Source of the DNA: an uncultured bacterium
GTDB taxonomy: Bacteria; SAR324; NAC60-12
Direction: 5' to 3'
DNA: 64,000 nucleotides
Assembly: GCA_965662235.1 (NCBI GenBank)
Contig: CBFIGY010000002.1
Location: 128,001 to 192,000 of the forward strand
Translations under genes and position numbers: made by a program
The notes under the pieces: model-generated
What the model saw: the letters and a program-made list of their open reading frames with translations, nothing else
Told to the model about the DNA's origin: nothing
Database searches by the model: none
In this document: in pieces, positions 1-64,000 of the stretch
How positions within the stretch are numbered: the first letter of the stretch is position 1
Layout: every line of letters starts with the position of its first letter

Positions 1-985
1 CAAAGAAGATTGCTTGGAAGGGAATTTCAGCTCCACTGGCAAGCCCTTGGTTTTCACCAGAACGCCCCTCCGGAGTTTCCTGCACCTGCTGCATCTGCAC
101 CGGACTCCACCCCTCCAACTCCTCATCGGTGAGCACGGAGCCAGCAAACACGATTCGGGTTTCCAGCAGCTTACCATCGGCATCAAGAGCCAGTGCCTTC
201 AGTCGCACCTTTCCCACCTGATCTGCATCTCCAAACAGGTTCCGGACCTTCCCCTCTACCACCACAAGCGGCAGACGGTTGTAGGCATTCCGGACCTGAC
301 GTGACTCGGGGGGCGCCACAAACTCAAACTGATGCACCTGTCCTCGGATCAGCTGAAAGACCACGCTGCGATCCAGAACCTGCAGGTAGCCGCCAACCAC
401 AAGGATGGACGCGGCCACCAGGGTTCCCAGCATCAGGAAAATGGCCGTCTTTTCCATGAAGCTGAGCCCGGACTTGACCGGCTGCTCTGCCAGCTCCCGC
501 TCCACCTCCTCGAGGGTCCGCCCACGCGGTTCAGGCTCGTCCAGGGGCATCAGCTCATCCAGTGACTCTGCTGGCACCTCAGAGAGCCTTCGTGCTCCAG
601 ACGGGAGCTCTGCTTCAGACTCCTCCTCCTCGGGATTCATTCTGAGTTCCGGAGACTCCCCCGGCTCCGACGCTTCCGGAAATGCCGGCTCTTCGGCATC
701 AGGCGCTTCAGGAGTTTGCGTCTTCAGAACCTTCTCCACCTCATCAATCTCAGCAGAAAGACGGGCTAGGTCCTCTTCCTGCCGGCGAGACAGTTCCTCC
801 TCCTCTTCCAGCGCCTTCAGGGTCGAGTCTGCAGCAGCCTCGGCACGCGAGCGGATCGCGTCAGTTTCCACAAACGCCTCTTCCTCGGGAGTGCCCTGGG
901 GCGGCGCACCGGACGGGCTGTTGCTCTTCCGGACCGGCACTTCTCCCGGTCGGACAAACAAGCCAAAGCGTTTGGATTCGTCCAT
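1..985 (-). CDS. Partial (runs off the window edge) membrane-anchored protein: acidic N-terminal region, one TM helix, DUF3426-like C-terminal domain
   Basis: Read by hand from ATG at 985: MDESKRFGLFVRPGE...E-rich...KTAIFLMLGTLVAASILVVGGYL (TM)...LVVVEGKVRN...RLKALALDADGKLL...EIPFQAIFF, open to position 1. Not in the ORF track because it has no stop. DUF3426 resemblance is by eye. Confidence 0.7.
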   Translation of the reverse strand, partial: MDESKRFGLFVRPGEVPVRKSNSPSGAPPQGTPEEEAFVETDAIRSRAEAAADSTLKALEEEEELSRRQEEDLARLSAEIDEVEKVLKTQTPEAPDAEEPAFPEASEPGESPELRMNPEEEESEAELPSGARRLSEVPAESLDELMPLDEPEPRGRTLEEVERELAEQPVKSGLSFMEKTAIFLMLGTLVAASILVVGGYLQVLDRSVVFQLIRGQVHQFEFVAPPESRQVRNAYNRLPLVVVEGKVRNLFGDADQVGKVRLKALALDADGKLLETRIVFAGSVLTDEELEGWSPVQMQQVQETPEGRSGENQGLASGAEIPFQAIFF

Positions 986-1324
986 GCGCTTGTAGTTCGG
1001 GCCCTCTTTCTCTTGGGAAAAAGAGACGGCCTCCAGGTAGGCCTGCTCTGCCTCAGAAGACAGTTGCAGCGGATTGGAGGGTGACGGGTTCTCGGAAGCA
1101 GGCGGTTCAGGCATTACAGATTCAATACCGAGGTTGATGACAGAGACGTAGAGGTTACCGCCTCCCCCTTAGGCTTGCAAGACCAAGCATGCCTTGGCAA
1201 GCTCGTAGGGAAGGTCTTGCTGTTCTGCTTCGCGGTTTGCCTTTCCCTCTCCTCTCTGGGTGAGGAAACGCACCTGCGTCACGCCCCTGACCGGGGCTCC
1301 TGACCTCAACCGTCTGCCCGCGAC

Positions 1325-1765
1325 ATGATGATTCTTTTGCTACAGGTGGCCTCCACCTGGTTCATGACCGGACTCATCTGGTTCGTCCAGGTGGTCCACT
1401 ACCCGCTCTACAACCGAGTCGGCACCCAGGCTTTCTCCCGTTACGAGATCGACCACACTCACCTCACCACCCTCGTGGTCGGCCCCGCCATGCTGGTGGA
1501 ACTGCTTTCCGCCGCTTGGTTGCTCGGATACCCTCCGGAGGGCGTCAGCACGTGGCAGACCTGGTCCGGAATGGCCCTCCTCGGACTCATCTGGGTCTCC
1601 ACAGCCATCCTGCAGGTCCCGCAGCACAGCATCCTGGCAGCCGCGTTTGATGAAACCGCTTACACCACCCTCGTCGCCACCAACTGGATCCGGACCCTTG
1701 CCTGGACGCTCCGGGGAGGGCTCGTGCTCTGGATGCTGCACTCGGCCTTCATGGCCCGCGTGTGA
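1325..1765 (+). CDS. Conserved hypothetical integral membrane protein (about 4 TM)
   Basis: 146 aa hydrophobic ORF with GLIWFVQVVHYP and NWIRT motifs; GTGA overlap with the next gene. Confidence 0.8.
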   Translation: MMILLLQVASTWFMTGLIWFVQVVHYPLYNRVGTQAFSRYEIDHTHLTTLVVGPAMLVELLSAAWLLGYPPEGVSTWQTWSGMALLGLIWVSTAILQVPQHSILAAAFDETAYTTLVATNWIRTLAWTLRGGLVLWMLHSAFMARV

Positions 1766-2583
1766 GAATCATCGGCCTTGACTTCACCAGCGCCCCGTCC
1801 GCCCGCAAGGCGATTGTCGCCGCCTGCGGAACACTGACCCACGATGCCCTGTTTCTGGATGAGGCTCACTTCTTCCGGGACTGGGAGTCTTGGGAAACCT
1901 TCCTAGAGGTCGGCCAGTGGGTGGGCGCCGCTGATTTCCCCTTTGCCTTGCCCCAAGGGTTTGTTGCCGCTCAGGACTGGCCACTCCGGTGGGAAGACTG
2001 CGTGGCTCATGTCACCCAGATGGGACGAACCGCCTTCCTTGACACCCTGGAGCAGCACCGGCTGCACGCCGAGCCCGGAAAAAAAGAGCCCAAGCGAGCC
2101 GTTGATGTGCAGGCGGGGGCTCTGAGCCCCCTGAAGCTCTATCATGTTCCCACCGCCAAGATGTTTTATGCCGGCGCCACGCGGCTCCTCGCCAGCTCCC
2201 TGAACCTTCCCCCGTGTCGCCCATTGCCTTCAGACCGAACCCTGCTGGAGGGCTATCCGGGACTCGTCGCGCGGTTGCACCTGGGACGTCGCAAGTACAA
2301 ATCGGAGCCCGCAACACGCTGGAGTCCAGAAGAAGCCGCGGCGCGCCTAGAGCTGTTGACCCTGCTAGAGCAAGCACCGCTTCCCGGACACCCCATTACC
2401 CACCTTTCTGACTCCCTGGCTACACGGTGTCAGGAGGACGGTTCCGGGGACGTTTTGGATGCGGTGCTCTGTGCAACGCAGGCAGCCGCGGCATCCATCA
2501 AACCCAACTGGGGCATTCCCCCTTCCATCAACCCGGAGGAAAGCTGGATTCTCGATGCTGAACTCCGGGAGACTGCTCTGTGA
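1762..2583 (+). CDS. DUF429-family protein (predicted RNase H-fold nuclease)
   Basis: N-terminal IIGLDFTS, ADFPF, LEGYP and GDVLDAVLC motifs typical of DUF429. Confidence 0.7.
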   Translation: MRIIGLDFTSAPSARKAIVAACGTLTHDALFLDEAHFFRDWESWETFLEVGQWVGAADFPFALPQGFVAAQDWPLRWEDCVAHVTQMGRTAFLDTLEQHRLHAEPGKKEPKRAVDVQAGALSPLKLYHVPTAKMFYAGATRLLASSLNLPPCRPLPSDRTLLEGYPGLVARLHLGRRKYKSEPATRWSPEEAAARLELLTLLEQAPLPGHPITHLSDSLATRCQEDGSGDVLDAVLCATQAAAASIKPNWGIPPSINPEESWILDAELRETAL

Positions 2584-2605
2584 ACCCTTTCCTGCCCACA
2601 CGCTC

Positions 2606-3760
2606 ATGTCCCGTCTGACCGTTGCCCTCGTGTTGCTACTGCTTGTCCCGACTTCTGCCTGGACGGCTCGCCTTCCCGCCGGACTGGCACCACTTGGGGT
2701 GCTGGGAGATTTTTCTGAGGTTGACCAGAACATCCTCTTCCTCACTCTGCAGGAAAACCTTTCCCTCCACTTCACCCTTGCCTCTCAGAAGGCCTTTGAG
2801 CAGGCACGCGAGGTGGCGTTTGAGGAGATGGATTATGAGGAATGCACTGAAGATCAGTGCTTTGCCATCATCCAGCAGGTGCTGCAGGTCGACTACCTCT
2901 TTCTGTTCAACATCTCCCGGAGCAATGACTTCACTCAGCTGTCTCTCACCGGCATCAACCGCGACAGCGCCCGAGTCGTCCGAACGGCCACCTGCGAAGG
3001 GTGCTCCCTGGCACAGCTGAATGAGAAGATCAGCGAGGTCGTTCTCCGCATGCTGGAGCAGCTGCAGCAAACTGATGAACTGCTGCAGAGCCCCCCAGCG
3101 CTTGCTCAGGCGGAGCCTCCCACGCCTCCGGGACCAACCGTTCAGGAGTTGGTCCCACCCGATCCGGAACCTGTCGAAGCGGCATCGCCTTATCCAGAGC
3201 TGCACCTGCAATTCGGGGCCTGCACCAGCACCCTCTTCAATCTGACTCCGCTTCGCGAAGGAGATCCCTACTACGACGTCAACTTCGCGCTGGGACGGGC
3301 GTTTGGCTTCAGCAACAAGTGGAACGAGCAGCACTCCTTCAGCTTCCTCAGTTGCCAGGCTCCACTCAGTGGGATCGAGCACGCCGGGGAGGGATTTGTG
3401 CAGCTCAACGGCGATAGCGAGGGGCAGTCCTTTTCGTTGATGATTGAGCGGGAACGCAGCTTCCGGAGCCTAGAAGGCCTCTTGGGGCTGGGCGTGTCTC
3501 ATTATGCCCTCTACTTTGACTTCTACGACCCTTACCGTCAGATCAACGGCAGCTACGACTTCGACCAGGGGGTGGTGACCACCATGATGTCGCTGAAGTA
3601 TGCCCCTGTTGAGCGGGTTTACCTCAAGCTGGATACCCTCTTCTTCTTCTTCGGACTGACCGACCGGGAAACGGTGATGCAGCTCGACGGACAGGAGGTT
3701 GGCTATGAAATCAAGCAGGTTCTCATGTCCTTCATGCTCCGAATTGGCTTCCTTCTTTAG
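2606..3760 (+). CDS. Exported protein: signal peptide, Cys-containing TolB-N/CsgG-like N-terminal domain, Pro-rich linker, probable C-terminal beta-barrel
   Basis: Start moved to ATG 2606 (MSRLTVALVLLLLVPTSAWTA signal); EECTEDQC and CEGC motifs; aromatic alternating strands at the C-terminus. Confidence 0.65.
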   Translation: MSRLTVALVLLLLVPTSAWTARLPAGLAPLGVLGDFSEVDQNILFLTLQENLSLHFTLASQKAFEQAREVAFEEMDYEECTEDQCFAIIQQVLQVDYLFLFNISRSNDFTQLSLTGINRDSARVVRTATCEGCSLAQLNEKISEVVLRMLEQLQQTDELLQSPPALAQAEPPTPPGPTVQELVPPDPEPVEAASPYPELHLQFGACTSTLFNLTPLREGDPYYDVNFALGRAFGFSNKWNEQHSFSFLSCQAPLSGIEHAGEGFVQLNGDSEGQSFSLMIERERSFRSLEGLLGLGVSHYALYFDFYDPYRQINGSYDFDQGVVTTMMSLKYAPVERVYLKLDTLFFFFGLTDRETVMQLDGQEVGYEIKQVLMSFMLRIGFLL

Positions 3761-3936
3761 CCTGAAAAAATTATCTTTCGGACAGAACGATTCCGGTTCA
3801 TTTCCCAAGACAGAATCCGGAACGCCCACCAGCCGGTTCCACAAGCACATGAGCAGGGACTCAGCTTGCAGTGTCGGGCGTTTTATGGTGAGGTCTTTGG
3901 GTTTCTGAAGGGCATTCACTTTTGTAAGGAGACCGA

Positions 3937-5910
3937 ATGGTCCGTCTTTGTCTCACTTCCTCCTTGATGTCTCATCCCGTTGTCGGAAACCTTCCCGACT
4001 TCGATGACGCGGTGACCCTGGAACCCGTCCAGCACCTGCAGGACGCGTTGCAGCTGAAGGGTCCGGTCCTGCTGATTCTGGATGATGCTGAATACGCCAT
4101 GTGGCAGCTTCTGCGGCAGGAAGCCCCAAAGGGATTTTATGCGGTCCTCCTTAGTCACGACCACGACTTCCTCCCGGAAGAGCAAAGTCCGGAGATGCTG
4201 GACCTGCACCACCTAGACACCCTGAGCGTCACACGCTGGCACTTCATTCTGCAAAAGCGCCTCCGTCAGGTGGAGCAGCTCTGGAAGGTCACGGACCTTG
4301 AAGCCTACATCCGCCTGCAGAATCGGCAGTTCAACGAACTCCATGAGATCGGTGTTTCCCTCTCAGCGGAAAAAAACATCGACCGCCTGCTGGAGCTCAT
4401 TGTCACCAACAGCATGAAGCTGACTCGCGCAGACGGCGGAAGCCTCTACCTGCTGGAGAGCCTAGAGGATGTTCCGGAAGACCCCAACAACTACCTCAGC
4501 AACAAGCAGCTCCGCTTTGCCGTCCACCGCAACGAATCCCGGACCCTGCAGCTTGAGGAGCACAACCTCAAGATCAACCAGGACTCGGTCTATGGCTTCA
4601 CGATCCTGAAGAAAGCGCCTCTGAACATTGAAGACGCCTACCAAGTGGGAGAGAACGATGAGTTCCGCTGGGGAGGACGACAGATTGACCAGCAGTATCA
4701 GTACCGCACCAAGTCGATCCTGGCGGTGCCCATGCTGGACAGCCGCAACCGCGTCATCGGCGTCATTCAGCTGATCAACAAAAAGCCCCGCCCGGGCATG
4801 GTCCTCGAGAGCGTTGAGGAGATTGAAGGGAGCGTCCGGAGCTTCACCGCCGAAGACTCGCAGCTGATTGAGTCCGTTGCCTCTCAGGCCGCAACGGCGC
4901 TCCAGAATGCCGAGTTAGTCGACTCCATCAGCATCCTCTTCGATGGCTTCATCAATGCGAGCGTCAAGGCCATTGAGTCCCGTGACCCCACCACCTCCGG
5001 TCACTCCAGCCGGGTTGCCACGCTGACCATCGCACTTGCAGAGATCGCCCACCAGCGCACCACGGGCCCTTTCGCGGAGATCCGCTTCAACCGTGAGCAG
5101 CTGGATGAAATCCGCTACGCCTCCTTGCTTCATGACTTCGGAAAAATCGGCGTCCGGGAGAGTGTCCTCGTCAAGGCCAAGAAGCTGTATCCCGAGGAGC
5201 AGCAAGCTGTCATGGACCGGTTCCGGATCATCCGCCAGACCCTGGAACTGGGCGCCACGCAGCGTCAGCTCAACTACTTCTTGGAAAAAAACCGAGAGGA
5301 AGCCCTATCGCTCGTGGAGCAGGATCAGCAGCGGATGCGCGACCAACTGAGCGAGTTGGACGAGTACCTCAAGTTTGTCATCCGCGCCAATGAGCCCACG
5401 GTGCTGGCGCAAGGAGGCTTTGAGAAGCTCCAGGAAATTGGCAACCTGACCTTTGTGCACCCCAACCAGATCTCCATGCCGTACCTGACCCCGCATGAGG
5501 TCCGGTCCCTCTCGGTTCCCAAAGGATCCCTCAATGAGCAGGACCGCCACGAGATCGAGTCTCACGTCACTCACACCTTCAACTTCCTCAACATCATTCC
5601 CTGGTCCACGGAGCTTTCCCGTGTTCCAGAAATCGCCTACGCCCACCACGAAAAGCTCAACGGCTCAGGCTACCCCCGGAAGCTGACTTCAGAGGAAATT
5701 CCCATCCAGTCGAAAATGATGACCATCGCGGACATCTACGACGCCCTCACGGCTTGGGACCGCCCCTACAAGAAGGCCATGCCTGCGGAACGTGCGCTGC
5801 AGATCCTCGAATTTGAGGCCAAGGACCAGCACATCGACCGGGAGCTGCTCAACCTCTTCATTGAGGCGAAGATCTTCCACCTGGTCCGGCGTCCCGAGAT
5901 TCGGCACTGA
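3937..5910 (+). CDS. GAF-domain HD-GYP cyclic-dinucleotide phosphodiesterase
   Basis: GAF (ADGGSLY...TKSILAVPM...IGVIQLINK), TSGHSSRV, LLHDFGKIG, HHEKLNGSGYP, IADIYDALT...RPYKKA; AAGGAG just upstream of ATG 3937. Confidence 0.9.
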   Translation: MVRLCLTSSLMSHPVVGNLPDFDDAVTLEPVQHLQDALQLKGPVLLILDDAEYAMWQLLRQEAPKGFYAVLLSHDHDFLPEEQSPEMLDLHHLDTLSVTRWHFILQKRLRQVEQLWKVTDLEAYIRLQNRQFNELHEIGVSLSAEKNIDRLLELIVTNSMKLTRADGGSLYLLESLEDVPEDPNNYLSNKQLRFAVHRNESRTLQLEEHNLKINQDSVYGFTILKKAPLNIEDAYQVGENDEFRWGGRQIDQQYQYRTKSILAVPMLDSRNRVIGVIQLINKKPRPGMVLESVEEIEGSVRSFTAEDSQLIESVASQAATALQNAELVDSISILFDGFINASVKAIESRDPTTSGHSSRVATLTIALAEIAHQRTTGPFAEIRFNREQLDEIRYASLLHDFGKIGVRESVLVKAKKLYPEEQQAVMDRFRIIRQTLELGATQRQLNYFLEKNREEALSLVEQDQQRMRDQLSELDEYLKFVIRANEPTVLAQGGFEKLQEIGNLTFVHPNQISMPYLTPHEVRSLSVPKGSLNEQDRHEIESHVTHTFNFLNIIPWSTELSRVPEIAYAHHEKLNGSGYPRKLTSEEIPIQSKMMTIADIYDALTAWDRPYKKAMPAERALQILEFEAKDQHIDRELLNLFIEAKIFHLVRRPEIRH

Positions 5911-5926
5911 CTCAACGAGTTTTGCA

Positions 5927-5955
5927 TTGACTGCTCTTAGGAATCCGGTTAAATA
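5927..5955 (+). promoter_or_regulatory. Possible sigma70 promoter of rplY
   Basis: TTGACT-N17-TAAATA upstream of rplY; the -10 is imperfect. Confidence 0.35.
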
Positions 5956-5996
5956 AGGGGTTTGCCTTTTTTCACCGTATTCTGGAAAAGCAACCC

Positions 5997-6599
5997 ATGT
6001 CAGAGATGCAGCTCAACGCCACCCTGCGCGAATCCACAGGAAAAGTCGACAATCAGCGACTTCGACGCGAAGGGAAAATCCCAGCCGTTCTTTATGGCCC
6101 TCGAGGCAACTTCTCCTTGGAAATGGACGAAGAAGCCACCCGTTACTCCTTGGAAAAGTACTCCGGACGTCACGAGCTGATGAAACTCAAGATCAGTGGC
6201 GCTGAGGACTGGGAAGGCGAGGTGCTGCTCCAGGACGTCCAGAAGCACCCCTACAAGCACCAGATCGTGCACCTGGACTTCCGCGAGCCTCCGGCAGGCA
6301 GTCGCCTCAAGCTGAGCATTCCGCTCCGCACCGTTGGCGAGTCTCCCGGGGTCAAGCGCGGGGGCGTGATGCAGCTGCCGCTGCGCAACATTCAGGTCCT
6401 CTGCTACCCTGACAACATCCCCAGCACCATCGATGTCGACGTCTCCGAGCTCGACTTGGGCGTGACCCTGCGGGCGTCGGATCTGCAGATGCCGGATCGC
6501 GTTTCCCTGGCCAGCACCGAGAACTTCACCGTCGCCTCCATCGTGGGACGCGCCGCCCGTCAGATCGCTGCAGCCGCTGCTGCTGAAAAGCAGAAGTAA
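5997..6599 (+). CDS. rplY: 50S ribosomal protein L25/Ctc
   Basis: LRREGKIPAVLYG, QKHP...HLDF, GVKRGG, IPSTIDVDVSEL; adjacent to pth. Confidence 0.95.
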   Translation: MSEMQLNATLRESTGKVDNQRLRREGKIPAVLYGPRGNFSLEMDEEATRYSLEKYSGRHELMKLKISGAEDWEGEVLLQDVQKHPYKHQIVHLDFREPPAGSRLKLSIPLRTVGESPGVKRGGVMQLPLRNIQVLCYPDNIPSTIDVDVSELDLGVTLRASDLQMPDRVSLASTENFTVASIVGRAARQIAAAAAAEKQK

Positions 6600-6613
6600 G
6601 ACTCTCGTTCTTC

Positions 6614-7237
6614 ATGAAGCTGCTGGTGGGACTCGGGAATCCGGGACGTGAGTACGAATCCACTCCCCACAACGTGGGCTTCAGAGTCATCGACGAGTTG
6701 GCCCAGCGTTTCGGATTGGGAACCGCACAAACGAAGTTCCAGAGTGAGTTCTTCCGGCAGGGTTCGGGAGACGATGCACTCATGCTCATGAAGCCTCAGA
6801 CCTTCATGAACCGGAGCGGCTTTGCGGTTTCCGAGTGCCTCCGCTTCTACAAGCTGCCGCCTGAAAGCGTGGTCGTCATCTCAGACGACCTCGACCTTCC
6901 TCCCGGAAAAGCCCGCACCCGTGAAGGGGGTGGACATGGTGGACACAATGGGTTGCGTTCCATCATTGAGCAACTGGGAACCGATGCCTTCCGGCGCGTC
7001 CGGATTGGCATCGGGCGTCCCGCCCAAAAAGAACAGGTGACCGGATACGTCCTTGGCAACTGGACTGGAGAAGGCGCCGAACTGGGGCAAAAGACCGTCC
7101 TCCGTGTGGCGGACTTTCTGGAAAAGTACACCAAGCATTCACGGTGGAGCAGCACCTCCCTTTCGGTGCTCCCGCCTCAAAAGAAAAAAACACCGCCTCC
7201 CCCGACTGAAGAAACGGGGACGCTGCCTCCTTCCTGA
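6614..7237 (+). CDS. pth: Peptidyl-tRNA hydrolase
   Basis: LVGLGNPG, HNVGF, KPQTFMNRSG, GGHGGHNGLRS, RIGIGRP. Confidence 0.97.
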   Translation: MKLLVGLGNPGREYESTPHNVGFRVIDELAQRFGLGTAQTKFQSEFFRQGSGDDALMLMKPQTFMNRSGFAVSECLRFYKLPPESVVVISDDLDLPPGKARTREGGGHGGHNGLRSIIEQLGTDAFRRVRIGIGRPAQKEQVTGYVLGNWTGEGAELGQKTVLRVADFLEKYTKHSRWSSTSLSVLPPQKKKTPPPPTEETGTLPPS

Positions 7238-7243
7238 AACTCC

Positions 7244-8335
7244 ATGGCCCTTGAAATTGGCATTGTCGGTCTTCCCAATGTGGGAAAGTCCACGCTGTTC
7301 CGCGCCCTGACCAAGGTGCAAGCGGAGGCGGCCAATTACCCGTTTTGCACCATTGACCCCAACGTTGGCATTGTGCCAGTCCGGGACCCGCGGCTGGAGC
7401 GTCTGGTGCAGCTGGTGGAACCCGACAGCATTGTCCCAGCGACCCTCCGGGTGGTGGACATCGCAGGGCTCGTCAAAGGCGCCAGCCAGGGAGAGGGGCT
7501 GGGCAACAAGTTCCTTTCCCACATCCGGCAGGTGGACGCCATTGCACACGTCGTCCGGTGCTTTGACGATGAAAACGTGGTGCACGTTTCTGGCGCCCCG
7601 GATCCGCTCCGTGACGTGGACGTCATTCACACCGAGCTCGTGCTGGCGGACTTGGAGCAGGTGGAACGCAAGCGGGAACGCGTTGAAAAGCAGTCCAAGG
7701 CCAATAAGTCCATGCAGCAAACGCTGCCCGTTTACGACCGCATGATCGCCCACCTCAACGAAGGCCAACTGGCCCGAACCCTTGAGCTGAGTGACGAAGA
7801 GGCTGAGCTGTTCCGGGACCTGCAGATGATCACCCAGAAGCCCTACCTCTACATCGCCAATGTCGATGAAGACGGCCTTCGGACGCAAAGCGCGTTTGAG
7901 CAAGCGCTCCGGACCCGAGCTGAGGAAGAAGGGGTGGAGGTTATTCCCATTTGTGCGCAGGTGGAGTCGGAGCTTTCTGAAATGGAAGACGACGAGGCTC
8001 AGGCCTTCATGGAAGAGCTCGGAATCGGTTCTTCCGGACTGCAGCAGCTCACCCACGCGGGGTACCAACTGCTCAACCAGATCACCTTCTTCACCTCCGG
8101 CAAGCAGGAAGTCCGCGCTTGGGAGGTCAAGAAGGACGCCACGGCCCCACAGGCGGCAGGCAAGATTCACTCTGATTTTGAGAAGGGCTTCATCCGAGCC
8201 GAGGTCTTTCACTACAGCGACATTGATGCCCTTGGCTCCGAACAGGCCGTCAAGGAGGCCGGAAAGTGGCGTCTTGAGGGACGCGAGTACGTGGTGCAAG
8301 ATGGCGACATCATGCACTTTCGCTTCAACGTCTGA
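7244..8335 (+). CDS. ychF: Redox-regulated ATPase YchF
   Basis: GIVGLPNVGKST, ANYPFCTIDPN, DIAGLVKGASQGEGLGNKFL, C-terminal FRFNV. Confidence 0.97.
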   Translation: MALEIGIVGLPNVGKSTLFRALTKVQAEAANYPFCTIDPNVGIVPVRDPRLERLVQLVEPDSIVPATLRVVDIAGLVKGASQGEGLGNKFLSHIRQVDAIAHVVRCFDDENVVHVSGAPDPLRDVDVIHTELVLADLEQVERKRERVEKQSKANKSMQQTLPVYDRMIAHLNEGQLARTLELSDEEAELFRDLQMITQKPYLYIANVDEDGLRTQSAFEQALRTRAEEEGVEVIPICAQVESELSEMEDDEAQAFMEELGIGSSGLQQLTHAGYQLLNQITFFTSGKQEVRAWEVKKDATAPQAAGKIHSDFEKGFIRAEVFHYSDIDALGSEQAVKEAGKWRLEGREYVVQDGDIMHFRFNV

Positions 8336-8386
8336 CGAAGTTGAAGCCGGCTCCTTTGGGAGCCTTGCCGCATAGGGCGGCTCTGA

Positions 8387-8409
8387 CCTGAGCAAGCTCA
8401 GGTTTTTTT
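8387..8409 (+). terminator. Intrinsic terminator after ychF
   Basis: CCTGAGC-AA-GCTCAGG inverted repeat followed by T7. Confidence 0.65.
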
Positions 8410-8439
8410 CCTTGTCCGCAAGGGCCAACCCGTAAGGAA
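8408..8439 (+). promoter_or_regulatory. S6:S18 ribosomal protein autoregulatory leader
   Basis: TTCCTT...hairpin with GCAA loop...CCCGT-AAGGAA: P1 pairs with the SD and leaves an unpaired CCG just 5' of it, directly upstream of rpsF. Matches the known S6:S18-binding architecture. Confidence 0.65.
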
Positions 8440-8447
8440 AGTAGCAA

Positions 8448-8930
8448 ATGAAAGCTTACGAATGTGTGTTCATCGTCTCCACCGAGCTTTCGGAGGAGGA
8501 GCAGGGCGAACTGCTGAACAAGTTCCGCGACGTCGTCACCAGCAATGGCGGAGAGATCGCTGAAGAGATCGTCTGGGGCCGTCGCCGACTCGCCTATCCG
8601 ATCAACAAAAAGGACTTTGGCCACTACGTGGTCTGGTACATCAACGGCGAAGGCAAGACCCTCGACGAGCTGCACCGCCAGTTCGGCTACAACGAGCACA
8701 TCCTCCGCTACCAAAGCATTCAGGTCGAGAGCATCGCAGAAGAGGTGTCTTACTTCATGGAGCTCCTGAAGCGTCCGACTGAAGAAGAAGAAGCCGCTGC
8801 AGCCAAAGAAGAAAAGGCTAAAGAAGAGAAGGCCAAGGACGACAAGCCGGAAGAGGCCAAAGACGAAACGGCCCCTGCTGCTGAAGCGGAGTCCACGGAA
8901 GAAGCCAAAACTGAAGAATCCGCTGCCTGA
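8448..8930 (+). CDS. rpsF: 30S ribosomal protein S6 with a long acidic tail
   Basis: YECVFIV, WGRRRLAYPINK, ILRY. Confidence 0.95.
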   Translation: MKAYECVFIVSTELSEEEQGELLNKFRDVVTSNGGEIAEEIVWGRRRLAYPINKKDFGHYVVWYINGEGKTLDELHRQFGYNEHILRYQSIQVESIAEEVSYFMELLKRPTEEEEAAAAKEEKAKEEKAKDDKPEEAKDETAPAAEAESTEEAKTEESAA

Positions 8931-8957
8931 TCCCCCTTTTGAACTCTGGAGAATTTT

Positions 8958-9236
8958 ATGCCACGTAAAGGAAAAAGCCCACGCCGTCGCCACCGCATTC
9001 CGGCCAGCGTGCTGCTCAAGCGCAAACGCAAAACCTGTCCATTCAATGACGCCGGTGTTGACCGCATTGACTACAAGGACGTTGACCTGCTCAAGGATTA
9101 CATCACCGAAGGGGGGAAAATCGTTCCCAGCCGGATCTCCGGAGTCTCGGCGCCGTACCAGCGCAAGCTGCGCCTGGCCATCAAGCGCGCCCGGAACCTG
9201 GCCCTGCTTTCTCCCATCAGCGGACTCTCCGCCTGA
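8958..9236 (+). CDS. rpsR: 30S ribosomal protein S18
   Basis: [26 protein letters not shown]...[12 protein letters not shown]. Confidence 0.96.
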
Positions 9237-9275
9237 GGGTTCCCGAACGAAACCACCCAACGTCAAGGATCTACC

Positions 9276-9818
9276 GTGAAACTGATTCTCACCCAAGACG
9301 TCCCCAACCTGGGCTCGCTCGGTGATACCGTCGAAGTGAAACCCGGCTACGGACGCAACTACCTGATTCCACGAGGCATGGCCCTGCTGGCCAACAGCAA
9401 GAAGTCCAAGGAGCTTGAGCACCGGCTCGTTTACCTGCAGAAGCTCCGTGAGAGCGAAGTGGGCGAAGCCAAGCAAAAGGCTGAAGCCATTCAGGCCCTG
9501 AGCCTCGAAGTCACCCGCAAGGCGGGTCCGGGCGGACACCTGTTCGGTTCGGTGACCAACCGGGACCTCATTCAACTGCTTGCTGAGGCCGGCTACGAGT
9601 TTGAGCGTCGTGCCGTTACCCTCGCCACCCCCATCCGCAACGTGGGCACCCACAGCTTCACCCTCCGTGTGCACACGGAAGTCCGCATTGACCTCACCGT
9701 CGTCGTCAAAGGCGAATTTGAGGCCAAGCCGGTGGAAGAGGCTCCTGCTGAGCCGGAAGCTCCTGAAGAGGCGATTGACGCCGAAGAGGCTGAAGAAGCC
9801 GCTCAGGCAGAAGCCTGA
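9276..9818 (+). CDS. rplI: 50S ribosomal protein L9
   Basis: MKLILTQDVPNLG...VKPGYGRNYLIP, LFGSVT. Confidence 0.96.
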   Translation: MKLILTQDVPNLGSLGDTVEVKPGYGRNYLIPRGMALLANSKKSKELEHRLVYLQKLRESEVGEAKQKAEAIQALSLEVTRKAGPGGHLFGSVTNRDLIQLLAEAGYEFERRAVTLATPIRNVGTHSFTLRVHTEVRIDLTVVVKGEFEAKPVEEAPAEPEAPEEAIDAEEAEEAAQAEA

Positions 9819-9874
9819 TTTCTCCGGAGCCGGATCCCCTCCGGCTCCTCCTCCCGACTACGTCCGGAGCCTCC

Positions 9875-11224
9875 ATGTCCGCCGCCAAGACGAACTTCCT
9901 CGAAGAACTGCTTCCGCACGATAAGTTCGCTGAGCAGGCTGTGCTGGGTTCCATCATCATCCGGAACTCGGTGATGGGAGTGGTGCTGGACGCCCTCATG
10001 CCCTCTGACTTTTTCTCCCCTGCTCACCAGCGCATCTTCCAAGCGATGCTGACGCTGCATCAGGAGAGCACACCACTGGATGAGCTCACCATTGCACGCT
10101 GGCTCAACGATCAGGGACAACTGGACCCCATTGGCGGTCCGGACTACTTGCTGGAACTGGCTCAGAACACTCCGGTCCCTGAAAACGTCGAGCACTACGC
10201 CCGGATTGTCCGCGAGAAGAGTCAGCTCCGGGACATCATTGCAGCCGCTCACGAGATCGCCAAACGGGGTCAGGAGGGCACTGAAAACATTTCGGCCTTT
10301 CTCTCGGAAGCCACTGAACGCCTCCGGGCGATTGAAGCACGGGCCAGTGGTGGAAACCTCAGCCCCCTCAAGGAAATCCTCCTTACCAACTTCGAGCAGC
10401 TAGAAAAGCTTTCGGAGGCGCCAGAGGCCGTCACCGGGGTGCCCACCGGATTTACGGAGCTGGATGAGCTGACCCGGGGCCTGCAGCGGGGGGATTTGGT
10501 CATTCTGGCCGCCCGTCCCTCAATGGGCAAAACCGCCTTTGCCATGAACATCGGGCTCTATGCGGCCGCGCATGCAAAGATTCCCACTCTGATCTTCAGC
10601 CTTGAGATGCCGAAGGAGCACATTGCGATGCGCCTGATCTGCAGCGAGGCTCGGGTCAACAGTCGCAAGCTCTGGGGCGGGAACTTGGACCAGGAGGACT
10701 GGGACAAGCTGCTGGAGGCAACCACCCGCATGATGGATGCTCCGCTCTTTATTGACGACCAGTCTGGCATCAACCCCGCCTACATCCGTAAGGTCGCCCG
10801 GCAGGTGAAGCAGCAGCACCCGGAAATTGGACTGATTGTCATCGACTACCTGCAGCTGATGAGCTCCACGCGCCGGACGGATTCCCGGGAGCAGGAGATT
10901 TCGGAAATTTCCCGGGCCCTCAAGGCCGTGGCCAAGGAATTTAGCCTGCCGGTGCTGGCGCTTTCTCAGCTCAACCGCGACCTAGAACGCCGGGCCGACA
11001 AGCGTCCGATGATGGCCGATCTACGGGAATCCGGAGCCCTAGAGCAAGACGCGGACTTGATCATGTTCATCTATCGCGATGAAGTGTACAATGACAACAC
11101 GGAAGATAAGGGAATTGCCGAAATCATCATCTCCAAGCACCGAAATGGAGAGATCGGCACCCGGCGCCTTGCGTTCATTGGGCAGTACACCAAGTTTGCA
11201 AACCTTGCCCTTGGAGAACCTTGA
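9875..11224 (+). CDS. dnaB: Replicative DNA helicase DnaB
   Basis: AEQAVLG, LAARPSMGKT, IDYLQL, LSQLNR, DLRESGALEQDAD, KHRNG; no intein. Confidence 0.97.
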   Translation: MSAAKTNFLEELLPHDKFAEQAVLGSIIIRNSVMGVVLDALMPSDFFSPAHQRIFQAMLTLHQESTPLDELTIARWLNDQGQLDPIGGPDYLLELAQNTPVPENVEHYARIVREKSQLRDIIAAAHEIAKRGQEGTENISAFLSEATERLRAIEARASGGNLSPLKEILLTNFEQLEKLSEAPEAVTGVPTGFTELDELTRGLQRGDLVILAARPSMGKTAFAMNIGLYAAAHAKIPTLIFSLEMPKEHIAMRLICSEARVNSRKLWGGNLDQEDWDKLLEATTRMMDAPLFIDDQSGINPAYIRKVARQVKQQHPEIGLIVIDYLQLMSSTRRTDSREQEISEISRALKAVAKEFSLPVLALSQLNRDLERRADKRPMMADLRESGALEQDADLIMFIYRDEVYNDNTEDKGIAEIIISKHRNGEIGTRRLAFIGQYTKFANLALGEP

Positions 11225-12216
11225 CTTCGACTGTCATGGATACCCCCTCAACCCCGTCTGCTGCAGAGTGGCTGCAACGTCCTCTGTTGGAACAGGTCGC
11301 TCAGCCGCTGGCTCCGTCGCTGCCATGCCCGTGTTTTCCGGAGCTCATGGAAGCCATCTTGCGGGAGGTTTTGGAGCAAGAGTGGTCTCGTCTCAGCAGC
11401 CGAGCCAAGGCCTACCTGCGCTGGATGAGCACCAAGGCAGAGGCCATTGACGTCTTTGTCCCCACCCACGAGGTGGCCACTCATGGCTTTGAACTACTTG
11501 CTGCCGATCGTTTTGGCAACAGCTTCGGGAAGATCCAAGCGCAGTGTAAGGAGCTCGGCATTCCCTCCATCCTCTTTCGGTTTGCCTCGCTGGTGGCCGC
11601 CTTCCTCAACGTCCGTCTTCTGAAGGAGCACCTCCTCCGCAAAGAAGAAGCAGACCGCCCGCTGGTGTTCACGCAAAACGTCGATGGCGATTACCTCAAC
11701 TACCCCCGGGCCCTCCGAGCGGTGCTGGACCTGTTTCCGGAATCACAGGAACAGTTTTACTTTGAGGTCAATGAAGGCATCACTGAGGACTACCTGAACA
11801 CCATCCGGTTTCTTTCAGAAGAGTTGGGGCTGCGGCTGGCTCTGGATGACACCAACCGCATGGATCAGCAGGTCCACCGCGAGTTGCTCGACTATGCCGA
11901 CTGGATCAAGATCGACTTCCAAGGCACCGCCATGCTGGAAGCCCGGCTGAAAAACGGTGAACGGGACCCTGTCCTCTGGCACCTGGAAAACTACGCCAAG
12001 AACTCCCAAACCTCAGCCATGGTTTTCGAAGGCCTCGGTGAGCACTCGGTCCTCAAAGGATTCTTGGAAAACCACTGGCCCCTTTCATCCACCCGCCTCT
12101 ATCACCAAAGCCGTGAACGGCGCCCCCGCACCCCGTGGAATGACTACTTTGGCGTGATTCAGGATCACGTCCCTGGGGAGTACGGGTTGTTCTTCAAGCG
12201 AGACCTATGCGATTGA
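11221..12216 (+). CDS. Divergent EAL-domain (c-di-GMP phosphodiesterase-like) protein
   Basis: Ordered EAL-like motifs GFELL, TQNV, FEVNE, LALDD, WIKID, VFEG; overlaps the dnaB stop (alternative ATG at 11236). Confidence 0.6.
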   Translation: MTSTVMDTPSTPSAAEWLQRPLLEQVAQPLAPSLPCPCFPELMEAILREVLEQEWSRLSSRAKAYLRWMSTKAEAIDVFVPTHEVATHGFELLAADRFGNSFGKIQAQCKELGIPSILFRFASLVAAFLNVRLLKEHLLRKEEADRPLVFTQNVDGDYLNYPRALRAVLDLFPESQEQFYFEVNEGITEDYLNTIRFLSEELGLRLALDDTNRMDQQVHRELLDYADWIKIDFQGTAMLEARLKNGERDPVLWHLENYAKNSQTSAMVFEGLGEHSVLKGFLENHWPLSSTRLYHQSRERRPRTPWNDYFGVIQDHVPGEYGLFFKRDLCD

Positions 12217-13433
12217 CCGGACTCTTGCTGAGCCTCTTGGTGCTCAGCGCCTGCGCGTCCTCGGAGTACCCTGACCAAACTGATGAAGGCGCCTCACTTG
12301 CCGGAGGCGTGCTGTTTGAAGAGCCCCTAGAGCAAGACGCGGGAAACAACCCTTCGCACCTCGTTTGGGACAACTTTACGGCCAACGCTCAGGTCGATGA
12401 CCTCCTTGTCCTCAACCCCCGAAAAACTGGGGACGTTCTTTCTGAAGCCGATGGCACCCTCGCCCTCTTTGCGGACGCCTCGGGCAGTAGCCTAGCTGCA
12501 GCAACCCTGCAGGAGCCGGCAACCGCTCAGTGGCGTCAGGATGCCGTGGCCGCGGACGTCAATGCAGACGGAAGCCAAGACCTCGTCGTCAGTGACGCGG
12601 CCAACGATGCCGTGCAGGTGCTCCTCAACGATGGCACCGGCACGTTTTCAGATAACGCCACCATTTCCGTCGGCAACGTTCCGACCGACCTGCTGACCTG
12701 GTCTGACGGAGGACAAACCTACCTGGCCGTGGCCAATCGCGACGGCTCCAGCATTTCCGTGCTCGACAACCAAAGCGGGACCTTGGCCGTACAAGCCACT
12801 TTGACAACGGAAAGCACCCCAACCGGGCTGGCAATCGGCGACTGGAACACCGACAACCGCACTGACCTCGCCGTCCTTTCCCGCGGCACCGAAACCGTTG
12901 AGCTGTGGCTCGATAATGGGTCCGGAGGCTTTACTCAGCACACCAGCACTCTGGGCACCGGAGGCGCTCCTCACTCCCTGCTTTCCGGCGACTGGGACTG
13001 CAACGGAACTGCAGACCTGGCCGTCAGCAACAGCAGCGACGACACCCTGAGCCTCTTTTATGGCGATGGCGCTCTGAACTTTGAGGCGCAGACCCTCTCC
13101 ACCGGACGAGGCCCGAGTTCCTTTGCAGCGGCAGACTTCAATCAGGATGGGGCCATGGACTTTGTCGTCGCCCAACGCTTTTCCGTCAGCACCACCTCCA
13201 ACTCCTACCTCACAGGAGACCTGTCGCTGCTCCTCAGTCAGAGCCAAGACACCTATGACACAGCGGAATCTTTTGCCGCGTCCACAGCAGCAGCAGGGAC
13301 GCCTCCGGCTCGCTTGCTGATCGCCGACCAAAATGGCGATGCCAAGCTGGACCTGCTGGTGGCCTTACCGCAACAGGGGAAGGTCGCCGTTCTGCATGGG
13401 AAAGCCTACTCCGGCAGCCTGTCCTGTCCCTAA
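12207..13433 (+). CDS. FG-GAP/VCBS repeat lipoprotein
   Basis: Lipobox LSAC; repeats DVNADGSQDLVV, DWNTDNRTDLAV, DWDCNGTADLAV, DFNQDGAMDFVV, DQNGDAKLDLLV. Confidence 0.85.
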   Translation: MRLTGLLLSLLVLSACASSEYPDQTDEGASLAGGVLFEEPLEQDAGNNPSHLVWDNFTANAQVDDLLVLNPRKTGDVLSEADGTLALFADASGSSLAAATLQEPATAQWRQDAVAADVNADGSQDLVVSDAANDAVQVLLNDGTGTFSDNATISVGNVPTDLLTWSDGGQTYLAVANRDGSSISVLDNQSGTLAVQATLTTESTPTGLAIGDWNTDNRTDLAVLSRGTETVELWLDNGSGGFTQHTSTLGTGGAPHSLLSGDWDCNGTADLAVSNSSDDTLSLFYGDGALNFEAQTLSTGRGPSSFAAADFNQDGAMDFVVAQRFSVSTTSNSYLTGDLSLLLSQSQDTYDTAESFAASTAAAGTPPARLLIADQNGDAKLDLLVALPQQGKVAVLHGKAYSGSLSCP

Positions 13434-13511
13434 GCCTTCCGGATTTCCAGTCAAGGTGTGGCTCTTGCAAATCTAGAGAGGTCTGTAATTGCACCCTGGC
13501 CGCCGAATTCC

Positions 13512-16500
13512 ATGCGTTCCCTGCTTTCGTTTCTTCTACTGCTTGTTTTTCCTGCTCTCGGATGGGCTCAAGATCCGAAAACTCCCTTGGGAGATTTCAT
13601 CTGGTCCCGCCACTACTATGGCCAGCTCAATGGTCAGGAGCAGCTGCTCTACACCCGTTCCTTTGCCCGTAGCCAGCTGAGCTTTGCGGACACCAATGGA
13701 GACGGTGAGGAAGACCTCTTTGTCGGGAAAGCGGACGGGCGCATCGCTTTCTTCCGCAACGACGGTACCAGCACCGCCCCGGCTTTCCGCCTCGTCACCG
13801 AAGACTACCAAGCCTACCACGAGGAGCTCACCGGCAACCAGGAACTGCTGCAGCTGCAGGACCTCATCAACGTCGGCAGCAACGCCTCCCCCGAATTCTA
13901 CGACATCGACAGCGACGGCGACCTCGACCTCTTCATTGGGTCCGGAGACGGAAGCATCTTCTACTACGAAAACCGGGGCAACCGCCTGCTCGCCCGCTAC
14001 TTCCTGGACTCCCCCGTCTTCATGAACCTGAAGTTCGACGGCAACGTCGTGCCCCGGTTTGCCGACCTCAACGGGGACCGATTGGTGGACATGCTCGTGG
14101 GCACACGGGAAGGCAAGCTCACCCTCTTCTTCAACTCCGGACTCTCCACACGGCCGCTGTTCTGCCCGGCGTTTCCTGCTGGGCTCCCTCCGGACCCGCG
14201 CTGCAAGTACCAGCCGCTTGAGCTGGGCAGCGTTGCGCCCCACATGGACGCCACCCCCACGCTGGTGGACTGGGATCAGGATGGACTGCTCGACATTGTC
14301 GCAGGTAAGTCCAACGGCAAACTGAGCTTCTACCACAACCAGGGAACTCGGTTTGCCCCCAAGTGGGTGCTGGAGTCTGAGCACTTCCTCTTCATTGACT
14401 CCGGAGGCTTCTCGGCCCCGAACTTTCACGACCTCAACCAAGACGGCTACCCGGAGCTGGTTCTGGGCACCGCAACCTCGATGGTGGTTCAGTATGACAA
14501 CCGTGAGCTGCTGCAAACAGGACTGGGGAAACTGGCTCAGCTGGACCTGACGCAGATTGACTTCCGGGCCTCTGTCCAGAACGTCCTGGCTCAGGCCTGT
14601 GCGCTCCTGCGTGGAGAGCCAGAGTGTGTGGTCACCATGAATACGGCCTTTGGCCTGCCCGACACCGTCAAGACGCTGGGAGATCTGGAAGCCAACCTGC
14701 TCAGTCCGGACGCCAGCCTCAATTCAACCGCCCTGCAGGTACAGACGCCCGACACCGGCCAGCAAGCCCCGGCCATGTCCAGCAACACGCAAACGCCGGC
14801 CCTGACGGGTCCGAACGCTCCCGCAGGACAGCCGCCGGCAAACGTGGCTGCCATCCGGACCCCCCTCCAGGCCAACGTCAACACCGCGCCTGGTGCCGCA
14901 AACGGAGCGCCTGCAGATCCGAATGCTGCTGACGCGGCAGCGGCCGATGCCGGTCCTCCGCAGATCATCACGCGAAACCGCATGTGGCTCAGCACCCGGA
15001 ACTTCCTCAACATTGGGGAGCTTGCGGAAAATGAACTCCGCTCCACCGTGACCACAGGCGACTGGAATGGCGACGGACTTGTGGACCTCATCGTCGGAGG
15101 AAAGTCTGGACGCATCTATGCCTATGAGAACCAAGGCAGCCCGGAGCAGCCCAACTGGGTTTCCCTCGATTTTCCCTCGTTTGCCCCCAACCGGCGGCAA
15201 AACAGCGCGCCGTTTCTCTATGACATCGACGGGGATGGAGACCTCGACATCATCATCGGCAAGGCTGACGGCCAAATTGAACTCCTCCGGAATGACGGAA
15301 ACGCACAGGCGCCAGACTGGGTGACCGCCGATGTTCGGCTCTCTCAGATTGATGTTGGAAACGACAGCCGTCCGCTGTTGATTGACCTGGATAAGGATGA
15401 AGATCCTGACCTGCTCGTGGGCAATGGACGCGGGCTCGTGATCTTTTATGAGAACCAGGGGACCGCGCAGTCACCCAAGTTCTTCCTCAAGAGCACCCGT
15501 TTCGCCGGCATCACCATGCCTGGAAATGCAGCCCCCAGCATCTTCTTCTGGAACAACGACGACAACCCCGACTTGGTCACGGGCGAACGAGACGGCACCC
15601 TGCGTGTCAACTCCTTTACGCCTCGTCCGGACGCTCCTCCGACGTACGGATGGCGGCTGGAAGAAGAAATCTGGGCCGGCCTGCGTTCCGTTGGCTACAG
15701 TTCCCCCAGCTTTGCGGAACTGAACGGTGACGATCAGACGGACCTGTTGATGGGAGACGAGGAAGGGAACCTGTTGCTGTGGTTCAATCAGGGACGCCAG
15801 ACGGTGGAGCCTCCGGCTCCGGAACCCGTGCTGACCTCCAATTCGATTGACTCCAACGACAACCCGATTCTTCCAGACTCTGAGGAAGTGCCCTTCTTCA
15901 ACGATGAGACGGACTTTGTCACCGACACCATTGTGGAGCCACGTTACGTTCTCGTTTCCAAACAATTCGGTGGGATTCAGGCGGGCCGTAAGCTGGTTCC
16001 GGCGCTCCTGGATCTTGATGGCGACCTGGACCTGGACCTGCTGATCGGCAACCAGGCAGGGCAGCTGCTGGTGTTCACGAACGAAGGAGGTGACCCAGAG
16101 ACCACCAACTGGCGACTGACGGACACCAACTTCTTGGAGTACAAGGGCGGACGAAACGCTTCCCCGACCTTTGTGGACATTGATGGGGACGGTGACAAGG
16201 ACCTGATCGTCGGTAACGAGCGGGGCAGCGTGATGTACTGGGAAAACAAGGGCTCCGACTCCTTCCCGGACTTTTCACCGAACCCAGCCAGCGTCCTCGG
16301 TGTGACCGCAGGACAGAACTCCATGCCCAGCGCTTTTGACCTGAACGGCGATGGTTTTCCAGACCTGCTTCTGGGGAACCTGTTTGGGCAGCTTCGCCAG
16401 TACCAACAGCTTCGGGAGGGAGACGACCGCTACCGCTTCCGCCTTCTGCGTCGTCAGTTCATGGGACTGGATGTGGGCCTAGGCGCGGCGCCTCAGTTTG

Positions 16501-16757
16501 CAGACCTGAACAACGACAAGATCCCTGAGATGGTCGTTGGCTCTGACATCGGACGGTTCCGCGTGTATGAGCAGGTGGCAGGGCAGACAGAGGAGTCGAT
16601 GTGGAAGGAAGGTCCGAATTACTTTGCCGACCTTGAGTTGCCGCTCGGTGGAGCTGCGACCTTTGTGGACTTCAATGAAGACAATGACATGGACGTCCTC
16701 ATTGGCGGAGAGGATGGATCGCTCTACTACTACCGAAACGACGCGCGGCGGCAATGA
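13512..16757 (+). CDS. Large exported FG-GAP repeat (Ca-binding beta-propeller) protein
   Basis: Signal peptide MRSLLSFLLLLVFPALGWA; about 15 DxxxDGxxDLxxG...GxxxxYxNxG repeats in three blocks separated by Pro/Ala/Gln-rich and Pro/Asp-rich linkers. Confidence 0.85.
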   Translation: MRSLLSFLLLLVFPALGWAQDPKTPLGDFIWSRHYYGQLNGQEQLLYTRSFARSQLSFADTNGDGEEDLFVGKADGRIAFFRNDGTSTAPAFRLVTEDYQAYHEELTGNQELLQLQDLINVGSNASPEFYDIDSDGDLDLFIGSGDGSIFYYENRGNRLLARYFLDSPVFMNLKFDGNVVPRFADLNGDRLVDMLVGTREGKLTLFFNSGLSTRPLFCPAFPAGLPPDPRCKYQPLELGSVAPHMDATPTLVDWDQDGLLDIVAGKSNGKLSFYHNQGTRFAPKWVLESEHFLFIDSGGFSAPNFHDLNQDGYPELVLGTATSMVVQYDNRELLQTGLGKLAQLDLTQIDFRASVQNVLAQACALLRGEPECVVTMNTAFGLPDTVKTLGDLEANLLSPDASLNSTALQVQTPDTGQQAPAMSSNTQTPALTGPNAPAGQPPANVAAIRTPLQANVNTAPGAANGAPADPNAADAAAADAGPPQIITRNRMWLSTRNFLNIGELAENELRSTVTTGDWNGDGLVDLIVGGKSGRIYAYENQGSPEQPNWVSLDFPSFAPNRRQNSAPFLYDIDGDGDLDIIIGKADGQIELLRNDGNAQAPDWVTADVRLSQIDVGNDSRPLLIDLDKDEDPDLLVGNGRGLVIFYENQGTAQSPKFFLKSTRFAGITMPGNAAPSIFFWNNDDNPDLVTGERDGTLRVNSFTPRPDAPPTYGWRLEEEIWAGLRSVGYSSPSFAELNGDDQTDLLMGDEEGNLLLWFNQGRQTVEPPAPEPVLTSNSIDSNDNPILPDSEEVPFFNDETDFVTDTIVEPRYVLVSKQFGGIQAGRKLVPALLDLDGDLDLDLLIGNQAGQLLVFTNEGGDPETTNWRLTDTNFLEYKGGRNASPTFVDIDGDGDKDLIVGNERGSVMYWENKGSDSFPDFSPNPASVLGVTAGQNSMPSAFDLNGDGFPDLLLGNLFGQLRQYQQLREGDDRYRFRLLRRQFMGLDVGLGAAPQFADLNNDKIPEMVVGSDIGRFRVYEQVAGQTEESMWKEGPNYFADLELPLGGAATFVDFNEDNDMDVLIGGEDGSLYYYRNDARRQ

Positions 16758-16785
16758 GCCCCCGCACGCGCCTCGTTCAAGTGGC

Positions 16786-18243
16786 TTAGTTCAGCAGCCG
16801 CAGAACGCTCTGCTGACTCTGGTTGGCCTGCGCCAACATGGCCATGCTTGACTCCACCATGATCTGGTTTCGAGTAAAGTCAGCCATTTCCTTCGCCATA
16901 TCCGCGTCTCGGACCACTGACTCCGAGCTCTGGACGTTCTCATGAGCGATCCGGAGGTAGTTGAGGTTGCTCTCCAGGGTGTTCTTCTGGAAGGCGCCCA
17001 TTTCCCCTCGGGTGGACGAAACCTCGTCAATCGCCCGGTCAATGACCTTGATCGCATCCTGAGCCTGAGCAGCCGTCAGCACCTTGACCTCATTCAGAGA
17101 TCGGAAGCCGGACTCATTCAGAACGGCGTTCCCCAGCTGTGAAGCCCGAACGGACTTCATGGAGACTGAGGTCATCTGATTGGCATTCCCCCCAATCTGG
17201 AAGTTCAGGGAGTTCTGCGCAAAGGTCAGGGTGCCCACGCGTCCGGCAGCATCCCCCGTGTAGCGAACCTTGATCCCCTCAATGCCGTTGGCCCCCGGAC
17301 CTCCGGTCAAGACCTGCCCCTTACCGGTAGCCGCCTCGCCGTTGATTTCTCCCGCAATGTCCACTCCGTTCTGGATCTTATCCGAAACATTCGCCTGCTG
17401 CGAGAGGACGCCTGCGGTGGAGCTGGCAACATTGAAGGTATGCTCGCTGCCATACTCACGGTGACGCAAGCGGATGGCCTGCGGCGCGTCGTTGTCCGTA
17501 CTTCCGGGATCAGGTCGGATCAGGTCGATGTTCAGGTTCGCATCCTTGATTGCTGCGCCAAGCTCGTTGAGCGTCTGCTCCACTGAGCGCCCGGCCTTGG
17601 TCCGGAAGTTCAACGCACGGCCACCTTCCGTGATGGTGATCTGCTCCCCGCGGTCAATGATGTCCTGAGTCAGTGCCACCGAGCCGGTGTGCTCTGCGCG
17701 AGCGGCAGCCTGGGTCACATCAATGCTGTACCCATTGGGGCCAGAAGAGTTAGCCTTGGCGCCTCCGGTGATGAACTCTAGGTCCTCACCCACCACGACT
17801 CCGTTCCCGGCTTTGCTTCCATCCAGCAGGTAGTTCTTGCCATACTGGGTGTTTTTGGCAATCCGGTTGATGGACGACAGGATGTTGTCGAGTTCCTGCT
17901 GATCCGCCTGCTGCATCGCCGGATCGTTGGTCGCTTCGTTGGCCGCATGCACCGCCAGCTGACGGGCATTGATCAGTGAGCGACTCACTTCATCCAAAGC
18001 CGCCTCTGCGGTCTGCATCAGCGACACCCCCATTTCGGTGTTGTCAATGGCCTGACGCAGTCCTGCAGCTTGAGCCCGCAGCTGCTCGGAGATCTGGAGC
18101 TGAGCCGGGGCATCGGCTCCGCGATTGATCTTCATTCCTGAAGAAAGCCGCTCAATGGACTTTTGCTGAGCGGCCGAATTATTCGTCAACTGACGGTGAG
18201 CATTTGTAGCTGCAACGTTGTTGTTGATACGAAGAGAAGACAT
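16786..18243 (-). CDS. fliC: Flagellin (array copy 1)
   Basis: LRINNN...ERLSSGMKIN N-terminal domain; MGAFQKNTLE...RDADMAKEMADFTRNQI...LAQANQ...VLRLL C-terminal domain. Confidence 0.95.
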   Translation of the reverse strand: MSSLRINNNVAATNAHRQLTNNSAAQQKSIERLSSGMKINRGADAPAQLQISEQLRAQAAGLRQAIDNTEMGVSLMQTAEAALDEVSRSLINARQLAVHAANEATNDPAMQQADQQELDNILSSINRIAKNTQYGKNYLLDGSKAGNGVVVGEDLEFITGGAKANSSGPNGYSIDVTQAAARAEHTGSVALTQDIIDRGEQITITEGGRALNFRTKAGRSVEQTLNELGAAIKDANLNIDLIRPDPGSTDNDAPQAIRLRHREYGSEHTFNVASSTAGVLSQQANVSDKIQNGVDIAGEINGEAATGKGQVLTGGPGANGIEGIKVRYTGDAAGRVGTLTFAQNSLNFQIGGNANQMTSVSMKSVRASQLGNAVLNESGFRSLNEVKVLTAAQAQDAIKVIDRAIDEVSSTRGEMGAFQKNTLESNLNYLRIAHENVQSSESVVRDADMAKEMADFTRNQIMVESSMAMLAQANQSQQSVLRLLN

Positions 18244-18280
18244 AACTGCTCCTTTTATTCGGGACGATAAAGAGGATCGG

Positions 18281-18294
18281 GCGCCTCCATGCGC
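18281..18294 (-). promoter_or_regulatory. CsrA/RsmA-type ANGGA hairpin in the copy 1 leader
   Basis: mRNA GCGCAUGGAGGCGC, about 40 nt upstream of the ATG. Confidence 0.6.
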
Positions 18295-18362
18295 ATCAGG
18301 GGACTCACCCTCTGCTTCCTCTAGCGTTTAACAGTGAGCCCCATGGGATGAGCGTGGGCTCA

Positions 18363-19817
18363 TTATCCCAACAAGCGCAGCACATTCTGCTGACTCTGGT
18401 TGGCCTGGGCCAGCATGGCCATGCTGGACTGAACCATGATCTGATTCCGGGTGAAGTCGGCCATTTCTTTGGCCATGTCGGCGTCACGGACAACGGACTC
18501 AGACCCCTGGACATTCTCGTGAGCAATCCGCAGGTAGTTGAGGTTGCTCTCAAGCGTGTTCTTCTGGAAGGCCCCCATGTCTCCACGAGTGGAGGAGACC
18601 TCATCAATGGCACGGTCGATCACCTTGATCGCATCCTGGGCCTGAGCGGTCGAAAGGACCTTGATTTCATTCAAGGACCGGAAGCCGGAAGTGTTCAGCA
18701 CCGCGTTCCCCAGCTGCGAAGCCCGGACGGACTTCATGGAGACCGAAGTCATCTGATTGGCATTCCCCCCAATCTGGAAGTTCAGGGAGTTCTGGGAGAA
18801 GGTCAGGGTGCCGACGCGTCCGGTGGTTTCTCCGGTGTAGCGGACCTGGATACCTTCAATGCCGTTGGCGCCTGGGCCTCCGGTCAGAACCTGTCCCTTG
18901 CCTGTCGCAGCTTCTCCGTTGATCTCTCCGGCAATGTCGACTCCGTTGGCAATCTTATCCGAGACGTTGCCTTGCTGTGAGAGCACACCTGCGGTGGAGC
19001 TGGCCACCGTAAAGGTGTGTTCGCTGCCGTACTCACGATGACGCAAGCGGATCACCTGCGGGGCATTGTTGTCGGTGGTTGCAGGGTCCGGACGGAGCAG
19101 GTCAATGTTGAGGTTGGCGTCCTTGATGGCGGCCCCCAGTTCGTTCAAGGTCTGCTCCACCGAGCGTCCAGCTTCCGTTCGGAAGTTCAGCGCACGGCCA
19201 CCTTCCGTAATCGTGATCTGCTCTCCACGGTCAATCATGTCCTGAGTCAGGGCGACAGAGCCGGCATACTCGTTCCGCTGCGCTGCTTGAGTCACAGTGA
19301 TGGCGTAACCATTGGGTCCAGAAGACTGAGCCTTCTCTCCTCCTTTGATGAACTCCAGGTTGTCGCCCACCACAACCCCGTTGCCAGCCTTGCTGCCGTC
19401 GAGCAGGAAGTTCTTCCCGTACTGGGTGTTCTTGGCAATGCGGTTGATGGAGGAGAGGATGTTGTCGATTTCCTGCTGATCCGCCTGCATCATGGCCGGA
19501 TCGTTGGTGGCTTCGTTGGCCGCGTGCACCGCCAATTGGCGCGCATTGATGAGGGAGCGACTCACTTCATCTAGGGCAGCCTCAGCGGTTTGCATCAGCG
19601 ACACGCCCATCTCCGAGTTGTCGATGGCTTGGCGCAGTCCTGCTTCCTGAGCACGCAACTGCTCGGAAATCTGCAACTGAGCCGGAGCGTCGGCGCCACG
19701 GTTGATCTTCATCCCGGAAGACAACCGCTCAATGGACTTCTGCTGAGCCACACTGTTGTTGGTCAGTTGGCGGTGGGTGTTGGTGGCCGCCACATTGGTA
19801 TTAATCCGAAGAGACAT
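18363..19817 (-). CDS. fliC: Flagellin (array copy 2)
   Basis: Flagellin N- and C-terminal domains; near-identical to copy 3 in protein sequence. Confidence 0.95.
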   Translation of the reverse strand: MSLRINTNVAATNTHRQLTNNSVAQQKSIERLSSGMKINRGADAPAQLQISEQLRAQEAGLRQAIDNSEMGVSLMQTAEAALDEVSRSLINARQLAVHAANEATNDPAMMQADQQEIDNILSSINRIAKNTQYGKNFLLDGSKAGNGVVVGDNLEFIKGGEKAQSSGPNGYAITVTQAAQRNEYAGSVALTQDMIDRGEQITITEGGRALNFRTEAGRSVEQTLNELGAAIKDANLNIDLLRPDPATTDNNAPQVIRLRHREYGSEHTFTVASSTAGVLSQQGNVSDKIANGVDIAGEINGEAATGKGQVLTGGPGANGIEGIQVRYTGETTGRVGTLTFSQNSLNFQIGGNANQMTSVSMKSVRASQLGNAVLNTSGFRSLNEIKVLSTAQAQDAIKVIDRAIDEVSSTRGDMGAFQKNTLESNLNYLRIAHENVQGSESVVRDADMAKEMADFTRNQIMVQSSMAMLAQANQSQQNVLRLLG

Positions 19818-19910
19818 CAGGACCTTTTTTCAAAAATAGTTCTTCAAAATAATGGGCTCGTCAGTTGCGTATCCATGTCGCTCATGACGATTGAGCACTT
19901 CTGTCCACTC

Positions 19911-19922
19911 CGCCTCCATGCG
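19911..19922 (-). promoter_or_regulatory. CsrA/RsmA-type ANGGA hairpin in the copy 2 leader
   Basis: mRNA CGCAUGGAGGCG; second site GCGACAUGGAUACGC at 19867-19881. Confidence 0.6.
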
Positions 19923-19945
19923 TTGCTCCAGAAATGCAAACTGGT

Positions 19946-19964
19946 GGGACCTCTAGGAGGTCCC
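19946..19964 (-). terminator. Hairpin after flagellin copy 3
   Basis: GGGACCTC-TAG-GAGGTCCC inverted repeat about 10 nt past the stop; weak U tract. Confidence 0.45.
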
Positions 19965-19973
19965 AGTCTTTCC

Positions 19974-21428
19974 TTATCCAAGCAGGCGCAGTACGTTCTG
20001 CTGGCTCTGATTCGCCTGAGCAAGCATCGCCATGCTGGACTGAACCATGATCTGGTTCCGGGTAAAGTCGGCCATTTCTTTGGCCATATCCGCGTCTCGG
20101 ACAACCGATTCGGAGCCCTGGACGTTCTCATGCGCAATCCGCAGGAAGTTCAGGTTGCTCTCCAGGGTGTTCTTTTGGAACGCCCCCATCTCGCCTCGGG
20201 TCGAGGACACTTCATCAATGGCTCGGTCGATCACTTTGATCGCATCCTGAGCCTGAGCCGTGGTCAGCACCTGAATTTCATTCAAGGAGCGGAACCCGGA
20301 TTCGTTCTGAACCGCATTTCCCAGCTGTGACGCGCGAACGGACTTCATGGAGACCGAAGTCATCTGGTTCGCGTTCCCTCCAATCTGGAAGTTCAGAGAG
20401 TTCTGAGAGAAGGTCAGAGTCCCAACCTTCCCAGTGGTTTCACCGGTGTAGCGGATCTTGATGCCCTCAATGCCGTTGGCACCGGGGCCGCCAGTCAACA
20501 CCTGTCCTTTGCCGGTCGCGGCCTCGCCGTTGATTTCACCGGCGATGTCCACCCCATTGGCAATCTTGTCAGACACGTCGCCCTGCTGTGAGAGCACGCC
20601 CGCGGTGGAGCTGGCCACCGTGAAGGTGTGCTCGCTGCCGTACTCCTTGTGACGGAGGCGGATCTGTTGCGGGGCATTGTTGTCCGTCGACGCAGGATCG
20701 GGTCGGATCAGGTCGATGTTCAGATTCGCGTCTTTAATGGCAGCGCCCAGCTCATTCAGCGTCTGCTCAACCGAGCGCCCGGCTTCGGTCCGGAAGTTCA
20801 GCGCGCGGCCACCTTCCGTAATGGTGATTTGCTCACCGCGGTCAATGATCTCTTGCGTCAGCGCAACCGAACCCACGTGCTCGTTGCGTTGCGCGGCTTG
20901 TGTGACCGTGATGCCATAACCGTTCGGGCCGGAAGATTGGGCTTTTTCACCTCCTTGTATGAATTCGAGATTGTCTCCAATGACCACTCCATTGCCCGCC
21001 TTGCTGCCATCCAGCAGGAAGTTCTTCCCGTACTGGGTGTTCTTGGCAATGCGGTTGATGGAGGAGAGAATGTTGTTGATTTCTTGCTGATCGGCTTGCT
21101 GCATCGCCGGATCATTGGTCGCCTCGTTGGCCGCATGAACGGCCAGCTGGCGGGCATTGATCAGCGAGCGGCTCACTTCGTCCAGCGCGGCTTCTGCTGT
21201 CTGCATCAGTGACACACCCATCTCCGAGTTGTCGATGGCCTGTCGCAGTCCCGCCTCCTGAGCCCGCAACTGCTCCGAAATCTGCAGCTGGGCCGGAGCA
21301 TCGGCGCCCCGATTGATCTTCATCCCGGAAGACAATCGCTCAATGGACTTCTGCTGAGCCACACTGTTGTTGGTCAGCTGGCGATGCGTGTTGGTGGCGG
21401 TGACATTGGTATTGATGCGAAGAGACAT
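19974..21428 (-). CDS. fliC: Flagellin (array copy 3)
   Basis: Flagellin N- and C-terminal domains. Confidence 0.95.
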   Translation of the reverse strand: MSLRINTNVTATNTHRQLTNNSVAQQKSIERLSSGMKINRGADAPAQLQISEQLRAQEAGLRQAIDNSEMGVSLMQTAEAALDEVSRSLINARQLAVHAANEATNDPAMQQADQQEINNILSSINRIAKNTQYGKNFLLDGSKAGNGVVIGDNLEFIQGGEKAQSSGPNGYGITVTQAAQRNEHVGSVALTQEIIDRGEQITITEGGRALNFRTEAGRSVEQTLNELGAAIKDANLNIDLIRPDPASTDNNAPQQIRLRHKEYGSEHTFTVASSTAGVLSQQGDVSDKIANGVDIAGEINGEAATGKGQVLTGGPGANGIEGIKIRYTGETTGKVGTLTFSQNSLNFQIGGNANQMTSVSMKSVRASQLGNAVQNESGFRSLNEIQVLTTAQAQDAIKVIDRAIDEVSSTRGEMGAFQKNTLESNLNFLRIAHENVQGSESVVRDADMAKEMADFTRNQIMVQSSMAMLAQANQSQQNVLRLLG

Positions 21429-21935
21429 GAAGGCTCCTAACTCAAGATAGTGTGGTAAACAGACCCCACAACCTGAAGCATCCTGCCTCTAAATTGTGTC
21501 GAAGGAACATCCTTCTAAAGTCCCCAACTGAAGCGGTTCAAATCCATGGTCCCGCGTCACATCAATCAGTTAGGGCGAAAGATCGTCCACTACAGGTGAT
21601 TTCCGAAAAAATTGATTTTCTGGACCAATGAAACGGATTTCATCCTGACTCAGGCTTCGTTCACATCAATGTGTTCCCTGACAGCTCAAACTCCGTTGAG
21701 CTGACCTGAAAGCCGCTGACAGGGTTTCGAAGAAACACGTCCAGGGGCTCTCAGGAGTGGGAAGTCGATTTTCAAAAATCTTGGATTCGCGATCCGGCTT
21801 CTCTGTTGTGAAAAGCATGGCACACGTTCCCGGGAGGCCTCTCTTGCGAAAAACCTCCCGGGAACGGCCGTGAAGGAAATCACGTTCCCCTCACGGCGTC
21901 CGGTCTCTCCGAGGCGTTGGCCCCGGAGCAGTGAA

Positions 21936-23390
21936 TTAGCCGAGCAGGCGGAGCACGCTCTGCTGCTTCTGGTTGGCCTGGGCCAGCATCGCCATGCTGG
22001 ACTCCACCATGATCTGGTTGCGGGTGAAGGCCGTCATCTCAGCCGCCATGTCCGCGTCCCGGATCACCGACTCGGAGCTCTGGACGTTCTCATGGGCAAT
22101 CCGCAAGTAGTTCAGGTTGCTCTCCAGGTTGTTCTTCTGGAACGCACCCATCTCACCGCGGGAGGAAGCGACTTCCTCAATGGCCCGGTCGATCACCCGG
22201 ATCGCATCCTGTGCTTCAGCAGAGCTGAGCAGTTTGACGTCGTTCAGGGAGGCGAATCCGGACTCGTTGCGCACACCGGTTCCCAGCTGAGAGGCACGGA
22301 TGGACTTCATGGAGACCGAAGTCGTCTGGTTCGCGTTACCACCGATCTGGAAGTTCAGCGAGTTCTGAGCAAACGTCAGGGTGCCTGCACGTCCAACCTG
22401 ATCGCCGGTGTAGCGGATCTTGATGCCTTCGATGCCATTGGCTCCCGGACCTCCGGTGAGCACCTGACCACGACCCGTCGCGGCCTCTCCGTTGATCTCA
22501 CCAGCCACGTCCACACCGTTGGCAATGGTGTCCGAAACGTCTCCTTGCTGCGACAGCAGGCCAGCGGTCGAGCTGGCCACCGTGAAGGTGTGCTCGCTGC
22601 CGTATTCCTTGTGGCGCAAGCGGATCTGCTGAGGCGCGTTGTTGTCCGTGGTTGCCGGATCCGGACGGAGCAGGTCCAGGTTCAGGTTGGCTTCCTTGAT
22701 GGCCGCACCGAGTTCGTTCAGGGTTTGCTCCACCGAGCGTCCGGCCTTGGTGACAAAGTTCAGGGTTCGGCCACCTTCCGTGATCGTGATCTGCTCTCCA
22801 CGGTCAATCATGTCCTGAGTCAACGCCGCAGAGCCCGCGTATTCATTCCGCTTGGCCGCCGTGGTGATGTTGATGCTGTACCCGTTGGGTCCGGACGTCT
22901 TGGCCTTGGTGCCGCCCTCGAGGAACTCCAGGTTGTCGCCCACCACAACGCCGTTTCCGGACTTGCTGCCGTCGAGCAGGAAGTTTTTCCCGTACTGGGT
23001 GTTCTTCGAAATGCGGTTGACGGTGGCCAAGATGTTGTCAATTTCCTGCTGATCCGCTTGCAGCATGAAGGGATCGTTGGTGGCGTCGTTGGCAGCATGC
23101 ACGGCCAGCTGACGAGCATTGATGAGCGCGCGGCTCACTTCGTCCAGAGCGGCTTCTGCGGTTTGCATCAACGACACCCCCATTTCGGTGTTGTCAATGG
23201 CCTGACGCAGACCTGCCGTTTGGGCGCGTAACTGTTCTGAAATCTGCAACTGCGCCGGAGCGTCGGCTCCACGGTTAATGCGGTACCCGGAAGACAGTTT
23301 TTCCAGGGTGCGGTCCTGAGCCTTGGTGTTGTTGGTCAGGTTGCGGTGCGTGTTGATGGCTGCAGTGTTGGTGTTGATTCGCAGAGACAT
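21936..23390 (-). CDS. fliC: Flagellin (array copy 4)
   Basis: Flagellin N- and C-terminal domains; AGGAGG SD. Confidence 0.95.
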   Translation of the reverse strand: MSLRINTNTAAINTHRNLTNNTKAQDRTLEKLSSGYRINRGADAPAQLQISEQLRAQTAGLRQAIDNTEMGVSLMQTAEAALDEVSRALINARQLAVHAANDATNDPFMLQADQQEIDNILATVNRISKNTQYGKNFLLDGSKSGNGVVVGDNLEFLEGGTKAKTSGPNGYSINITTAAKRNEYAGSAALTQDMIDRGEQITITEGGRTLNFVTKAGRSVEQTLNELGAAIKEANLNLDLLRPDPATTDNNAPQQIRLRHKEYGSEHTFTVASSTAGLLSQQGDVSDTIANGVDVAGEINGEAATGRGQVLTGGPGANGIEGIKIRYTGDQVGRAGTLTFAQNSLNFQIGGNANQTTSVSMKSIRASQLGTGVRNESGFASLNDVKLLSSAEAQDAIRVIDRAIEEVASSRGEMGAFQKNNLESNLNYLRIAHENVQSSESVIRDADMAAEMTAFTRNQIMVESSMAMLAQANQKQQSVLRLLG

Positions 23391-23482
23391 AGATCCTCCT
23401 GATCGTCATGGTCCTCAAACCGTCTTGGTCTGAGTTCAGTTCTTCTTTGCAGAAGCGGTATCGAGCTTTCGTCTTCGCCTCA

Positions 23483-23496
23483 TCGCCTCCATGCGA
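23483..23496 (-). promoter_or_regulatory. CsrA/RsmA-type ANGGA hairpin in the copy 4 leader
   Basis: mRNA UCGCAUGGAGGCGA; second site UCAUGGAUGA at 23541-23550. Confidence 0.6.
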
Positions 23497-23660
23497 CTGG
23501 AACGGGCAACGACAAAACCCTATTTCGTAACAGCCAACCGTCATCCATGAGGGTTGGAGCGAGAACAATCAACTGTTCTCTAAGTAGAAGACATAAGAGC
23601 CAGGCTCCGGTGTCGCTGAACTGCTTGCTCAAGCAGCTCAACGCCAACGTTCCGGGCGTA

Positions 23661-23680
23661 GGCGGCGCCGAAGCGCCGCC
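23661..23680 (-). terminator. C(UUCG)G-capped hairpin after flagellin copy 5
   Basis: Minus strand GGCGGCGC-TTCG-GCGCCGCC 8 nt after the stop. No U tract, so it may be an mRNA-stabilising stem rather than a terminator. Confidence 0.45.
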
Positions 23681-23688
23681 AGGAGGAC

Positions 23689-25143
23689 TTAGCCGAGAAG
23701 CTTCAGAATGCTCTGCTGCTTCTGATTCGCCTGAGCGAGCATCGCCATGCTCGACTCAACCATGATCTGGTTCCGCGTGAAGGCGGCCATTTCAGCAGCC
23801 ATGTCTGCGTCCCGAATCACCGACTCGGAACTCTGAACGTTCTCATGAGCAATCCGGAGGTAGTTGAGGTTGCTCTCCAGGTTGTTCTTCTGGAAGGCGC
23901 CCATCTCTCCGCGGGTGGCAGAGACTTCCTCAATCGCCTTGTCGATGACCCGGATGGCGTCCTGTGCTCGGGAAGCATCCGTCACCTCAATTTCATTGAG
24001 GGAACGGAAGCCCGAGGCGTTGCTCACGGCGTTCCCCAGCTGTGAAGCCCGCATCGACTTCATGGAAACCGATGTGGTCTGGTTCGCGTTGCCACCGATC
24101 TGGAAGTTCAGCGAGTTCTGCGCAAACGTCAGGGTGCCCACGCGTCCGGTGGACTCACCGGTGTAGCGGATCTTGACGCCTTCAATGCCGTTGGCGCCTG
24201 GGCCTCCGGTCAGCACCTGCCCTTTGCCGATGGCGGCTTCACCGTTGATCTCGCCTGCCACATCAACGCCGTTGGCGATGGTGTCGGAAACGTTTGCCTG
24301 CTGAGACAGCACGCCCGCGGTGGAGCTAGCCACCGTGAAGGTGTGCTCGCTGCCGAACTCCTTATGGCGAAGCCGAAGGACCTGCGGTGCGTTGTTGTCC
24401 GTGGTCGCAGGATCAGGACGAATCAGGTCAATGTTGAGATTGGCGTCCTTGATGGCCGCACCCAACTCGTTCAGAGTCTGCTCCACCGAACGTCCGACTT
24501 GCGTCTGGAAGTTCAGGGTTCGGCCCCCTTCCGTGATCGTGATCTGCTCTCCACGGTCAATCATGTCCTGAGTCAGGGCCACCGATCCGGAGTGCGCGTT
24601 GCGCTGAGCTGCCTGAGTGATCTGAATGCCGTAACCGTTTGGACCAGAAGTTTTGGCCATGCTGCCGCCTTCGATGAACTCCAGGTTGTCGCCCACCACA
24701 ACGCCGTTGCCAGCCTTGCTGCCGTCGAGCAGGAAGTTCTTCCCGTACTGGGTGTTTTTCGCAATGCGGTTGACCGACGCGAGGATGTTGTCGATCTCTT
24801 GCTGGTCTGCCTGAAGCATGAACGGATCGTTCACCGCTTCGTTGGCCGCGTGCACGGCAATCTGTCGTGCCGAGACCAAGGAGCGGCTCACTTCGTCCAG
24901 TGCCGCTTCCGCTGTTTGCATTAATGAAACACCCATTTCCGAGTTATCGATGGCTTGTCGTAATCCTGCAACCTGGGCTCTCAGCTGCTCTGAAATCTGC
25001 AACTGCGCCGGTGCATCCGCTCCTCGATTGATGCGCAGGCCCGAAGACAAGCGCTCCAATGTCTTGTTCTGCACCTGGCTGTTGTTGACCAGGTTGCGGT
25101 GAGAGTTGATGGCTGCAGTGTTGGTGTTGATGCGAAGGGACAT
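23689..25143 (-). CDS. fliC: Flagellin (array copy 5)
   Basis: Flagellin N- and C-terminal domains. Confidence 0.95.
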   Translation of the reverse strand: MSLRINTNTAAINSHRNLVNNSQVQNKTLERLSSGLRINRGADAPAQLQISEQLRAQVAGLRQAIDNSEMGVSLMQTAEAALDEVSRSLVSARQIAVHAANEAVNDPFMLQADQQEIDNILASVNRIAKNTQYGKNFLLDGSKAGNGVVVGDNLEFIEGGSMAKTSGPNGYGIQITQAAQRNAHSGSVALTQDMIDRGEQITITEGGRTLNFQTQVGRSVEQTLNELGAAIKDANLNIDLIRPDPATTDNNAPQVLRLRHKEFGSEHTFTVASSTAGVLSQQANVSDTIANGVDVAGEINGEAAIGKGQVLTGGPGANGIEGVKIRYTGESTGRVGTLTFAQNSLNFQIGGNANQTTSVSMKSMRASQLGNAVSNASGFRSLNEIEVTDASRAQDAIRVIDKAIEEVSATRGEMGAFQKNNLESNLNYLRIAHENVQSSESVIRDADMAAEMAAFTRNQIMVESSMAMLAQANQKQQSILKLLG

Positions 25144-25295
25144 GACGTTCTCCTGAGATTGCGTAAGTGGATCGTAAGTTTTCGAACAAGCCCTACAGAG
25201 CTATTCCAAAGCTTCTGTCCATCGGCAAAACCTCAACAGAGGTCATGACCGAGGAGATGGACGTTACCGGAGGCCTCATTGCCTTCGTATTTCCA

Positions 25296-25309
25296 CCGCC
25301 TCCATGCGG
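25296..25309 (-). promoter_or_regulatory. CsrA/RsmA-type ANGGA hairpin in the copy 5 leader
   Basis: mRNA CCGCAUGGAGGCGG. Confidence 0.6.
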
Positions 25310-25770
25310 CTCAGCGGCATTCGACATTCCCTGTCTCTCTCTTCATGAGAACCGCTGGCACCGTCTCCGGTCACAAACCGGAAACGATTCCTCCCTGAAA
25401 CGTCCTCTGTCTCAGGGTCTGGGCTGGACCTCCCAAACACGTACGTGGGTGCGGCCGAGCCAATTTAAACTGGGGAGCCTTATTCGCTCATCCTGGAAGT
25501 TTCCGTTTTCAGAAACTTCCAGCAAAAGCCATTTTTTCAGACAATCGCCGTACTGGGAACTGGATCCGACCAGCTCCCAGCCGCGTCGTTGTCAACGCCC
25601 TTGGCCGGGGCGTGGATGGGGCCTGCAAGCAGGCGCGCATCGTTTGCCCCTCCCGCGCTTGGCTGGCGAGGAGGAGCCAACATCATCCTGACGGCCTCCG
25701 TCTCCCGGAGGGCATCAGCATGATGCTGTGGGCTTGGGAACTCCCTAGCGGGAGCTCCCAACCGTTTGGC

Positions 25771-27231
25771 TTAAGCGGCGTTCAGGAGCTTCAGCACCGA
25801 AGTCGGTTGCTGATTGGCCTGAGCGAGCATGGCGGTGGATGATTCCACCATGATCTGATTGCGAGTGAAGTTCGTCATCTCTTCCGCCATATCCGCGTCT
25901 CGGATGATGGACTCAGAGTTGGAGATTTCTTCATGCGCATGCCGCAAGTAGTTGAGGTTGCTTTCCAAAGTGTTCTTTTGGAAGGCGCCTAACCGCCCAC
26001 GGAAGGCGGTTACCTCTTCAATGGCCCGATCGATGACGCGCATCGCATCCTGTGCCTTCTGATGAGAGCGCAGGTCGATTTCATTCAGAGAGGAGAACCC
26101 CGATTTATTCTCCACTCCGTTGCCTAATCGTCGGGCATGCACACTCTGCAGAGACACCCGTGTGGTCTGATTGGTGTTGGGACCAATCTGGAAGTCCTGC
26201 GAGCGCTGCGACACCGTGACGGTGCCAGCGAACTGATCCGGCGGAGCCTCTTCCCCGGTGTACCGGATCTTCAACCCGGACACCTTGGTTGGCGTGGATC
26301 CGGTCAGGATCTGCCCTTCCCCGAGGGCCACTTCGCCCCCGATGGTGCCTTTGACGTCTGCGCCATTTTGAATCTGGTCGTAGACATCCGACTGGTTGGA
26401 AAGCAGCCCGGCGGTGGAAGAAGCCACCTCAAACGAGGTACTGCTTCCGTAGCGCTTGTGACGCAACCGAATGAACTGGGGTGCATTCGGGTCGTCTCCC
26501 ATGGGACGCTCCCGAACCAGTTCCAGCTCCAGGCCGGAGTCGCGGATCGCTTTCCCCAGCTTGTTCATCGTCATTTCCACGGAGTCGCCTGCCGTGGTTT
26601 CAAACGCGAGGGTCTTGCCTCCTTCTGCAATGCGGAGCTGTTCCCCTGAGTTGATGATGTCCTGTGTCAAAGCGACCGAACCCGTCAACTCGTTGCGCTT
26701 GGCGGCCTCAAGAATCTTGACCTCATACCCCCCGACCGGAGAAGTCTGAGTCATCTCAGTGCCGTTGATGAACTCTAGGTTCTCTCCAACCGTGACCCCG
26801 TTGGCCCCCATACTGCCGTCCAGAATCGACTTCTTTCCGTAGTTGGTGATCTTCGAGATCCGGTTGATCTGCTGAAGCGCGTTATCAATCTCTTGCTGAT
26901 CCGCTTCCAGCATGAACTCGTCATTGACCGCTTCGTTGGCCGCGTGAACCGCCAACTGCCTCATGTCGATGAGGGCACGGTTGACCTCTTCTAGGGCTCC
27001 CTCAGCCGTTTGGACCAGGGAAATCCCTGCCTCCGAGTTGTCGATGGCTTGCTTGATGCCCTCGCGCTGAGCCCGGAGACGCTCTGAAATAATTAACTGA
27101 GAAGGACCATCCGCAGCGCGGTTGATCTTGAGTCCGGAAGACAGGCGTTCAAGTGTCTTATTCTGTGCTTCCGTATTGCGCACCACCGATCGGTGCGCAT
27201 TCAATGCTGTAATGTTGTGGTTGATGCGCAT
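25771..27231 (-). CDS. fliC: Flagellin (array copy 6, more divergent)
   Basis: MRINHNITALNAHR...ERLSSGLKINRAADGP; IRDADMAEEMTNFTRNQI. Confidence 0.93.
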   Translation of the reverse strand: MRINHNITALNAHRSVVRNTEAQNKTLERLSSGLKINRAADGPSQLIISERLRAQREGIKQAIDNSEAGISLVQTAEGALEEVNRALIDMRQLAVHAANEAVNDEFMLEADQQEIDNALQQINRISKITNYGKKSILDGSMGANGVTVGENLEFINGTEMTQTSPVGGYEVKILEAAKRNELTGSVALTQDIINSGEQLRIAEGGKTLAFETTAGDSVEMTMNKLGKAIRDSGLELELVRERPMGDDPNAPQFIRLRHKRYGSSTSFEVASSTAGLLSNQSDVYDQIQNGADVKGTIGGEVALGEGQILTGSTPTKVSGLKIRYTGEEAPPDQFAGTVTVSQRSQDFQIGPNTNQTTRVSLQSVHARRLGNGVENKSGFSSLNEIDLRSHQKAQDAMRVIDRAIEEVTAFRGRLGAFQKNTLESNLNYLRHAHEEISNSESIIRDADMAEEMTNFTRNQIMVESSTAMLAQANQQPTSVLKLLNAA

Positions 27232-27657
27232 CGCACCCTCCTGACCTTAGATTGTTGACAAACGACGATTTCTTTAACATTCTCAACTCATCCATGTTGA
27301 GTGATGTCCCGCAGACTCGGTTTGAGGCCTTTAGAAGCAGTTGCCACACTGCTCCCTGGTCCTCTGAGCCTTTGGAACTCAGTAAAGACGGCTTCGGCCA
27401 AGAAGCCCTCTTGGTATCGGGAAAAATATATTTTACAGACAAACTGGTTTCAGAACTCCGCATGCCTTGCAGAGGCTTAAACCGGTCTGTTCCATGGCTC
27501 TCAGCATGCAGGCGTCCGGTGACATCTGCCTGAGATTCATGACGCCGGATCCTGATCACGGAGCCGTCCAACACGTCTCCGGAACCAGTGTTCCGTCTGC
27601 CACAGGGAGGCACTTGCGTCCCTGTCGCCGAATGGACCCCACAGGGGGCACCACTTG

Positions 27658-29076
27658 TTACTTCAGCAGGTGCATCACGGTTTCCGGAGTCTGATGAGCT
27701 TGCGCCATCGTTGACGTTCCGGAGTCCTTCATGATCTGCATCCGGGTGTTGCGTGCAACATACCGGGCGGTTCCAGAGTCCTTGATAGGGGTAAATGGAC
27801 CCTGCCGAGCCAGGTGGTCCTGTCGCAGTTTGCGCAATCCCGCCTGCAGTTGCTCCTGATTCACGAGATCAATCCGGGCCTTCGCCTGATGGACCTCCTT
27901 CAAGGCTTTTTCAACGACCTGCCGAGCATCACTGACTTCCTCCTGGCGCTCCAGTTGGATGTCCGCAAGGCAGGTGAACCCCGACGCGTTGGAGACCTGA
28001 GTCCCCAGCTCGTTGGAGCGAATGCTCTTCAGGCACAACCGGGCGCTCTGAGTGGCTCCTCCGACGTGGAGGGGCACCCCGTTTTGGAAGATGGTCACAC
28101 TGCCCACTTCTCCCAGGTTGTTACCGGTGCCGTTGAACCGCAGGCACAGTCCGCCGAGCTTGGAGGACTCCGGAGGCCCAATCAGCAGCTGACCCATTCC
28201 TCGAACGGGCTCGCCATTGATGGTTCCCACGATGTCCATCCCAGGGGTGGACTCCACCAGCAGATTCGCTTCAGGAGACAACACTCCTGAGGTGGCACTG
28301 GCCCCACTGAACCGGGAGCGGCTTCCATACTGGACGTGCCGGAAGTGAAGCACGCCTGACGGATTCCGGACCAACTCCAGCGGGAGTTCAGCCTGGCGAA
28401 TCACCAACGCCAAGCGGCGCAGGGTCGCGTCAAGATCTTCGCCCTTGCGGGTGATGAACTGAACCTCGGAGCGGCCCTCTTTCAGAACAAGACGCTCCTC
28501 ATGGTCGATGTACTCTCGGGTCAGGGGAACCTGACCTCGCAGTTCTGCTCGGGTCGCCGAGCGTTTCACCTCAACCGGGTACCCCTTGGCAGGGGAGGAA
28601 GGAATCCCTCCGTCTGCTTGGATGAACTCCAGATGCTCTCCAGACGCGAACCCCTTGAGGGCCCGGCTTCCATCGAGCAGATTCTGGGCACCGTAGTGCG
28701 TCACCGCGGCGATCCGATCAATCTCCTCAAGGTGAGCTTCAACCCGAAGTCGAGCGGCTTCCCAGATGGAGCCGTCTGCGACGGCCTGCTCCAGTTCCGC
28801 GCTCCACTCACGCAGTTCCTCTTCCACCTTCCCCAATGCATCACTTGCGGTCTGCAGCAGGGAAACATCGCTTTCGGCCTCATTGATCTGGTGAACCAGA
28901 CTGGAGGCGTGGATGCGCACTCCTTCAGAGATGTGCATCACCGCAGGCGATTCAGAAGAGGACCGTGGCTTCAGCTTCTTGAGGACCTGCGACTGGGGGC
29001 GTCCGGACTGACGTTCCGAAGAACTGCCAATCGTTGCTCCCAAGGCGACCCAATTGCTTTGCATGTTTACAGACAT
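27658..29076 (-). CDS. Degenerate flagellin-like protein (array copy 7)
   Basis: Keeps SLLQTASDAL...THYGAQNLLDGS and the shared central domain (GEHLEFI...RHVQYGS...GMDIVGTINGE) but both termini are eroded; GAGGAGG SD; intact ORF. Confidence 0.8.
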   Translation of the reverse strand: MSVNMQSNWVALGATIGSSSERQSGRPQSQVLKKLKPRSSSESPAVMHISEGVRIHASSLVHQINEAESDVSLLQTASDALGKVEEELREWSAELEQAVADGSIWEAARLRVEAHLEEIDRIAAVTHYGAQNLLDGSRALKGFASGEHLEFIQADGGIPSSPAKGYPVEVKRSATRAELRGQVPLTREYIDHEERLVLKEGRSEVQFITRKGEDLDATLRRLALVIRQAELPLELVRNPSGVLHFRHVQYGSRSRFSGASATSGVLSPEANLLVESTPGMDIVGTINGEPVRGMGQLLIGPPESSKLGGLCLRFNGTGNNLGEVGSVTIFQNGVPLHVGGATQSARLCLKSIRSNELGTQVSNASGFTCLADIQLERQEEVSDARQVVEKALKEVHQAKARIDLVNQEQLQAGLRKLRQDHLARQGPFTPIKDSGTARYVARNTRMQIMKDSGTSTMAQAHQTPETVMHLLK

Positions 29077-29527
29077 AAACCACCTCCTCAGATGGTGGCT
29101 CCGGTCCAGGCCGGAGCCTATTCAATCATTGTCATAAGCAACACTTCCTCCTTGAAAAAACTCGTCCCATCCTTGGGAAATTGACTCTTAGTGCGTTAGA
29201 CCCACTCCTGCGCGCTTCTCGTTCCGAGGAGACACTGCGGGAAGGGTTGACTCCAGGCAGGTGCTTGGACGCCTTGGATTCCGCACCTTGCCCCTCACAA
29301 GGGCCTTGAGGCACGGTGGGTCCACTGACTCCTAATGAGCGGAGTCAACCACCTGCTTGCTCAAACGATTGAAGAAACGAAGCGCGCGGCGCCGTTTCCT
29401 CAAGAATGTTCTCCAGCACCACTGTTGCTCAATGCTGCTGAAGGACGTTCCTGAGTCCGCCCATCCTCCGCCCCACGCCCCCTGCTCCCGAAGGAGAAGG
29501 AGCAAGGGACTCGGGATGGAACGGGGG

Positions 29528-31135
29528 TTACTGAGCGCCGTTGAGGAGCTGCAGTACAGACTTCGGAATTTGGTTCGCCTGAGCGGCCATGGCGGTTCCT
29601 GAAGCCAGCAGGATCTGGTTCTTCGTGAACTCGCTCATTTCCTGAGCCATGTCCGAGTCGCGGATCACAGACTCGGCGTTGGTCAGCTTCTCACTGGCCA
29701 CCCGAAGGTTCCGGAGGTTGGTCTCCAGGGCGTTCTTCTGGAATGAACCCAGATTGGCGCGCAGGACGTTCACCTCTTCAATGGCTCGGTCGATCATCAG
29801 CAAGCCGTCCTGAGCCCCGTCTCCGGTTGTCAGGTCGATGTCGGCTAGGCTACGGTAACCGCTCTCATTCTCCAGCCCCTGGGCCAGCTGCTCAGAACGC
29901 AGGTCGCTGAGCGAGAACTTGATGGTCTGCTGGTAGTTGGAGCCCACCTGATAGGTCAGGGAGTTCTGGGCGACGTGGACGAAGCCGTCCACATCGTTGC
30001 CAACCAGCTCGTCGTTGGACTGCTGGACCAACTCTTGGCCCACCACGTTGCCTTGAGCATCCTTGATGTCGATGACACGCTTCTCCAGAACCTTGTCGTA
30101 CTGGACCACCAGGCCTTCCACCGGGGTGCCGGCGGCTCCCTCAAGGAACTGCCCACTGCCCACGCCAGGCTCTCCACCGATGTAACCGGCGACGTCTCGG
30201 CCGCCATCGGAGTAGGTAGCGATGTTTGCTTCCTTGGCGAGAACCCCTGCTTTGCTGGAGGTGACGCTGAAGGAAGGCTCGCTGCCGAACATTTTGTGCC
30301 GCACGTTCAGCATGCCGACGTCGTCAATGAAGACGTCCACATTGAGTCCGTTTTCGGCGGCCTTTTTGTCCAACGCTCGGGCGACCAGCTGCCGAATGTT
30401 GTTCTCGACTTCAGACTTGTCGAAGATCTCAGGAGAGAGGCGGTAGTTGTTGAGCAACTGATCGATGCTCTCCGCCATCTGCGGATCGTCGGTCTTGGTG
30501 TTCAAGCGGGCAAGGCGATTGCCTTCGTTGATCACAAAAGTGATCCCTTCGTCCAGGTCCTCAACAGTGAGGCCACGGTCGGCCACCACTTCGGTCCGGG
30601 TTGCCACCTGCTTGATGTCCACCTCATAGCCGCTCTTGGTTGGAGCGGCCTGGGTTCTTTCAGAAGCGGTGACAAAGCTGAGGCCGTTTCCGACCACGAC
30701 TCCGGAAGCGGAGTTGCTGCCATCAAACAGGGTCCGGGTGCCGAACTGTGTGTTCTTGGCAATCCGGTCCAGCGTCGAGAGCAGGTTCTCAACCTCGTTC
30801 TGGTCAGCTTGAAGCATCTTCTCGTCGTTGGCCCCTTCGTTGGCAGCGTGCAAAGCCAACTGGCGCATGTTGATGAGAATGGAACTCACTTCGCTGAGGG
30901 CGCCCTCGGCCGTTTGCACCATTGAGATGCCCGTCTCCGAGTTCTTCACCGCCTGATTCAGACCGGTGACCTGAGCTCGCATTTGCTCAGAAATCATTAA
31001 CTCTGCAGGTCCGTCTGCACCTGCATTGATCTTCATGCCTGAAGACAGACGCTGGAGGTTCTTCTCCGTTGCGTTGTTCGTCAATCCCAGGTGCCGTAAG
31101 GCGGTCATTGACGCAATATTGTGGTTCACTCGCAT
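29528..31135 (-). CDS. fliC: Flagellin (array copy 8, longest, with central insertions)
   Basis: Start moved to ATG 31135 (MRVNHNIAS) behind GAAGGAGG SD; QRLSSGMKIN; IRDSDMAQEMSEFTKNQIL. Confidence 0.93.
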   Translation of the reverse strand: MRVNHNIASMTALRHLGLTNNATEKNLQRLSSGMKINAGADGPAELMISEQMRAQVTGLNQAVKNSETGISMVQTAEGALSEVSSILINMRQLALHAANEGANDEKMLQADQNEVENLLSTLDRIAKNTQFGTRTLFDGSNSASGVVVGNGLSFVTASERTQAAPTKSGYEVDIKQVATRTEVVADRGLTVEDLDEGITFVINEGNRLARLNTKTDDPQMAESIDQLLNNYRLSPEIFDKSEVENNIRQLVARALDKKAAENGLNVDVFIDDVGMLNVRHKMFGSEPSFSVTSSKAGVLAKEANIATYSDGGRDVAGYIGGEPGVGSGQFLEGAAGTPVEGLVVQYDKVLEKRVIDIKDAQGNVVGQELVQQSNDELVGNDVDGFVHVAQNSLTYQVGSNYQQTIKFSLSDLRSEQLAQGLENESGYRSLADIDLTTGDGAQDGLLMIDRAIEEVNVLRANLGSFQKNALETNLRNLRVASEKLTNAESVIRDSDMAQEMSEFTKNQILLASGTAMAAQANQIPKSVLQLLNGAQ

Positions 31136-32496
31136 AAATCCTCCTTCAAGCGAGATGTTCCCCGAAAGCACTTAACCGAACCCATCCCTGAACCGGTAAG
31201 TGGAATGAAAATAAAATTTACTTGATAAAATAAACCGAACCCTGTGAATGACCCGGCGGAGCGTTCAGTCAGGCGAACACTGCGCCGCTGCCGACAACCG
31301 TTGGACCGTTGGACGAAGCCATTCGGACCCTCTGCGGACTAGACTGAATTCAGAATTCAGTTCGCCGTGCCAGAGAGGCTCCCGAGGAGTCTGCCAAGTT
31401 GATTCACTTCGGCGCTCAGACTGCAGAGCAGTCCAGACCGAGGCATCCGCAACTCAGCGCCCTCTCCTGTGAGACACTCGCGCAGCTCGAGGATCCTGCA
31501 AAGTCACTCGCTTCACGAAGGAGGACTTTAACGAAGCCTGCGAGCCAACACCTCGGCGGTCAAGCGTCTGGGCCGTCACAACCCTCCGGACTCCCATGCA
31601 GGAGTGCATGGCGGATGGTTGGGGGCGCCAGGGCCAAGGAGCCGGGATTCAGCTCGGCGTCCCTCAACATGGTGCGTTGAGGCAAACGAGTGCGTTCCCG
31701 TCCGAGGCCCGTGTCAGATCCGGATTCAGTTCGACGTCCCTCACCGAAGTGAGGCAGACGACTGGGCTCCTGTTCTGCACAGACGACCGATTGGTGCGTC
31801 GCATTTCTGTGAGCGGCACGATCCTGAGGACGCACTTCCTGGTTGCAGGAGAAGCAACGTGCGGGGAGACGCTTCCGGGTCGCTCTGGTTTCAGAGTAAC
31901 CGGAGGAGTCACATCGCACACTTCGACGTCCGAATCAGAACGCGTATCCGTCACAAGACACACGACGAGGTTCTCACAAAGGTGACCTCATGGACTCCGA
32001 CGTTCCTCGAGTGAAGAAGAGCAGGTTGATGCGTTTCGTGTGGGTCACGAAGGGGCTCTTCGTCAAGGAATGCCGGCCGAATCGGTGTGGGCATAGCCTT
32101 AGCTGGTACGTCCTGAAGGCTCTCATTCAACGGGCTGCCTGTTCCCGTTTGCGACCGGCATTGACGGCTCCGTCCCTGGAGCTTAGATCCAATCCCCTTC
32201 CAAGGGGCTTCAAATCTGTTTTCTCTTCAGTAAGGGTCCACTGGGGACACTCAAAAAGGCTTCCTGCCTTTTTTCTCAGTAACGTGAGCTTCTTCAGAAG
32301 CTTAAGGTTACCTCACTCACTTTCAGAGAGTCTTGACAACCCATTCCGATGGGTTGCTGCGGGTCTCAAAGGCGGGGTACGGCAACACCGCACCAGCTAT
32401 ATTTGTCAAACCGCCTTCAGGATTGTTTCGGTCAAAGATCTTGTTGTGGTTCCGAGCCTGGTCCCTTGGGAGGACACAGGACTCTTTCCTAAACTC
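31136..32496 (-). ncRNA. Candidate long structured non-coding RNA or 5' leader of the flagellin array
   Basis: No credible ORF; dense hairpins and multibranch stems, a UUCG tetraloop and mostly minus-strand G-U pairs; begins just downstream of tandem sigma28 promoters. Boundaries are inferred. Confidence 0.5.
31645..31775. repeat. Two degenerate direct repeats (period 77 nt) forming the same stem-loop
   Basis: GGATTCAGCTCGGCGTCCCTCA..TGAGGCAAACGAGTGCGTTCCCGTCC (31645-31703) versus GGATTCAGTTCGACGTCCCTCA..TGAGGCAGACGACTGGGCTCCTGTTC (31722-31775). Confidence 0.75.
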
Positions 32497-32503
32497 TCCT
32501 CTC

Positions 32504-32530
32504 TTATCGGCACTTCTGAGAAAACCTTTA
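32504..32530 (-). promoter_or_regulatory. Sigma28 (FliA) promoter P1
   Basis: Minus strand TAAA-N15-GCCGATAA, an exact consensus match, pointing into the flagellin array. Confidence 0.85.
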
Positions 32531-32581
32531 ACGCTTTTCCATTCGGTGCTCCCTCGAGAGGGTTCGCTTTCTTGCTTTCAG

Positions 32582-32608
32582 GTATCGGCAGGGGAGGAAA
32601 TTTCTTTA
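32582..32608 (-). promoter_or_regulatory. Sigma28 (FliA) promoter P2
   Basis: Minus strand TAAA-N15-GCCGATAC, 78 nt upstream of P1. Confidence 0.8.
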
Positions 32609-32779
32609 ATTGGAGGGCTTAATTTTTTTCAGAATCGTGTGAGAGTCCGGGCGGGACCGGGAAGAAGGGGAAGGGGGCAGAGAGGAAAGGACGGTCAGAG
32701 CGGCTTCAACAGCCGGGTCCGTTTGGCAGGGGAAATGGCGCAAGGACGCCCGCTGACGCGCTGAAACGCGCGCCAGGCA

Positions 32780-33484
32780 TCAGGAGACGTTTTCCTTGGC
32801 AAAGAGCTCCACGAGGTTCTGCGGTGCGTGCTTCTGCAGGCCTAGGTCAAGGTGCTCCTTCAGGTGCTGCAGGTGCGACACCATGACGTCCTGGGCCCGC
32901 TCGGCCTCCCGGGCACGCAGAGCGTCAATGATTGCAGCATGTTCATCGTCACGGCAGCTCGCCAGTCCCGGATCCCCATACAGTCCAATGATCAAGGAAG
33001 AACGGGCCACTAGGTCCTTCACCGCCCGCATCATGACCGCATTCCCTGCCAGCTGCGCAATGTGCGTGTGAAACAACCCTGAAAGCCGAATCGCCTCTCG
33101 TCGACGTCCGGCCACTCGCGCTTCCCGCTCGTCACGCAGGTGCTGTTCCAGCTGCGCCAGATCCGCTTCCTGCGCTCGCTCCAGAACCATCTTCACCAGC
33201 GGAGGCTCCATGATCAGGCGGGCTTCAAAGATGTCCGTGGCCTGCTGCGCCGTCGGCTTGGCCACAAATGCTCCTCGATTCGGAAGCAGCTCCACCACCT
33301 CGCGACTCGCCAGCAGCAGCAAGCTCCGGCGAATCCGCATCCGCCCCACGCCAAACGCTTCACACAGCTCCGCCTCCGACAGCTTGGTCCCTGGGCCCAG
33401 ACGCTGGTCCAGAACCGCCTCATAGATTTTTTCAACAATCCACTCCTCTTCCGCGTCTTCACGAGACTCCGGCATCAGTTGCAT
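32780..33484 (-). CDS. GntR (FCD-domain) transcriptional regulator
   Basis: PGTKLSEAELCEAFGVGRMRIRRSL wHTH, PNRGAFV, FH and EHAAIIDAL FCD motifs; divergent from the ABC operon. Confidence 0.92.
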   Translation of the reverse strand: MQLMPESREDAEEEWIVEKIYEAVLDQRLGPGTKLSEAELCEAFGVGRMRIRRSLLLLASREVVELLPNRGAFVAKPTAQQATDIFEARLIMEPPLVKMVLERAQEADLAQLEQHLRDEREARVAGRRREAIRLSGLFHTHIAQLAGNAVMMRAVKDLVARSSLIIGLYGDPGLASCRDDEHAAIIDALRAREAERAQDVMVSHLQHLKEHLDLGLQKHAPQNLVELFAKENVS

Positions 33485-33607
33485 AAACGATCCTCCTGTC
33501 AGTTGTTGGGCGGTGCTTTTGATTCTCAGGATAACAAACTCTCAGATGATGTCATTTTTGTCACCTCCGAAAAAATGCAGACATTGTGCACCAATTCCAA
33601 GTTTTAT

Positions 33608-33637
33608 GTTGACAAGATTGTTAACGATATGGATTAT
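33608..33637 (+). promoter_or_regulatory. Sigma70 promoter overlapped by a palindromic operator
   Basis: TTGACA-N17-GATTAT; GTTGACAA-GA-TTGTTAAC near-palindrome over the -35, a probable site for the adjacent GntR. Confidence 0.55.
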
Positions 33638-33714
33638 GCCCGGGCCAGCCTCAGGGCGCTGTCTGGCGTCTGGGCCGAGCGGCTCAAATCAATAAGCCAA
33701 GAGGAGTCATCCAA

Positions 33715-34902
33715 ATGAAGAAACGCAGCTTCCTAAAAGCAATGGCCACCACGGCCCTGTTCAGTGCCGTCTTTGGTACTTCCGCCTTCGCCGCCAATCC
33801 AGTTCTGAAGATTGGATTTGTGGGTGTGACCTCCGGACCCGCAGCGGCCTGGGGCATTTCCAATCAACGTTCGATGGAGACACGTGCTGCGTGGATCAAC
33901 GAAACCGGCGGCGTCACCATTGGTGGCACAACCTACGACGTCGAAATTGTCGCCTTTGACGACCAGAAGGACCCGAAGCGGGCCATTGCTGGAATGGAGA
34001 AGATGGCCCAAGAAGGCGTGCACTACGTGGTTGGCCCCAACGTTGACGACGGCGCTGCTGCCGTGCGTCCGGTAGCCGAGCAGAAGGGGATCATGTACTT
34101 CCCTTACGCCTTCCCGAAGTCGCTTTACACGGCTCCGGCCTCGAATGCAGTGCTGGGCATGGTGGCCAACTATCAGTCGGGCCCAGCCATCTACAAGTAC
34201 CTGATGGAAGAAAAGGGCGTCAAGACGGTCGCCTTCGTTGCAGCCAACGAGTCAGATCCGCTCAGCCAGCGAGATGGCGGCGTTGAGGCGGCCAAGGCCC
34301 TGGGCCTGGAAGTCGTCTCCAGCAACGTCACCTACCAGGTGGACACCACGGACTTCACCCCAGTGGTGCTGCCTGTGATCAAGACCCAACCGGACCTGCT
34401 CGTGCTGTCCGGAGTTTCTCCAGCCAACGCACCGCAGCTGATCCGCTCGGCCCGGGAGCTGGGATTTGAAGGCGTGATCTCCACCGAGACCGCTCAGGAC
34501 GCCAATGTCCTCAAGGAAGGTGCCGGAGACCTGGCCAACGGCTTTATCTCCGTCGGCGGCGCCTCGACCCCCCAGCTTGCTTCAGACATGATGCGGGAGT
34601 TTGTGGACCGCTACACCAAGATGTTTGGCGAGTACAACGACGAGTCCAACACCAAGGTGTACGCCCTCGAGTACATCCTTGAGACCCTGAAAGCCAACCC
34701 GAAGGCGATCAACGACGTCCAGGCCTTCCAGAAGACGATGGTCAACTTTGAGGCCCCGAACCCCTACATGGTGGGCAACGCCAAGCTCAAGTACGTGGGC
34801 ATGAGCTCATTTGGGCAGAAGCGCCAGCTGTCGGTGCCGCTGGTGGTGAACGTGTACCAGAATGGTAAGTTCGAGACCCTGTTTGTGGCTCAAGTCGACT
34901 GA
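33715..34902 (+). CDS. Liv/HAAT-type ABC transporter substrate-binding protein
   Basis: Signal peptide; KIGFVGVTSGPAAAWG, INETGG, DDQKDP, TDFTP motifs. Confidence 0.9.
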   Translation: MKKRSFLKAMATTALFSAVFGTSAFAANPVLKIGFVGVTSGPAAAWGISNQRSMETRAAWINETGGVTIGGTTYDVEIVAFDDQKDPKRAIAGMEKMAQEGVHYVVGPNVDDGAAAVRPVAEQKGIMYFPYAFPKSLYTAPASNAVLGMVANYQSGPAIYKYLMEEKGVKTVAFVAANESDPLSQRDGGVEAAKALGLEVVSSNVTYQVDTTDFTPVVLPVIKTQPDLLVLSGVSPANAPQLIRSARELGFEGVISTETAQDANVLKEGAGDLANGFISVGGASTPQLASDMMREFVDRYTKMFGEYNDESNTKVYALEYILETLKANPKAINDVQAFQKTMVNFEAPNPYMVGNAKLKYVGMSSFGQKRQLSVPLVVNVYQNGKFETLFVAQVD

Positions 34903-34960
34903 GACCTTTTTCACCGATCCGGAGGCCGCGTTGCTTCCGGATCCTCAATGAGAGCCCTCC

Positions 34961-35830
34961 ATGGAACAAATCATTGCGAACGGGCTGTACCTGGGCGCGC
35001 AGTATGCGCTGATCGCCTTGGGCCTGACCCTGATCTTCTCGCTCATGAGCGTCCTCAACTTTGCGCACGGCCAGATGTATGTGCTCGGTGGCTTTGTCAC
35101 CTACACCGTCGTTGCTCAATTTGAGATGCCGTTCCTGGTGGGACTCTTTGCCTCCGCCCTAGTGTTGGTGGTGGTTGGAGCCTTGATTGAAAAGTACCTC
35201 TTCCGCCCGGTGATTCAGAAGTCCCGGCGTGAAGAGAGCACCATGCTGCTCGCAGCCGGAATCGCCTTCTTTCTTGATGCGATCATCCTCCTGCTGTTTG
35301 GCGAGAAGCAACGGGGCGTCCCCAAGATCGTCAACGGCGTTTTCAACTGGGACTTCCGCATCATCATGCCCTACGACCGCATCCTCATTGGAGTGCTGGC
35401 CATTGGCATGATTGCCCTGTTCATTGTCTTCATGCAGAACTCCCGGGCCGGACGTGCCATGCGGGCCCTGGCTCAGGACAAAACGGCTGCGCGCCTGATG
35501 GGTGTTGACGTGGAACGCTACTCCATGCTCGGCTTTGCACTCGGCGCCATGCTGGCAGGCTTGGTCGGGGGACTGCTGGTCACGATCACCGGCATCAACC
35601 TGGGCATGGGGGGGCCCACCTCCATCAAGGCCTTCATGATGATCATGATCGGCGGCGCAGGGGTCATCTCCGGAGCCATTGCCGGCGGATTCATCCTCGG
35701 CATGATGGAAAGCGTTGGACTGACCGTCTTGGCGGCTTATGGCGACATTACCTACCTCGTCATCTTCGCCTCACTCATGATCTTCCTGTCCATCCGTCCG
35801 CAGGGACTGATGGGAAAGCCTTGGGGGTAA
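34961..35830 (+). CDS. LivH-like ABC permease
   Basis: YALIALGLTLIF...NFAHG, GRAMRALAQD, RPQGLMG. Confidence 0.92.
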   Translation: MEQIIANGLYLGAQYALIALGLTLIFSLMSVLNFAHGQMYVLGGFVTYTVVAQFEMPFLVGLFASALVLVVVGALIEKYLFRPVIQKSRREESTMLLAAGIAFFLDAIILLLFGEKQRGVPKIVNGVFNWDFRIIMPYDRILIGVLAIGMIALFIVFMQNSRAGRAMRALAQDKTAARLMGVDVERYSMLGFALGAMLAGLVGGLLVTITGINLGMGGPTSIKAFMMIMIGGAGVISGAIAGGFILGMMESVGLTVLAAYGDITYLVIFASLMIFLSIRPQGLMGKPWG

Positions 35831-35833
35831 GTC

Positions 35834-36805
35834 ATGAACAAACACCTTGCTGGCGTCCTCGCCTTTCTGATCAGCGTTTACGGAATTGTTCCCTGGGCCA
35901 TTTCGGCCGCCGAGCGCTGGGACCTTTATTACACGCTCACTTCCGTGGCCCTGCTGTCCATTGCTTCAGCAGGAGTCTGGCTGACCTTTTACATTGGGCG
36001 CATCAACATTGGCCAGGGCGCGTATGCGCTCGCAGGAGGCTACGTTTCCGCCATTCTGGTCACTCAAGGCGAGATCAGTTTTTGGCTAACGTTGCCCCTG
36101 GCCGGGCTCTTCTGCGCAGGGTTGTCCGTGGTCATTGGCCTGCCCATTCTGCGGTTGCGGGGGGTGTACTTTGCGATGATCACCTTGGTCCTCACCGAGG
36201 TCGGGCGCCTCTCGGCCCTCGCCTTACCGATCACCAATGGCGCCAAGGGCATCACGTCCATTCCGCTTCCGGAAGCCGTCACCCTCGGTGGTCTGACGAT
36301 CATTCCGGACTTCTCTCAGATGGAAAACCCCAAGCTCGGGTTTTACTGGATGGCTGTGACCATGATGGTCCTCACCTTTGCGGTGATGTGGCGCATCGTC
36401 AACTCCCGGCTTGGGCACCTCTGCCGGTCGCTGCAGCAAAACGAAGAACTCGCGTCTTCCATTGGCGTCAACATCGCCTACCTCCGGGTGCTGGCGTACT
36501 CCATTTCGTCCTTCCTTGGAGGAATTGCAGGGGCCAGTTTTGTGGCCATTTCCCAGTCCATCTACCCCTCGTCCTTCCAGGTCACCGACAGCGTCAACTT
36601 CATGCTCAACTGCTTCCTCGGAGGCTTGGGCTACGTGTTTGGCCCCATGTTGGGAACCCTGATGCTGTACTTTGGGTGGGACCTGCTCTTCAGCACCGGC
36701 AAGTTTCAGCTGCTCATCTACTCCAGCCTCATGATCCTGCTCATGCTAGTGCTCCCGAATGGGGTGCTGAGCCTCTTTGACAAGAAAGAAGGAGGAAGGC
36801 GATGA
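35834..36805 (+). CDS. LivM-like ABC permease
   Basis: LRLRGVYFAMITL, GGLG...GP, LPNGVL. Confidence 0.92.
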   Translation: MNKHLAGVLAFLISVYGIVPWAISAAERWDLYYTLTSVALLSIASAGVWLTFYIGRINIGQGAYALAGGYVSAILVTQGEISFWLTLPLAGLFCAGLSVVIGLPILRLRGVYFAMITLVLTEVGRLSALALPITNGAKGITSIPLPEAVTLGGLTIIPDFSQMENPKLGFYWMAVTMMVLTFAVMWRIVNSRLGHLCRSLQQNEELASSIGVNIAYLRVLAYSISSFLGGIAGASFVAISQSIYPSSFQVTDSVNFMLNCFLGGLGYVFGPMLGTLMLYFGWDLLFSTGKFQLLIYSSLMILLMLVLPNGVLSLFDKKEGGRR

Positions 36806-37584
36806 GTGCAATCTTGCAGGTGCAGGGGGTGACCAAGCGCTTTGGCGGTCTGATTGCCGTCAATAATGTCAGTTTTGAAGTGCAGACCGGAGAGATCCTG
36901 TCAGTGATTGGCCCCAACGGAGCCGGAAAGTCGACCCTCTTCAAACTGATCTCCTCCTTCCTCCGGACGTCTAGTGGCGAAGTGCTCTTCAAAGGCGAGC
37001 GGATCAACAACCTTGCGCCCCATGTGGTGGCCCGTAAGGGAGTGGTCCGGACCTTTCAGGAGACGACGATCTTCCGTTCCATGACCGTCCGGGAGAACAT
37101 TGTGGTCGCTCACCACCTGAGGGCCCGGGCTTCGCTGCTGGGGTACTTCCTCGGAACCGGTCAGGCCCGCACCGATGAAGCCGAGCTGGGCGCCTCGGCG
37201 GACGGCATCATCGACTTCCTCGGCCTCGGAGAAATCCGGCATGAGCTCGCGTCCAACCTTCCGCAGGGACACCTCCGAGCCCTCGGCATGGCGATTGGCT
37301 TGGCCACCGACCCCGCGGTCATTCTTCTCGATGAGCCCTTTGCCGGCATGAACCACGAGGAGACCATGCGCATGGTGTCGCTGGTGCGTCGGCTACGAGA
37401 CGAACGGAACGTGACCGTCTTGCTTGTCGAACACGACATGCCTGCTGTGATGAAGATCTCAGACCGCATCGTGGTCATCAACTTCGGAGAGAAGATTGCC
37501 GAAGGCACTCCCTCTGAAATTCAAAATAACCCGAAAGTCATCGAGGCCTACCTGGGCTCTGAAGATGCTGCGATTGGGATGTGA
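36802..37584 (+). CDS. LivG-like ABC ATPase
   Basis: KRFGGLIAV, GPNGAGKST, LLDEPFAGMN, VEHDM. Confidence 0.93.
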   Translation: MSAILQVQGVTKRFGGLIAVNNVSFEVQTGEILSVIGPNGAGKSTLFKLISSFLRTSSGEVLFKGERINNLAPHVVARKGVVRTFQETTIFRSMTVRENIVVAHHLRARASLLGYFLGTGQARTDEAELGASADGIIDFLGLGEIRHELASNLPQGHLRALGMAIGLATDPAVILLDEPFAGMNHEETMRMVSLVRRLRDERNVTVLLVEHDMPAVMKISDRIVVINFGEKIAEGTPSEIQNNPKVIEAYLGSEDAAIGM

Positions 37585-37587
37585 ACC

Positions 37588-38310
37588 ATGACCCAGATGC
37601 TGAACTTTGAAAACGTTGAGTTGTACTACGACCACGTCTATGCACTCAAGGGCGTTTCACTTGAGGTCAACCACGGGGAAACCGTTGCCCTCATCGGGGC
37701 CAACGGAGCAGGGAAGTCGTCCATCCTCCGCGCCATCACCGGACTCGCCCCAATTCAATCCGGATCCATTCACTACCTCGGCGAGCGCCTCGACGGTCAG
37801 TCCACGGACGGGATCGTCAAGAAGGGCATTGTCATGGTTCCGGAGGGACGTCGCGTGTTCCCGTACATGTCCATCAAGGACAACCTCCTCATGGGCGCCT
37901 TCACCCGGACCGACAAGGGAGAGGTTGAAGAAACCCTAGAGAGCGTCCTGCAGCGCTTCCCACGCCTTCGGGAACGGTTCCAGCAGCAGGCCGGAACCCT
38001 CTCAGGAGGTGAGCAGCAGATGATGGTGATCGGGCGGGCCCTGATGGCCAAGCCCCGGTTGCTTCTGCTGGATGAGCCCAGCCTCGGAATTGCGCCCAAG
38101 CTTGTTCAGGAAATCGCCCGGTCCATTGTGGCCATCTCGCGAGACGAGCAGGTGAGCGTGCTCCTGGTGGAACAGAACAGCCGGATGGCGCTTTCCATTT
38201 CCAACCGGACCTACGCGCTCTCAACAGGCTCAGTGGTGCTGGAAGGTGATTCCAAGGCCCTGATGGGAGATGACCGCATCAAAGCCGCCTACCTGGGAGC
38301 AGAGCTGTAA
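37588..38310 (+). CDS. LivF-like ABC ATPase
   Basis: GANGAGKS, VPEGRRVF, LSGGEQQM, LLDEPSLG, VEQN. Confidence 0.93.
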   Translation: MTQMLNFENVELYYDHVYALKGVSLEVNHGETVALIGANGAGKSSILRAITGLAPIQSGSIHYLGERLDGQSTDGIVKKGIVMVPEGRRVFPYMSIKDNLLMGAFTRTDKGEVEETLESVLQRFPRLRERFQQQAGTLSGGEQQMMVIGRALMAKPRLLLLDEPSLGIAPKLVQEIARSIVAISRDEQVSVLLVEQNSRMALSISNRTYALSTGSVVLEGDSKALMGDDRIKAAYLGAEL

Positions 38311-38313
38311 GCC

Positions 38314-39030
38314 ATGAGAATCTTTGTCCTCAATCCCAACACCACCCACAGCATGACGGAGAAGATCGGTCATGCTGCTCAGCGTACGGCGTCTCCTGGC
38401 ACCGAAATCATCGCCCAGACCTCCCGGTTTGGTCCGGAGTCCATTGAGGGCTACTACGATGAAGCCATGAGCCTGGCCGGACTCCTAGCGACGCTGCGTG
38501 AGGCTCCGGAGTACGACGCGGTGGTCATTGCGTGTTTTGACGATACCGGGCTAGATGCTGCTCGTTGCCTGACCGACAAGCCAGTGGTTGGCATTGGTGA
38601 AGCGGCCTACCACATGGCGTCCCTGCTGAGCAACAAGTTCTCTGTCATCACCACCCTCGGACGCTCCGTCCCTGCCCTTGAGCACAACCTTGCCCGATAC
38701 GGACTCGATCGACGCTGCGTCCGGGTGCGCTCTTCCGAAGTGGCCGTGCTGGAATTGGAACAGGAGCACTCCAACGCCTATCGACGCATTGAGGCGGAAA
38801 TCCAGCGGGCGGTGGAAGAAGACCGGGCGGAAGCCATTGTGCTGGGCTGTGCCGGCATGACGGACCTCACAGCCTCTCTTTCAGAACGCTTCGGCATTCC
38901 GGTGCTGGATGGCGTGGCGTGTGCTGTGTCGCTCTGCGAGAGCCTGGTTCGGCTGGGCTACCGGACGTCCCGGGTTGGCGGATACGCCTTTCCGCCGCCC
39001 CACAAACGGGAGCTCCCGAGCGCTCATTGA
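38314..39030 (+). CDS. Asp/Glu/hydantoin racemase family (allantoin/hydantoin racemase-like)
   Basis: LNPNTT, IACFDDTG, IVLGCAGM (two catalytic Cys), PVLDGV. Confidence 0.88.
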   Translation: MRIFVLNPNTTHSMTEKIGHAAQRTASPGTEIIAQTSRFGPESIEGYYDEAMSLAGLLATLREAPEYDAVVIACFDDTGLDAARCLTDKPVVGIGEAAYHMASLLSNKFSVITTLGRSVPALEHNLARYGLDRRCVRVRSSEVAVLELEQEHSNAYRRIEAEIQRAVEEDRAEAIVLGCAGMTDLTASLSERFGIPVLDGVACAVSLCESLVRLGYRTSRVGGYAFPPPHKRELPSAH

Positions 39031-39091
39031 CGGGCGTTTTTCCGGCTAGACGCCTCCGGTTGGGAGACATTTTCCCATGTCGCTGAAGCAC

Positions 39092-39817
39092 TCAGCCGGA
39101 TGCGTCTTCAGGCCGTGGCTTCTCGGCCCTCAGCATCTCCCGTTTCCGCCCATACCCCGGAAGCTTCTGGAGGTGAAAGCCGACCGACTGCAGCGTCCGC
39201 CGCACGGTTCCCGCCACCGTGTAGGTTGCGGCACTGCCTCCGGGCGCCGTCAGACGGAAGACCGACCGGAGCACGTCCTTGGCCCACAGGTCCGGATTCA
39301 CCCGGGGACTGAAGCCGTCGAGGTACCAGGCTTCCACCGAATGTGCCGGCCAGTGTGCCAGAGCAGAGGACGCCTCTTGAAAATCCACCGACAGCTCCAC
39401 CCCTTCCCAGCAGGCCTGCCAGCGACCCTGCGGGACCTCCGGATAGGCCTGCACCAGTGCCTGAGCCTCTGCCGCCAGCTCTGGCCAGAGTGCCACCACC
39501 GACGCCAGCTCCGGACGCGTCAGGGGGTAGCGTTCCACTGAAGCAAACCGCAGCGTCCCCGGACGTCCCTGCTGCCGCCAGGCCTGCCAGGTCGCTAGAA
39601 AGTTCAGCCCGGAGCCAAACCCGAGCTCGCCGATGCACCCCACTGGGCCGTGGTGCCAGCGGGACACCAGCCGGTTTCCTCCCAGAAACACATGCCGTGC
39701 TTCCTCCAGTCCGTCCTCCCGGGAGAAGTACACGTCTCCAAACCGGCAGGACACCGGAACTCCGTCTTCCCAGCGAACGGTGGCTTCGGGCATTCCTCTG
39801 GCCTTCTCAGTTTCCAT
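39092..39817 (-). CDS. mnmD: Stand-alone tRNA mnm5(s2)U34 methyltransferase (MnmC N-terminal domain)
   Basis: FGDVYFS...EARHVFLGGN, ELGFGSGLNF, WYLDGFSP..NPDLW, ATYT, GYGRKREML; no FAD oxidase domain follows. Confidence 0.88.
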   Translation of the reverse strand: METEKARGMPEATVRWEDGVPVSCRFGDVYFSREDGLEEARHVFLGGNRLVSRWHHGPVGCIGELGFGSGLNFLATWQAWRQQGRPGTLRFASVERYPLTRPELASVVALWPELAAEAQALVQAYPEVPQGRWQACWEGVELSVDFQEASSALAHWPAHSVEAWYLDGFSPRVNPDLWAKDVLRSVFRLTAPGGSAATYTVAGTVRRTLQSVGFHLQKLPGYGRKREMLRAEKPRPEDASG

Positions 39818-39924
39818 TGGGAATTCCTTGCAATAGTCCTTACACTCAGGACATCCTAGCAGGCACGACTCCGGCAGGTCACCCCGTCGCGTCCTGAACC
39901 TTCTTTTGCTGTGACAAACTGAAC

Positions 39925-41136
39925 ATGACCGAACCTTCTGCTCCTCCCCTGTCTCTCAAGCGACGCAAGGCGCTCAAGCTCCTGGGTAGCGCCGCCCTGA
40001 CGGCCGCTGTGGGCCCGTGGATCCGCCCCCGCTCAGCCTTTGCACAGACCTCCGGAGAGGTCAATGTCCTCACCTGGTCCAACTACTGCCCTCCGGGATT
40101 CGTCAAGGCCTTTCAGGAGGCCTCGGGCATCACCCTCAACCTGATCACTGTGAATTCGGACCAGGAGGTGTTCGAGCGGATGCAGGAAACCCGGGGACGC
40201 GGCATTGACGTCTGTAGCCCCTCGCACATGCTTTCCATTCAGTGGGAAACCGTGGGACTGCTGCAGCCCATTGACTACACCCGCTTGCCCAACATCCAGA
40301 ACCTGAACCCCAACATGCTTTCGGTCGGCGACTCTGACTGGAACTTCGGGGAGAACGGACCCCACTGGATTCCGCACATCTGGGGAACAGAAGGCATTGC
40401 CTGGCGCCATGACCTCTGGGAGCCGGATGCTGCACAGATCAAGGACGCCACGGGAACCACGCGACCCCAACCAAGCTACGGGGACCTCTGGCGCCCGGAC
40501 CTGCAGGGGCAGGTGATGATGCGTCCCTTCTCCGGAATGGTAGGGACCGGGCTGTACCTCGAGCAAACCGGTGAGCTGTCTCCCGGCGACATGGCCTACT
40601 CCTACAACGATGAGAAGATCATGCGCCCCATCTGGGACAAGCTGACCACCTACTGCATTCGGAACAAGCAGCAGTTCAAGCGCTTCTGGACCGACACGCC
40701 CTCTCTGAAGGCGGGTTTTGCCCAGGAAGAGATCATTTTGGGGCAGGTGTGGGATGGACCGGTGCTGACGCAGGCGTTTGAAGGCCTTCCCCTCACTTAC
40801 CGGGCGCCCATAGAAGGCGCACTGGCGTGGGTCCGGGGGCTCAGCCTTTCCGCGTATGCTGAAAATGAGGAGCAGGCCTATGCCTTTCTCGACTTCTGTT
40901 GTGATCCGGAAATGGCAGGACGCTCCATTGACGGAGGAGACGTCGCGGACTGGGGCATGCACGGCTACAACTCCGCGGTTCTGGGAGCCGATCAGTTTAC
41001 CACTGAGTCCTACGGCAAGCGCTTCGACCAGGTCTTCCCGGGCAAATCCCTCTACCAGGTCTGGCCCTGGCCCCGGGAGCCCCAGTGGTTTGCAGCCGCC
41101 CGAGCCGAGTACCTTGCTCGTTTCATGGCCGCCTGA
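39925..41136 (+). CDS. Orphan PotD/PotF-like ABC substrate-binding protein with a Tat-type signal
   Basis: KRRKALK signal; VLTWSNY, WGTEGIAW, WDGP, EGALAW. Confidence 0.82.
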   Translation: MTEPSAPPLSLKRRKALKLLGSAALTAAVGPWIRPRSAFAQTSGEVNVLTWSNYCPPGFVKAFQEASGITLNLITVNSDQEVFERMQETRGRGIDVCSPSHMLSIQWETVGLLQPIDYTRLPNIQNLNPNMLSVGDSDWNFGENGPHWIPHIWGTEGIAWRHDLWEPDAAQIKDATGTTRPQPSYGDLWRPDLQGQVMMRPFSGMVGTGLYLEQTGELSPGDMAYSYNDEKIMRPIWDKLTTYCIRNKQQFKRFWTDTPSLKAGFAQEEIILGQVWDGPVLTQAFEGLPLTYRAPIEGALAWVRGLSLSAYAENEEQAYAFLDFCCDPEMAGRSIDGGDVADWGMHGYNSAVLGADQFTTESYGKRFDQVFPGKSLYQVWPWPREPQWFAAARAEYLARFMAA

Positions 41137-41141
41137 CCGGT

Positions 41142-42029
41142 TTAGGCGGAGCGACGCAGCACCACCCAGCTTCCGGCCACAATGAGGAGGACGCCCAGCC
41201 ATTCGCTCCAGGCCGGAACCGTTCCCCAGATCAAGAAGCCGAACAGCAGCGTCCACCCCAGCTTCGTGTAGATCAACGCCGCAACAGACGTTGCAGTCGT
41301 GTCCTGCGCCTGATACGACCGGACGAGGCACTGACGAGACAGGAACAGCAGGAACGCTGCTGAGAGGAACGACAGCTCCAGACGCGTCCAGAGCTCTTGG
41401 AAGTCAATCATCAGCCCCATCGCAATCAGGACCATCAGGGGCTCCCAGAAGATCAAAGCGGAGGTTGGAATCCCCTCCCCAATGCGCTTGACCAGGATCC
41501 ACCGGAACGACGCCGCAAACAGAGAGAGCAGCATGAACAGGTGATACTGCCACTCGCCCACGCCGTTCCACTCCCCCTTCACCAACAGGAGCCCGCCCAT
41601 CAGTCCTAGGGCCAGGCCCACTCCGAGCGCTTTCGGAGGCTGCTCCTTCAGCATCACAATCGCCAAGGCCCCCATTACCAGCGGGGACAGCAGACTCATG
41701 GCCCCGTACTCGAACATGGACAGGCCAATCAGGGAGTAGACAAACCCTGTCCAAGCGACCAGCGTACAGAGCGAAATGACCACCAACGGCTGCCAACGCT
41801 TGGGCGCCAGACGCCGCAGGGAGCGCTTCTGCACCCCCTCCTGCAGCGCCGTCAGGAGCATGATCAGCGACGCTGTGGCAAAGTTGATCTCCTTGAAGTC
41901 ATACGCGCCCAGCAGCCACTTCTCTGCGGCAATGTTGGAGGCCAGCAGGAAGTACCCGAGCAGGGTCCAACCGGTCACCGGAGTCAGGTTGAAAAACGAT
42001 GGGCGCTTGAGGGCGAGAGCAGAAGACAT
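41142..42029 (-). CDS. DMT/EamA-family transporter
   Basis: Multi-TM protein with LSPLV...LKE and YTKLGW...WGTVP...LGVLLI motifs; start moved to ATG 42029. Confidence 0.8.
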   Translation of the reverse strand: MSSALALKRPSFFNLTPVTGWTLLGYFLLASNIAAEKWLLGAYDFKEINFATASLIMLLTALQEGVQKRSLRRLAPKRWQPLVVISLCTLVAWTGFVYSLIGLSMFEYGAMSLLSPLVMGALAIVMLKEQPPKALGVGLALGLMGGLLLVKGEWNGVGEWQYHLFMLLSLFAASFRWILVKRIGEGIPTSALIFWEPLMVLIAMGLMIDFQELWTRLELSFLSAAFLLFLSRQCLVRSYQAQDTTATSVAALIYTKLGWTLLFGFLIWGTVPAWSEWLGVLLIVAGSWVVLRRSA

Positions 42030-42297
42030 AAGGGCATGCCGAAAGAGGAGGGAGGCATCATCACAGAGCGTCACTCTACTGCGGATCTCAGGGGGATACA
42101 ACGGAAATCTGGAAAAACCCCGACTGCTGGAAAATGAGCATCAAATTCTCAAATTCCAATCAAACGCTAACAATTGACTTGCATCCTACACGAGCTTTTG
42201 AAAACATCCCGCGGTCGCTACATGTCGGGGTAGCAGACTCTTTCTTGGTTCCAATTCGGACAAGCGGATTCCGACAAAACTATTCTGGAGAAGCACG

Positions 42298-44367
42298 ATG
42301 CCTCACAGTAATATCTTTCACCGAACCAGCAAGGGCTTGGCTCTGTCAGGGCTGCTGCTGGGACTGACCTCCTCTGCCTGGGCCGCCTGCCCCGCAGTGA
42401 CTGTTGCGGATATGAAGGGGGTTGCCCCTGGAAAGTATCCTCAGCAATTTGAACTGAGCACCTTCGAGAAGAATGCCAGCTGCGAGCTCTCGTTCTCAGA
42501 GAACCCAGACATCAAAGCGCTGAACGCCCGCATCCGGGGCAACACTCAGAATCTGCCTTCGGTCGAGGATCGGCTTCCAGAAGAGCCGCTGGTCGTGGCC
42601 CCCTATGAGGCCATCGGCAGTTACGGCGGCACCTTCCGTGCGCTCTCCAATGCAACGGAAGCCGGCACCTCCGACTTCCTCTCGGTCCGGCACGTCAACC
42701 TCGTCCGCTACTCCGACGACCTCGAGACCATTGTCCCGAATGTCGCCAAGGACTGGGAGTGGAACAGCGATTACACCGAGCTGACCTTCTTCCTCCGCAA
42801 GGGCCACAAGTGGTCCGATGGCGCCCCCTTCACGGCTGAGGACATCAAGTTCTGGTACGATGACCTGAACTTTGACACCAACGTGGTGGAGAAGCCCAAG
42901 GACTTCCTGCTCGTCGGCGGAGAGCGGATGCAGGTGGAAGTGGTCAATGAGACCACCGTCAAGTTCATCCTTCCGGCTCCGAAGCCTGGACTGCTGGCGC
43001 ACTTTGCCACCAGCTACGCCCAAGGCTTCCAGCCCAAGCACTTCTTGGGTCAGTTCCACCCGAAGTATAACAAGGATGCCGACAAGATGGCGAAGGCCGC
43101 TGGCTTTGAAAACGGCTACGCGGTCATCAAGGCCTACTACGGAAGCTCCGACTGGACCGACACCCCGTCCCCGCTGCTGAACAGCCCGGACAAGGTGGGC
43201 AAGTTGCCGGCAGACGTGGTGCCGACTCTGGAAAGCCACATCTACGTCACTGACACCACCGAAGGACGGCACCTCGTCGCCAACCCGTACTTCTTCATGG
43301 TGGACACCCAGGGTCACCAGCTGCCTTACATCAGCGAGCAGGATGAGGTCTACATCAACGACCACGAAGTCCGCAAGCTCAAGGCCATGAACGGCGAGAT
43401 CGAGTACAAGGCTCAGTCCTTCAAGCTTCCGGACGCGCCGTTCCTGCTGGACGGACAGGACAAGGGAGACTACTCCGTCTACCTGAAGCCGGCGATCGCC
43501 ATGCCGACCTTCTCCTTCAACGTCACCTCGGAAGACCTCGAGAAGCGCAAGGTCTTCGGTGACCTCCGCTTCCGTCAGGCGATGTCCCTGGCCATCAACC
43601 GTGATGAGCTGAACGACGTGGCCTTCCTCGGACTGGGCACGCCGCAGCAGTACATTGGCTTCTCCCCGGCACCGAAGTTTGTGGACGCGAAGTGGAAGAA
43701 CCACTACATCAACTACGATCCGGCAGAAGCCAACAAGCTGCTGGACCAAGTTGGTCTGAAGGACGTGGACGGAGACGGCTTCCGGGAACTGCCCAACGGC
43801 AAGAAACTGGTGCTCAACATGCAGTTTGCCACCCAGGGGATGTCCTCGCAGCTCGCCGAGATGGTGGCTCAGTACTGGAGCGCCGTTGGCGTTCAGGCCA
43901 CCACCAAGGAGGTCACTCCGGACGAGTACCGCTCCTCTCAGTCGTCCAACAAGCTGGACGTGGGCATGTGGGAAAAGGGTCAGCCGATGGCCATCATCCT
44001 CGGCAACGCCGAGCTGTTCATGCCGCCGTTTGAGAACTACTTTGCTCACCGCGCTGGAATGCTCTGGGCCGAGTACGTTGAATCCAACGGCTCCCAGGGC
44101 GTGAAGCCTCCGCAGTATGTCATGGACATGATCAATGACATCAACGCCTTCCAATCGGCAGCCCCGGGCTCTGCAGAGTCCAACCGCCTTGGCGCACAAC
44201 TCGTTGAGAACATGGCCAAGCACCTGCTGTTCATCGGTACCGTCCTAGGTCCGGAGCCCATCTACCGCTCCAACAGTCTGAAGAACTTCCGGGAGTTCCA
44301 GACGACCTCTTACGAGTACTACCGCACCTTCCCCTACCGGGGTCCGCAGTGGTACCTGGCGAATTAA
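42298..44367 (+). CDS. Family 5 (Opp/Dpp-like) ABC substrate-binding protein
   Basis: LPSVEDRLPEEP, YGGT, LRKGHKWSDGAPFTAEDI, FRQAMSLAINRDE; signal peptide. Confidence 0.9.
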   Translation: MPHSNIFHRTSKGLALSGLLLGLTSSAWAACPAVTVADMKGVAPGKYPQQFELSTFEKNASCELSFSENPDIKALNARIRGNTQNLPSVEDRLPEEPLVVAPYEAIGSYGGTFRALSNATEAGTSDFLSVRHVNLVRYSDDLETIVPNVAKDWEWNSDYTELTFFLRKGHKWSDGAPFTAEDIKFWYDDLNFDTNVVEKPKDFLLVGGERMQVEVVNETTVKFILPAPKPGLLAHFATSYAQGFQPKHFLGQFHPKYNKDADKMAKAAGFENGYAVIKAYYGSSDWTDTPSPLLNSPDKVGKLPADVVPTLESHIYVTDTTEGRHLVANPYFFMVDTQGHQLPYISEQDEVYINDHEVRKLKAMNGEIEYKAQSFKLPDAPFLLDGQDKGDYSVYLKPAIAMPTFSFNVTSEDLEKRKVFGDLRFRQAMSLAINRDELNDVAFLGLGTPQQYIGFSPAPKFVDAKWKNHYINYDPAEANKLLDQVGLKDVDGDGFRELPNGKKLVLNMQFATQGMSSQLAEMVAQYWSAVGVQATTKEVTPDEYRSSQSSNKLDVGMWEKGQPMAIILGNAELFMPPFENYFAHRAGMLWAEYVESNGSQGVKPPQYVMDMINDINAFQSAAPGSAESNRLGAQLVENMAKHLLFIGTVLGPEPIYRSNSLKNFREFQTTSYEYYRTFPYRGPQWYLAN

Positions 44368-44460
44368 TCGTCTGATGCCAGCAGGAGCGTTTCCGGCGCT
44401 CCTGTCATGAGTTACGGAGGAGGACTTCCTCCTCCGTCCATCCTCAACTCCAAACCGGAT

Positions 44461-45468
44461 ATGCTGCAATTTGCCCGCTTCACGCTGACGCGGGCCGTGA
44501 TGGCCTTGCTCACCTTACTCATGGTCTCCTTCATCGTCTTTACGCTGATGGAGATGGTTCCTGCCAACTGCGCAGAGCGGTACCTGGCCTTCAAGAACAC
44601 GCAGGGTTCCCAGATCACCGTTGAAGACATCCGGGCGGAAGAAATCCGGCTCGGCTTGGATCAGCCCTTCATCATCCGCTGGGGAAAGTGGGTGACCAAC
44701 GTCTTTGTGTACGGAGACTTTGGAGAAAGCTGCATCCTCCGGGTCAGCATCAACCAGTTGCTGGGAGAGAAAATCTGGTTCTCCCTTGGGCTCTGCTTCG
44801 TGGCCCTCTTCCTGGCGTACCTCATCGCCGTTCCCATTGGGATCATCTCTGCCACCGCCAACAGCGCTGTGGTCAACAACACCCTGAGGTTGATTTCCTA
44901 CCTTGGTCTGGCCATGCCCAACTTCCTGCTGGCTCTGATCATCATGCTCTTTTCCACCGTCTATTTTGGCGACACGCTCACTGGTCTCTTCTCGGCAGAA
45001 TTCCGAGACGCTGAGTGGTCGTGGGCCCGTTTTCTGGATTTCCTGTCCCACGCCTGGCTTCCCATCTTCATCCTCGGGTGGGGCGCCACCGCATTTGCCC
45101 TGCAAACCGTCCGGGCCCTCATTTCCGATGAGATCGGCAAGCTCTACGTGACAGCGGCCAAAGCCCGGGGCCTGTTTGGGTGGCGACTGCTGTGGCGGTA
45201 CCCGTCGAAGCACGCGCTGGGACCCATCGTTAACTCCCTGGGCTTCGACCTCAACCGGGTTTTCAACCAGCTTCCCATTGTTGCCATCATCCTGACCCTC
45301 ACGGAAGCCGGTGCCCTGCTGCTGGAAGCCCTGGCCCGCTCCAACGACCAGCAGCTTGCCGGAGCCATCATCTTCATGCTGACGGCGTCCATCGTCGGCC
45401 TCAATTTCCTCACCGATATCCTCCTGGCCCTGATTGATCCCCGGGTCCGGAAGAGCTTCATGGGATAA
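44461..45468 (+). CDS. OppB/DppB-like permease
   Basis: LGLDQP, GDFGES, AMPNF, YVTAAKARGL, LIDPRV. Confidence 0.9.
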   Translation: MLQFARFTLTRAVMALLTLLMVSFIVFTLMEMVPANCAERYLAFKNTQGSQITVEDIRAEEIRLGLDQPFIIRWGKWVTNVFVYGDFGESCILRVSINQLLGEKIWFSLGLCFVALFLAYLIAVPIGIISATANSAVVNNTLRLISYLGLAMPNFLLALIIMLFSTVYFGDTLTGLFSAEFRDAEWSWARFLDFLSHAWLPIFILGWGATAFALQTVRALISDEIGKLYVTAAKARGLFGWRLLWRYPSKHALGPIVNSLGFDLNRVFNQLPIVAIILTLTEAGALLLEALARSNDQQLAGAIIFMLTASIVGLNFLTDILLALIDPRVRKSFMG

Positions 45469-45470
45469 GG

Positions 45471-46682
45471 ATGACGACAGAAGCCACCATGAATGCCACT
45501 GTTCCAACCAACGCCGCTGCCAGCGAGCAGAAACGCAAAGAAGCCTACTTCACCGCCAGTCAGGGACAGCTGATCTGGGAGCGCTTCCGGCGCAACCGTT
45601 CAGCCATGATCGCGGGGTTCATCCTCCTGATCCTGATCCTGATGGGGTGGCTCGCGCCCTTTCTGTCTCCATACGACCCCACCATTGCTGGGCGCAACAA
45701 GGAGTACCTGAATGGCGCCCCGCAGGTTCCGATGTTCTGTGACCACAACGGCTGCTCCCTGCGTCCGTTTCTGCACACCCCAGAACGCACCCGCTCGGCC
45801 AAGACGAACTTCCGGTGGGTCACCACGATCAACACCGAGAAGCGCCGGTACGTGCAGTTCTTTGTTGAGGGCTGGCAGTACTCCTTCTTTGCCTTTGAGT
45901 GGGACCTGCCCGGCGAACTCCTCGACCTCCAGTTCCCAGGACTGCGCTTCAACACGCACCTCTTTGGCGTGGATCAGGGCGGCATTCACCTCTTTGGGAC
46001 AGAATCCGCAGGGAAGGACATCTTCTCCCGGACCATGCACGCCATCTGGACCTCCCTTGCCGTGGGGACAATCGGGGTCGTCATCAGCTTTGTGCTGGCC
46101 CTCATCATCGGAGGCGTGTCCGGATACTTTGGAGGGCTTTTGGACAGCATCCTCCAGATGATCACCGATGCCGTCCGGACGGTGCCAATCATCCCGCTCT
46201 TCATGGCGCTGGCGGCCTTCATTCCGGATGAATGGAGCTCTGAAACCCGATTCTTCTTCATCTCCATCATCATCGGCTTCATCAACTGGCCCACCCTGGC
46301 TCGTCGGGTCCGGACTCACCTGCTGACGGAGCGGAACCAGGAGTACGTTCTGGCGGCTCAGCTCTGTGGGGCCTCGCCGGCACACATCATCGCCCGGCAC
46401 CTACTGCCCAGCTTCACCAGCTACATCATCATTGACCTCGTCATCTCCTTTCCGTACATGGTGCTCTCTGAGACGGCGCTCAGCTTCATTGGTCTGGGCC
46501 TGAAGGATCCCGTCAACTCACTGGGCGCCTTGCTGCAGAATGTGACCAATGCCGACGTTCTGCTGAACTACCAGTGGTACTTCATCCCCACCATCTTCTT
46601 CATCCTGCTCGTGTTGACCTTTGTGTTTGTCGGAGACGGTCTTCGTGATGCTGCGGATCCTTACACGGAGCGTAAGTCATGA
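45471..46682 (+). CDS. OppC/DppC-like permease
   Basis: WERFRRNRSA, FGTESAGKDIFSR, EYVLAA...GAS, GDGLRDAADP. Confidence 0.9.
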   Translation: MTTEATMNATVPTNAAASEQKRKEAYFTASQGQLIWERFRRNRSAMIAGFILLILILMGWLAPFLSPYDPTIAGRNKEYLNGAPQVPMFCDHNGCSLRPFLHTPERTRSAKTNFRWVTTINTEKRRYVQFFVEGWQYSFFAFEWDLPGELLDLQFPGLRFNTHLFGVDQGGIHLFGTESAGKDIFSRTMHAIWTSLAVGTIGVVISFVLALIIGGVSGYFGGLLDSILQMITDAVRTVPIIPLFMALAAFIPDEWSSETRFFFISIIIGFINWPTLARRVRTHLLTERNQEYVLAAQLCGASPAHIIARHLLPSFTSYIIIDLVISFPYMVLSETALSFIGLGLKDPVNSLGALLQNVTNADVLLNYQWYFIPTIFFILLVLTFVFVGDGLRDAADPYTERKS

Positions 46683-47701
46683 GCGAACCGCTGATCGCTG
46701 TAGAAAACCTCAACATCCGCTTCAACACGGATGAAGGCAAGATCCTGGCGGTGGAGGACGTCAGCTTTGAAATCGCCTCCGGCGAGGTCCTCGGCCTGGT
46801 TGGAGAAAGCGGCTCCGGAAAGTCCGTCACAGCCAAAGCCCTCATGCAGCTCAATGCTGGCAACACCGTCTATGATCCCGACAGCCGCATCTGGCTGCAG
46901 ACGGAGTCCGGACGCGTCGATGTGCTTTCCTTCCGTAAGAACCGCGAGCTGAACCTGGTCCGGGGGGGAGCCATTTCCATGATCTTTCAGGAGCCAATGG
47001 CCAGCTTTGCCCCGGCCATCACCATTGGTGACCAGATGGTGGAACAGCTGCTCCTGCACACCAAACTCACCAAGAAGCAGGCCAAGGAGCTTTCCATTGA
47101 GATGCTGGAGCGGGTGGGCATTTCGGATGCGGCACGACGCTTCAATCAGTACGCGTTTGAGTTCTCCGGAGGCATGCGGCAGCGGGCGATGATCGCCATG
47201 GCCCTTTCCACCAAGCCCAAGCTGCTCATTGCCGATGAGCCCACAACGGCTCTGGACGTGACCATCCAGGCGCAGGTGCTTGACCTGATGAAGGACCTGG
47301 TCTCAGAGTTTCACATGGCCATCCTCTTCATCACCCACGACCTGAGCGTCATCGCCCAAACCGCAGACCGGGTCGCGGTCATGTACCTTGGACGCATTGT
47401 GGAAACGGGAACCGTCCGGCAGGTCATCCGGACCCCCCAACACCCTTACACGCAGGGACTGCTCAATGCCCTTCCGAAGCTGGAAGACCTAGGCCAGCCG
47501 CTAACCCCGATCCCTGGCGACATCCCCAGTCCCCTGGAGCGCCCGACCGGATGTGTGTTCCACACCCGCTGCCCCCAAGCCATGGCCGGAACCTGCGAAG
47601 CGTCTGCCCCAGCCCGAACCGAACTCGGTGGAGGCCACCAAGGCGCCTGCTTCCTGCTTGACCCCAGCACGGCCTCTGCTGCCTCGGAGACTCCCGCATG
47701 A
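46679..47701 (+). CDS. OppD/DppD-like ATPase
   Basis: [31 protein letters not shown]-terminal Cys cluster. Confidence 0.92.
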
Positions 47702-48684
47702 GCCAACCCAATCACATCTCGGTCCGAGACCTCTCGGTTCATTTCAACTTCAAGCAGGGGTTCTTGCAGAACATCCCCCCAGTCCGGGCCGTGGACAACG
47801 TCTCACTCGACATTCCACGGGGTTCCTTCTTCGGGCTTGTTGGCGAGAGCGGCTCTGGCAAAACAACGCTGGGACGTGCCATCCTGAAAGCGGCCCCCAT
47901 CACCTCCGGATCCGTCAATTATCAGGATGATGAGGTTCACTACGACCTTGCTCAGATTGACAAGAGCCAGCTCAAGGACTACCGCAAGCGCGCGCAGTTG
48001 ATCTTTCAGGATCCCTATGCCGCACTGAGCCCACGGATGACCGTTCGGGACATCATTGCGGAACCGCTGGAAGTGATGGGGCTGACGTCCTCCCGAGAAG
48101 AAACCGATGCCCGAGTCCGGGAAATTGCCGCCAAGTGCCGCCTCAACCTAGAGCACCTTCGACGCTTTCCCCACGCCTTCTCTGGCGGACAGCGGCAGCG
48201 CATCTCGATCGCCCGGGCTTTGGTCTGCCAGCCCAAGTTTGTGGTTGCCGATGAGAGCGTCGCCGCCTTGGACGTTTCCATCCAGGCGGACATCCTCAAC
48301 CTGCTCAAGTCCCTGCAGCAGGAGCTGGACATCACGTTCCTCTTCATCAGCCACGACCTCAGCGTGGTCGCACACATCTGCGACCAGGTGGCCGTCATGT
48401 ACCTCGGCTCCATTGTGGAAACAGCGACCTCGCGGGAACTGTTTGCACAACCGCGGCACCCGTACACCAAGGCCTTGCTCTCCGCGATCCCCTCTCTTGA
48501 TCCGGATGCCCCTTCCACCCACATCAAACTGACCGGTGAGATTCCCAGTGCCAGCAACATTCCTCCGGGGTGTCGCTTTCACACACGCTGCCCCCACGCT
48601 CAGGAATCGTGCCGCCGGGACGTCCCGCAGTGGCGACCGCTTGAGGGACATCATCTCGCTTGCCACTTTGCCGACGAGCTATAA
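47698..48684 (+). CDS. OppF/DppF-like ATPase
   Basis: GESGSGKTT, FSGGQRQRI, LDVSIQA, HPYT, GCRFHTRCP. Confidence 0.92.
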   Translation: MSQPNHISVRDLSVHFNFKQGFLQNIPPVRAVDNVSLDIPRGSFFGLVGESGSGKTTLGRAILKAAPITSGSVNYQDDEVHYDLAQIDKSQLKDYRKRAQLIFQDPYAALSPRMTVRDIIAEPLEVMGLTSSREETDARVREIAAKCRLNLEHLRRFPHAFSGGQRQRISIARALVCQPKFVVADESVAALDVSIQADILNLLKSLQQELDITFLFISHDLSVVAHICDQVAVMYLGSIVETATSRELFAQPRHPYTKALLSAIPSLDPDAPSTHIKLTGEIPSASNIPPGCRFHTRCPHAQESCRRDVPQWRPLEGHHLACHFADEL

Positions 48685-48692
48685 AGATAATT

Positions 48693-48717
48693 TTTTGTGA
48701 TTTTTAAGATCACAAAA
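48693..48717. promoter_or_regulatory. AT-rich palindrome upstream of phnW (operator or terminator)
   Basis: TTTTGTGAT-N7-ATCACAAAA perfect inverted repeat. Confidence 0.5.
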
Positions 48718-48797
48718 TTGATTAACATGCACTCACCCACAGGGTGGGAGTCCGCAACAGCGGCCCCACCTTGCGCCTTCCTGACCATAAAGAAACC

Positions 48798-49922
48798 ATG
48801 TCCTTGACTCCTAGTGATCCACGACTCCTTACCCCGGGTCCGCTGACGACCTCGCATGAGACCAAAGAAGCGATGCTCCACGACTGGGGGTCACGGGATG
48901 CGACCTTCATTGAAGCCAATGCGCGTGTGCGCCGGAAGCTGCTGGAAATTGCCAACGCCCAAGACACGCACGTCTGTGTTCCGCTTCAAGGCAGCGGCAC
49001 CTTTGCTGTGGAAGCCGCCCTCGGCACCCTGATTGCGCCCACCGGCAAGGCGCTGATTCTGGTCAACGGCGCCTACGGACACCGGATGGCAAAGATGCTG
49101 GGCTACATGAAGCGAGAGTGCCTCATTCAGGAGACTCCAGAGGACACGGTTCCAGACCTAGAACGTCTTGACCAGACCCTTGCCGCCGATGCTTCTGTGA
49201 CACACGTGCTCGTGGTGCACTGCGAAACCACTTCCGGGATCCTCAACCCGGTGGAAGCCGTTGCAGAAGTCGTTGCTCGGCACCAGCGGTCGCTCATCAT
49301 TGACGCCATGAGTGCCTTTGGCGCCATTCCTCTGGACGCTCAGCAGGTCCGTTTTGATGCCGTCATGGCTTCGTCCAACAAGTGCCTTGAAGGAGTTCCG
49401 GGGATGGGGTACGCCTTGATCCGCCAAGAGGTGCTGGAGACCTGCCAAGGAAACGCCCACTCCCTCAGCCTCGACCTCTACGACCAGTGGAAGGCGATGG
49501 AGGCAACGGCTCAGTGGCGCTTCACCCCTCCAACGCACGTGCTGATTGCCTTTGACAAGGCAATGGAGCAGTTTGCTGCTGAAGGAGGAGTCAGCGGCCG
49601 CAACGCCCGCTATGCAGAAAACTGCCGGATCCTCATTGACGGCATGGCCACCCTCGGTTTTGAGCCGCTGCTTCCGGCAGAGCTGCAGGCCCCGATCATT
49701 GTTACCTTCAAGATGCCGGCAGACCCGGCGTTTGACTTCCAGACCTTCTACAATCACGTCAAGGACCGCGGCTACATCCTCTATCCCGGCAAGCTGACGG
49801 TCGCCCCGAGCTTCCGGGTGGGCTGCATCGGCCACCTGGGCGCAGACGACATGCGGGCCGCCCTGAGCGTAATGAAGGACGTCCTTCAGGAAATGGGCGT
49901 CACCAGCGGAAAACCAGCTTAA
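48798..49922 (+). CDS. phnW: 2-aminoethylphosphonate--pyruvate transaminase
   Basis: LLTPGPLTTS, DWGSRD, VHCETTSG, IDAMSAFG, SSNKCLEGVPG, QWRFTPPTH, YPGKLT; start at ATG 48798. Confidence 0.95.
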   Translation: MSLTPSDPRLLTPGPLTTSHETKEAMLHDWGSRDATFIEANARVRRKLLEIANAQDTHVCVPLQGSGTFAVEAALGTLIAPTGKALILVNGAYGHRMAKMLGYMKRECLIQETPEDTVPDLERLDQTLAADASVTHVLVVHCETTSGILNPVEAVAEVVARHQRSLIIDAMSAFGAIPLDAQQVRFDAVMASSNKCLEGVPGMGYALIRQEVLETCQGNAHSLSLDLYDQWKAMEATAQWRFTPPTHVLIAFDKAMEQFAAEGGVSGRNARYAENCRILIDGMATLGFEPLLPAELQAPIIVTFKMPADPAFDFQTFYNHVKDRGYILYPGKLTVAPSFRVGCIGHLGADDMRAALSVMKDVLQEMGVTSGKPA

Positions 49923-49933
49923 GCCAATCTCTC

Positions 49934-51172
49934 ATGAACACACCCACGTCTCTTTCCGTCAATGGACGGCAGTACGCCTGGCCCCGTCAGCCGCTGGTTG
50001 CGGTCTGCATCGATGGCTCTCAACCCGAGTACATGGAAGCCGCCCTTGCCGGAGGCCACATGCCGTTCACTCAGAAGATGCTGGAAACCGGCTCTGACCT
50101 CCGTGGCCACAGCGTAGTCCCCAGCTTCACCAATCCCAACAACCTCTCCATCGTCACGGGCGTTCCGCCAAAGGTCCATGGCATCTCCGGAAACTTTTTC
50201 CTCGACCCAGACTCAGGACAGGAGGTCATGATGAATGACCCGAAGTTCCTCCGGACCGGCACCCTCTTTCAGGCCTTTCATGACGCCGGAGCCAAGGTGG
50301 CTGTGGTGACCGCCAAGGACAAACTCCGCAGGCTTCTGGGACACGGCCTCGACTTTTCCTCCGGACGCGCCATTTGCTTTTCGTCGGAAAAAGCCGACCA
50401 GACGACTCTCGCAGAAAACGGCATCGACAACGCTCAGGCCCTTGTGGGCCGGGACATTCCCAGCGTGTACTCTGCCGAACTGTCGGAATTCATCTTTGCC
50501 GCAGGTGTGAAGCTGATGGCATCCCTGCGTCCGGACCTGATGTACCTTTCCACCACCGACTACATCCAGCACAAGCACGCTCCCGGAACGCCGGTGGCCA
50601 ATCAGTTTTATGCGATGATGGACGGGTACTGGCAGCAGCTGCATGAACAAGGTGCCGCGCTGGCCCTCACCGCCGACCACGGCATGAACGCCAAGACCAA
50701 TGACGCTGGCGCTCCTGATGTCCTCTACCTGCAGTCCCTCCTTGATGAATGGCTCGGGACCGATCAGGCGCGAGTGATCCTTCCGATCACGGACCCCTAT
50801 GTGGTTCACCACGGTGCCCTGGGGTCCTTTGCAACCGTTTACCTTCCTTCCGGAAGCGACGCTCAGGCCATGGCCCACCGCCTCGCTGAAGTCGAAGGGG
50901 TGGAAGCCGCCTACACGAATGCTCAAGGATGCGACGCCTTTGACCTGCCGAATGATCGTCTGGGCGACCTGATTGTCGTTTCCACCACCCACAAGGTGCT
51001 GGGCACCACTCCGGAGCGTCACGACCTCAGCGAGCTCAAGGAGCCGTTGCGGTCCCACGGAGGCGTCTGTGACCGGAACATTCCGCTGGTCTTCAGCCAA
51101 GCCGTTTCGGCGCCTGCGGGTGCCCTGCACAACTATGATCTGTTTGACCTTGCCCTCAACCATGCTGCCTAA
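49934..51172 (+). CDS. phnA: Phosphonoacetate hydrolase
   Basis: [49 protein letters not shown]. Confidence 0.95.
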
Positions 51173-51180
51173 GACACGCC

Positions 51181-52620
51181 ATGCCTGATTTCCCCCTCCA
51201 TGAATCCATGCGCATTGGCGGCCAGAAGGTCGCTGGTGACGTCGGCACCCTCGAGGTGTTCAATCCCTACACCAACGAAGTCGTTGGCACCGTCCCCCGG
51301 GCTTCCCGGCAGCAGGTTCAAGAAGCCCTGAACCGGGCCCACCAGTTTCGGCCTAAGCTGACCCGTTACGAGCGGCAGCAGATCCTGACCAAAACCGCCC
51401 AGCTGCTGGTCAGCCGGAAGGAGGAAATCTCCGACCTGATCACCGCTGAGTCCGGACTTTCCAAGAAGGACTCGCTCTATGAAGTCGGGCGCGCCTTTGA
51501 CGTCTTCACCCTCGCCGGGCAGCTCTGCATCCTAGATGACGGAGAGATCTTTTCCTGCGACCTCACCCCGCACGGGCAGAAGCGGAAAATCTTCACCCAG
51601 CGCGATCCCCTGCTTGGGGTCATCAGCGCCATCACGCCGTTCAACCACCCGTTGAACATGGTGGCCCACAAGATTGCCCCCAGCATTGCGACCAACAACC
51701 GCATGGTCTGCAAGCCCACGGAGCTGACCCCGCTGACCGCGTTGCTGCTTGCAGACGTGCTCTATGAAGCTGGGCTGCCTCCGGAGATGTTCCAGGTCGT
51801 CACCGGGCTTCCGGAAGACATTGGGGACGAGATGATCACCAACCCGCACATCGACCTTGTGACCTTCACCGGAAGCGTCCGCGTTGGAAAGCTCATTGCC
51901 GAGCGCGCCGGCTACCGCCGGACCGTGCTGGAACTCGGAGGCAATGCCCCCCTCATCGTCATGGAGGATGCCGACCTTGACCGTGCTTCCACCCTCGCCG
52001 TCGCAGGAGCCACCAAAAACTCCGGACAGCGCTGCACCGCCGTCAAACGCATCCTCGTTGTGGAGTCGGTGGCCGATGAGTTTGCCGCGTTGGTGACCGA
52101 AAAGGCCAAGAAGCTCAAGTACGGAAATCCGATGGATCCGAATACGGACGTGGGCACCGTGATTCATGAAGAAGCCGCCACCCTCTTCCAGAACCGGGTG
52201 ACTGCAGCAGTCGAGGCCGGGGCAACCCTGCTCCACGGCAACAACCGCGAAGGCGCCGTCTTTCCACCAACCGTCGTGGATCAGGTTCCGTGGGACAGCG
52301 AACTGGTCATGGAAGAAACCTTTGGGCCGGCCATTCCCATCATCCGCGTCAAGGACATTGATGAGGCCATCCGGGTTGCCAACGGGACCGCGTTCGGCTT
52401 GTCTTCCGGGGTTTGCACCAACCGGCTCGACTACATCACCCGCTTCATTGCCGAGCTCAACCACGGCACCGTCAACATCTGGGAGGTCCCGGGCTACCGC
52501 ATTGAAATGTCTCCCTTCGGCGGCATCAAGGATTCGGGACTGGGCTACAAGGAAGGCGTCATTGAAGCCATGAAGAGCTTCACCAACGTCAAAACCTTCT
52601 CTCTGCCCTGGCAGGCCTAA
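51181..52620 (+). CDS. phnY: Phosphonoacetaldehyde dehydrogenase
   Basis: ALDH motifs (ITPFNHP, ELGGN, SGQRCT, EETFGP) plus CDLTPHG and [11 protein letters not shown]; in an operon with phnW and phnA. Confidence 0.92.
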
Positions 52621-52847
52621 GGTCACCCCACCTCTCCTCTGGCGATCCGTCTTGGATCCGTTTATGATGAAGGGGCCTTGTGAAAGGCCTCAACCGCACC
52701 CACCGGGGGCCCTGCGTTCCTGCGCTTGGCACGGTCCCCCGGTGGATCACCGATCAACCTCATCCCGTCCACGTTTCATCTCACTCAAGGCTCAGTCCCT
52801 CCGATTGGGCCCGGTCACCCTCTCGTCTTTCAAGAAGCAAACGCCTT

Positions 52848-53813
52848 ATGGAAATGGAATACCGCCGCTTAGGTAAAGCTGGAGTGAAGGTTAGCGTTCT
52901 CTCCTTTGGATCCTGGGTCACCTTTGGCAACCAGCTGGCTCTCGACCAGGCCCTCGCCTGCATGGAAGCCGCTCATGATGCCGGAGTGAATTTCTTCGAC
53001 AACGCCGAGGTTTATGCGGCCGGAGAGTCCGAACGCCTCATGGGACAGGCCCTCCGGGAACTCGGCTGGGCCCGGGAGTCCTACCTCATCTCCACCAAGT
53101 TCTTCTGGGGAATTGTTCCTGGAGTCAACACCAAGAACACCCTCAACCGCAAGTACCTTTCTCAGGCCATCGACCGCTCCTTGGAGCGTCTGGACCTCGA
53201 CTTTGTGGACCTCGTTTTCTGCCACCGTCCGGACCCTGAGACGCCGATTGAGGAGACCGTGTGGACCATGTCTGAAATGGTCAGCAGCGGCAAGGCCCTG
53301 TACTGGGGCACCTCAGAGTGGTCGGCCGCCGAGATTGCTGAGGCCTATGACCTCGCCGAACGGCATCACCTCCACAAGCCGGTCATGGAGCAGCCTCAGT
53401 ACCACCTGCTGCACCGAGAGCGCGTGGAGCAGGAATACGCCCCCCTCTATGAGCAGCACCAGATGGGCACCACCATCTGGAGTCCGCTTGCTTCCGGGTT
53501 GCTGACCGGCAAGTACGCCCAAGGCATTCCGGGGGACAGCCGCGCCAACCTCCCCGGGTACGAGTGGCTCAAGGAACGGCTGACCGATCCGGAGGCCCTT
53601 GCCAAGGTGAACCGCCTGCAGGCCATTGCCGACCGCCTAGGCTGCAAGCTTTCGCAGCTGGCCATCGCCTGGTGTGCCGCCAACCCAAACGTGTCCACAG
53701 TGATCACAGGCGCCAGCCGGGTGGAGCAAATTCATGAAAACATGGAGGCGCTGGAAGTGCTGGAACAGCTCACTCCAGACCTGAAGGCGGAAATCGAAGC
53801 CGCTGTCGCCTAA
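52848..53813 (+). CDS. Aldo/keto reductase (Kv-beta-like)
   Basis: [37 protein letters not shown]; start at ATG 52848. Confidence 0.9.
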
Positions 53814-53865
53814 CCCCAAGGGCTTCGTCGGCCTGACGGAGCCGCAACCCTTGCCGTGGAAACGC

Positions 53866-54510
53866 ATGCCGCAACCTGATTGGAACACTGCTCTGCAGCA
53901 ACTGCCCCTAGTCGCTATTTTACGGGGCATCACGCCTGCTGAGATTGACGCTGTGGGGGAAGCCCTCGTCGCCTCGGGGTACTCCGTGCTCGAGGTCCCG
54001 CTCAACTCGCCGGATCCCTACACCAGCATTGCGCGACTGGTGGAACGCTTCGGAGACCAGGCCCTCGTGGGAGCCGGAACCGTGCTTCAGCCTGAAGAAG
54101 TGGAACGCGTGGCCCAGGCAGGAGGACAGCTGATCGTTTCCCCCAACCTCAACGAGTCTGTGGTTCAGGCAACCAAACGGGTTGGACTGACGTCGGTTCC
54201 AGGCGTCCTGACCCCCACTGAGGCCTTCCGGGCCCTTGATGCCGGAGCTGATGCCCTGAAGCTGTTTCCCGGAGACGCCATTTCTCCCAAGGTCTGCAAG
54301 GCCCTCAAGGCCGTGCTGCCTCAGGGAACTGAGCTGATGGTGACGGGAGGGGTCAACGCCGAAAACCTGGCCAGCTTCTTTCAGGCGGGTGCCGATGGAG
54401 TGGGGTTGGGAAACGCCCTCTATGCTCCCGGGAAGGCGGCCGAAGCCGTCCGTGCAGACGCTCTGCGGTTCCGGGAAGCCTATGAGTCTGGGGTCCTTGG
54501 AGGCCGATGA
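53866..54510 (+). CDS. dgoA: 2-dehydro-3-deoxy-6-phosphogalactonate aldolase-like (KDPG aldolase family)
   Basis: PLVAILRGITP, EVPLNSP, GAGTVL, IVSPN, TPTEAF, LKLFP. Confidence 0.8.
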   Translation: MPQPDWNTALQQLPLVAILRGITPAEIDAVGEALVASGYSVLEVPLNSPDPYTSIARLVERFGDQALVGAGTVLQPEEVERVAQAGGQLIVSPNLNESVVQATKRVGLTSVPGVLTPTEAFRALDAGADALKLFPGDAISPKVCKALKAVLPQGTELMVTGGVNAENLASFFQAGADGVGLGNALYAPGKAAEAVRADALRFREAYESGVLGGR

Positions 54511-55436
54511 AGCGACTTGTTTTCATGGGGACTCCGGAGTGGGCGTTGCCTTCGCTGGAAGCCTTGATCGCATCCGGACACCCAGTGGTGGGCGTGTGGA
54601 CCCAACCAGACCGACCCGTGGGACGCAAGCAGGTGCCCACGCCTTCTCCCGTCAAGGCCTGGGCTCAGGAACAAGGCCTGCCTGTCTGGACTCCCGAACG
54701 CGCCGGAGCTCCGGACAGTCTGGAGGCACTCCAGGAGCTGACACCCGACCTGATCCTGGTGTGCGCCTACGGACAGCTTCTGCCGCAGGCGTTGCTGGAC
54801 CTCCCGCCCTGCGGGTGCTTCAATCTGCACTTTTCGCTGCTCCCCCGGTGGCGGGGCGCCAGTCCTGTTCAAGCGGCGCTGGCTGCTGGCGATGCAGAAA
54901 CCGGGGTGTCGCTGCAGCAAATGGTTTTGAAGCTGGATGCCGGCCCATTGGTCGCCGAGCAGAGGGAGCCGATTGCGCCAGAGGATACCTCTGAAACCCT
55001 AGGAACTCGGCTGGCGACCCTAGGCGGACGCCTGGTTGCAGACACCCTCCCGGCGTTATTGAACCAGACTGCGGTGGCGGTGCCTCAGGATCCAGCGCAG
55101 GTCACCTTCTGTCGGATCATCCGCAAGGAGCAGGGGCAGGTTCTTTGGGAAGAGGACACCGCTCGTCAGGTGGAACGTCGGCTCCGTGCCTACACCCCGT
55201 GGCCCGGGTGCTTCAGCTTTGGTCCGGATGGCAAACGCCTGCAGCTGGTGGAAGTGGAAGTCACAGAGGCTCAGCGTCCTCCAGGAGAGATTGGCCCAGG
55301 GTTTGAGGTTGGAACCGCGGAAGGCGCTCTCAGGCTCCTCAAGGTTCGTCCGGAAGGAAAAGGGGAAATGGCCGCGTCGGCCTTTTTGAACGGACGCGCC
55401 GACTGGGTCGGGCAGAAGATGCAGACCCGAAGGTAG
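54507..55436 (+). CDS. fmt: Methionyl-tRNA formyltransferase
   Basis: FMGTPE, TQPDRP.GR, AYGQLL, NLHFSLLPRWRGASP, LDAG. Confidence 0.95.
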   Translation: MKRLVFMGTPEWALPSLEALIASGHPVVGVWTQPDRPVGRKQVPTPSPVKAWAQEQGLPVWTPERAGAPDSLEALQELTPDLILVCAYGQLLPQALLDLPPCGCFNLHFSLLPRWRGASPVQAALAAGDAETGVSLQQMVLKLDAGPLVAEQREPIAPEDTSETLGTRLATLGGRLVADTLPALLNQTAVAVPQDPAQVTFCRIIRKEQGQVLWEEDTARQVERRLRAYTPWPGCFSFGPDGKRLQLVEVEVTEAQRPPGEIGPGFEVGTAEGALRLLKVRPEGKGEMAASAFLNGRADWVGQKMQTRR

Positions 55437-55549
55437 GAAAGGAGCCGGGCGGTTCCGGAGGATGCTCCTGAAGCCACGCTGCCCGTTTTGTTTTGTCTGG
55501 GGCTATGCTACACTCGGCCCACTGTTGATGACCGCTTCAGGATGCCCAC

Positions 55550-56323
55550 ATGCCCACTGTGATTTCGTTTGCCAGCCAAAAGGGGGGCGTTGGCAAGACC
55601 ACGTCTGCCATCCACCTTGCTTCAGCCTTTGCCCTTGGAGGCTACCGGACCCTGCTCATTGACCTGGATCCGCAGGGGTCGGTGCACTCGGCCCTCGGCC
55701 TCAAGGAACGCCCGCACGCCGGCGTCCGGGAGCTGTTTTGCGAAGCCACCACGCCGCTAGAGGCATTGCTGGTGCCCAGTGAGCACGACAACCTTCAGTA
55801 CCTGCTCTCAAACATGGGGCAGCTGACGGAGGAACGAGAGGTGCTGCAAGCGGCCTCCGATTACTACTTCCTCATCCAGCGACTGGAGGAACTTCCGGAA
55901 GATCAGTATGACTTTGTCCTCATTGACTCCCCGGCCGCTGTCAACGCCCTGAGCATCAACGCGGTCATTGCAGCCAACCTCGTGGTTGTGCCGCTGCAAT
56001 GCGAGGCGCTGGCAATCAAGTCCCTGAAGCGCTTCCTCTCCGCCTTCCGGGAGCTGCAGACCAACGTTGAGCCCAACCTCCGCATTGCCGGAGTCCTCCT
56101 GACCATGTTCAACCGACAGATTGAGGCGCACCAGCAGGTGGCGCGGCAGGTGTATCAGGCGCTGGGAGATTCGGTGTTCCAGACGATCATTCCGGAGTGC
56201 CCGAACATTCTGGAAGCAAGTGCGCTTGGGGTGGATGTGATCCGGCAACGGCTCAACTCCGTTGGCGCCACCGGATACATTCGGTTGGCTAACGAACTGC
56301 TCGATCGCTTTCAGCTCCGTTAG
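55550..56323 (+). CDS. ParA/Soj-family ATPase (no parB adjacent)
   Basis: QKGGVGKTT, LIDLDPQG, YDFVLIDSP, VPLQCE, VLLTMF. Confidence 0.9.
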   Translation: MPTVISFASQKGGVGKTTSAIHLASAFALGGYRTLLIDLDPQGSVHSALGLKERPHAGVRELFCEATTPLEALLVPSEHDNLQYLLSNMGQLTEEREVLQAASDYYFLIQRLEELPEDQYDFVLIDSPAAVNALSINAVIAANLVVVPLQCEALAIKSLKRFLSAFRELQTNVEPNLRIAGVLLTMFNRQIEAHQQVARQVYQALGDSVFQTIIPECPNILEASALGVDVIRQRLNSVGATGYIRLANELLDRFQLR

Positions 56324-57315
56324 CGTTTCTTGCCGCGGTTCAGCTGAAAGAGCTTTCCGCGGACCTCGCCGAGCAGTTCGTGGATGGGCATGTCTGGGAA
56401 GTCTTCCCAGTCCATCATCTTGAGGATGTAGTGCTTGAGGATCGGACGCTTCAGTTCTCGCTTTTCCCAGACACGGTGAATCTCCTCGTGCTCCCTCGGA
56501 AGGGGGCGCCCGTCAATGTCGCGGCGCAGGAGGTACTTCAGTGCTGATTCCGGATACTCCTGCACAAACTTGATCATCGCCTCAATGGTGATGTTTCCAC
56601 TCCCAAAGACCACATCGGCGTCATCCGCGCTCAACTGAACCAGCCCGAAAGAATCTGCCATTTCATCCAGCGCCTCCAGGTCCTCCTCCTCCGCTTCAGC
56701 AATGGGAGCCAAATCGCCAACACTGAGTGTTTCCGGAGATGCGGTGGGACTGGCGAAGGCTTCCTCGTGCTCCTCGTCTTCCTCATCATCAAGAAGCTCC
56801 GCAGCAGTGGGAGGCTTCTTCTCCGTGGCTTCTACCGGAGCTTCGGAGGCGTCTGCTGGCTCTAGGTCAAAGCCGAGGTCAATGTCCGGACCGTCAAAAG
56901 TATCGTCTGGCGGCGCTGCGGTTTCCACTGGGGCCGAGGCTTCTGTTGGAATTTCTAAGGATTCTGCTTCCGGAGGCGCTTCAGCCGGCAAGGCTTTGGA
57001 GGAACCCTGCACCCGGTTGAACGGCGGCAGGGGATTGGAAGGCACGTAGGGCGGGTCAAGGAAGCGTCCTGCACGACGCAATTCCTCATACTCCACTGCA
57101 GGGTCCCGCGGAGTTGTGTCCGCAATGGCCGCAAGGATCTGTCCGGGGGACACCCAGCCAGCCTGATGCGGCAAGCGCCCCTTCAGGCGGGTCCGTGCGT
57201 ACTGACGGGATTCTTCTGAGAGCTTTGAGTAGGGAGATCCGGAGGAGGTTGGAAGGTACTGCTTCCAGAACTCTTCTAGCAGGGTTTCCGCCTGAAAGCT
57301 GGAAAGACCCATCAC
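56320..57315 (-). CDS. Hypothetical protein: two small domains joined by a long acidic linker
   Basis: 331 aa ORF with an ATGA overlap to the upstream FlaG-like gene. Confidence 0.7.
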   Translation of the reverse strand: MMGLSSFQAETLLEEFWKQYLPTSSGSPYSKLSEESRQYARTRLKGRLPHQAGWVSPGQILAAIADTTPRDPAVEYEELRRAGRFLDPPYVPSNPLPPFNRVQGSSKALPAEAPPEAESLEIPTEASAPVETAAPPDDTFDGPDIDLGFDLEPADASEAPVEATEKKPPTAAELLDDEEDEEHEEAFASPTASPETLSVGDLAPIAEAEEEDLEALDEMADSFGLVQLSADDADVVFGSGNITIEAMIKFVQEYPESALKYLLRRDIDGRPLPREHEEIHRVWEKRELKRPILKHYILKMMDWEDFPDMPIHELLGEVRGKLFQLNRGKKR

Positions 57316-57647
57316 GCTTTTGTCCGATAGACCATTCCCACTTCTTGGAGCATGGGACCTGTTTTGAGGATCTTTTCAGCAGGGTACTGCTGCAGAGGGC
57401 GACCTTCTTGCTGAAGCTGCACCATGATTTTCCCCGCATAGTCGATCGGGACAAATTCCATGTTGCGCGTCCGGGGATTCCGTTGCAGGCGTGCATTGGC
57501 CTGGCGGATCAGGTGATCGACGCGGATGCGCTCCAGCCGGGGGCTTTCTTCAGATTCGGGAAGGCGTTCGGCGCCCGCTGGCATCACGGCCCGTGGTTCG
57601 GTGATGACGCCTGGGGAACCGATGCTTCCCACGCCTTCGGTGTTCAT
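57312..57647 (-). CDS. FlaG-like flagellar protein
   Basis: 111 aa; MEF...GKIMVQL...QQYPAEKIL...GMVYRTKA resembles the FlaG C-terminal pattern; flagellar context. Confidence 0.55.
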   Translation of the reverse strand: MNTEGVGSIGSPGVITEPRAVMPAGAERLPESEESPRLERIRVDHLIRQANARLQRNPRTRNMEFVPIDYAGKIMVQLQQEGRPLQQYPAEKILKTGPMLQEVGMVYRTKA

Positions 57648-58118
57648 CTAGACCTTGGTGTTGCGTCGCAGGTTCATCAAACGTCCCACTCGCGACTGGT
57701 TGGGCTGAACATAATTGATGTGGCTCCGGAGGCGTCCCATTTCCTTGGAGAGGCTCTGTCGCATCTCCTGCAGGCGGGTCATGAAGGCCTCTTCTGCCTC
57801 TTGAATCTGTTGCAGCAGCGTTTCGGATAACCGGAGCTGGTGAACCTCCTCATGGTTCGGGGAACGAGGGTGGCGTGCCCCCCAGCTTTCCATAAGCTTG
57901 TCCAGCCTCCGGAGCTCGTCCATGAGCTGCTCCTTTTGGCGAAGCAGGAGCTCCAGCTCTGCTTCCACCAATTCCTGGATCGCAAGTTGTTGCTGACCAA
58001 TATCCACCCACTGGCGCAGCAGGTCGTTCTTGTGTTCCAGGATTAAGACTAAGTCTCCATCCGCCAGTTCCTCATTTGCCAATGCAGAACTCCGCGAAAA
58101 TGCGTCCCAAAAGTTCAT
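57648..58118 (-). CDS. FlgN/FliT-like helical flagellar chaperone
   Basis: All-helical Leu/Glu/Gln-rich protein with LLRQKEQLMDELRRLD; start uncertain (overlaps the mnmE end). Confidence 0.45.
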   Translation of the reverse strand: MNFWDAFSRSSALANEELADGDLVLILEHKNDLLRQWVDIGQQQLAIQELVEAELELLLRQKEQLMDELRRLDKLMESWGARHPRSPNHEEVHQLRLSETLLQQIQEAEEAFMTRLQEMRQSLSKEMGRLRSHINYVQPNQSRVGRLMNLRRNTKV

Positions 58119-59439
58119 CGGCGGTGGTTTCTCCCACCACAGAGCCGAGTGCTCTCAGGGCCTGATGCAGGTCCACAGACAGGCACTCTTCTCCAATTTC
58201 ATCCAGCAGGCCCGCTCGGGCGTGCAGCAGCGCTTCCTGCGCCTGCTGAGCCGCTTGCTGCTGCCGGAGGTTGGTGATCCAGACGTCTTCTTCCGACCGG
58301 ACCTCACCATTCATTGCCTTGCGAGCCAAGCGAGATTCCAGCCACTCAACACCTTCACCGGTTTTGGCGGAAATCAGCACCGTCTCAAATCCGGAAACCG
58401 CGTCTCCCCACTGAGGGCGCCCGGCGCTCAGGTCAATCTTGTTTCCCACCACTAGGGTCCGGCGCGGATCTGCTTCTTCCAAAAGCTGCCAACTTTCCGC
58501 ATCCAGGACCTGAGACGCATCCAGCAGCAGTAGCGTCAAATCGGCCTGTTGCCAAGCGTTCCGGGACCGGCGGATGCCTTCCTGCTCAATGGCATCTCCG
58601 GTGGTTCGGATGCCCGCCGTGTCCACGAGCTGAAAGGCCAGCCCCCGGATCTGCAGACGCTCCTCAATGCTATCCCGTGTGGTCCCGGGGATGTCCGTGA
58701 CGATGGCCCGTTGCTCACGGAGCAGCGCATTCATCAACGAAGACTTCCCAACATTCGGAAGCCCGATCAGAGCAAGGGTCAGTCCTTCCCGCATTCGCCG
58801 GCCCTGGTCGGCACTGGCCAGCATCTGGTCCAGTTGTTCCAGCGCTTGGTCCAAACGCCTCAGGCAATCCGCCTTGTGGGTAAAGACCGTGTCTTCCTCC
58901 GGAAACTCAATGCTGGCTTCCACCAACGCTGTCACCTGCGCAACCTGCTCCCGGATGCGGTCAATGGCAGCAAACAGCTTCCCCTTGAGCTGATGCACCG
59001 CGACCTTGCGGCCCGACTCCGACTGGGCGTGAATGAGATCCGCCACGGCTTCCACCTGAGTCAGGTCCAGCCGTCCCTTCAGGAAGGCACGGCGGGTAAA
59101 CTCTCCAGGCTCGGCAAGACGGATTCCCTGATCCAGCAGCAGCCGCAGAAGGACCTGCAGCGTCAGGACACTCCCGTGTCCCTGGATCTCCACAACGGTC
59201 TCTCCGGTGTAAGAGCGCGGGGCCCGCATAACGGCAACCAGCACTTCGTCCACCGGTTCTCCAGAAGCCTCCACCATCCAGCCATGCACCAGCTTGTGCG
59301 AAGCCACCTGCTCAAGCGCAGGCCCCCGGAAGCGAGCACTGACGGCCGCAACGGCCTCAGAACCACTCACGCGTATGACGCCCAGACCCGAAGGCTGGAG
59401 AGCGGTCGCAATGGCCGCAATGGTGTCATCCAAACGCAT
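58072..59439 (-). CDS. mnmE: tRNA modification GTPase MnmE (TrmE)
   Basis: DTIAAIAT, PRSYTGE, GEFTRRAFL, GLPNVGKSS, GTTRD, DTAGIR, NKID, FCIGK. Confidence 0.97.
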   Translation of the reverse strand: MRLDDTIAAIATALQPSGLGVIRVSGSEAVAAVSARFRGPALEQVASHKLVHGWMVEASGEPVDEVLVAVMRAPRSYTGETVVEIQGHGSVLTLQVLLRLLLDQGIRLAEPGEFTRRAFLKGRLDLTQVEAVADLIHAQSESGRKVAVHQLKGKLFAAIDRIREQVAQVTALVEASIEFPEEDTVFTHKADCLRRLDQALEQLDQMLASADQGRRMREGLTLALIGLPNVGKSSLMNALLREQRAIVTDIPGTTRDSIEERLQIRGLAFQLVDTAGIRTTGDAIEQEGIRRSRNAWQQADLTLLLLDASQVLDAESWQLLEEADPRRTLVVGNKIDLSAGRPQWGDAVSGFETVLISAKTGEGVEWLESRLARKAMNGEVRSEEDVWITNLRQQQAAQQAQEALLHARAGLLDEIGEECLSVDLHQALRALGSVVGETTADELLGRIFAEFCIGK

Positions 59440-60902
59440 TAAAGCAAGCTGTAGGTGTGGCGAACCGGAATCAAGGCATGTTGCACATCAAGCAGCACAC
59501 GCAGCGCGTTCTCCCGAATCCGGAAGCTCTGAGCCAGCAACGCCGTGTTCGCCTCGGCAATGATCTGCCGCTTGGTGAACTCCGTCAGTTCCTTGGCCAT
59601 GTCCGCATCCCGGACCACGGACTCTGCCTGACCAATGTTTTCCTGAGCCAGCCGCAGCACCACATCATGATGATCCAGCGACTTCTGAACCGCGCCCAGG
59701 TAGCCTCGAAAGGACAGTAACTGATCCGTGGCTTCGTCCACAAGTCGAACCGCATCCATGGCCGAGTTGGGCGTTTCCAAGGAAATTTCCGCCAAACTGG
59801 TGAAGCCACTTCGGTTTGGAACCCCTTTGCCTAACGCCGACGAGTGAACATTGGCCAAGGCGACAGGAAGTTGGTCTCCAGCTTCTGTCCCAATCTGAAA
59901 CCGCAGGGCGCTTTGCCGGACACTGACGGACCCCACAGACCCTGTGGAGTCTCCGAGGTAAGCCACCTGCAGTCCATCTGTGGTCGCATTTCCGGATTTT
60001 CCTGTCAGGTAGACACCGTTCCCGGAAGCCGGTTCATCGTTGAGCGTACCAGCAATGTCTGCCCCGTAGTAAAGTTCCGGGACGTTGGCATCATCGGTAA
60101 GCACTCCGTCTTTGGAGCTGATCAGGGTGAATCCCTTGGCCAGCCCATGCTGCTGGTGCTCAATGGTCAGGTCGTCACCGTCAAAGCTCACATGAAGGTT
60201 CATGTTCGCGTCTTCCACAGCCTGGACCAGCTTGCTGTAAAACATCTCAGCGTTGCTGTTTGGACCATTCCGGACGGTGATGGCGTTGCCATCTTCTTCC
60301 TCTAGCACCAGTGTCAACCCGGCGGCATCATCGTCATCCAGTCCGGCCTCAAAGAAGGCCCGACGGGGCAGACGTGACACATCGACCGCATACCCGCTGA
60401 CAGAAGACGACACGGTGTTGGGACCCGCCTTGACGAAGACGAGTTCGGAATCGTTGGTGACTCCAGCTCCGCCGAAGGAACCGTCCAGCAGGTTCTTGCC
60501 GCTGAAACGCGTGTTTTGCGAAACCCGGTCAATGGCTTCTAGCGACGTCCGGATCTGTCCCTGCAGACCCGCCACGGCGCCCGGATTGTAGGCAGCCGAG
60601 TTTGCTGCTGCCAGGGCCGTCTGCCGGATGCCCAGCAGGATGCGTCCCACCTCACTGAGGGCGTCATCAGCAGTTTGCACCACTGAAAGGGACAATTCTG
60701 TATTTTCCAGCGCTTGTTCCAGACTCGCCAGCTGGGCCCGAAGCTGCTCTGACAGGAGCAGGTTGGCTGGACCATCAGCCGCCCGAGCCAGTTTCGAACC
60801 GGTGGAAAGCCGTTCGAGTGACTTGGAGAGCGCCTTGTTGTTCGTGGCGAGCTGCACCAAAGGATCGGTGGTCAGCGCGTCGTTTCGAATTCCCAAGATC
60901 AT
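59439..60902 (-). CDS. Divergent flagellin with a C-terminal extension
   Basis: SLERLSTG...AADGP, NTRFSGKNLLDGS, VRDADMAKELTEFTKRQII; TAATG overlap with mnmE. Confidence 0.88.
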   Translation of the reverse strand: MILGIRNDALTTDPLVQLATNNKALSKSLERLSTGSKLARAADGPANLLLSEQLRAQLASLEQALENTELSLSVVQTADDALSEVGRILLGIRQTALAAANSAAYNPGAVAGLQGQIRTSLEAIDRVSQNTRFSGKNLLDGSFGGAGVTNDSELVFVKAGPNTVSSSVSGYAVDVSRLPRRAFFEAGLDDDDAAGLTLVLEEEDGNAITVRNGPNSNAEMFYSKLVQAVEDANMNLHVSFDGDDLTIEHQQHGLAKGFTLISSKDGVLTDDANVPELYYGADIAGTLNDEPASGNGVYLTGKSGNATTDGLQVAYLGDSTGSVGSVSVRQSALRFQIGTEAGDQLPVALANVHSSALGKGVPNRSGFTSLAEISLETPNSAMDAVRLVDEATDQLLSFRGYLGAVQKSLDHHDVVLRLAQENIGQAESVVRDADMAKELTEFTKRQIIAEANTALLAQSFRIRENALRVLLDVQHALIPVRHTYSLL

Positions 60903-60942
60903 TGGACTCTTCTCGGGAGAAGGTGATTCAACAACAGGTCCC

Positions 60943-60961
60943 GGAGCCCTTAACGGGCTCC
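60943..60961 (-). terminator. Hairpin between the two flagellins
   Basis: GGAGCCC-N5-GGGCTCC inverted repeat 20 nt after the stop at 60981. Confidence 0.4.
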
Positions 60962-60980
60962 GAAGAGAACGCTACTCCGC

Positions 60981-61895
60981 TTAGGCGTTGAGCAAGCGCA
61001 GGACGTTTTGGGGCAGCATGTTGGCCTGGGCCAGCTGCGCCATGGACGACTGCGTCATGATCTGGTTCCGCGTGAACTGAGCCATCTCAGCGGCCATGTC
61101 GGTATCTCGAATGACGGACTCTGCCGCTGTCAGGTTTTCCTGAGCAACACGGAGGCTCGTCAGGTTGCTTTCCAGAGTGTTTTTCTGGAAGGCTCCCAGT
61201 TCGCCACGCAGCGAAGCGACCTGCTGCACCGCCGCATCCACAAACTTCAGTGCATCCTGAGCACCTGCGGTGGTGGTGACGTCGACGTCGGCCAAGGAGG
61301 TGAAGCCACTGCCGTTGCTGATTTCCTCCACTTCTTTAGTCACTTCGCCCCCGTCTCGGGTGATCGTCACATTGAAGCCCAGGTTCGTGGTGGCCATGTT
61401 GGGCAGTTCCACGGAAACGGTCTGTCCTGCGTTGGCACCGACTTGGAAGGTCAGGCTCGGATTGCTGCCGTCCAGCAGGTTCTTGCGAGCGTACTGGGTG
61501 GTCTCGGCAATCCGATCAATGGCAGACAGTGCGTTTTCGATTTCCTGCTGAGAGGCTTCCCGCATGGCGTCATCATTGACCCCTTCGTTGGCCGCGGCAA
61601 TGGCTTGCTGGCGGACGTCCACGAGCAGCCGGGCGACTTCGTTGAGCGCGCCTTCAGCCGTCTGCACCATGGTCACTCCGGCTTCGTTGTTGCGAGCCGC
61701 TTGCTCCAGGCCAGCGATCTGAGCCCGCATGTATTCCGAAACCACCAGGGCGGCAGGACCATCAGCCGCCTTGTTGATCTTCACTCCGGAAGACAAACGC
61801 TCTAGGCTCTTGGACATGGCCTCAGAATTCTGAAGCAGGTTGCGGTGGGCGACGTTGGCGCTGACATTGTTGTTGATGCGAAGAGCAGCAGACAT
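60981..61895 (-). CDS. fliC: Short flagellin (304 aa, lacks the central outer domain)
   Basis: LRINNN...ERLSSGVKIN; LLDGS runs straight into LTFQVGANAGQ; IRDTDMAAEMAQFTRNQI. Confidence 0.95.
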   Translation of the reverse strand: MSAALRINNNVSANVAHRNLLQNSEAMSKSLERLSSGVKINKAADGPAALVVSEYMRAQIAGLEQAARNNEAGVTMVQTAEGALNEVARLLVDVRQQAIAAANEGVNDDAMREASQQEIENALSAIDRIAETTQYARKNLLDGSNPSLTFQVGANAGQTVSVELPNMATTNLGFNVTITRDGGEVTKEVEEISNGSGFTSLADVDVTTTAGAQDALKFVDAAVQQVASLRGELGAFQKNTLESNLTSLRVAQENLTAAESVIRDTDMAAEMAQFTRNQIMTQSSMAQLAQANMLPQNVLRLLNA

Positions 61896-63873
61896 AATAA
61901 CCTCTTTATTAATGAGTCAAAAAATTGAAAAACAAACGAAACTTCTTCCTCCTGGAATCCTCTGCATTTCCTCCGATGAAATGCGGTCGTATCGGGAACT
62001 GCCAAGGGCAGCTGCCACCTAAGGAGAGGGTCCACCCCTGATCCTTCCCAAAGCTTTCAAGAAGCGGTGGCGTATTCACACATCTTGAGCCACTCCACGC
62101 CCCACTGCAGTGAGGGTGGGACCGCCGTCCATGGCAGTCCCGAAAGGGAGCGTTCAAAAGCGTTATTCTTGAGGAGACAGGGGACAAACCCCTCTCTTCT
62201 TCAGCAACTTTTGGTTGCTAAAAGCTGTCGGAGTGCCTCTGCGGCATGCTCCATTCGGGCAGACTCTTGGGCCTGACGCTGTTGGAAAAAATTCTTCAAG
62301 GGTGACCGTCCATGCACCGAGGCATCAGTCGCTTGGACCTCCAGAGAGCGAACACCTCGCCCCCAAGATGGACTGCGCAAGGGCTGCGTCAGCCGGAGCC
62401 GAGGCTCTGCATCAACGCAACGGTCAATGGTGTTCAATGCGACCTGCAACGCAAAAGCGTCTCCACTGGTCGATTCAACGGACGAGTTGCCAGACTCCGA
62501 CGGAGTCGACTCTGGCTGCTTTCCCCCTTGTAGGCTTGGGAAGTCTTGCCACATGGGTTCACTCCAAAAAATGATGAAAGGAGCCTCTTCTCCATGAGGT
62601 AAAGGTACCGTTCCATGGCGCGCTTGTGTTTCACAGAGAAGAGGCGAAGCCTTTTACAGACTCAACCATTCTCCGGACAGCCTCTTTGAGCATCCATGTC
62701 TCAAGAGGGTTCCGGAGCGATCAAATGAACCTCGGCTAAGAAGGCTCACTAAAGATTTTAGGGACACCTTGGTCCCAGAAAACCAGAGCAATGGAGTGCT
62801 CGGTCTTCTTGAAAAAACTCCATTTCCCTAGAGTCTTTTCGAGAAAACTGAGAGCACATGATTCTGGAAGAATCGTTTCTCTTGGGTACGTTTCTCCCTT
62901 CCACACACCTTATTTTAGGTTTTTTGAAGAATTCCTTTTCCTAAGGAAACAGGCTGCTTTTAAAATCGAAAAATTCCCGAAAAACGTCTTCTTTTTCAAA
63001 GGGATTTCCCCCTTCTTCCAAAAGTCTTCACCAAATTCAGATCACCGTCTCAGCCCGATCAGCGTTCGTTTTCACTGGGTTCAGTGAAACCTAGAGCCCT
63101 CGAAGGGTTCTCCCGATTGCTAGAACGTTTCCCCTCTTTTCTGAAGCGAATTTTTGAGCCTGTGCTCCAGCTCCTTCCAGAGCCTTGGAGGAATTTTTCC
63201 AAGGACTTTTTTCGGAGTTTTCTTTCTGAAGCCTTTCAGAAGATGCAGGGCTCCGCTCGCTTTTCCAGTGACAGACGCTGGAGCCCTTCCTAGTCGCAAG
63301 AAGCTTCTTTGTCAGGAAACTTGGGAGCGTCAGAAAGTCCGGGCCCGTCAAGGGGAAACTCCGCAGGCCTGCTCCTGTTCCTCACGCTGACGGTCCTCAG
63401 GAAGAAGGGTCTTCTTGCTGAGAAAGCGAGGTCCGAGTCTTTGGGACTTCAGCCCAGAATTAGGGACTTCGCGCTTCCTAAGAGGAAGGTTGAGCAAGCG
63501 GAGAAGGAGCATCCGGGAACGCTTCTCCCAAACGTGCTTTTGTGCTTGAAGCCCCGCTGGTGGCAAGGGTTTGAGGACTCCATAGGAAATTCCGAAGAGC
63601 CCCCTCAAGCGTCTGCTGACAGCCAGGGAAGCACACGTGCCGAGAAGGAGGCATTCGTGCGGACGGTGTGTTGTCAAAGATCAGGCGGTTCTGCTTCCCG
63701 CTTCCCAGGGAAGAGCGCGTGGTACTGCTCCTTTTCTGTGCTAGGAAGATCGGTCTTCCGTCACAAAAAAAGAGAGGAGGGCTTTCGACCATTCTGGCCG
63801 TCAGTTCCCCAATTCCGCCTCCCTCAAGAGACCGAACTGGAGCACCGCGTGGCGCGTCCGGACAACCGGTGGG

Positions 63874-63906
63874 GGAGCGAGGAACCCCCGCAGAGGTTCT
63901 CGCTCC
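63874..63906 (-). terminator. Long hairpin after the partial flagellin
   Basis: GGAGCGAG(G)AACC...GGTTCTCGCTCC inverted repeat; no U tract. Confidence 0.45.
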
Positions 63907-63935
63907 TTCCCGGTCCTGCCGGAGGAAGCTCCGGA

Positions 63936-64000
63936 TTAGGCGTTCAGCAGGCGCAGCACGTTTTGCGGCAGCGCGTTGGCCTGGGCCAGTTGAGCCGTTG
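63936..64000 (-). CDS. fliC: 3' end of another flagellin (partial)
   Basis: Minus strand reads TAQLAQANALPQNVLRLLNA*, nearly identical to the C-terminus of the 60981-61895 flagellin. Confidence 0.88.
   Translation of the reverse strand, partial: TAQLAQANALPQNVLRLLNA

Follow-up and report, generated by a model that had tools for sequence, protein, structure and literature searches.

What lies between a pair of sigma28-type promoters and the start codon of the flagellin gene that they face, when the two are separated by some 1.4 kb in which no gene is apparent? The question is raised by a locus at the head of a flagellin array in the genome considered here (G000). The window, which is the whole 64-kb stretch of DNA that was analysed, includes the promoters, the gap and the array, and the orthologous loci of related bacteria permit a comparative answer. 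Coordinates of the features discussed below are collected in Table 1.

Promoters and flagellin array

Promoter searches used a sigma28 consensus that we take to consist of a -35 element TAAA, a 15-nt spacer and the -10 element GCCGATAA. With two or fewer mismatches allowed, TAAA-N15-GCCGATAA has four matches in the window, compared with 1.08 +/- 1.05 in shuffled versions of it (3 of 100 shuffles reached four). The best two are the tandem pair P1 and P2, for which leftward promoters had been proposed at the positions in Table 1. They lie on the minus strand with one and no mismatches, respectively, and the window holds no further good match. Sites with an exact TAAA and at most one mismatch in the -10 element number only nine in the whole genome. 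FliA is encoded in this genome (TIGR02479, 261.7 bits versus a cut-off of 189.6; C8:59485-60162), and tandem sigma28 promoter pairs are seen again in other genera of the family.

As had been proposed, the first start codon that faces the promoters is the ATG of the head flagellin at 31135 (MRVNHNIASM, with GAAGGAGGA before the ATG). A GTG at 31171, which is the start given by the ORF finder, was rejected as the flagellin start, as it is not the conserved one. The array that follows had been described as containing eight flagellins. Seven are canonical, but the eighth is a marginal flagellin-like ORF (27658-29076). Internal spacers indeed lack sigma28 matches: none of the seven internal array genes has a site within 700 nt upstream, whereas all six non-array flagellin genes of the genome have one 45-159 nt upstream. 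This difference indirectly favours the suggestion that much of the array may be fed by the tandem promoters. A scan of the array spacers for sigma54 sites gave no match.

Table 1. Features of the leader stretch and the flagellin array, in positions of the 64-kb window
Feature	Position	Strand	Remarks
Whole predicted untranslated leader	31136..32575	-	~1.44 kb from P1, ~1.36 kb from P2, with predicted transcription starts
P1, distal sigma28-type promoter (TAAAGAAATTTCCTCCCCTGCCGATAC)	32582..32608	-	1 mismatch; kept in G002, G001
Small hairpin CCCUCUCGAGGG in P1-specific 5' extension	32551..32562	-	Read from sequence; G001 counterpart CCUCUCCGAGG
P2, sigma28-type promoter (TAAAGGTTTTCTCAGAAGTGCCGATAA), 78 nt downstream of P1	32504..32530	-	0 mismatches; kept in G002, G001, L011, L013
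Hairpin directly upstream of boxA, boxB-like by position	32454..32482	-	RNAalifold helix 3; paired in 96.6% of cells, with one double-sided pair change
boxA-like element AAGATCTTTGACCGAAACAATCC, core GATCTTTGAC at 32431-32440	32420..32442	-	Core kept in orthologous leaders
Long-range 10-bp helix, 5' arm (UCCUGAAGGC)	32413..32422	-	RNAalifold helix 4, 100% paired in three species
Local helix UGAAGGCGG/CCGCCUUUG around hairpin GGUGCGG-loop-CCGUACC	32367..32419	-	MFE fold
Hairpin CAACCCAU-CGGA-AUGGGUUG	32337..32356	-	Helix 7, 100% paired, two pairs changed on both sides
Three small GGA-loop hairpins: GGC-AGGAA-GCC, CCCC-UUGGAA-GGGG, CUCC-AGGGAC-GGAG	32167..32272	-	Helices 10, 12 and 13
Long-range helix, 3' arm (GCCUUCAGGA)	32111..32120	-	RNAalifold
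Most conserved island GCCUUCAGGACGUACCAGCUAAGGCUAUGCC	32090..32120	-	23 nt identical in all three species (G000, G001, G002)
Two repeated modules, hairpin then GGGACGYCGARCUGAAUCC	31645..31755	-	Three copies in G002
AT-rich element (GGTTTATTTTATCAAGTAAATTTTATTTTCATTCC)	31202..31236	-	AAAATAWTATTT-like elements in orthologous leaders
Hairpin ACCGG-UUCAGGGAUGGGU-UCGGU, candidate CsrA-type site	31175..31197	-	Identical in G002; loop CAGGGAUGG kept in G001
Shine-Dalgarno GAAGGAGGA and ATG; second candidate CsrA-type site overlaps the Shine-Dalgarno	31133..31147	-	Unchanged in all five aligned sequences
Head flagellin, 535 aa	29528..31135	-	Flagellin_N 119.7 bits, Flagellin_C 72.3 bits
Other seven array genes (flagellin or flagellin-like), none with a sigma28 site of its own	16786..29076	-	

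A non-coding stretch conserved in the family

The gap had been judged to be free of credible ORFs, and it holds no Pfam match, no reading frame that is kept and no three-base periodicity. Its longest ORFs in G000 are 119 aa (sense) and 210 aa (antisense), and the corresponding gap in the congener G002 has an antisense ORF of 230 aa; none of 10 gap ORFs matched Pfam. G000 and G002 differ by a 1-nt indel that disrupts the antisense frames, and substitutions between these two genomes are spread over positions modulo 3 as 134/134/153 (p = 0.42). Among 25 orthologous leaders, the longest ORFs vary from 34 to 205 aa and are unconserved. When the gap was compared with its own genome by tblastx and blastn, nothing beyond the locus itself was found, and no second copy. 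Rfam covariance models gave 0 matches in the window at gathering thresholds, and a search by E-value of 31000-32800 gave only mir-187 (E = 7.3). Of the 25 leaders, 24 have a sense strand in which G equals or outnumbers C.

Orthologs of the head flagellin occur in 43 of the 45 genomes of the family, and the ortholog set was made up of 25 loci from 10 genera for which 998 nt or more of upstream sequence was available. At every one of the 25, sigma28 sites are located 554-1862 nt upstream of the flagellin start, and an ORF-free gap of 0.55-1.86 kb downstream of the distal promoters is kept. The gene on the other side of the promoters differs: it is a GntR/FCD gene in G000 and G002 and a divergent membrane-protein ORF in the other congener, G001. 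The family-wide conservation of distal sigma28 promoters together with a long gap is what is new here.

Leaders of G000 and G002 share 72% identity overall and 78-99% in their 5' 650 columns, whereas fourfold-degenerate sites are 46% identical in the GntR gene and 61.5% in the flagellin. Judged from these alignments, the 5' 500 nt of the leader change more slowly than fourfold-degenerate sites. An exact search for the 23-nt core of the most conserved island among 185,579 species genomes returned the congeners G001 and G002, plus three unrelated Bacteroidales. The same pattern has five matching loci in a metagenome collection, two of which (L011 and L013) are near-identical to G001 and three of which are unrelated, and nhmmer with the island of genus g11 detected no homolog in other genera. 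A strict promoter-plus-boxA pattern, applied phylum-wide (88 genomes), matched only G000, G002 and two other loci, one match lying apparently within an ORF and one being followed by a 63-aa ORF. Overall, the comparative data support the view that the stretch is a selected, non-coding, sense-strand element.

A boxA-like element downstream of the promoters

A sequence resembling boxA occurs shortly after the promoters. In 21 of 25 leaders (extended loci included), its core, G[A/T]TCTTTGA, follows the last promoter at a distance of no more than 300 nt. All 19 leaders scanned for the shorter pattern TCTT[TAG]GA have it 51-173 nt past their last promoter, compared with four matches in the 15,606 nt of these leaders beyond +300 and two on the antisense strand. 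Leaders of genera g7, g9 and g10 lack a match to the core, and those of g8 have a variant only. A single boxA site is not significant alone, because the degenerate 10-mer occurs ~50 times in the genome.

The same core is found in the 16S leaders of two of the three family genomes examined (G013, G053 and G015). The identical 10-mer GATCTTTGAC is part of GATCTTTGACAAGAGAATCAG in G013, and both operons of G053 carry GTTCTTTGAA within GTTCTTTGAAAAGGGAATCAG; the rrn element of G015 is the variant GCTCTTCGGCA. No 16S gene was found in this metagenome-assembled genome (MAG) or in G001 and G002, and the rrn comparison is with other members of the family. The gamma-proteobacterial boxA consensus given in the available text of a study of another class is GYTCTTTAANA (PMC5725501), from which GATCTTTGACC differs at position 2 (A for Y) and position 8 (G for A). 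NusB and Rho are encoded in the genome. For the promoter-to-boxA segment of g11, RNAalifold predicted pairing between boxA and the -10 element, which is not transcribed, and we treat this result as an artefact.

Structure of the 5' domain

Covariation was assessed in an alignment of the three available species of genus g1 (G000, G001 and G002). In the RNAalifold structure, which was derived from that very alignment, 90.4% of cells are paired and 26 pairs are changed on both sides, compared with 9.9 +/- 2.6 in shuffled alignments (0 of 500 reach 26) and 1-7 in slid controls. The two strands are barely separated by alifold energy (-112.6 for sense versus -107.1 for antisense, a difference of 5.5 kcal/mol). 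Fold z-scores of the sense strand in 160-nt windows range from about +0.1 to -4.9 and are mostly more negative than those of the antisense strand. These scores were rejected as proof of structure, as flagellin coding sequence scores similarly.

The original prediction portrayed the stretch as packed with helices. Helices do exist and some are conserved, but folding is only moderately above chance. One of its examples, AAGGCGG/CCGCCTT around GGUGCGG/CCGUACC, is present in the MFE fold and conserved. G002 keeps only part of the helix at 32061-32166, and in place of the C(UUCG)G loop, whose presence within 31722-31755 was confirmed, it has UCUG. The GGUGCGG/CCGUACC hairpin has an invariant stem and a variable loop, with AGGCA/UGCCU instead in G001. 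The local helix that encloses this hairpin competes with the long-range helix for the sequence GAAGGC, and the long-range helix carries a double change from A-U to U-G in G001. In the same species, the CCCC/GGGG stem of a GGA-loop hairpin reads GUCCC/GGGAC.

The flagellin-proximal end

In the inspected orthologous leaders, an often palindromic, AAAATAWTATTT-like element is located 60-110 nt upstream of the ATG in all genera shown. A weak terminator-like hairpin and U-tract (UUUAUUUUAUC) lie at 31224-31257 in G000. No conserved intrinsic terminator was found between the promoters and the ATG, nor is there a sigma28, sigma54 or sigma70-like match within 700 nt of the head ATG. Given this weak hairpin and the conserved AT-rich element, termination or processing, and a proximal promoter, are conceivable here. 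The last 65 nt of the leader look like a flagellin leader of the CsrA/FliW type, with two sites that CsrA might bind (Table 1). csrA (89.7 bits) and fliW (128.9 bits) are adjacent on C4, and a GGA-loop hairpin is present 40-155 nt upstream of the start in seven of the eight array genes.

Proposed function and alternatives

The original prediction allowed for either an undescribed large ncRNA of the sigma28 regulon or a giant regulatory leader. It is supported by the retention of promoters and gap at all 25 loci, by the slow change of the 5' domain, by the 26 double pair changes and by the lack of anything alike in Rfam. The stretch is gene-free and kept family-wide, and it carries a boxA-like signal of the kind with which rRNA operons counter premature termination of transcription; on these grounds it has the appearance of a giant regulatory leader RNA not described before. 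Specifically, we assign a probability of roughly 0.55 to a structured untranslated leader that is driven by sigma28, is protected through Nus factors and boxA, and is read through into the flagellin gene and possibly into the array.

According to this proposal, 31136-32575 would be the template of a giant structured 5' leader, with two tandem FliA promoters driving its transcription on the minus strand. Some 60 nt past P2, the transcript would present a hairpin and then boxA (GAUCUUUGAC) of the type found in rRNA leaders of the family. NusB/NusE and other Nus factors are presumed to load on boxA and to render RNA polymerase resistant to Rho. Such a polymerase could cross ~1.3 kb of ribosome-free RNA, and perhaps also the long untranslated spacers of the array. 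Downstream of boxA, a domain of ~450 nt that appears to be under purifying selection, and whose 5' arm begins 8 nt after the boxA core and would close the long-range helix, is probably the regulatory or sensing part. The last 65 nt would then act as an ordinary translation-control module of the CsrA/FliW type, consisting of a GGA hairpin and a GGA-containing Shine-Dalgarno sequence.

It is also conceivable, although unlikely, that the promoters produce a separate sigma28-dependent long ncRNA or several processed RNAs, ended or cleaved near 31202-31257, that flagellin is expressed from an unrecognised proximal promoter, and that boxA protects only the ncRNA from Rho. The hairpin with UUUAUUUUAUC could provide the terminator, but it is weak and is not kept in G002 or G001, and the AU-rich hairpins of other genera are without U-tracts after them. 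A promoter, an operator or an RNase site could account for the AT-rich element found 60-110 nt upstream of the ATG, and the last 65 nt alone resemble a complete flagellin 5' UTR, to judge from the available text on the flaA leader, which is 45 nt long (PMC4894983). However, the region within 700 nt of the ATG has no sigma28, sigma54 or sigma70-like match, and in 25 of 25 loci the flagellin retains its distal promoters while the upstream neighbour differs.

We regard as still less probable that the leader, or a product of its cleavage, is mainly a CsrA sponge, an enlarged version of the flaA type that would sequester CsrA once sigma28 fires and so de-repress the flagellin mRNAs of the array. 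The flaA mRNA titrates CsrA in C. jejuni, according to the available text of PMC4894983, and the genome has csrA and fliW, several conserved hairpins with GGA in the loop, and the GGA-loop hairpins of seven of the eight array genes. Over 25 leaders, GGA on the sense strand is observed 568 times versus 487.3 expected, a z of 5.3 that overstates the signal because the leaders are related, whereas TCC is observed 325 times versus 318.8. In G000 itself, however, the 40 GGA in 1439 nt (one per 36 nt) compare with 32.2 +/- 4.0, a count that 40 of 1000 shuffles reach; the unpaired probability of GGA equals that of an average base (0.31 in both cases), with 8 of 38 predicted to be exposed, and the Rfam search gave no match to CsrB, RsmY or RsmZ. 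A main role as a CsrA sponge was rejected, as the GGA count and the predicted exposure are too weak. Most improbable of all is an origin of the stretch as a degenerate protein gene, a leftover of a mobile element or unconstrained spacer DNA, with promoters that are fortuitous or relics. In favour of this reading are its GC content of 0.60-0.63 in 31250-31850, which is coding-like, and the antisense ORFs of G000 and G002; but the absence of Pfam matches, of frames kept between congeners and of three-base periodicity, the unconserved ORFs of the 25 leaders, the self-searches that return only the locus, and the conservation of promoters, boxA and 5' domain beyond the neutral rate all speak against it.

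The boxA-protected leader that we favour also admits a bolder version, which we put forward tentatively and hold to be possible rather than probable. The sigma28 regulon may have recruited rRNA-type Nus/boxA antitermination, such that one promoter pair and one boxA would send a termination-resistant polymerase through the 1.4-kb leader and the whole 14.4-kb, eight-gene array. Filament synthesis would in that event be tied to the availability of Nus factors, and so to translational capacity, and the 450-nt domain could represent a new class of sensor or of RNA that modifies RNA polymerase.

Comparison with known systems

The rrn leaders of E. coli contain boxB, boxA and boxC and are associated with a Nus-factor antitermination complex (NusB, NusE, NusA and NusG, plus SuhB). 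Like rrn leaders, the leader described here has a hairpin just before boxA, a boxA site soon after the promoter and a long, structured, presumably untranslated RNA beyond it, and its boxA core is identical or nearly so to that of 16S leaders in the family. The sequence directly after boxA is likewise predicted to form a long-range helix around a domain. Unlike in rrn operons, the promoter is of the sigma28 type and not a growth-rate-controlled sigma70 promoter, the transcript would end in flagellin genes instead of rRNA, the binding of Nus factors is something that we infer, and the boxC-like GAATCAGAG of rrn leaders in the family is absent.

Occurrence of boxA in the leader of a protein gene, outside rRNA and phage, is shared with suhB and other mRNA 5' UTRs (PMC5725501). 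In the available text of Baniulyte et al. 2017, boxA in mRNA 5' UTRs is at most 50 nt from the start codon and represses, and the string 'flagell' does not occur in that text (PMC5725501). Here boxA is ~1.3 kb from the start codon, and this distance fits antitermination rather than occlusion.

The EAR RNA of the B. subtilis eps operon, RfaH/ops and LoaP are examples of cis-acting processive antitermination for long operons related to surface structures. The present element resembles them in that a signal thought to keep RNA polymerase going is located close to the 5' end of an extended locus whose several genes serve an extracellular structure. It differs in having no sequence or Rfam match to such elements, and its signal is a boxA of the rrn type.

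Flagellin leaders controlled by CsrA and FliW include that of B. subtilis hag. As far as the available text on the C. jejuni flaA leader goes (PMC4894983), that leader and the one studied here have in common a GGA hairpin and a GGA-containing Shine-Dalgarno sequence before the ATG, and a sigma28-type promoter, with csrA and fliW adjacent in this genome. Unlike the CsrA/FliW leaders, ours is predicted to be 1360-1440 nt long, and it contains a boxA and a conserved structured domain, neither of which is present there. Several GGA-loop hairpins and repeated modules whose copy number varies among species are reminiscent of CsrB, RsmY and RsmZ, but the density and exposure of GGA are far lower here, and there is no terminator belonging to the element itself and no Rfam match.

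A search of full-text literature for boxA with flagellin and antitermination produced only general reviews and nothing closer. To our knowledge, the flagellin leaders studied so far are tens to about a hundred nucleotides long, and the use of Nus/boxA antitermination is ascribed to rRNA operons and phages, a few short mRNA leaders being a recent addition. If our proposal is correct, a family-wide, sigma28-driven leader of more than 1 kb that carries boxA and precedes a flagellin array extends both of these pictures. It would be a case in which rrn-type antitermination serves a long untranslated RNA that is not ribosomal, and it would offer a new place to ask how bacteria with many flagellins regulate the make-up of their filaments.

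Organization and conservation of a proposed long flagellin leader

The head gene of an eight-ORF flagellin array is preceded by a long gap (features are listed in the table) within a 3.47-Mb SAR324 metagenome-assembled genome (G000; the window is G000:C2:128001-192000). Seven of the eight ORFs have both Flagellin_N and Flagellin_C and are canonical flagellins. The other is marginal, and its ortholog in the congener G001 lies directly 3' of the head flagellin. The head flagellin is 1644 nt from a GntR/FCD regulator gene, which is also the upstream neighbour of the leader in a second congener, G002. In G001, the neighbour is a different, divergent gene (a 433-aa membrane-protein ORF, L006 4932-6233), so the gap travels with the flagellin and not with the GntR gene.

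Searches for TAAA-N15-GCCGATAA with up to two mismatches yield four matches in the 64-kb window. With TAAA exact and at most one mismatch in the -10 element, nine sites are present in the whole genome, which encodes FliA. The two best in the window (0 and 1 mismatch) are the originally predicted promoters; both point at the flagellin, and both are kept in all three species. A second tandem pair, 91 nt apart and outside the window (G000:C2:207795 and 207886), precedes a 585-aa flagellin with an ordinary short leader.

Head-flagellin orthologs (55-96% identity) are present in 43 of 45 family genomes. Upstream DNA was scanned at the 30 best ortholog loci, 29 of which have a recognisable start, and a first scan found a sigma28 site 738-1487 nt upstream at 19 of these. 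At seven of the ten site-less loci the contig holds 39-778 nt upstream, which is below the promoter distance of the genus. The other three had no site in 1500 nt, and longer sequences revealed sites at 1862/1777, 1727/1565 and 1630/1540 nt. Three further genera have sites 1122/1039/963, 1093/1010 and 554 nt upstream. In total, all 25 loci whose upstream sequence reaches 998 nt or more (10 genera) have distal sigma28 promoters, often tandem; the stretch that follows is poor in ORFs, and its longest ones (34-205 aa) show no conservation. The six non-array flagellin genes of G000, in contrast, have a sigma28 site 45-159 nt upstream, which argues that the long leader is a specific, inherited property of the head flagellin gene. 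Contigs end 39-778 nt upstream of this gene in seven of the 30 loci (L032, L035, L038, L042, L043, L044, L049), a pattern that would arise if assemblies often broke within the leader.

Features of the flagellin locus and related genes (window coordinates unless a contig is given)
Feature	Position	Strand	Remarks
Flagellin array, eight tandem ORFs	16786-31135	minus	
Hairpins of six array genes	18283-18291, 19912-19920, 23485-23493, 25298-25306, 27288-27296, 29167-29175		
Marginal flagellin-like ORF, seventh in array	27658-29076	minus	472 aa; Flagellin_C 23.8 bits (cut-off 23), Flagellin_N 21 bits (below cut-off)
Head flagellin start	ATG 31135	minus	preceded by SD GAAGGAGGA
Hairpin with CAGGGAUGG loop	31175-31197	minus	CsrA-type layout with the SD
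AT-rich element	31202-31236	minus	AAAATAWTATTT-like, often palindromic
Invariant island, 23 nt	within 32090-32120	minus	three species
Originally predicted local helix	32367-32419	minus	competes with the long-range helix, sharing GAAGGC
Predicted long-range helix, 10 bp	32413-32422 (UCCUGAAGGC) with 32111-32120 (GCCUUCAGGA)	minus	RNAalifold
boxA-like element GATCTTTGAC	32431-32440	minus	preceded by conserved hairpin 32454-32482
sigma28 promoter	32504-32530	minus	
sigma28 promoter	32582-32608	minus	
GntR/FCD regulator	32780-33484	same as array	next gene upstream of head flagellin
csrA (79-aa frame) and fliW (165-aa frame)	G000:C4:78454-79140	same for both	adjacent

Coding potential and structure

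The gap was proposed to contain no credible ORF, and the data agree. Its longest ORFs are 119 aa (sense) and 210 aa (antisense), none of ten gap ORFs matches Pfam, antisense frames change between G000 and G002 through a 1-nt indel within the best-conserved part, and substitutions lack codon periodicity (134/134/153, p = 0.42). The stretch is single copy, and tblastx against the genome itself returns this locus alone. The proposed Rfam search gave no match for the gap.

DNA searches of 41 related genomes detected the region in the two congeners only, both of which retain an ORF-free gap of 1.6-1.7 kb. The G000 and G002 leaders are 72% identical over their whole length and 78-99% identical over the first 650 alignment columns, versus 46% and 61.5% at fourfold-degenerate sites of the GntR gene and the flagellin, respectively. 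This pattern indicates purifying selection on the 5' part, with the 3' half nearer to neutral. Hairpin modules of the 3' half occur in two copies in G000 and three in G002.

The original description of the gap as packed with helices holds in part. Folding is only moderately above chance: over windows of 160 nt the sense strand mostly outscores shuffled sequence and the antisense strand, but flagellin coding sequence has the same scores, and consensus folding separates sense from antisense by only 5.5 kcal/mol. For the 5' domain, RNAalifold predicts 116 pairs from the three-species alignment, with 90.4% of cells paired. Of these pairs, 26 are changed on both sides; column shuffling gives 9.9 +/- 2.6 (none of 500 shuffles reaches 26), and slid-partner controls give 1-7. 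Since the alignment covers three species and also supplied the structure, these compensatory changes are supportive of the predicted fold, not conclusive. In G001, both bases of one pair in the long-range helix are changed, from A-U to U-G.

AT-rich leaders of genus g11 (L028-L048, alignment A3) carry a 45-nt hairpin (CGUUUUAUGAAGGGAG-loop-CUCUCUUGAUAAGACG) that hardly varies and has conserved G-U pairs, then a second hairpin that covaries; in other genera the 45-nt hairpin gave no nhmmer match. Some 470-560 nt past its first promoter, the L060 leader (genome G010) has ~20-nt tandem repeats (AAAAGATCA-CCAAAT/TTGAAT).

A boxA-like element

Besides the promoters and start-codon region, one motif is common to leaders of different genera: G[A/T]TCTTTGA[A/C]. 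In each of 19 leaders the motif follows the last promoter by 51-173 nt, against a background of four matches in the remaining 15,606 nt of these leaders and two on the antisense strand. Extended loci included, the count is 21 of 25; leaders of genera g7, g9 and g10 lack the motif, and the g8 leader has only an GGCTCTTTAGTGA variant. The sequence resembles boxA, which binds NusB/NusE in rRNA leaders and has the gamma-proteobacterial consensus GYTCTTTAANA (PMC5725501). Because the G000, G001 and G002 assemblies lack 16S genes, rrn leaders were taken from three other family members. The element reads GATCTTTGACAAGAGAATCAG in G013, where it is 124 nt from the start of the 16S gene; both operons of G053 carry GTTCTTTGAAAAGGGAATCAG, and G015 has the variant GCTCTTCGGCATTCGAATCAG.

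Rho is expected to act on RNA that is free of ribosomes for more than 1 kb; both Rho and NusB are encoded in G000. A boxA at the head of such an RNA would be a coherent solution, and we infer that Nus-dependent antitermination may act there.

Leader or separate RNA, and a possible role of CsrA

The gap could encode a separate RNA or a leader. No conserved intrinsic terminator was found between the promoters and the ATG (the hairpin at 31224-31257 is a weak candidate that the congeners lack), nor any sigma28, sigma54 or sigma70-like site near the head flagellin start, which favours transcription through the leader into the flagellin. In the orthologous leaders whose last 170 nt were inspected (L022-L048), the AT-rich element lies 60-110 nt before the ATG; this holds for all genera shown and even for the GC-rich G000 genome. 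The element may be an operator, a site of RNA processing or a piece of an unrecognized promoter.

All seven internal array genes lack a sigma28 site within 700 nt upstream, and their spacers lack a sigma54 match, so the head promoters might feed the array by read-through of termination-resistant polymerase. The earlier suggestion that they drive much of the array fits these data as a possibility.

The last 65 nt of the leader share a hairpin plus SD layout with CsrA-repressed flagellin leaders; that of flaA measures 45 nt and has two ANGGA stem-loops, of which the second covers the RBS (PMC4894983). Similar GGA-loop hairpins lie 40-155 nt upstream of the start in seven of the eight array genes. 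Those of the six further genes are small, with AUGGAG, AUGGAUGA or AAGGAUGG loops and stems that vary among paralogs (GCGC/GCGC, CGC/GCG, UCGC/GCGA, CCGC/GCGG, CAAC/GUUG, UCCCA/UGGGA), and each of these genes seems to have a single site of the CsrA type. An additional role of the long upstream part as a CsrA sponge is doubtful: GGA is 17% in excess across 25 leaders (z 5.3), but these are related sequences, the G000 leader has 40 GGA versus 32.2 +/- 4.0, and predicted GGA exposure equals background (8 of 38 sites exposed).

The original proposal of a large noncoding RNA or giant regulatory leader is thus supported in broad form by comparative sequence evidence. In the reading we prefer, at a probability of roughly 0.55, transcription would start at the sigma28 promoters, boxA would protect the giant leader through Nus-dependent antitermination, and a CsrA module would sit at its 3' end.

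Comparison with known systems

Literature searches on boxA with flagellin and antitermination returned general reviews and nothing closer, and flagella are not mentioned in the text of the suhB paper (PMC5725501).

Three known groups are closest: rrn leader antitermination together with boxA in mRNA leaders, CsrA/FliW flagellin leaders, and processive antitermination, which exists for long surface-structure operons. None of them appears to place a sigma28 promoter, boxA and a conserved, structured leader of kilobase scale together in front of a flagellin, and the head-flagellin leader would extend these known kinds.
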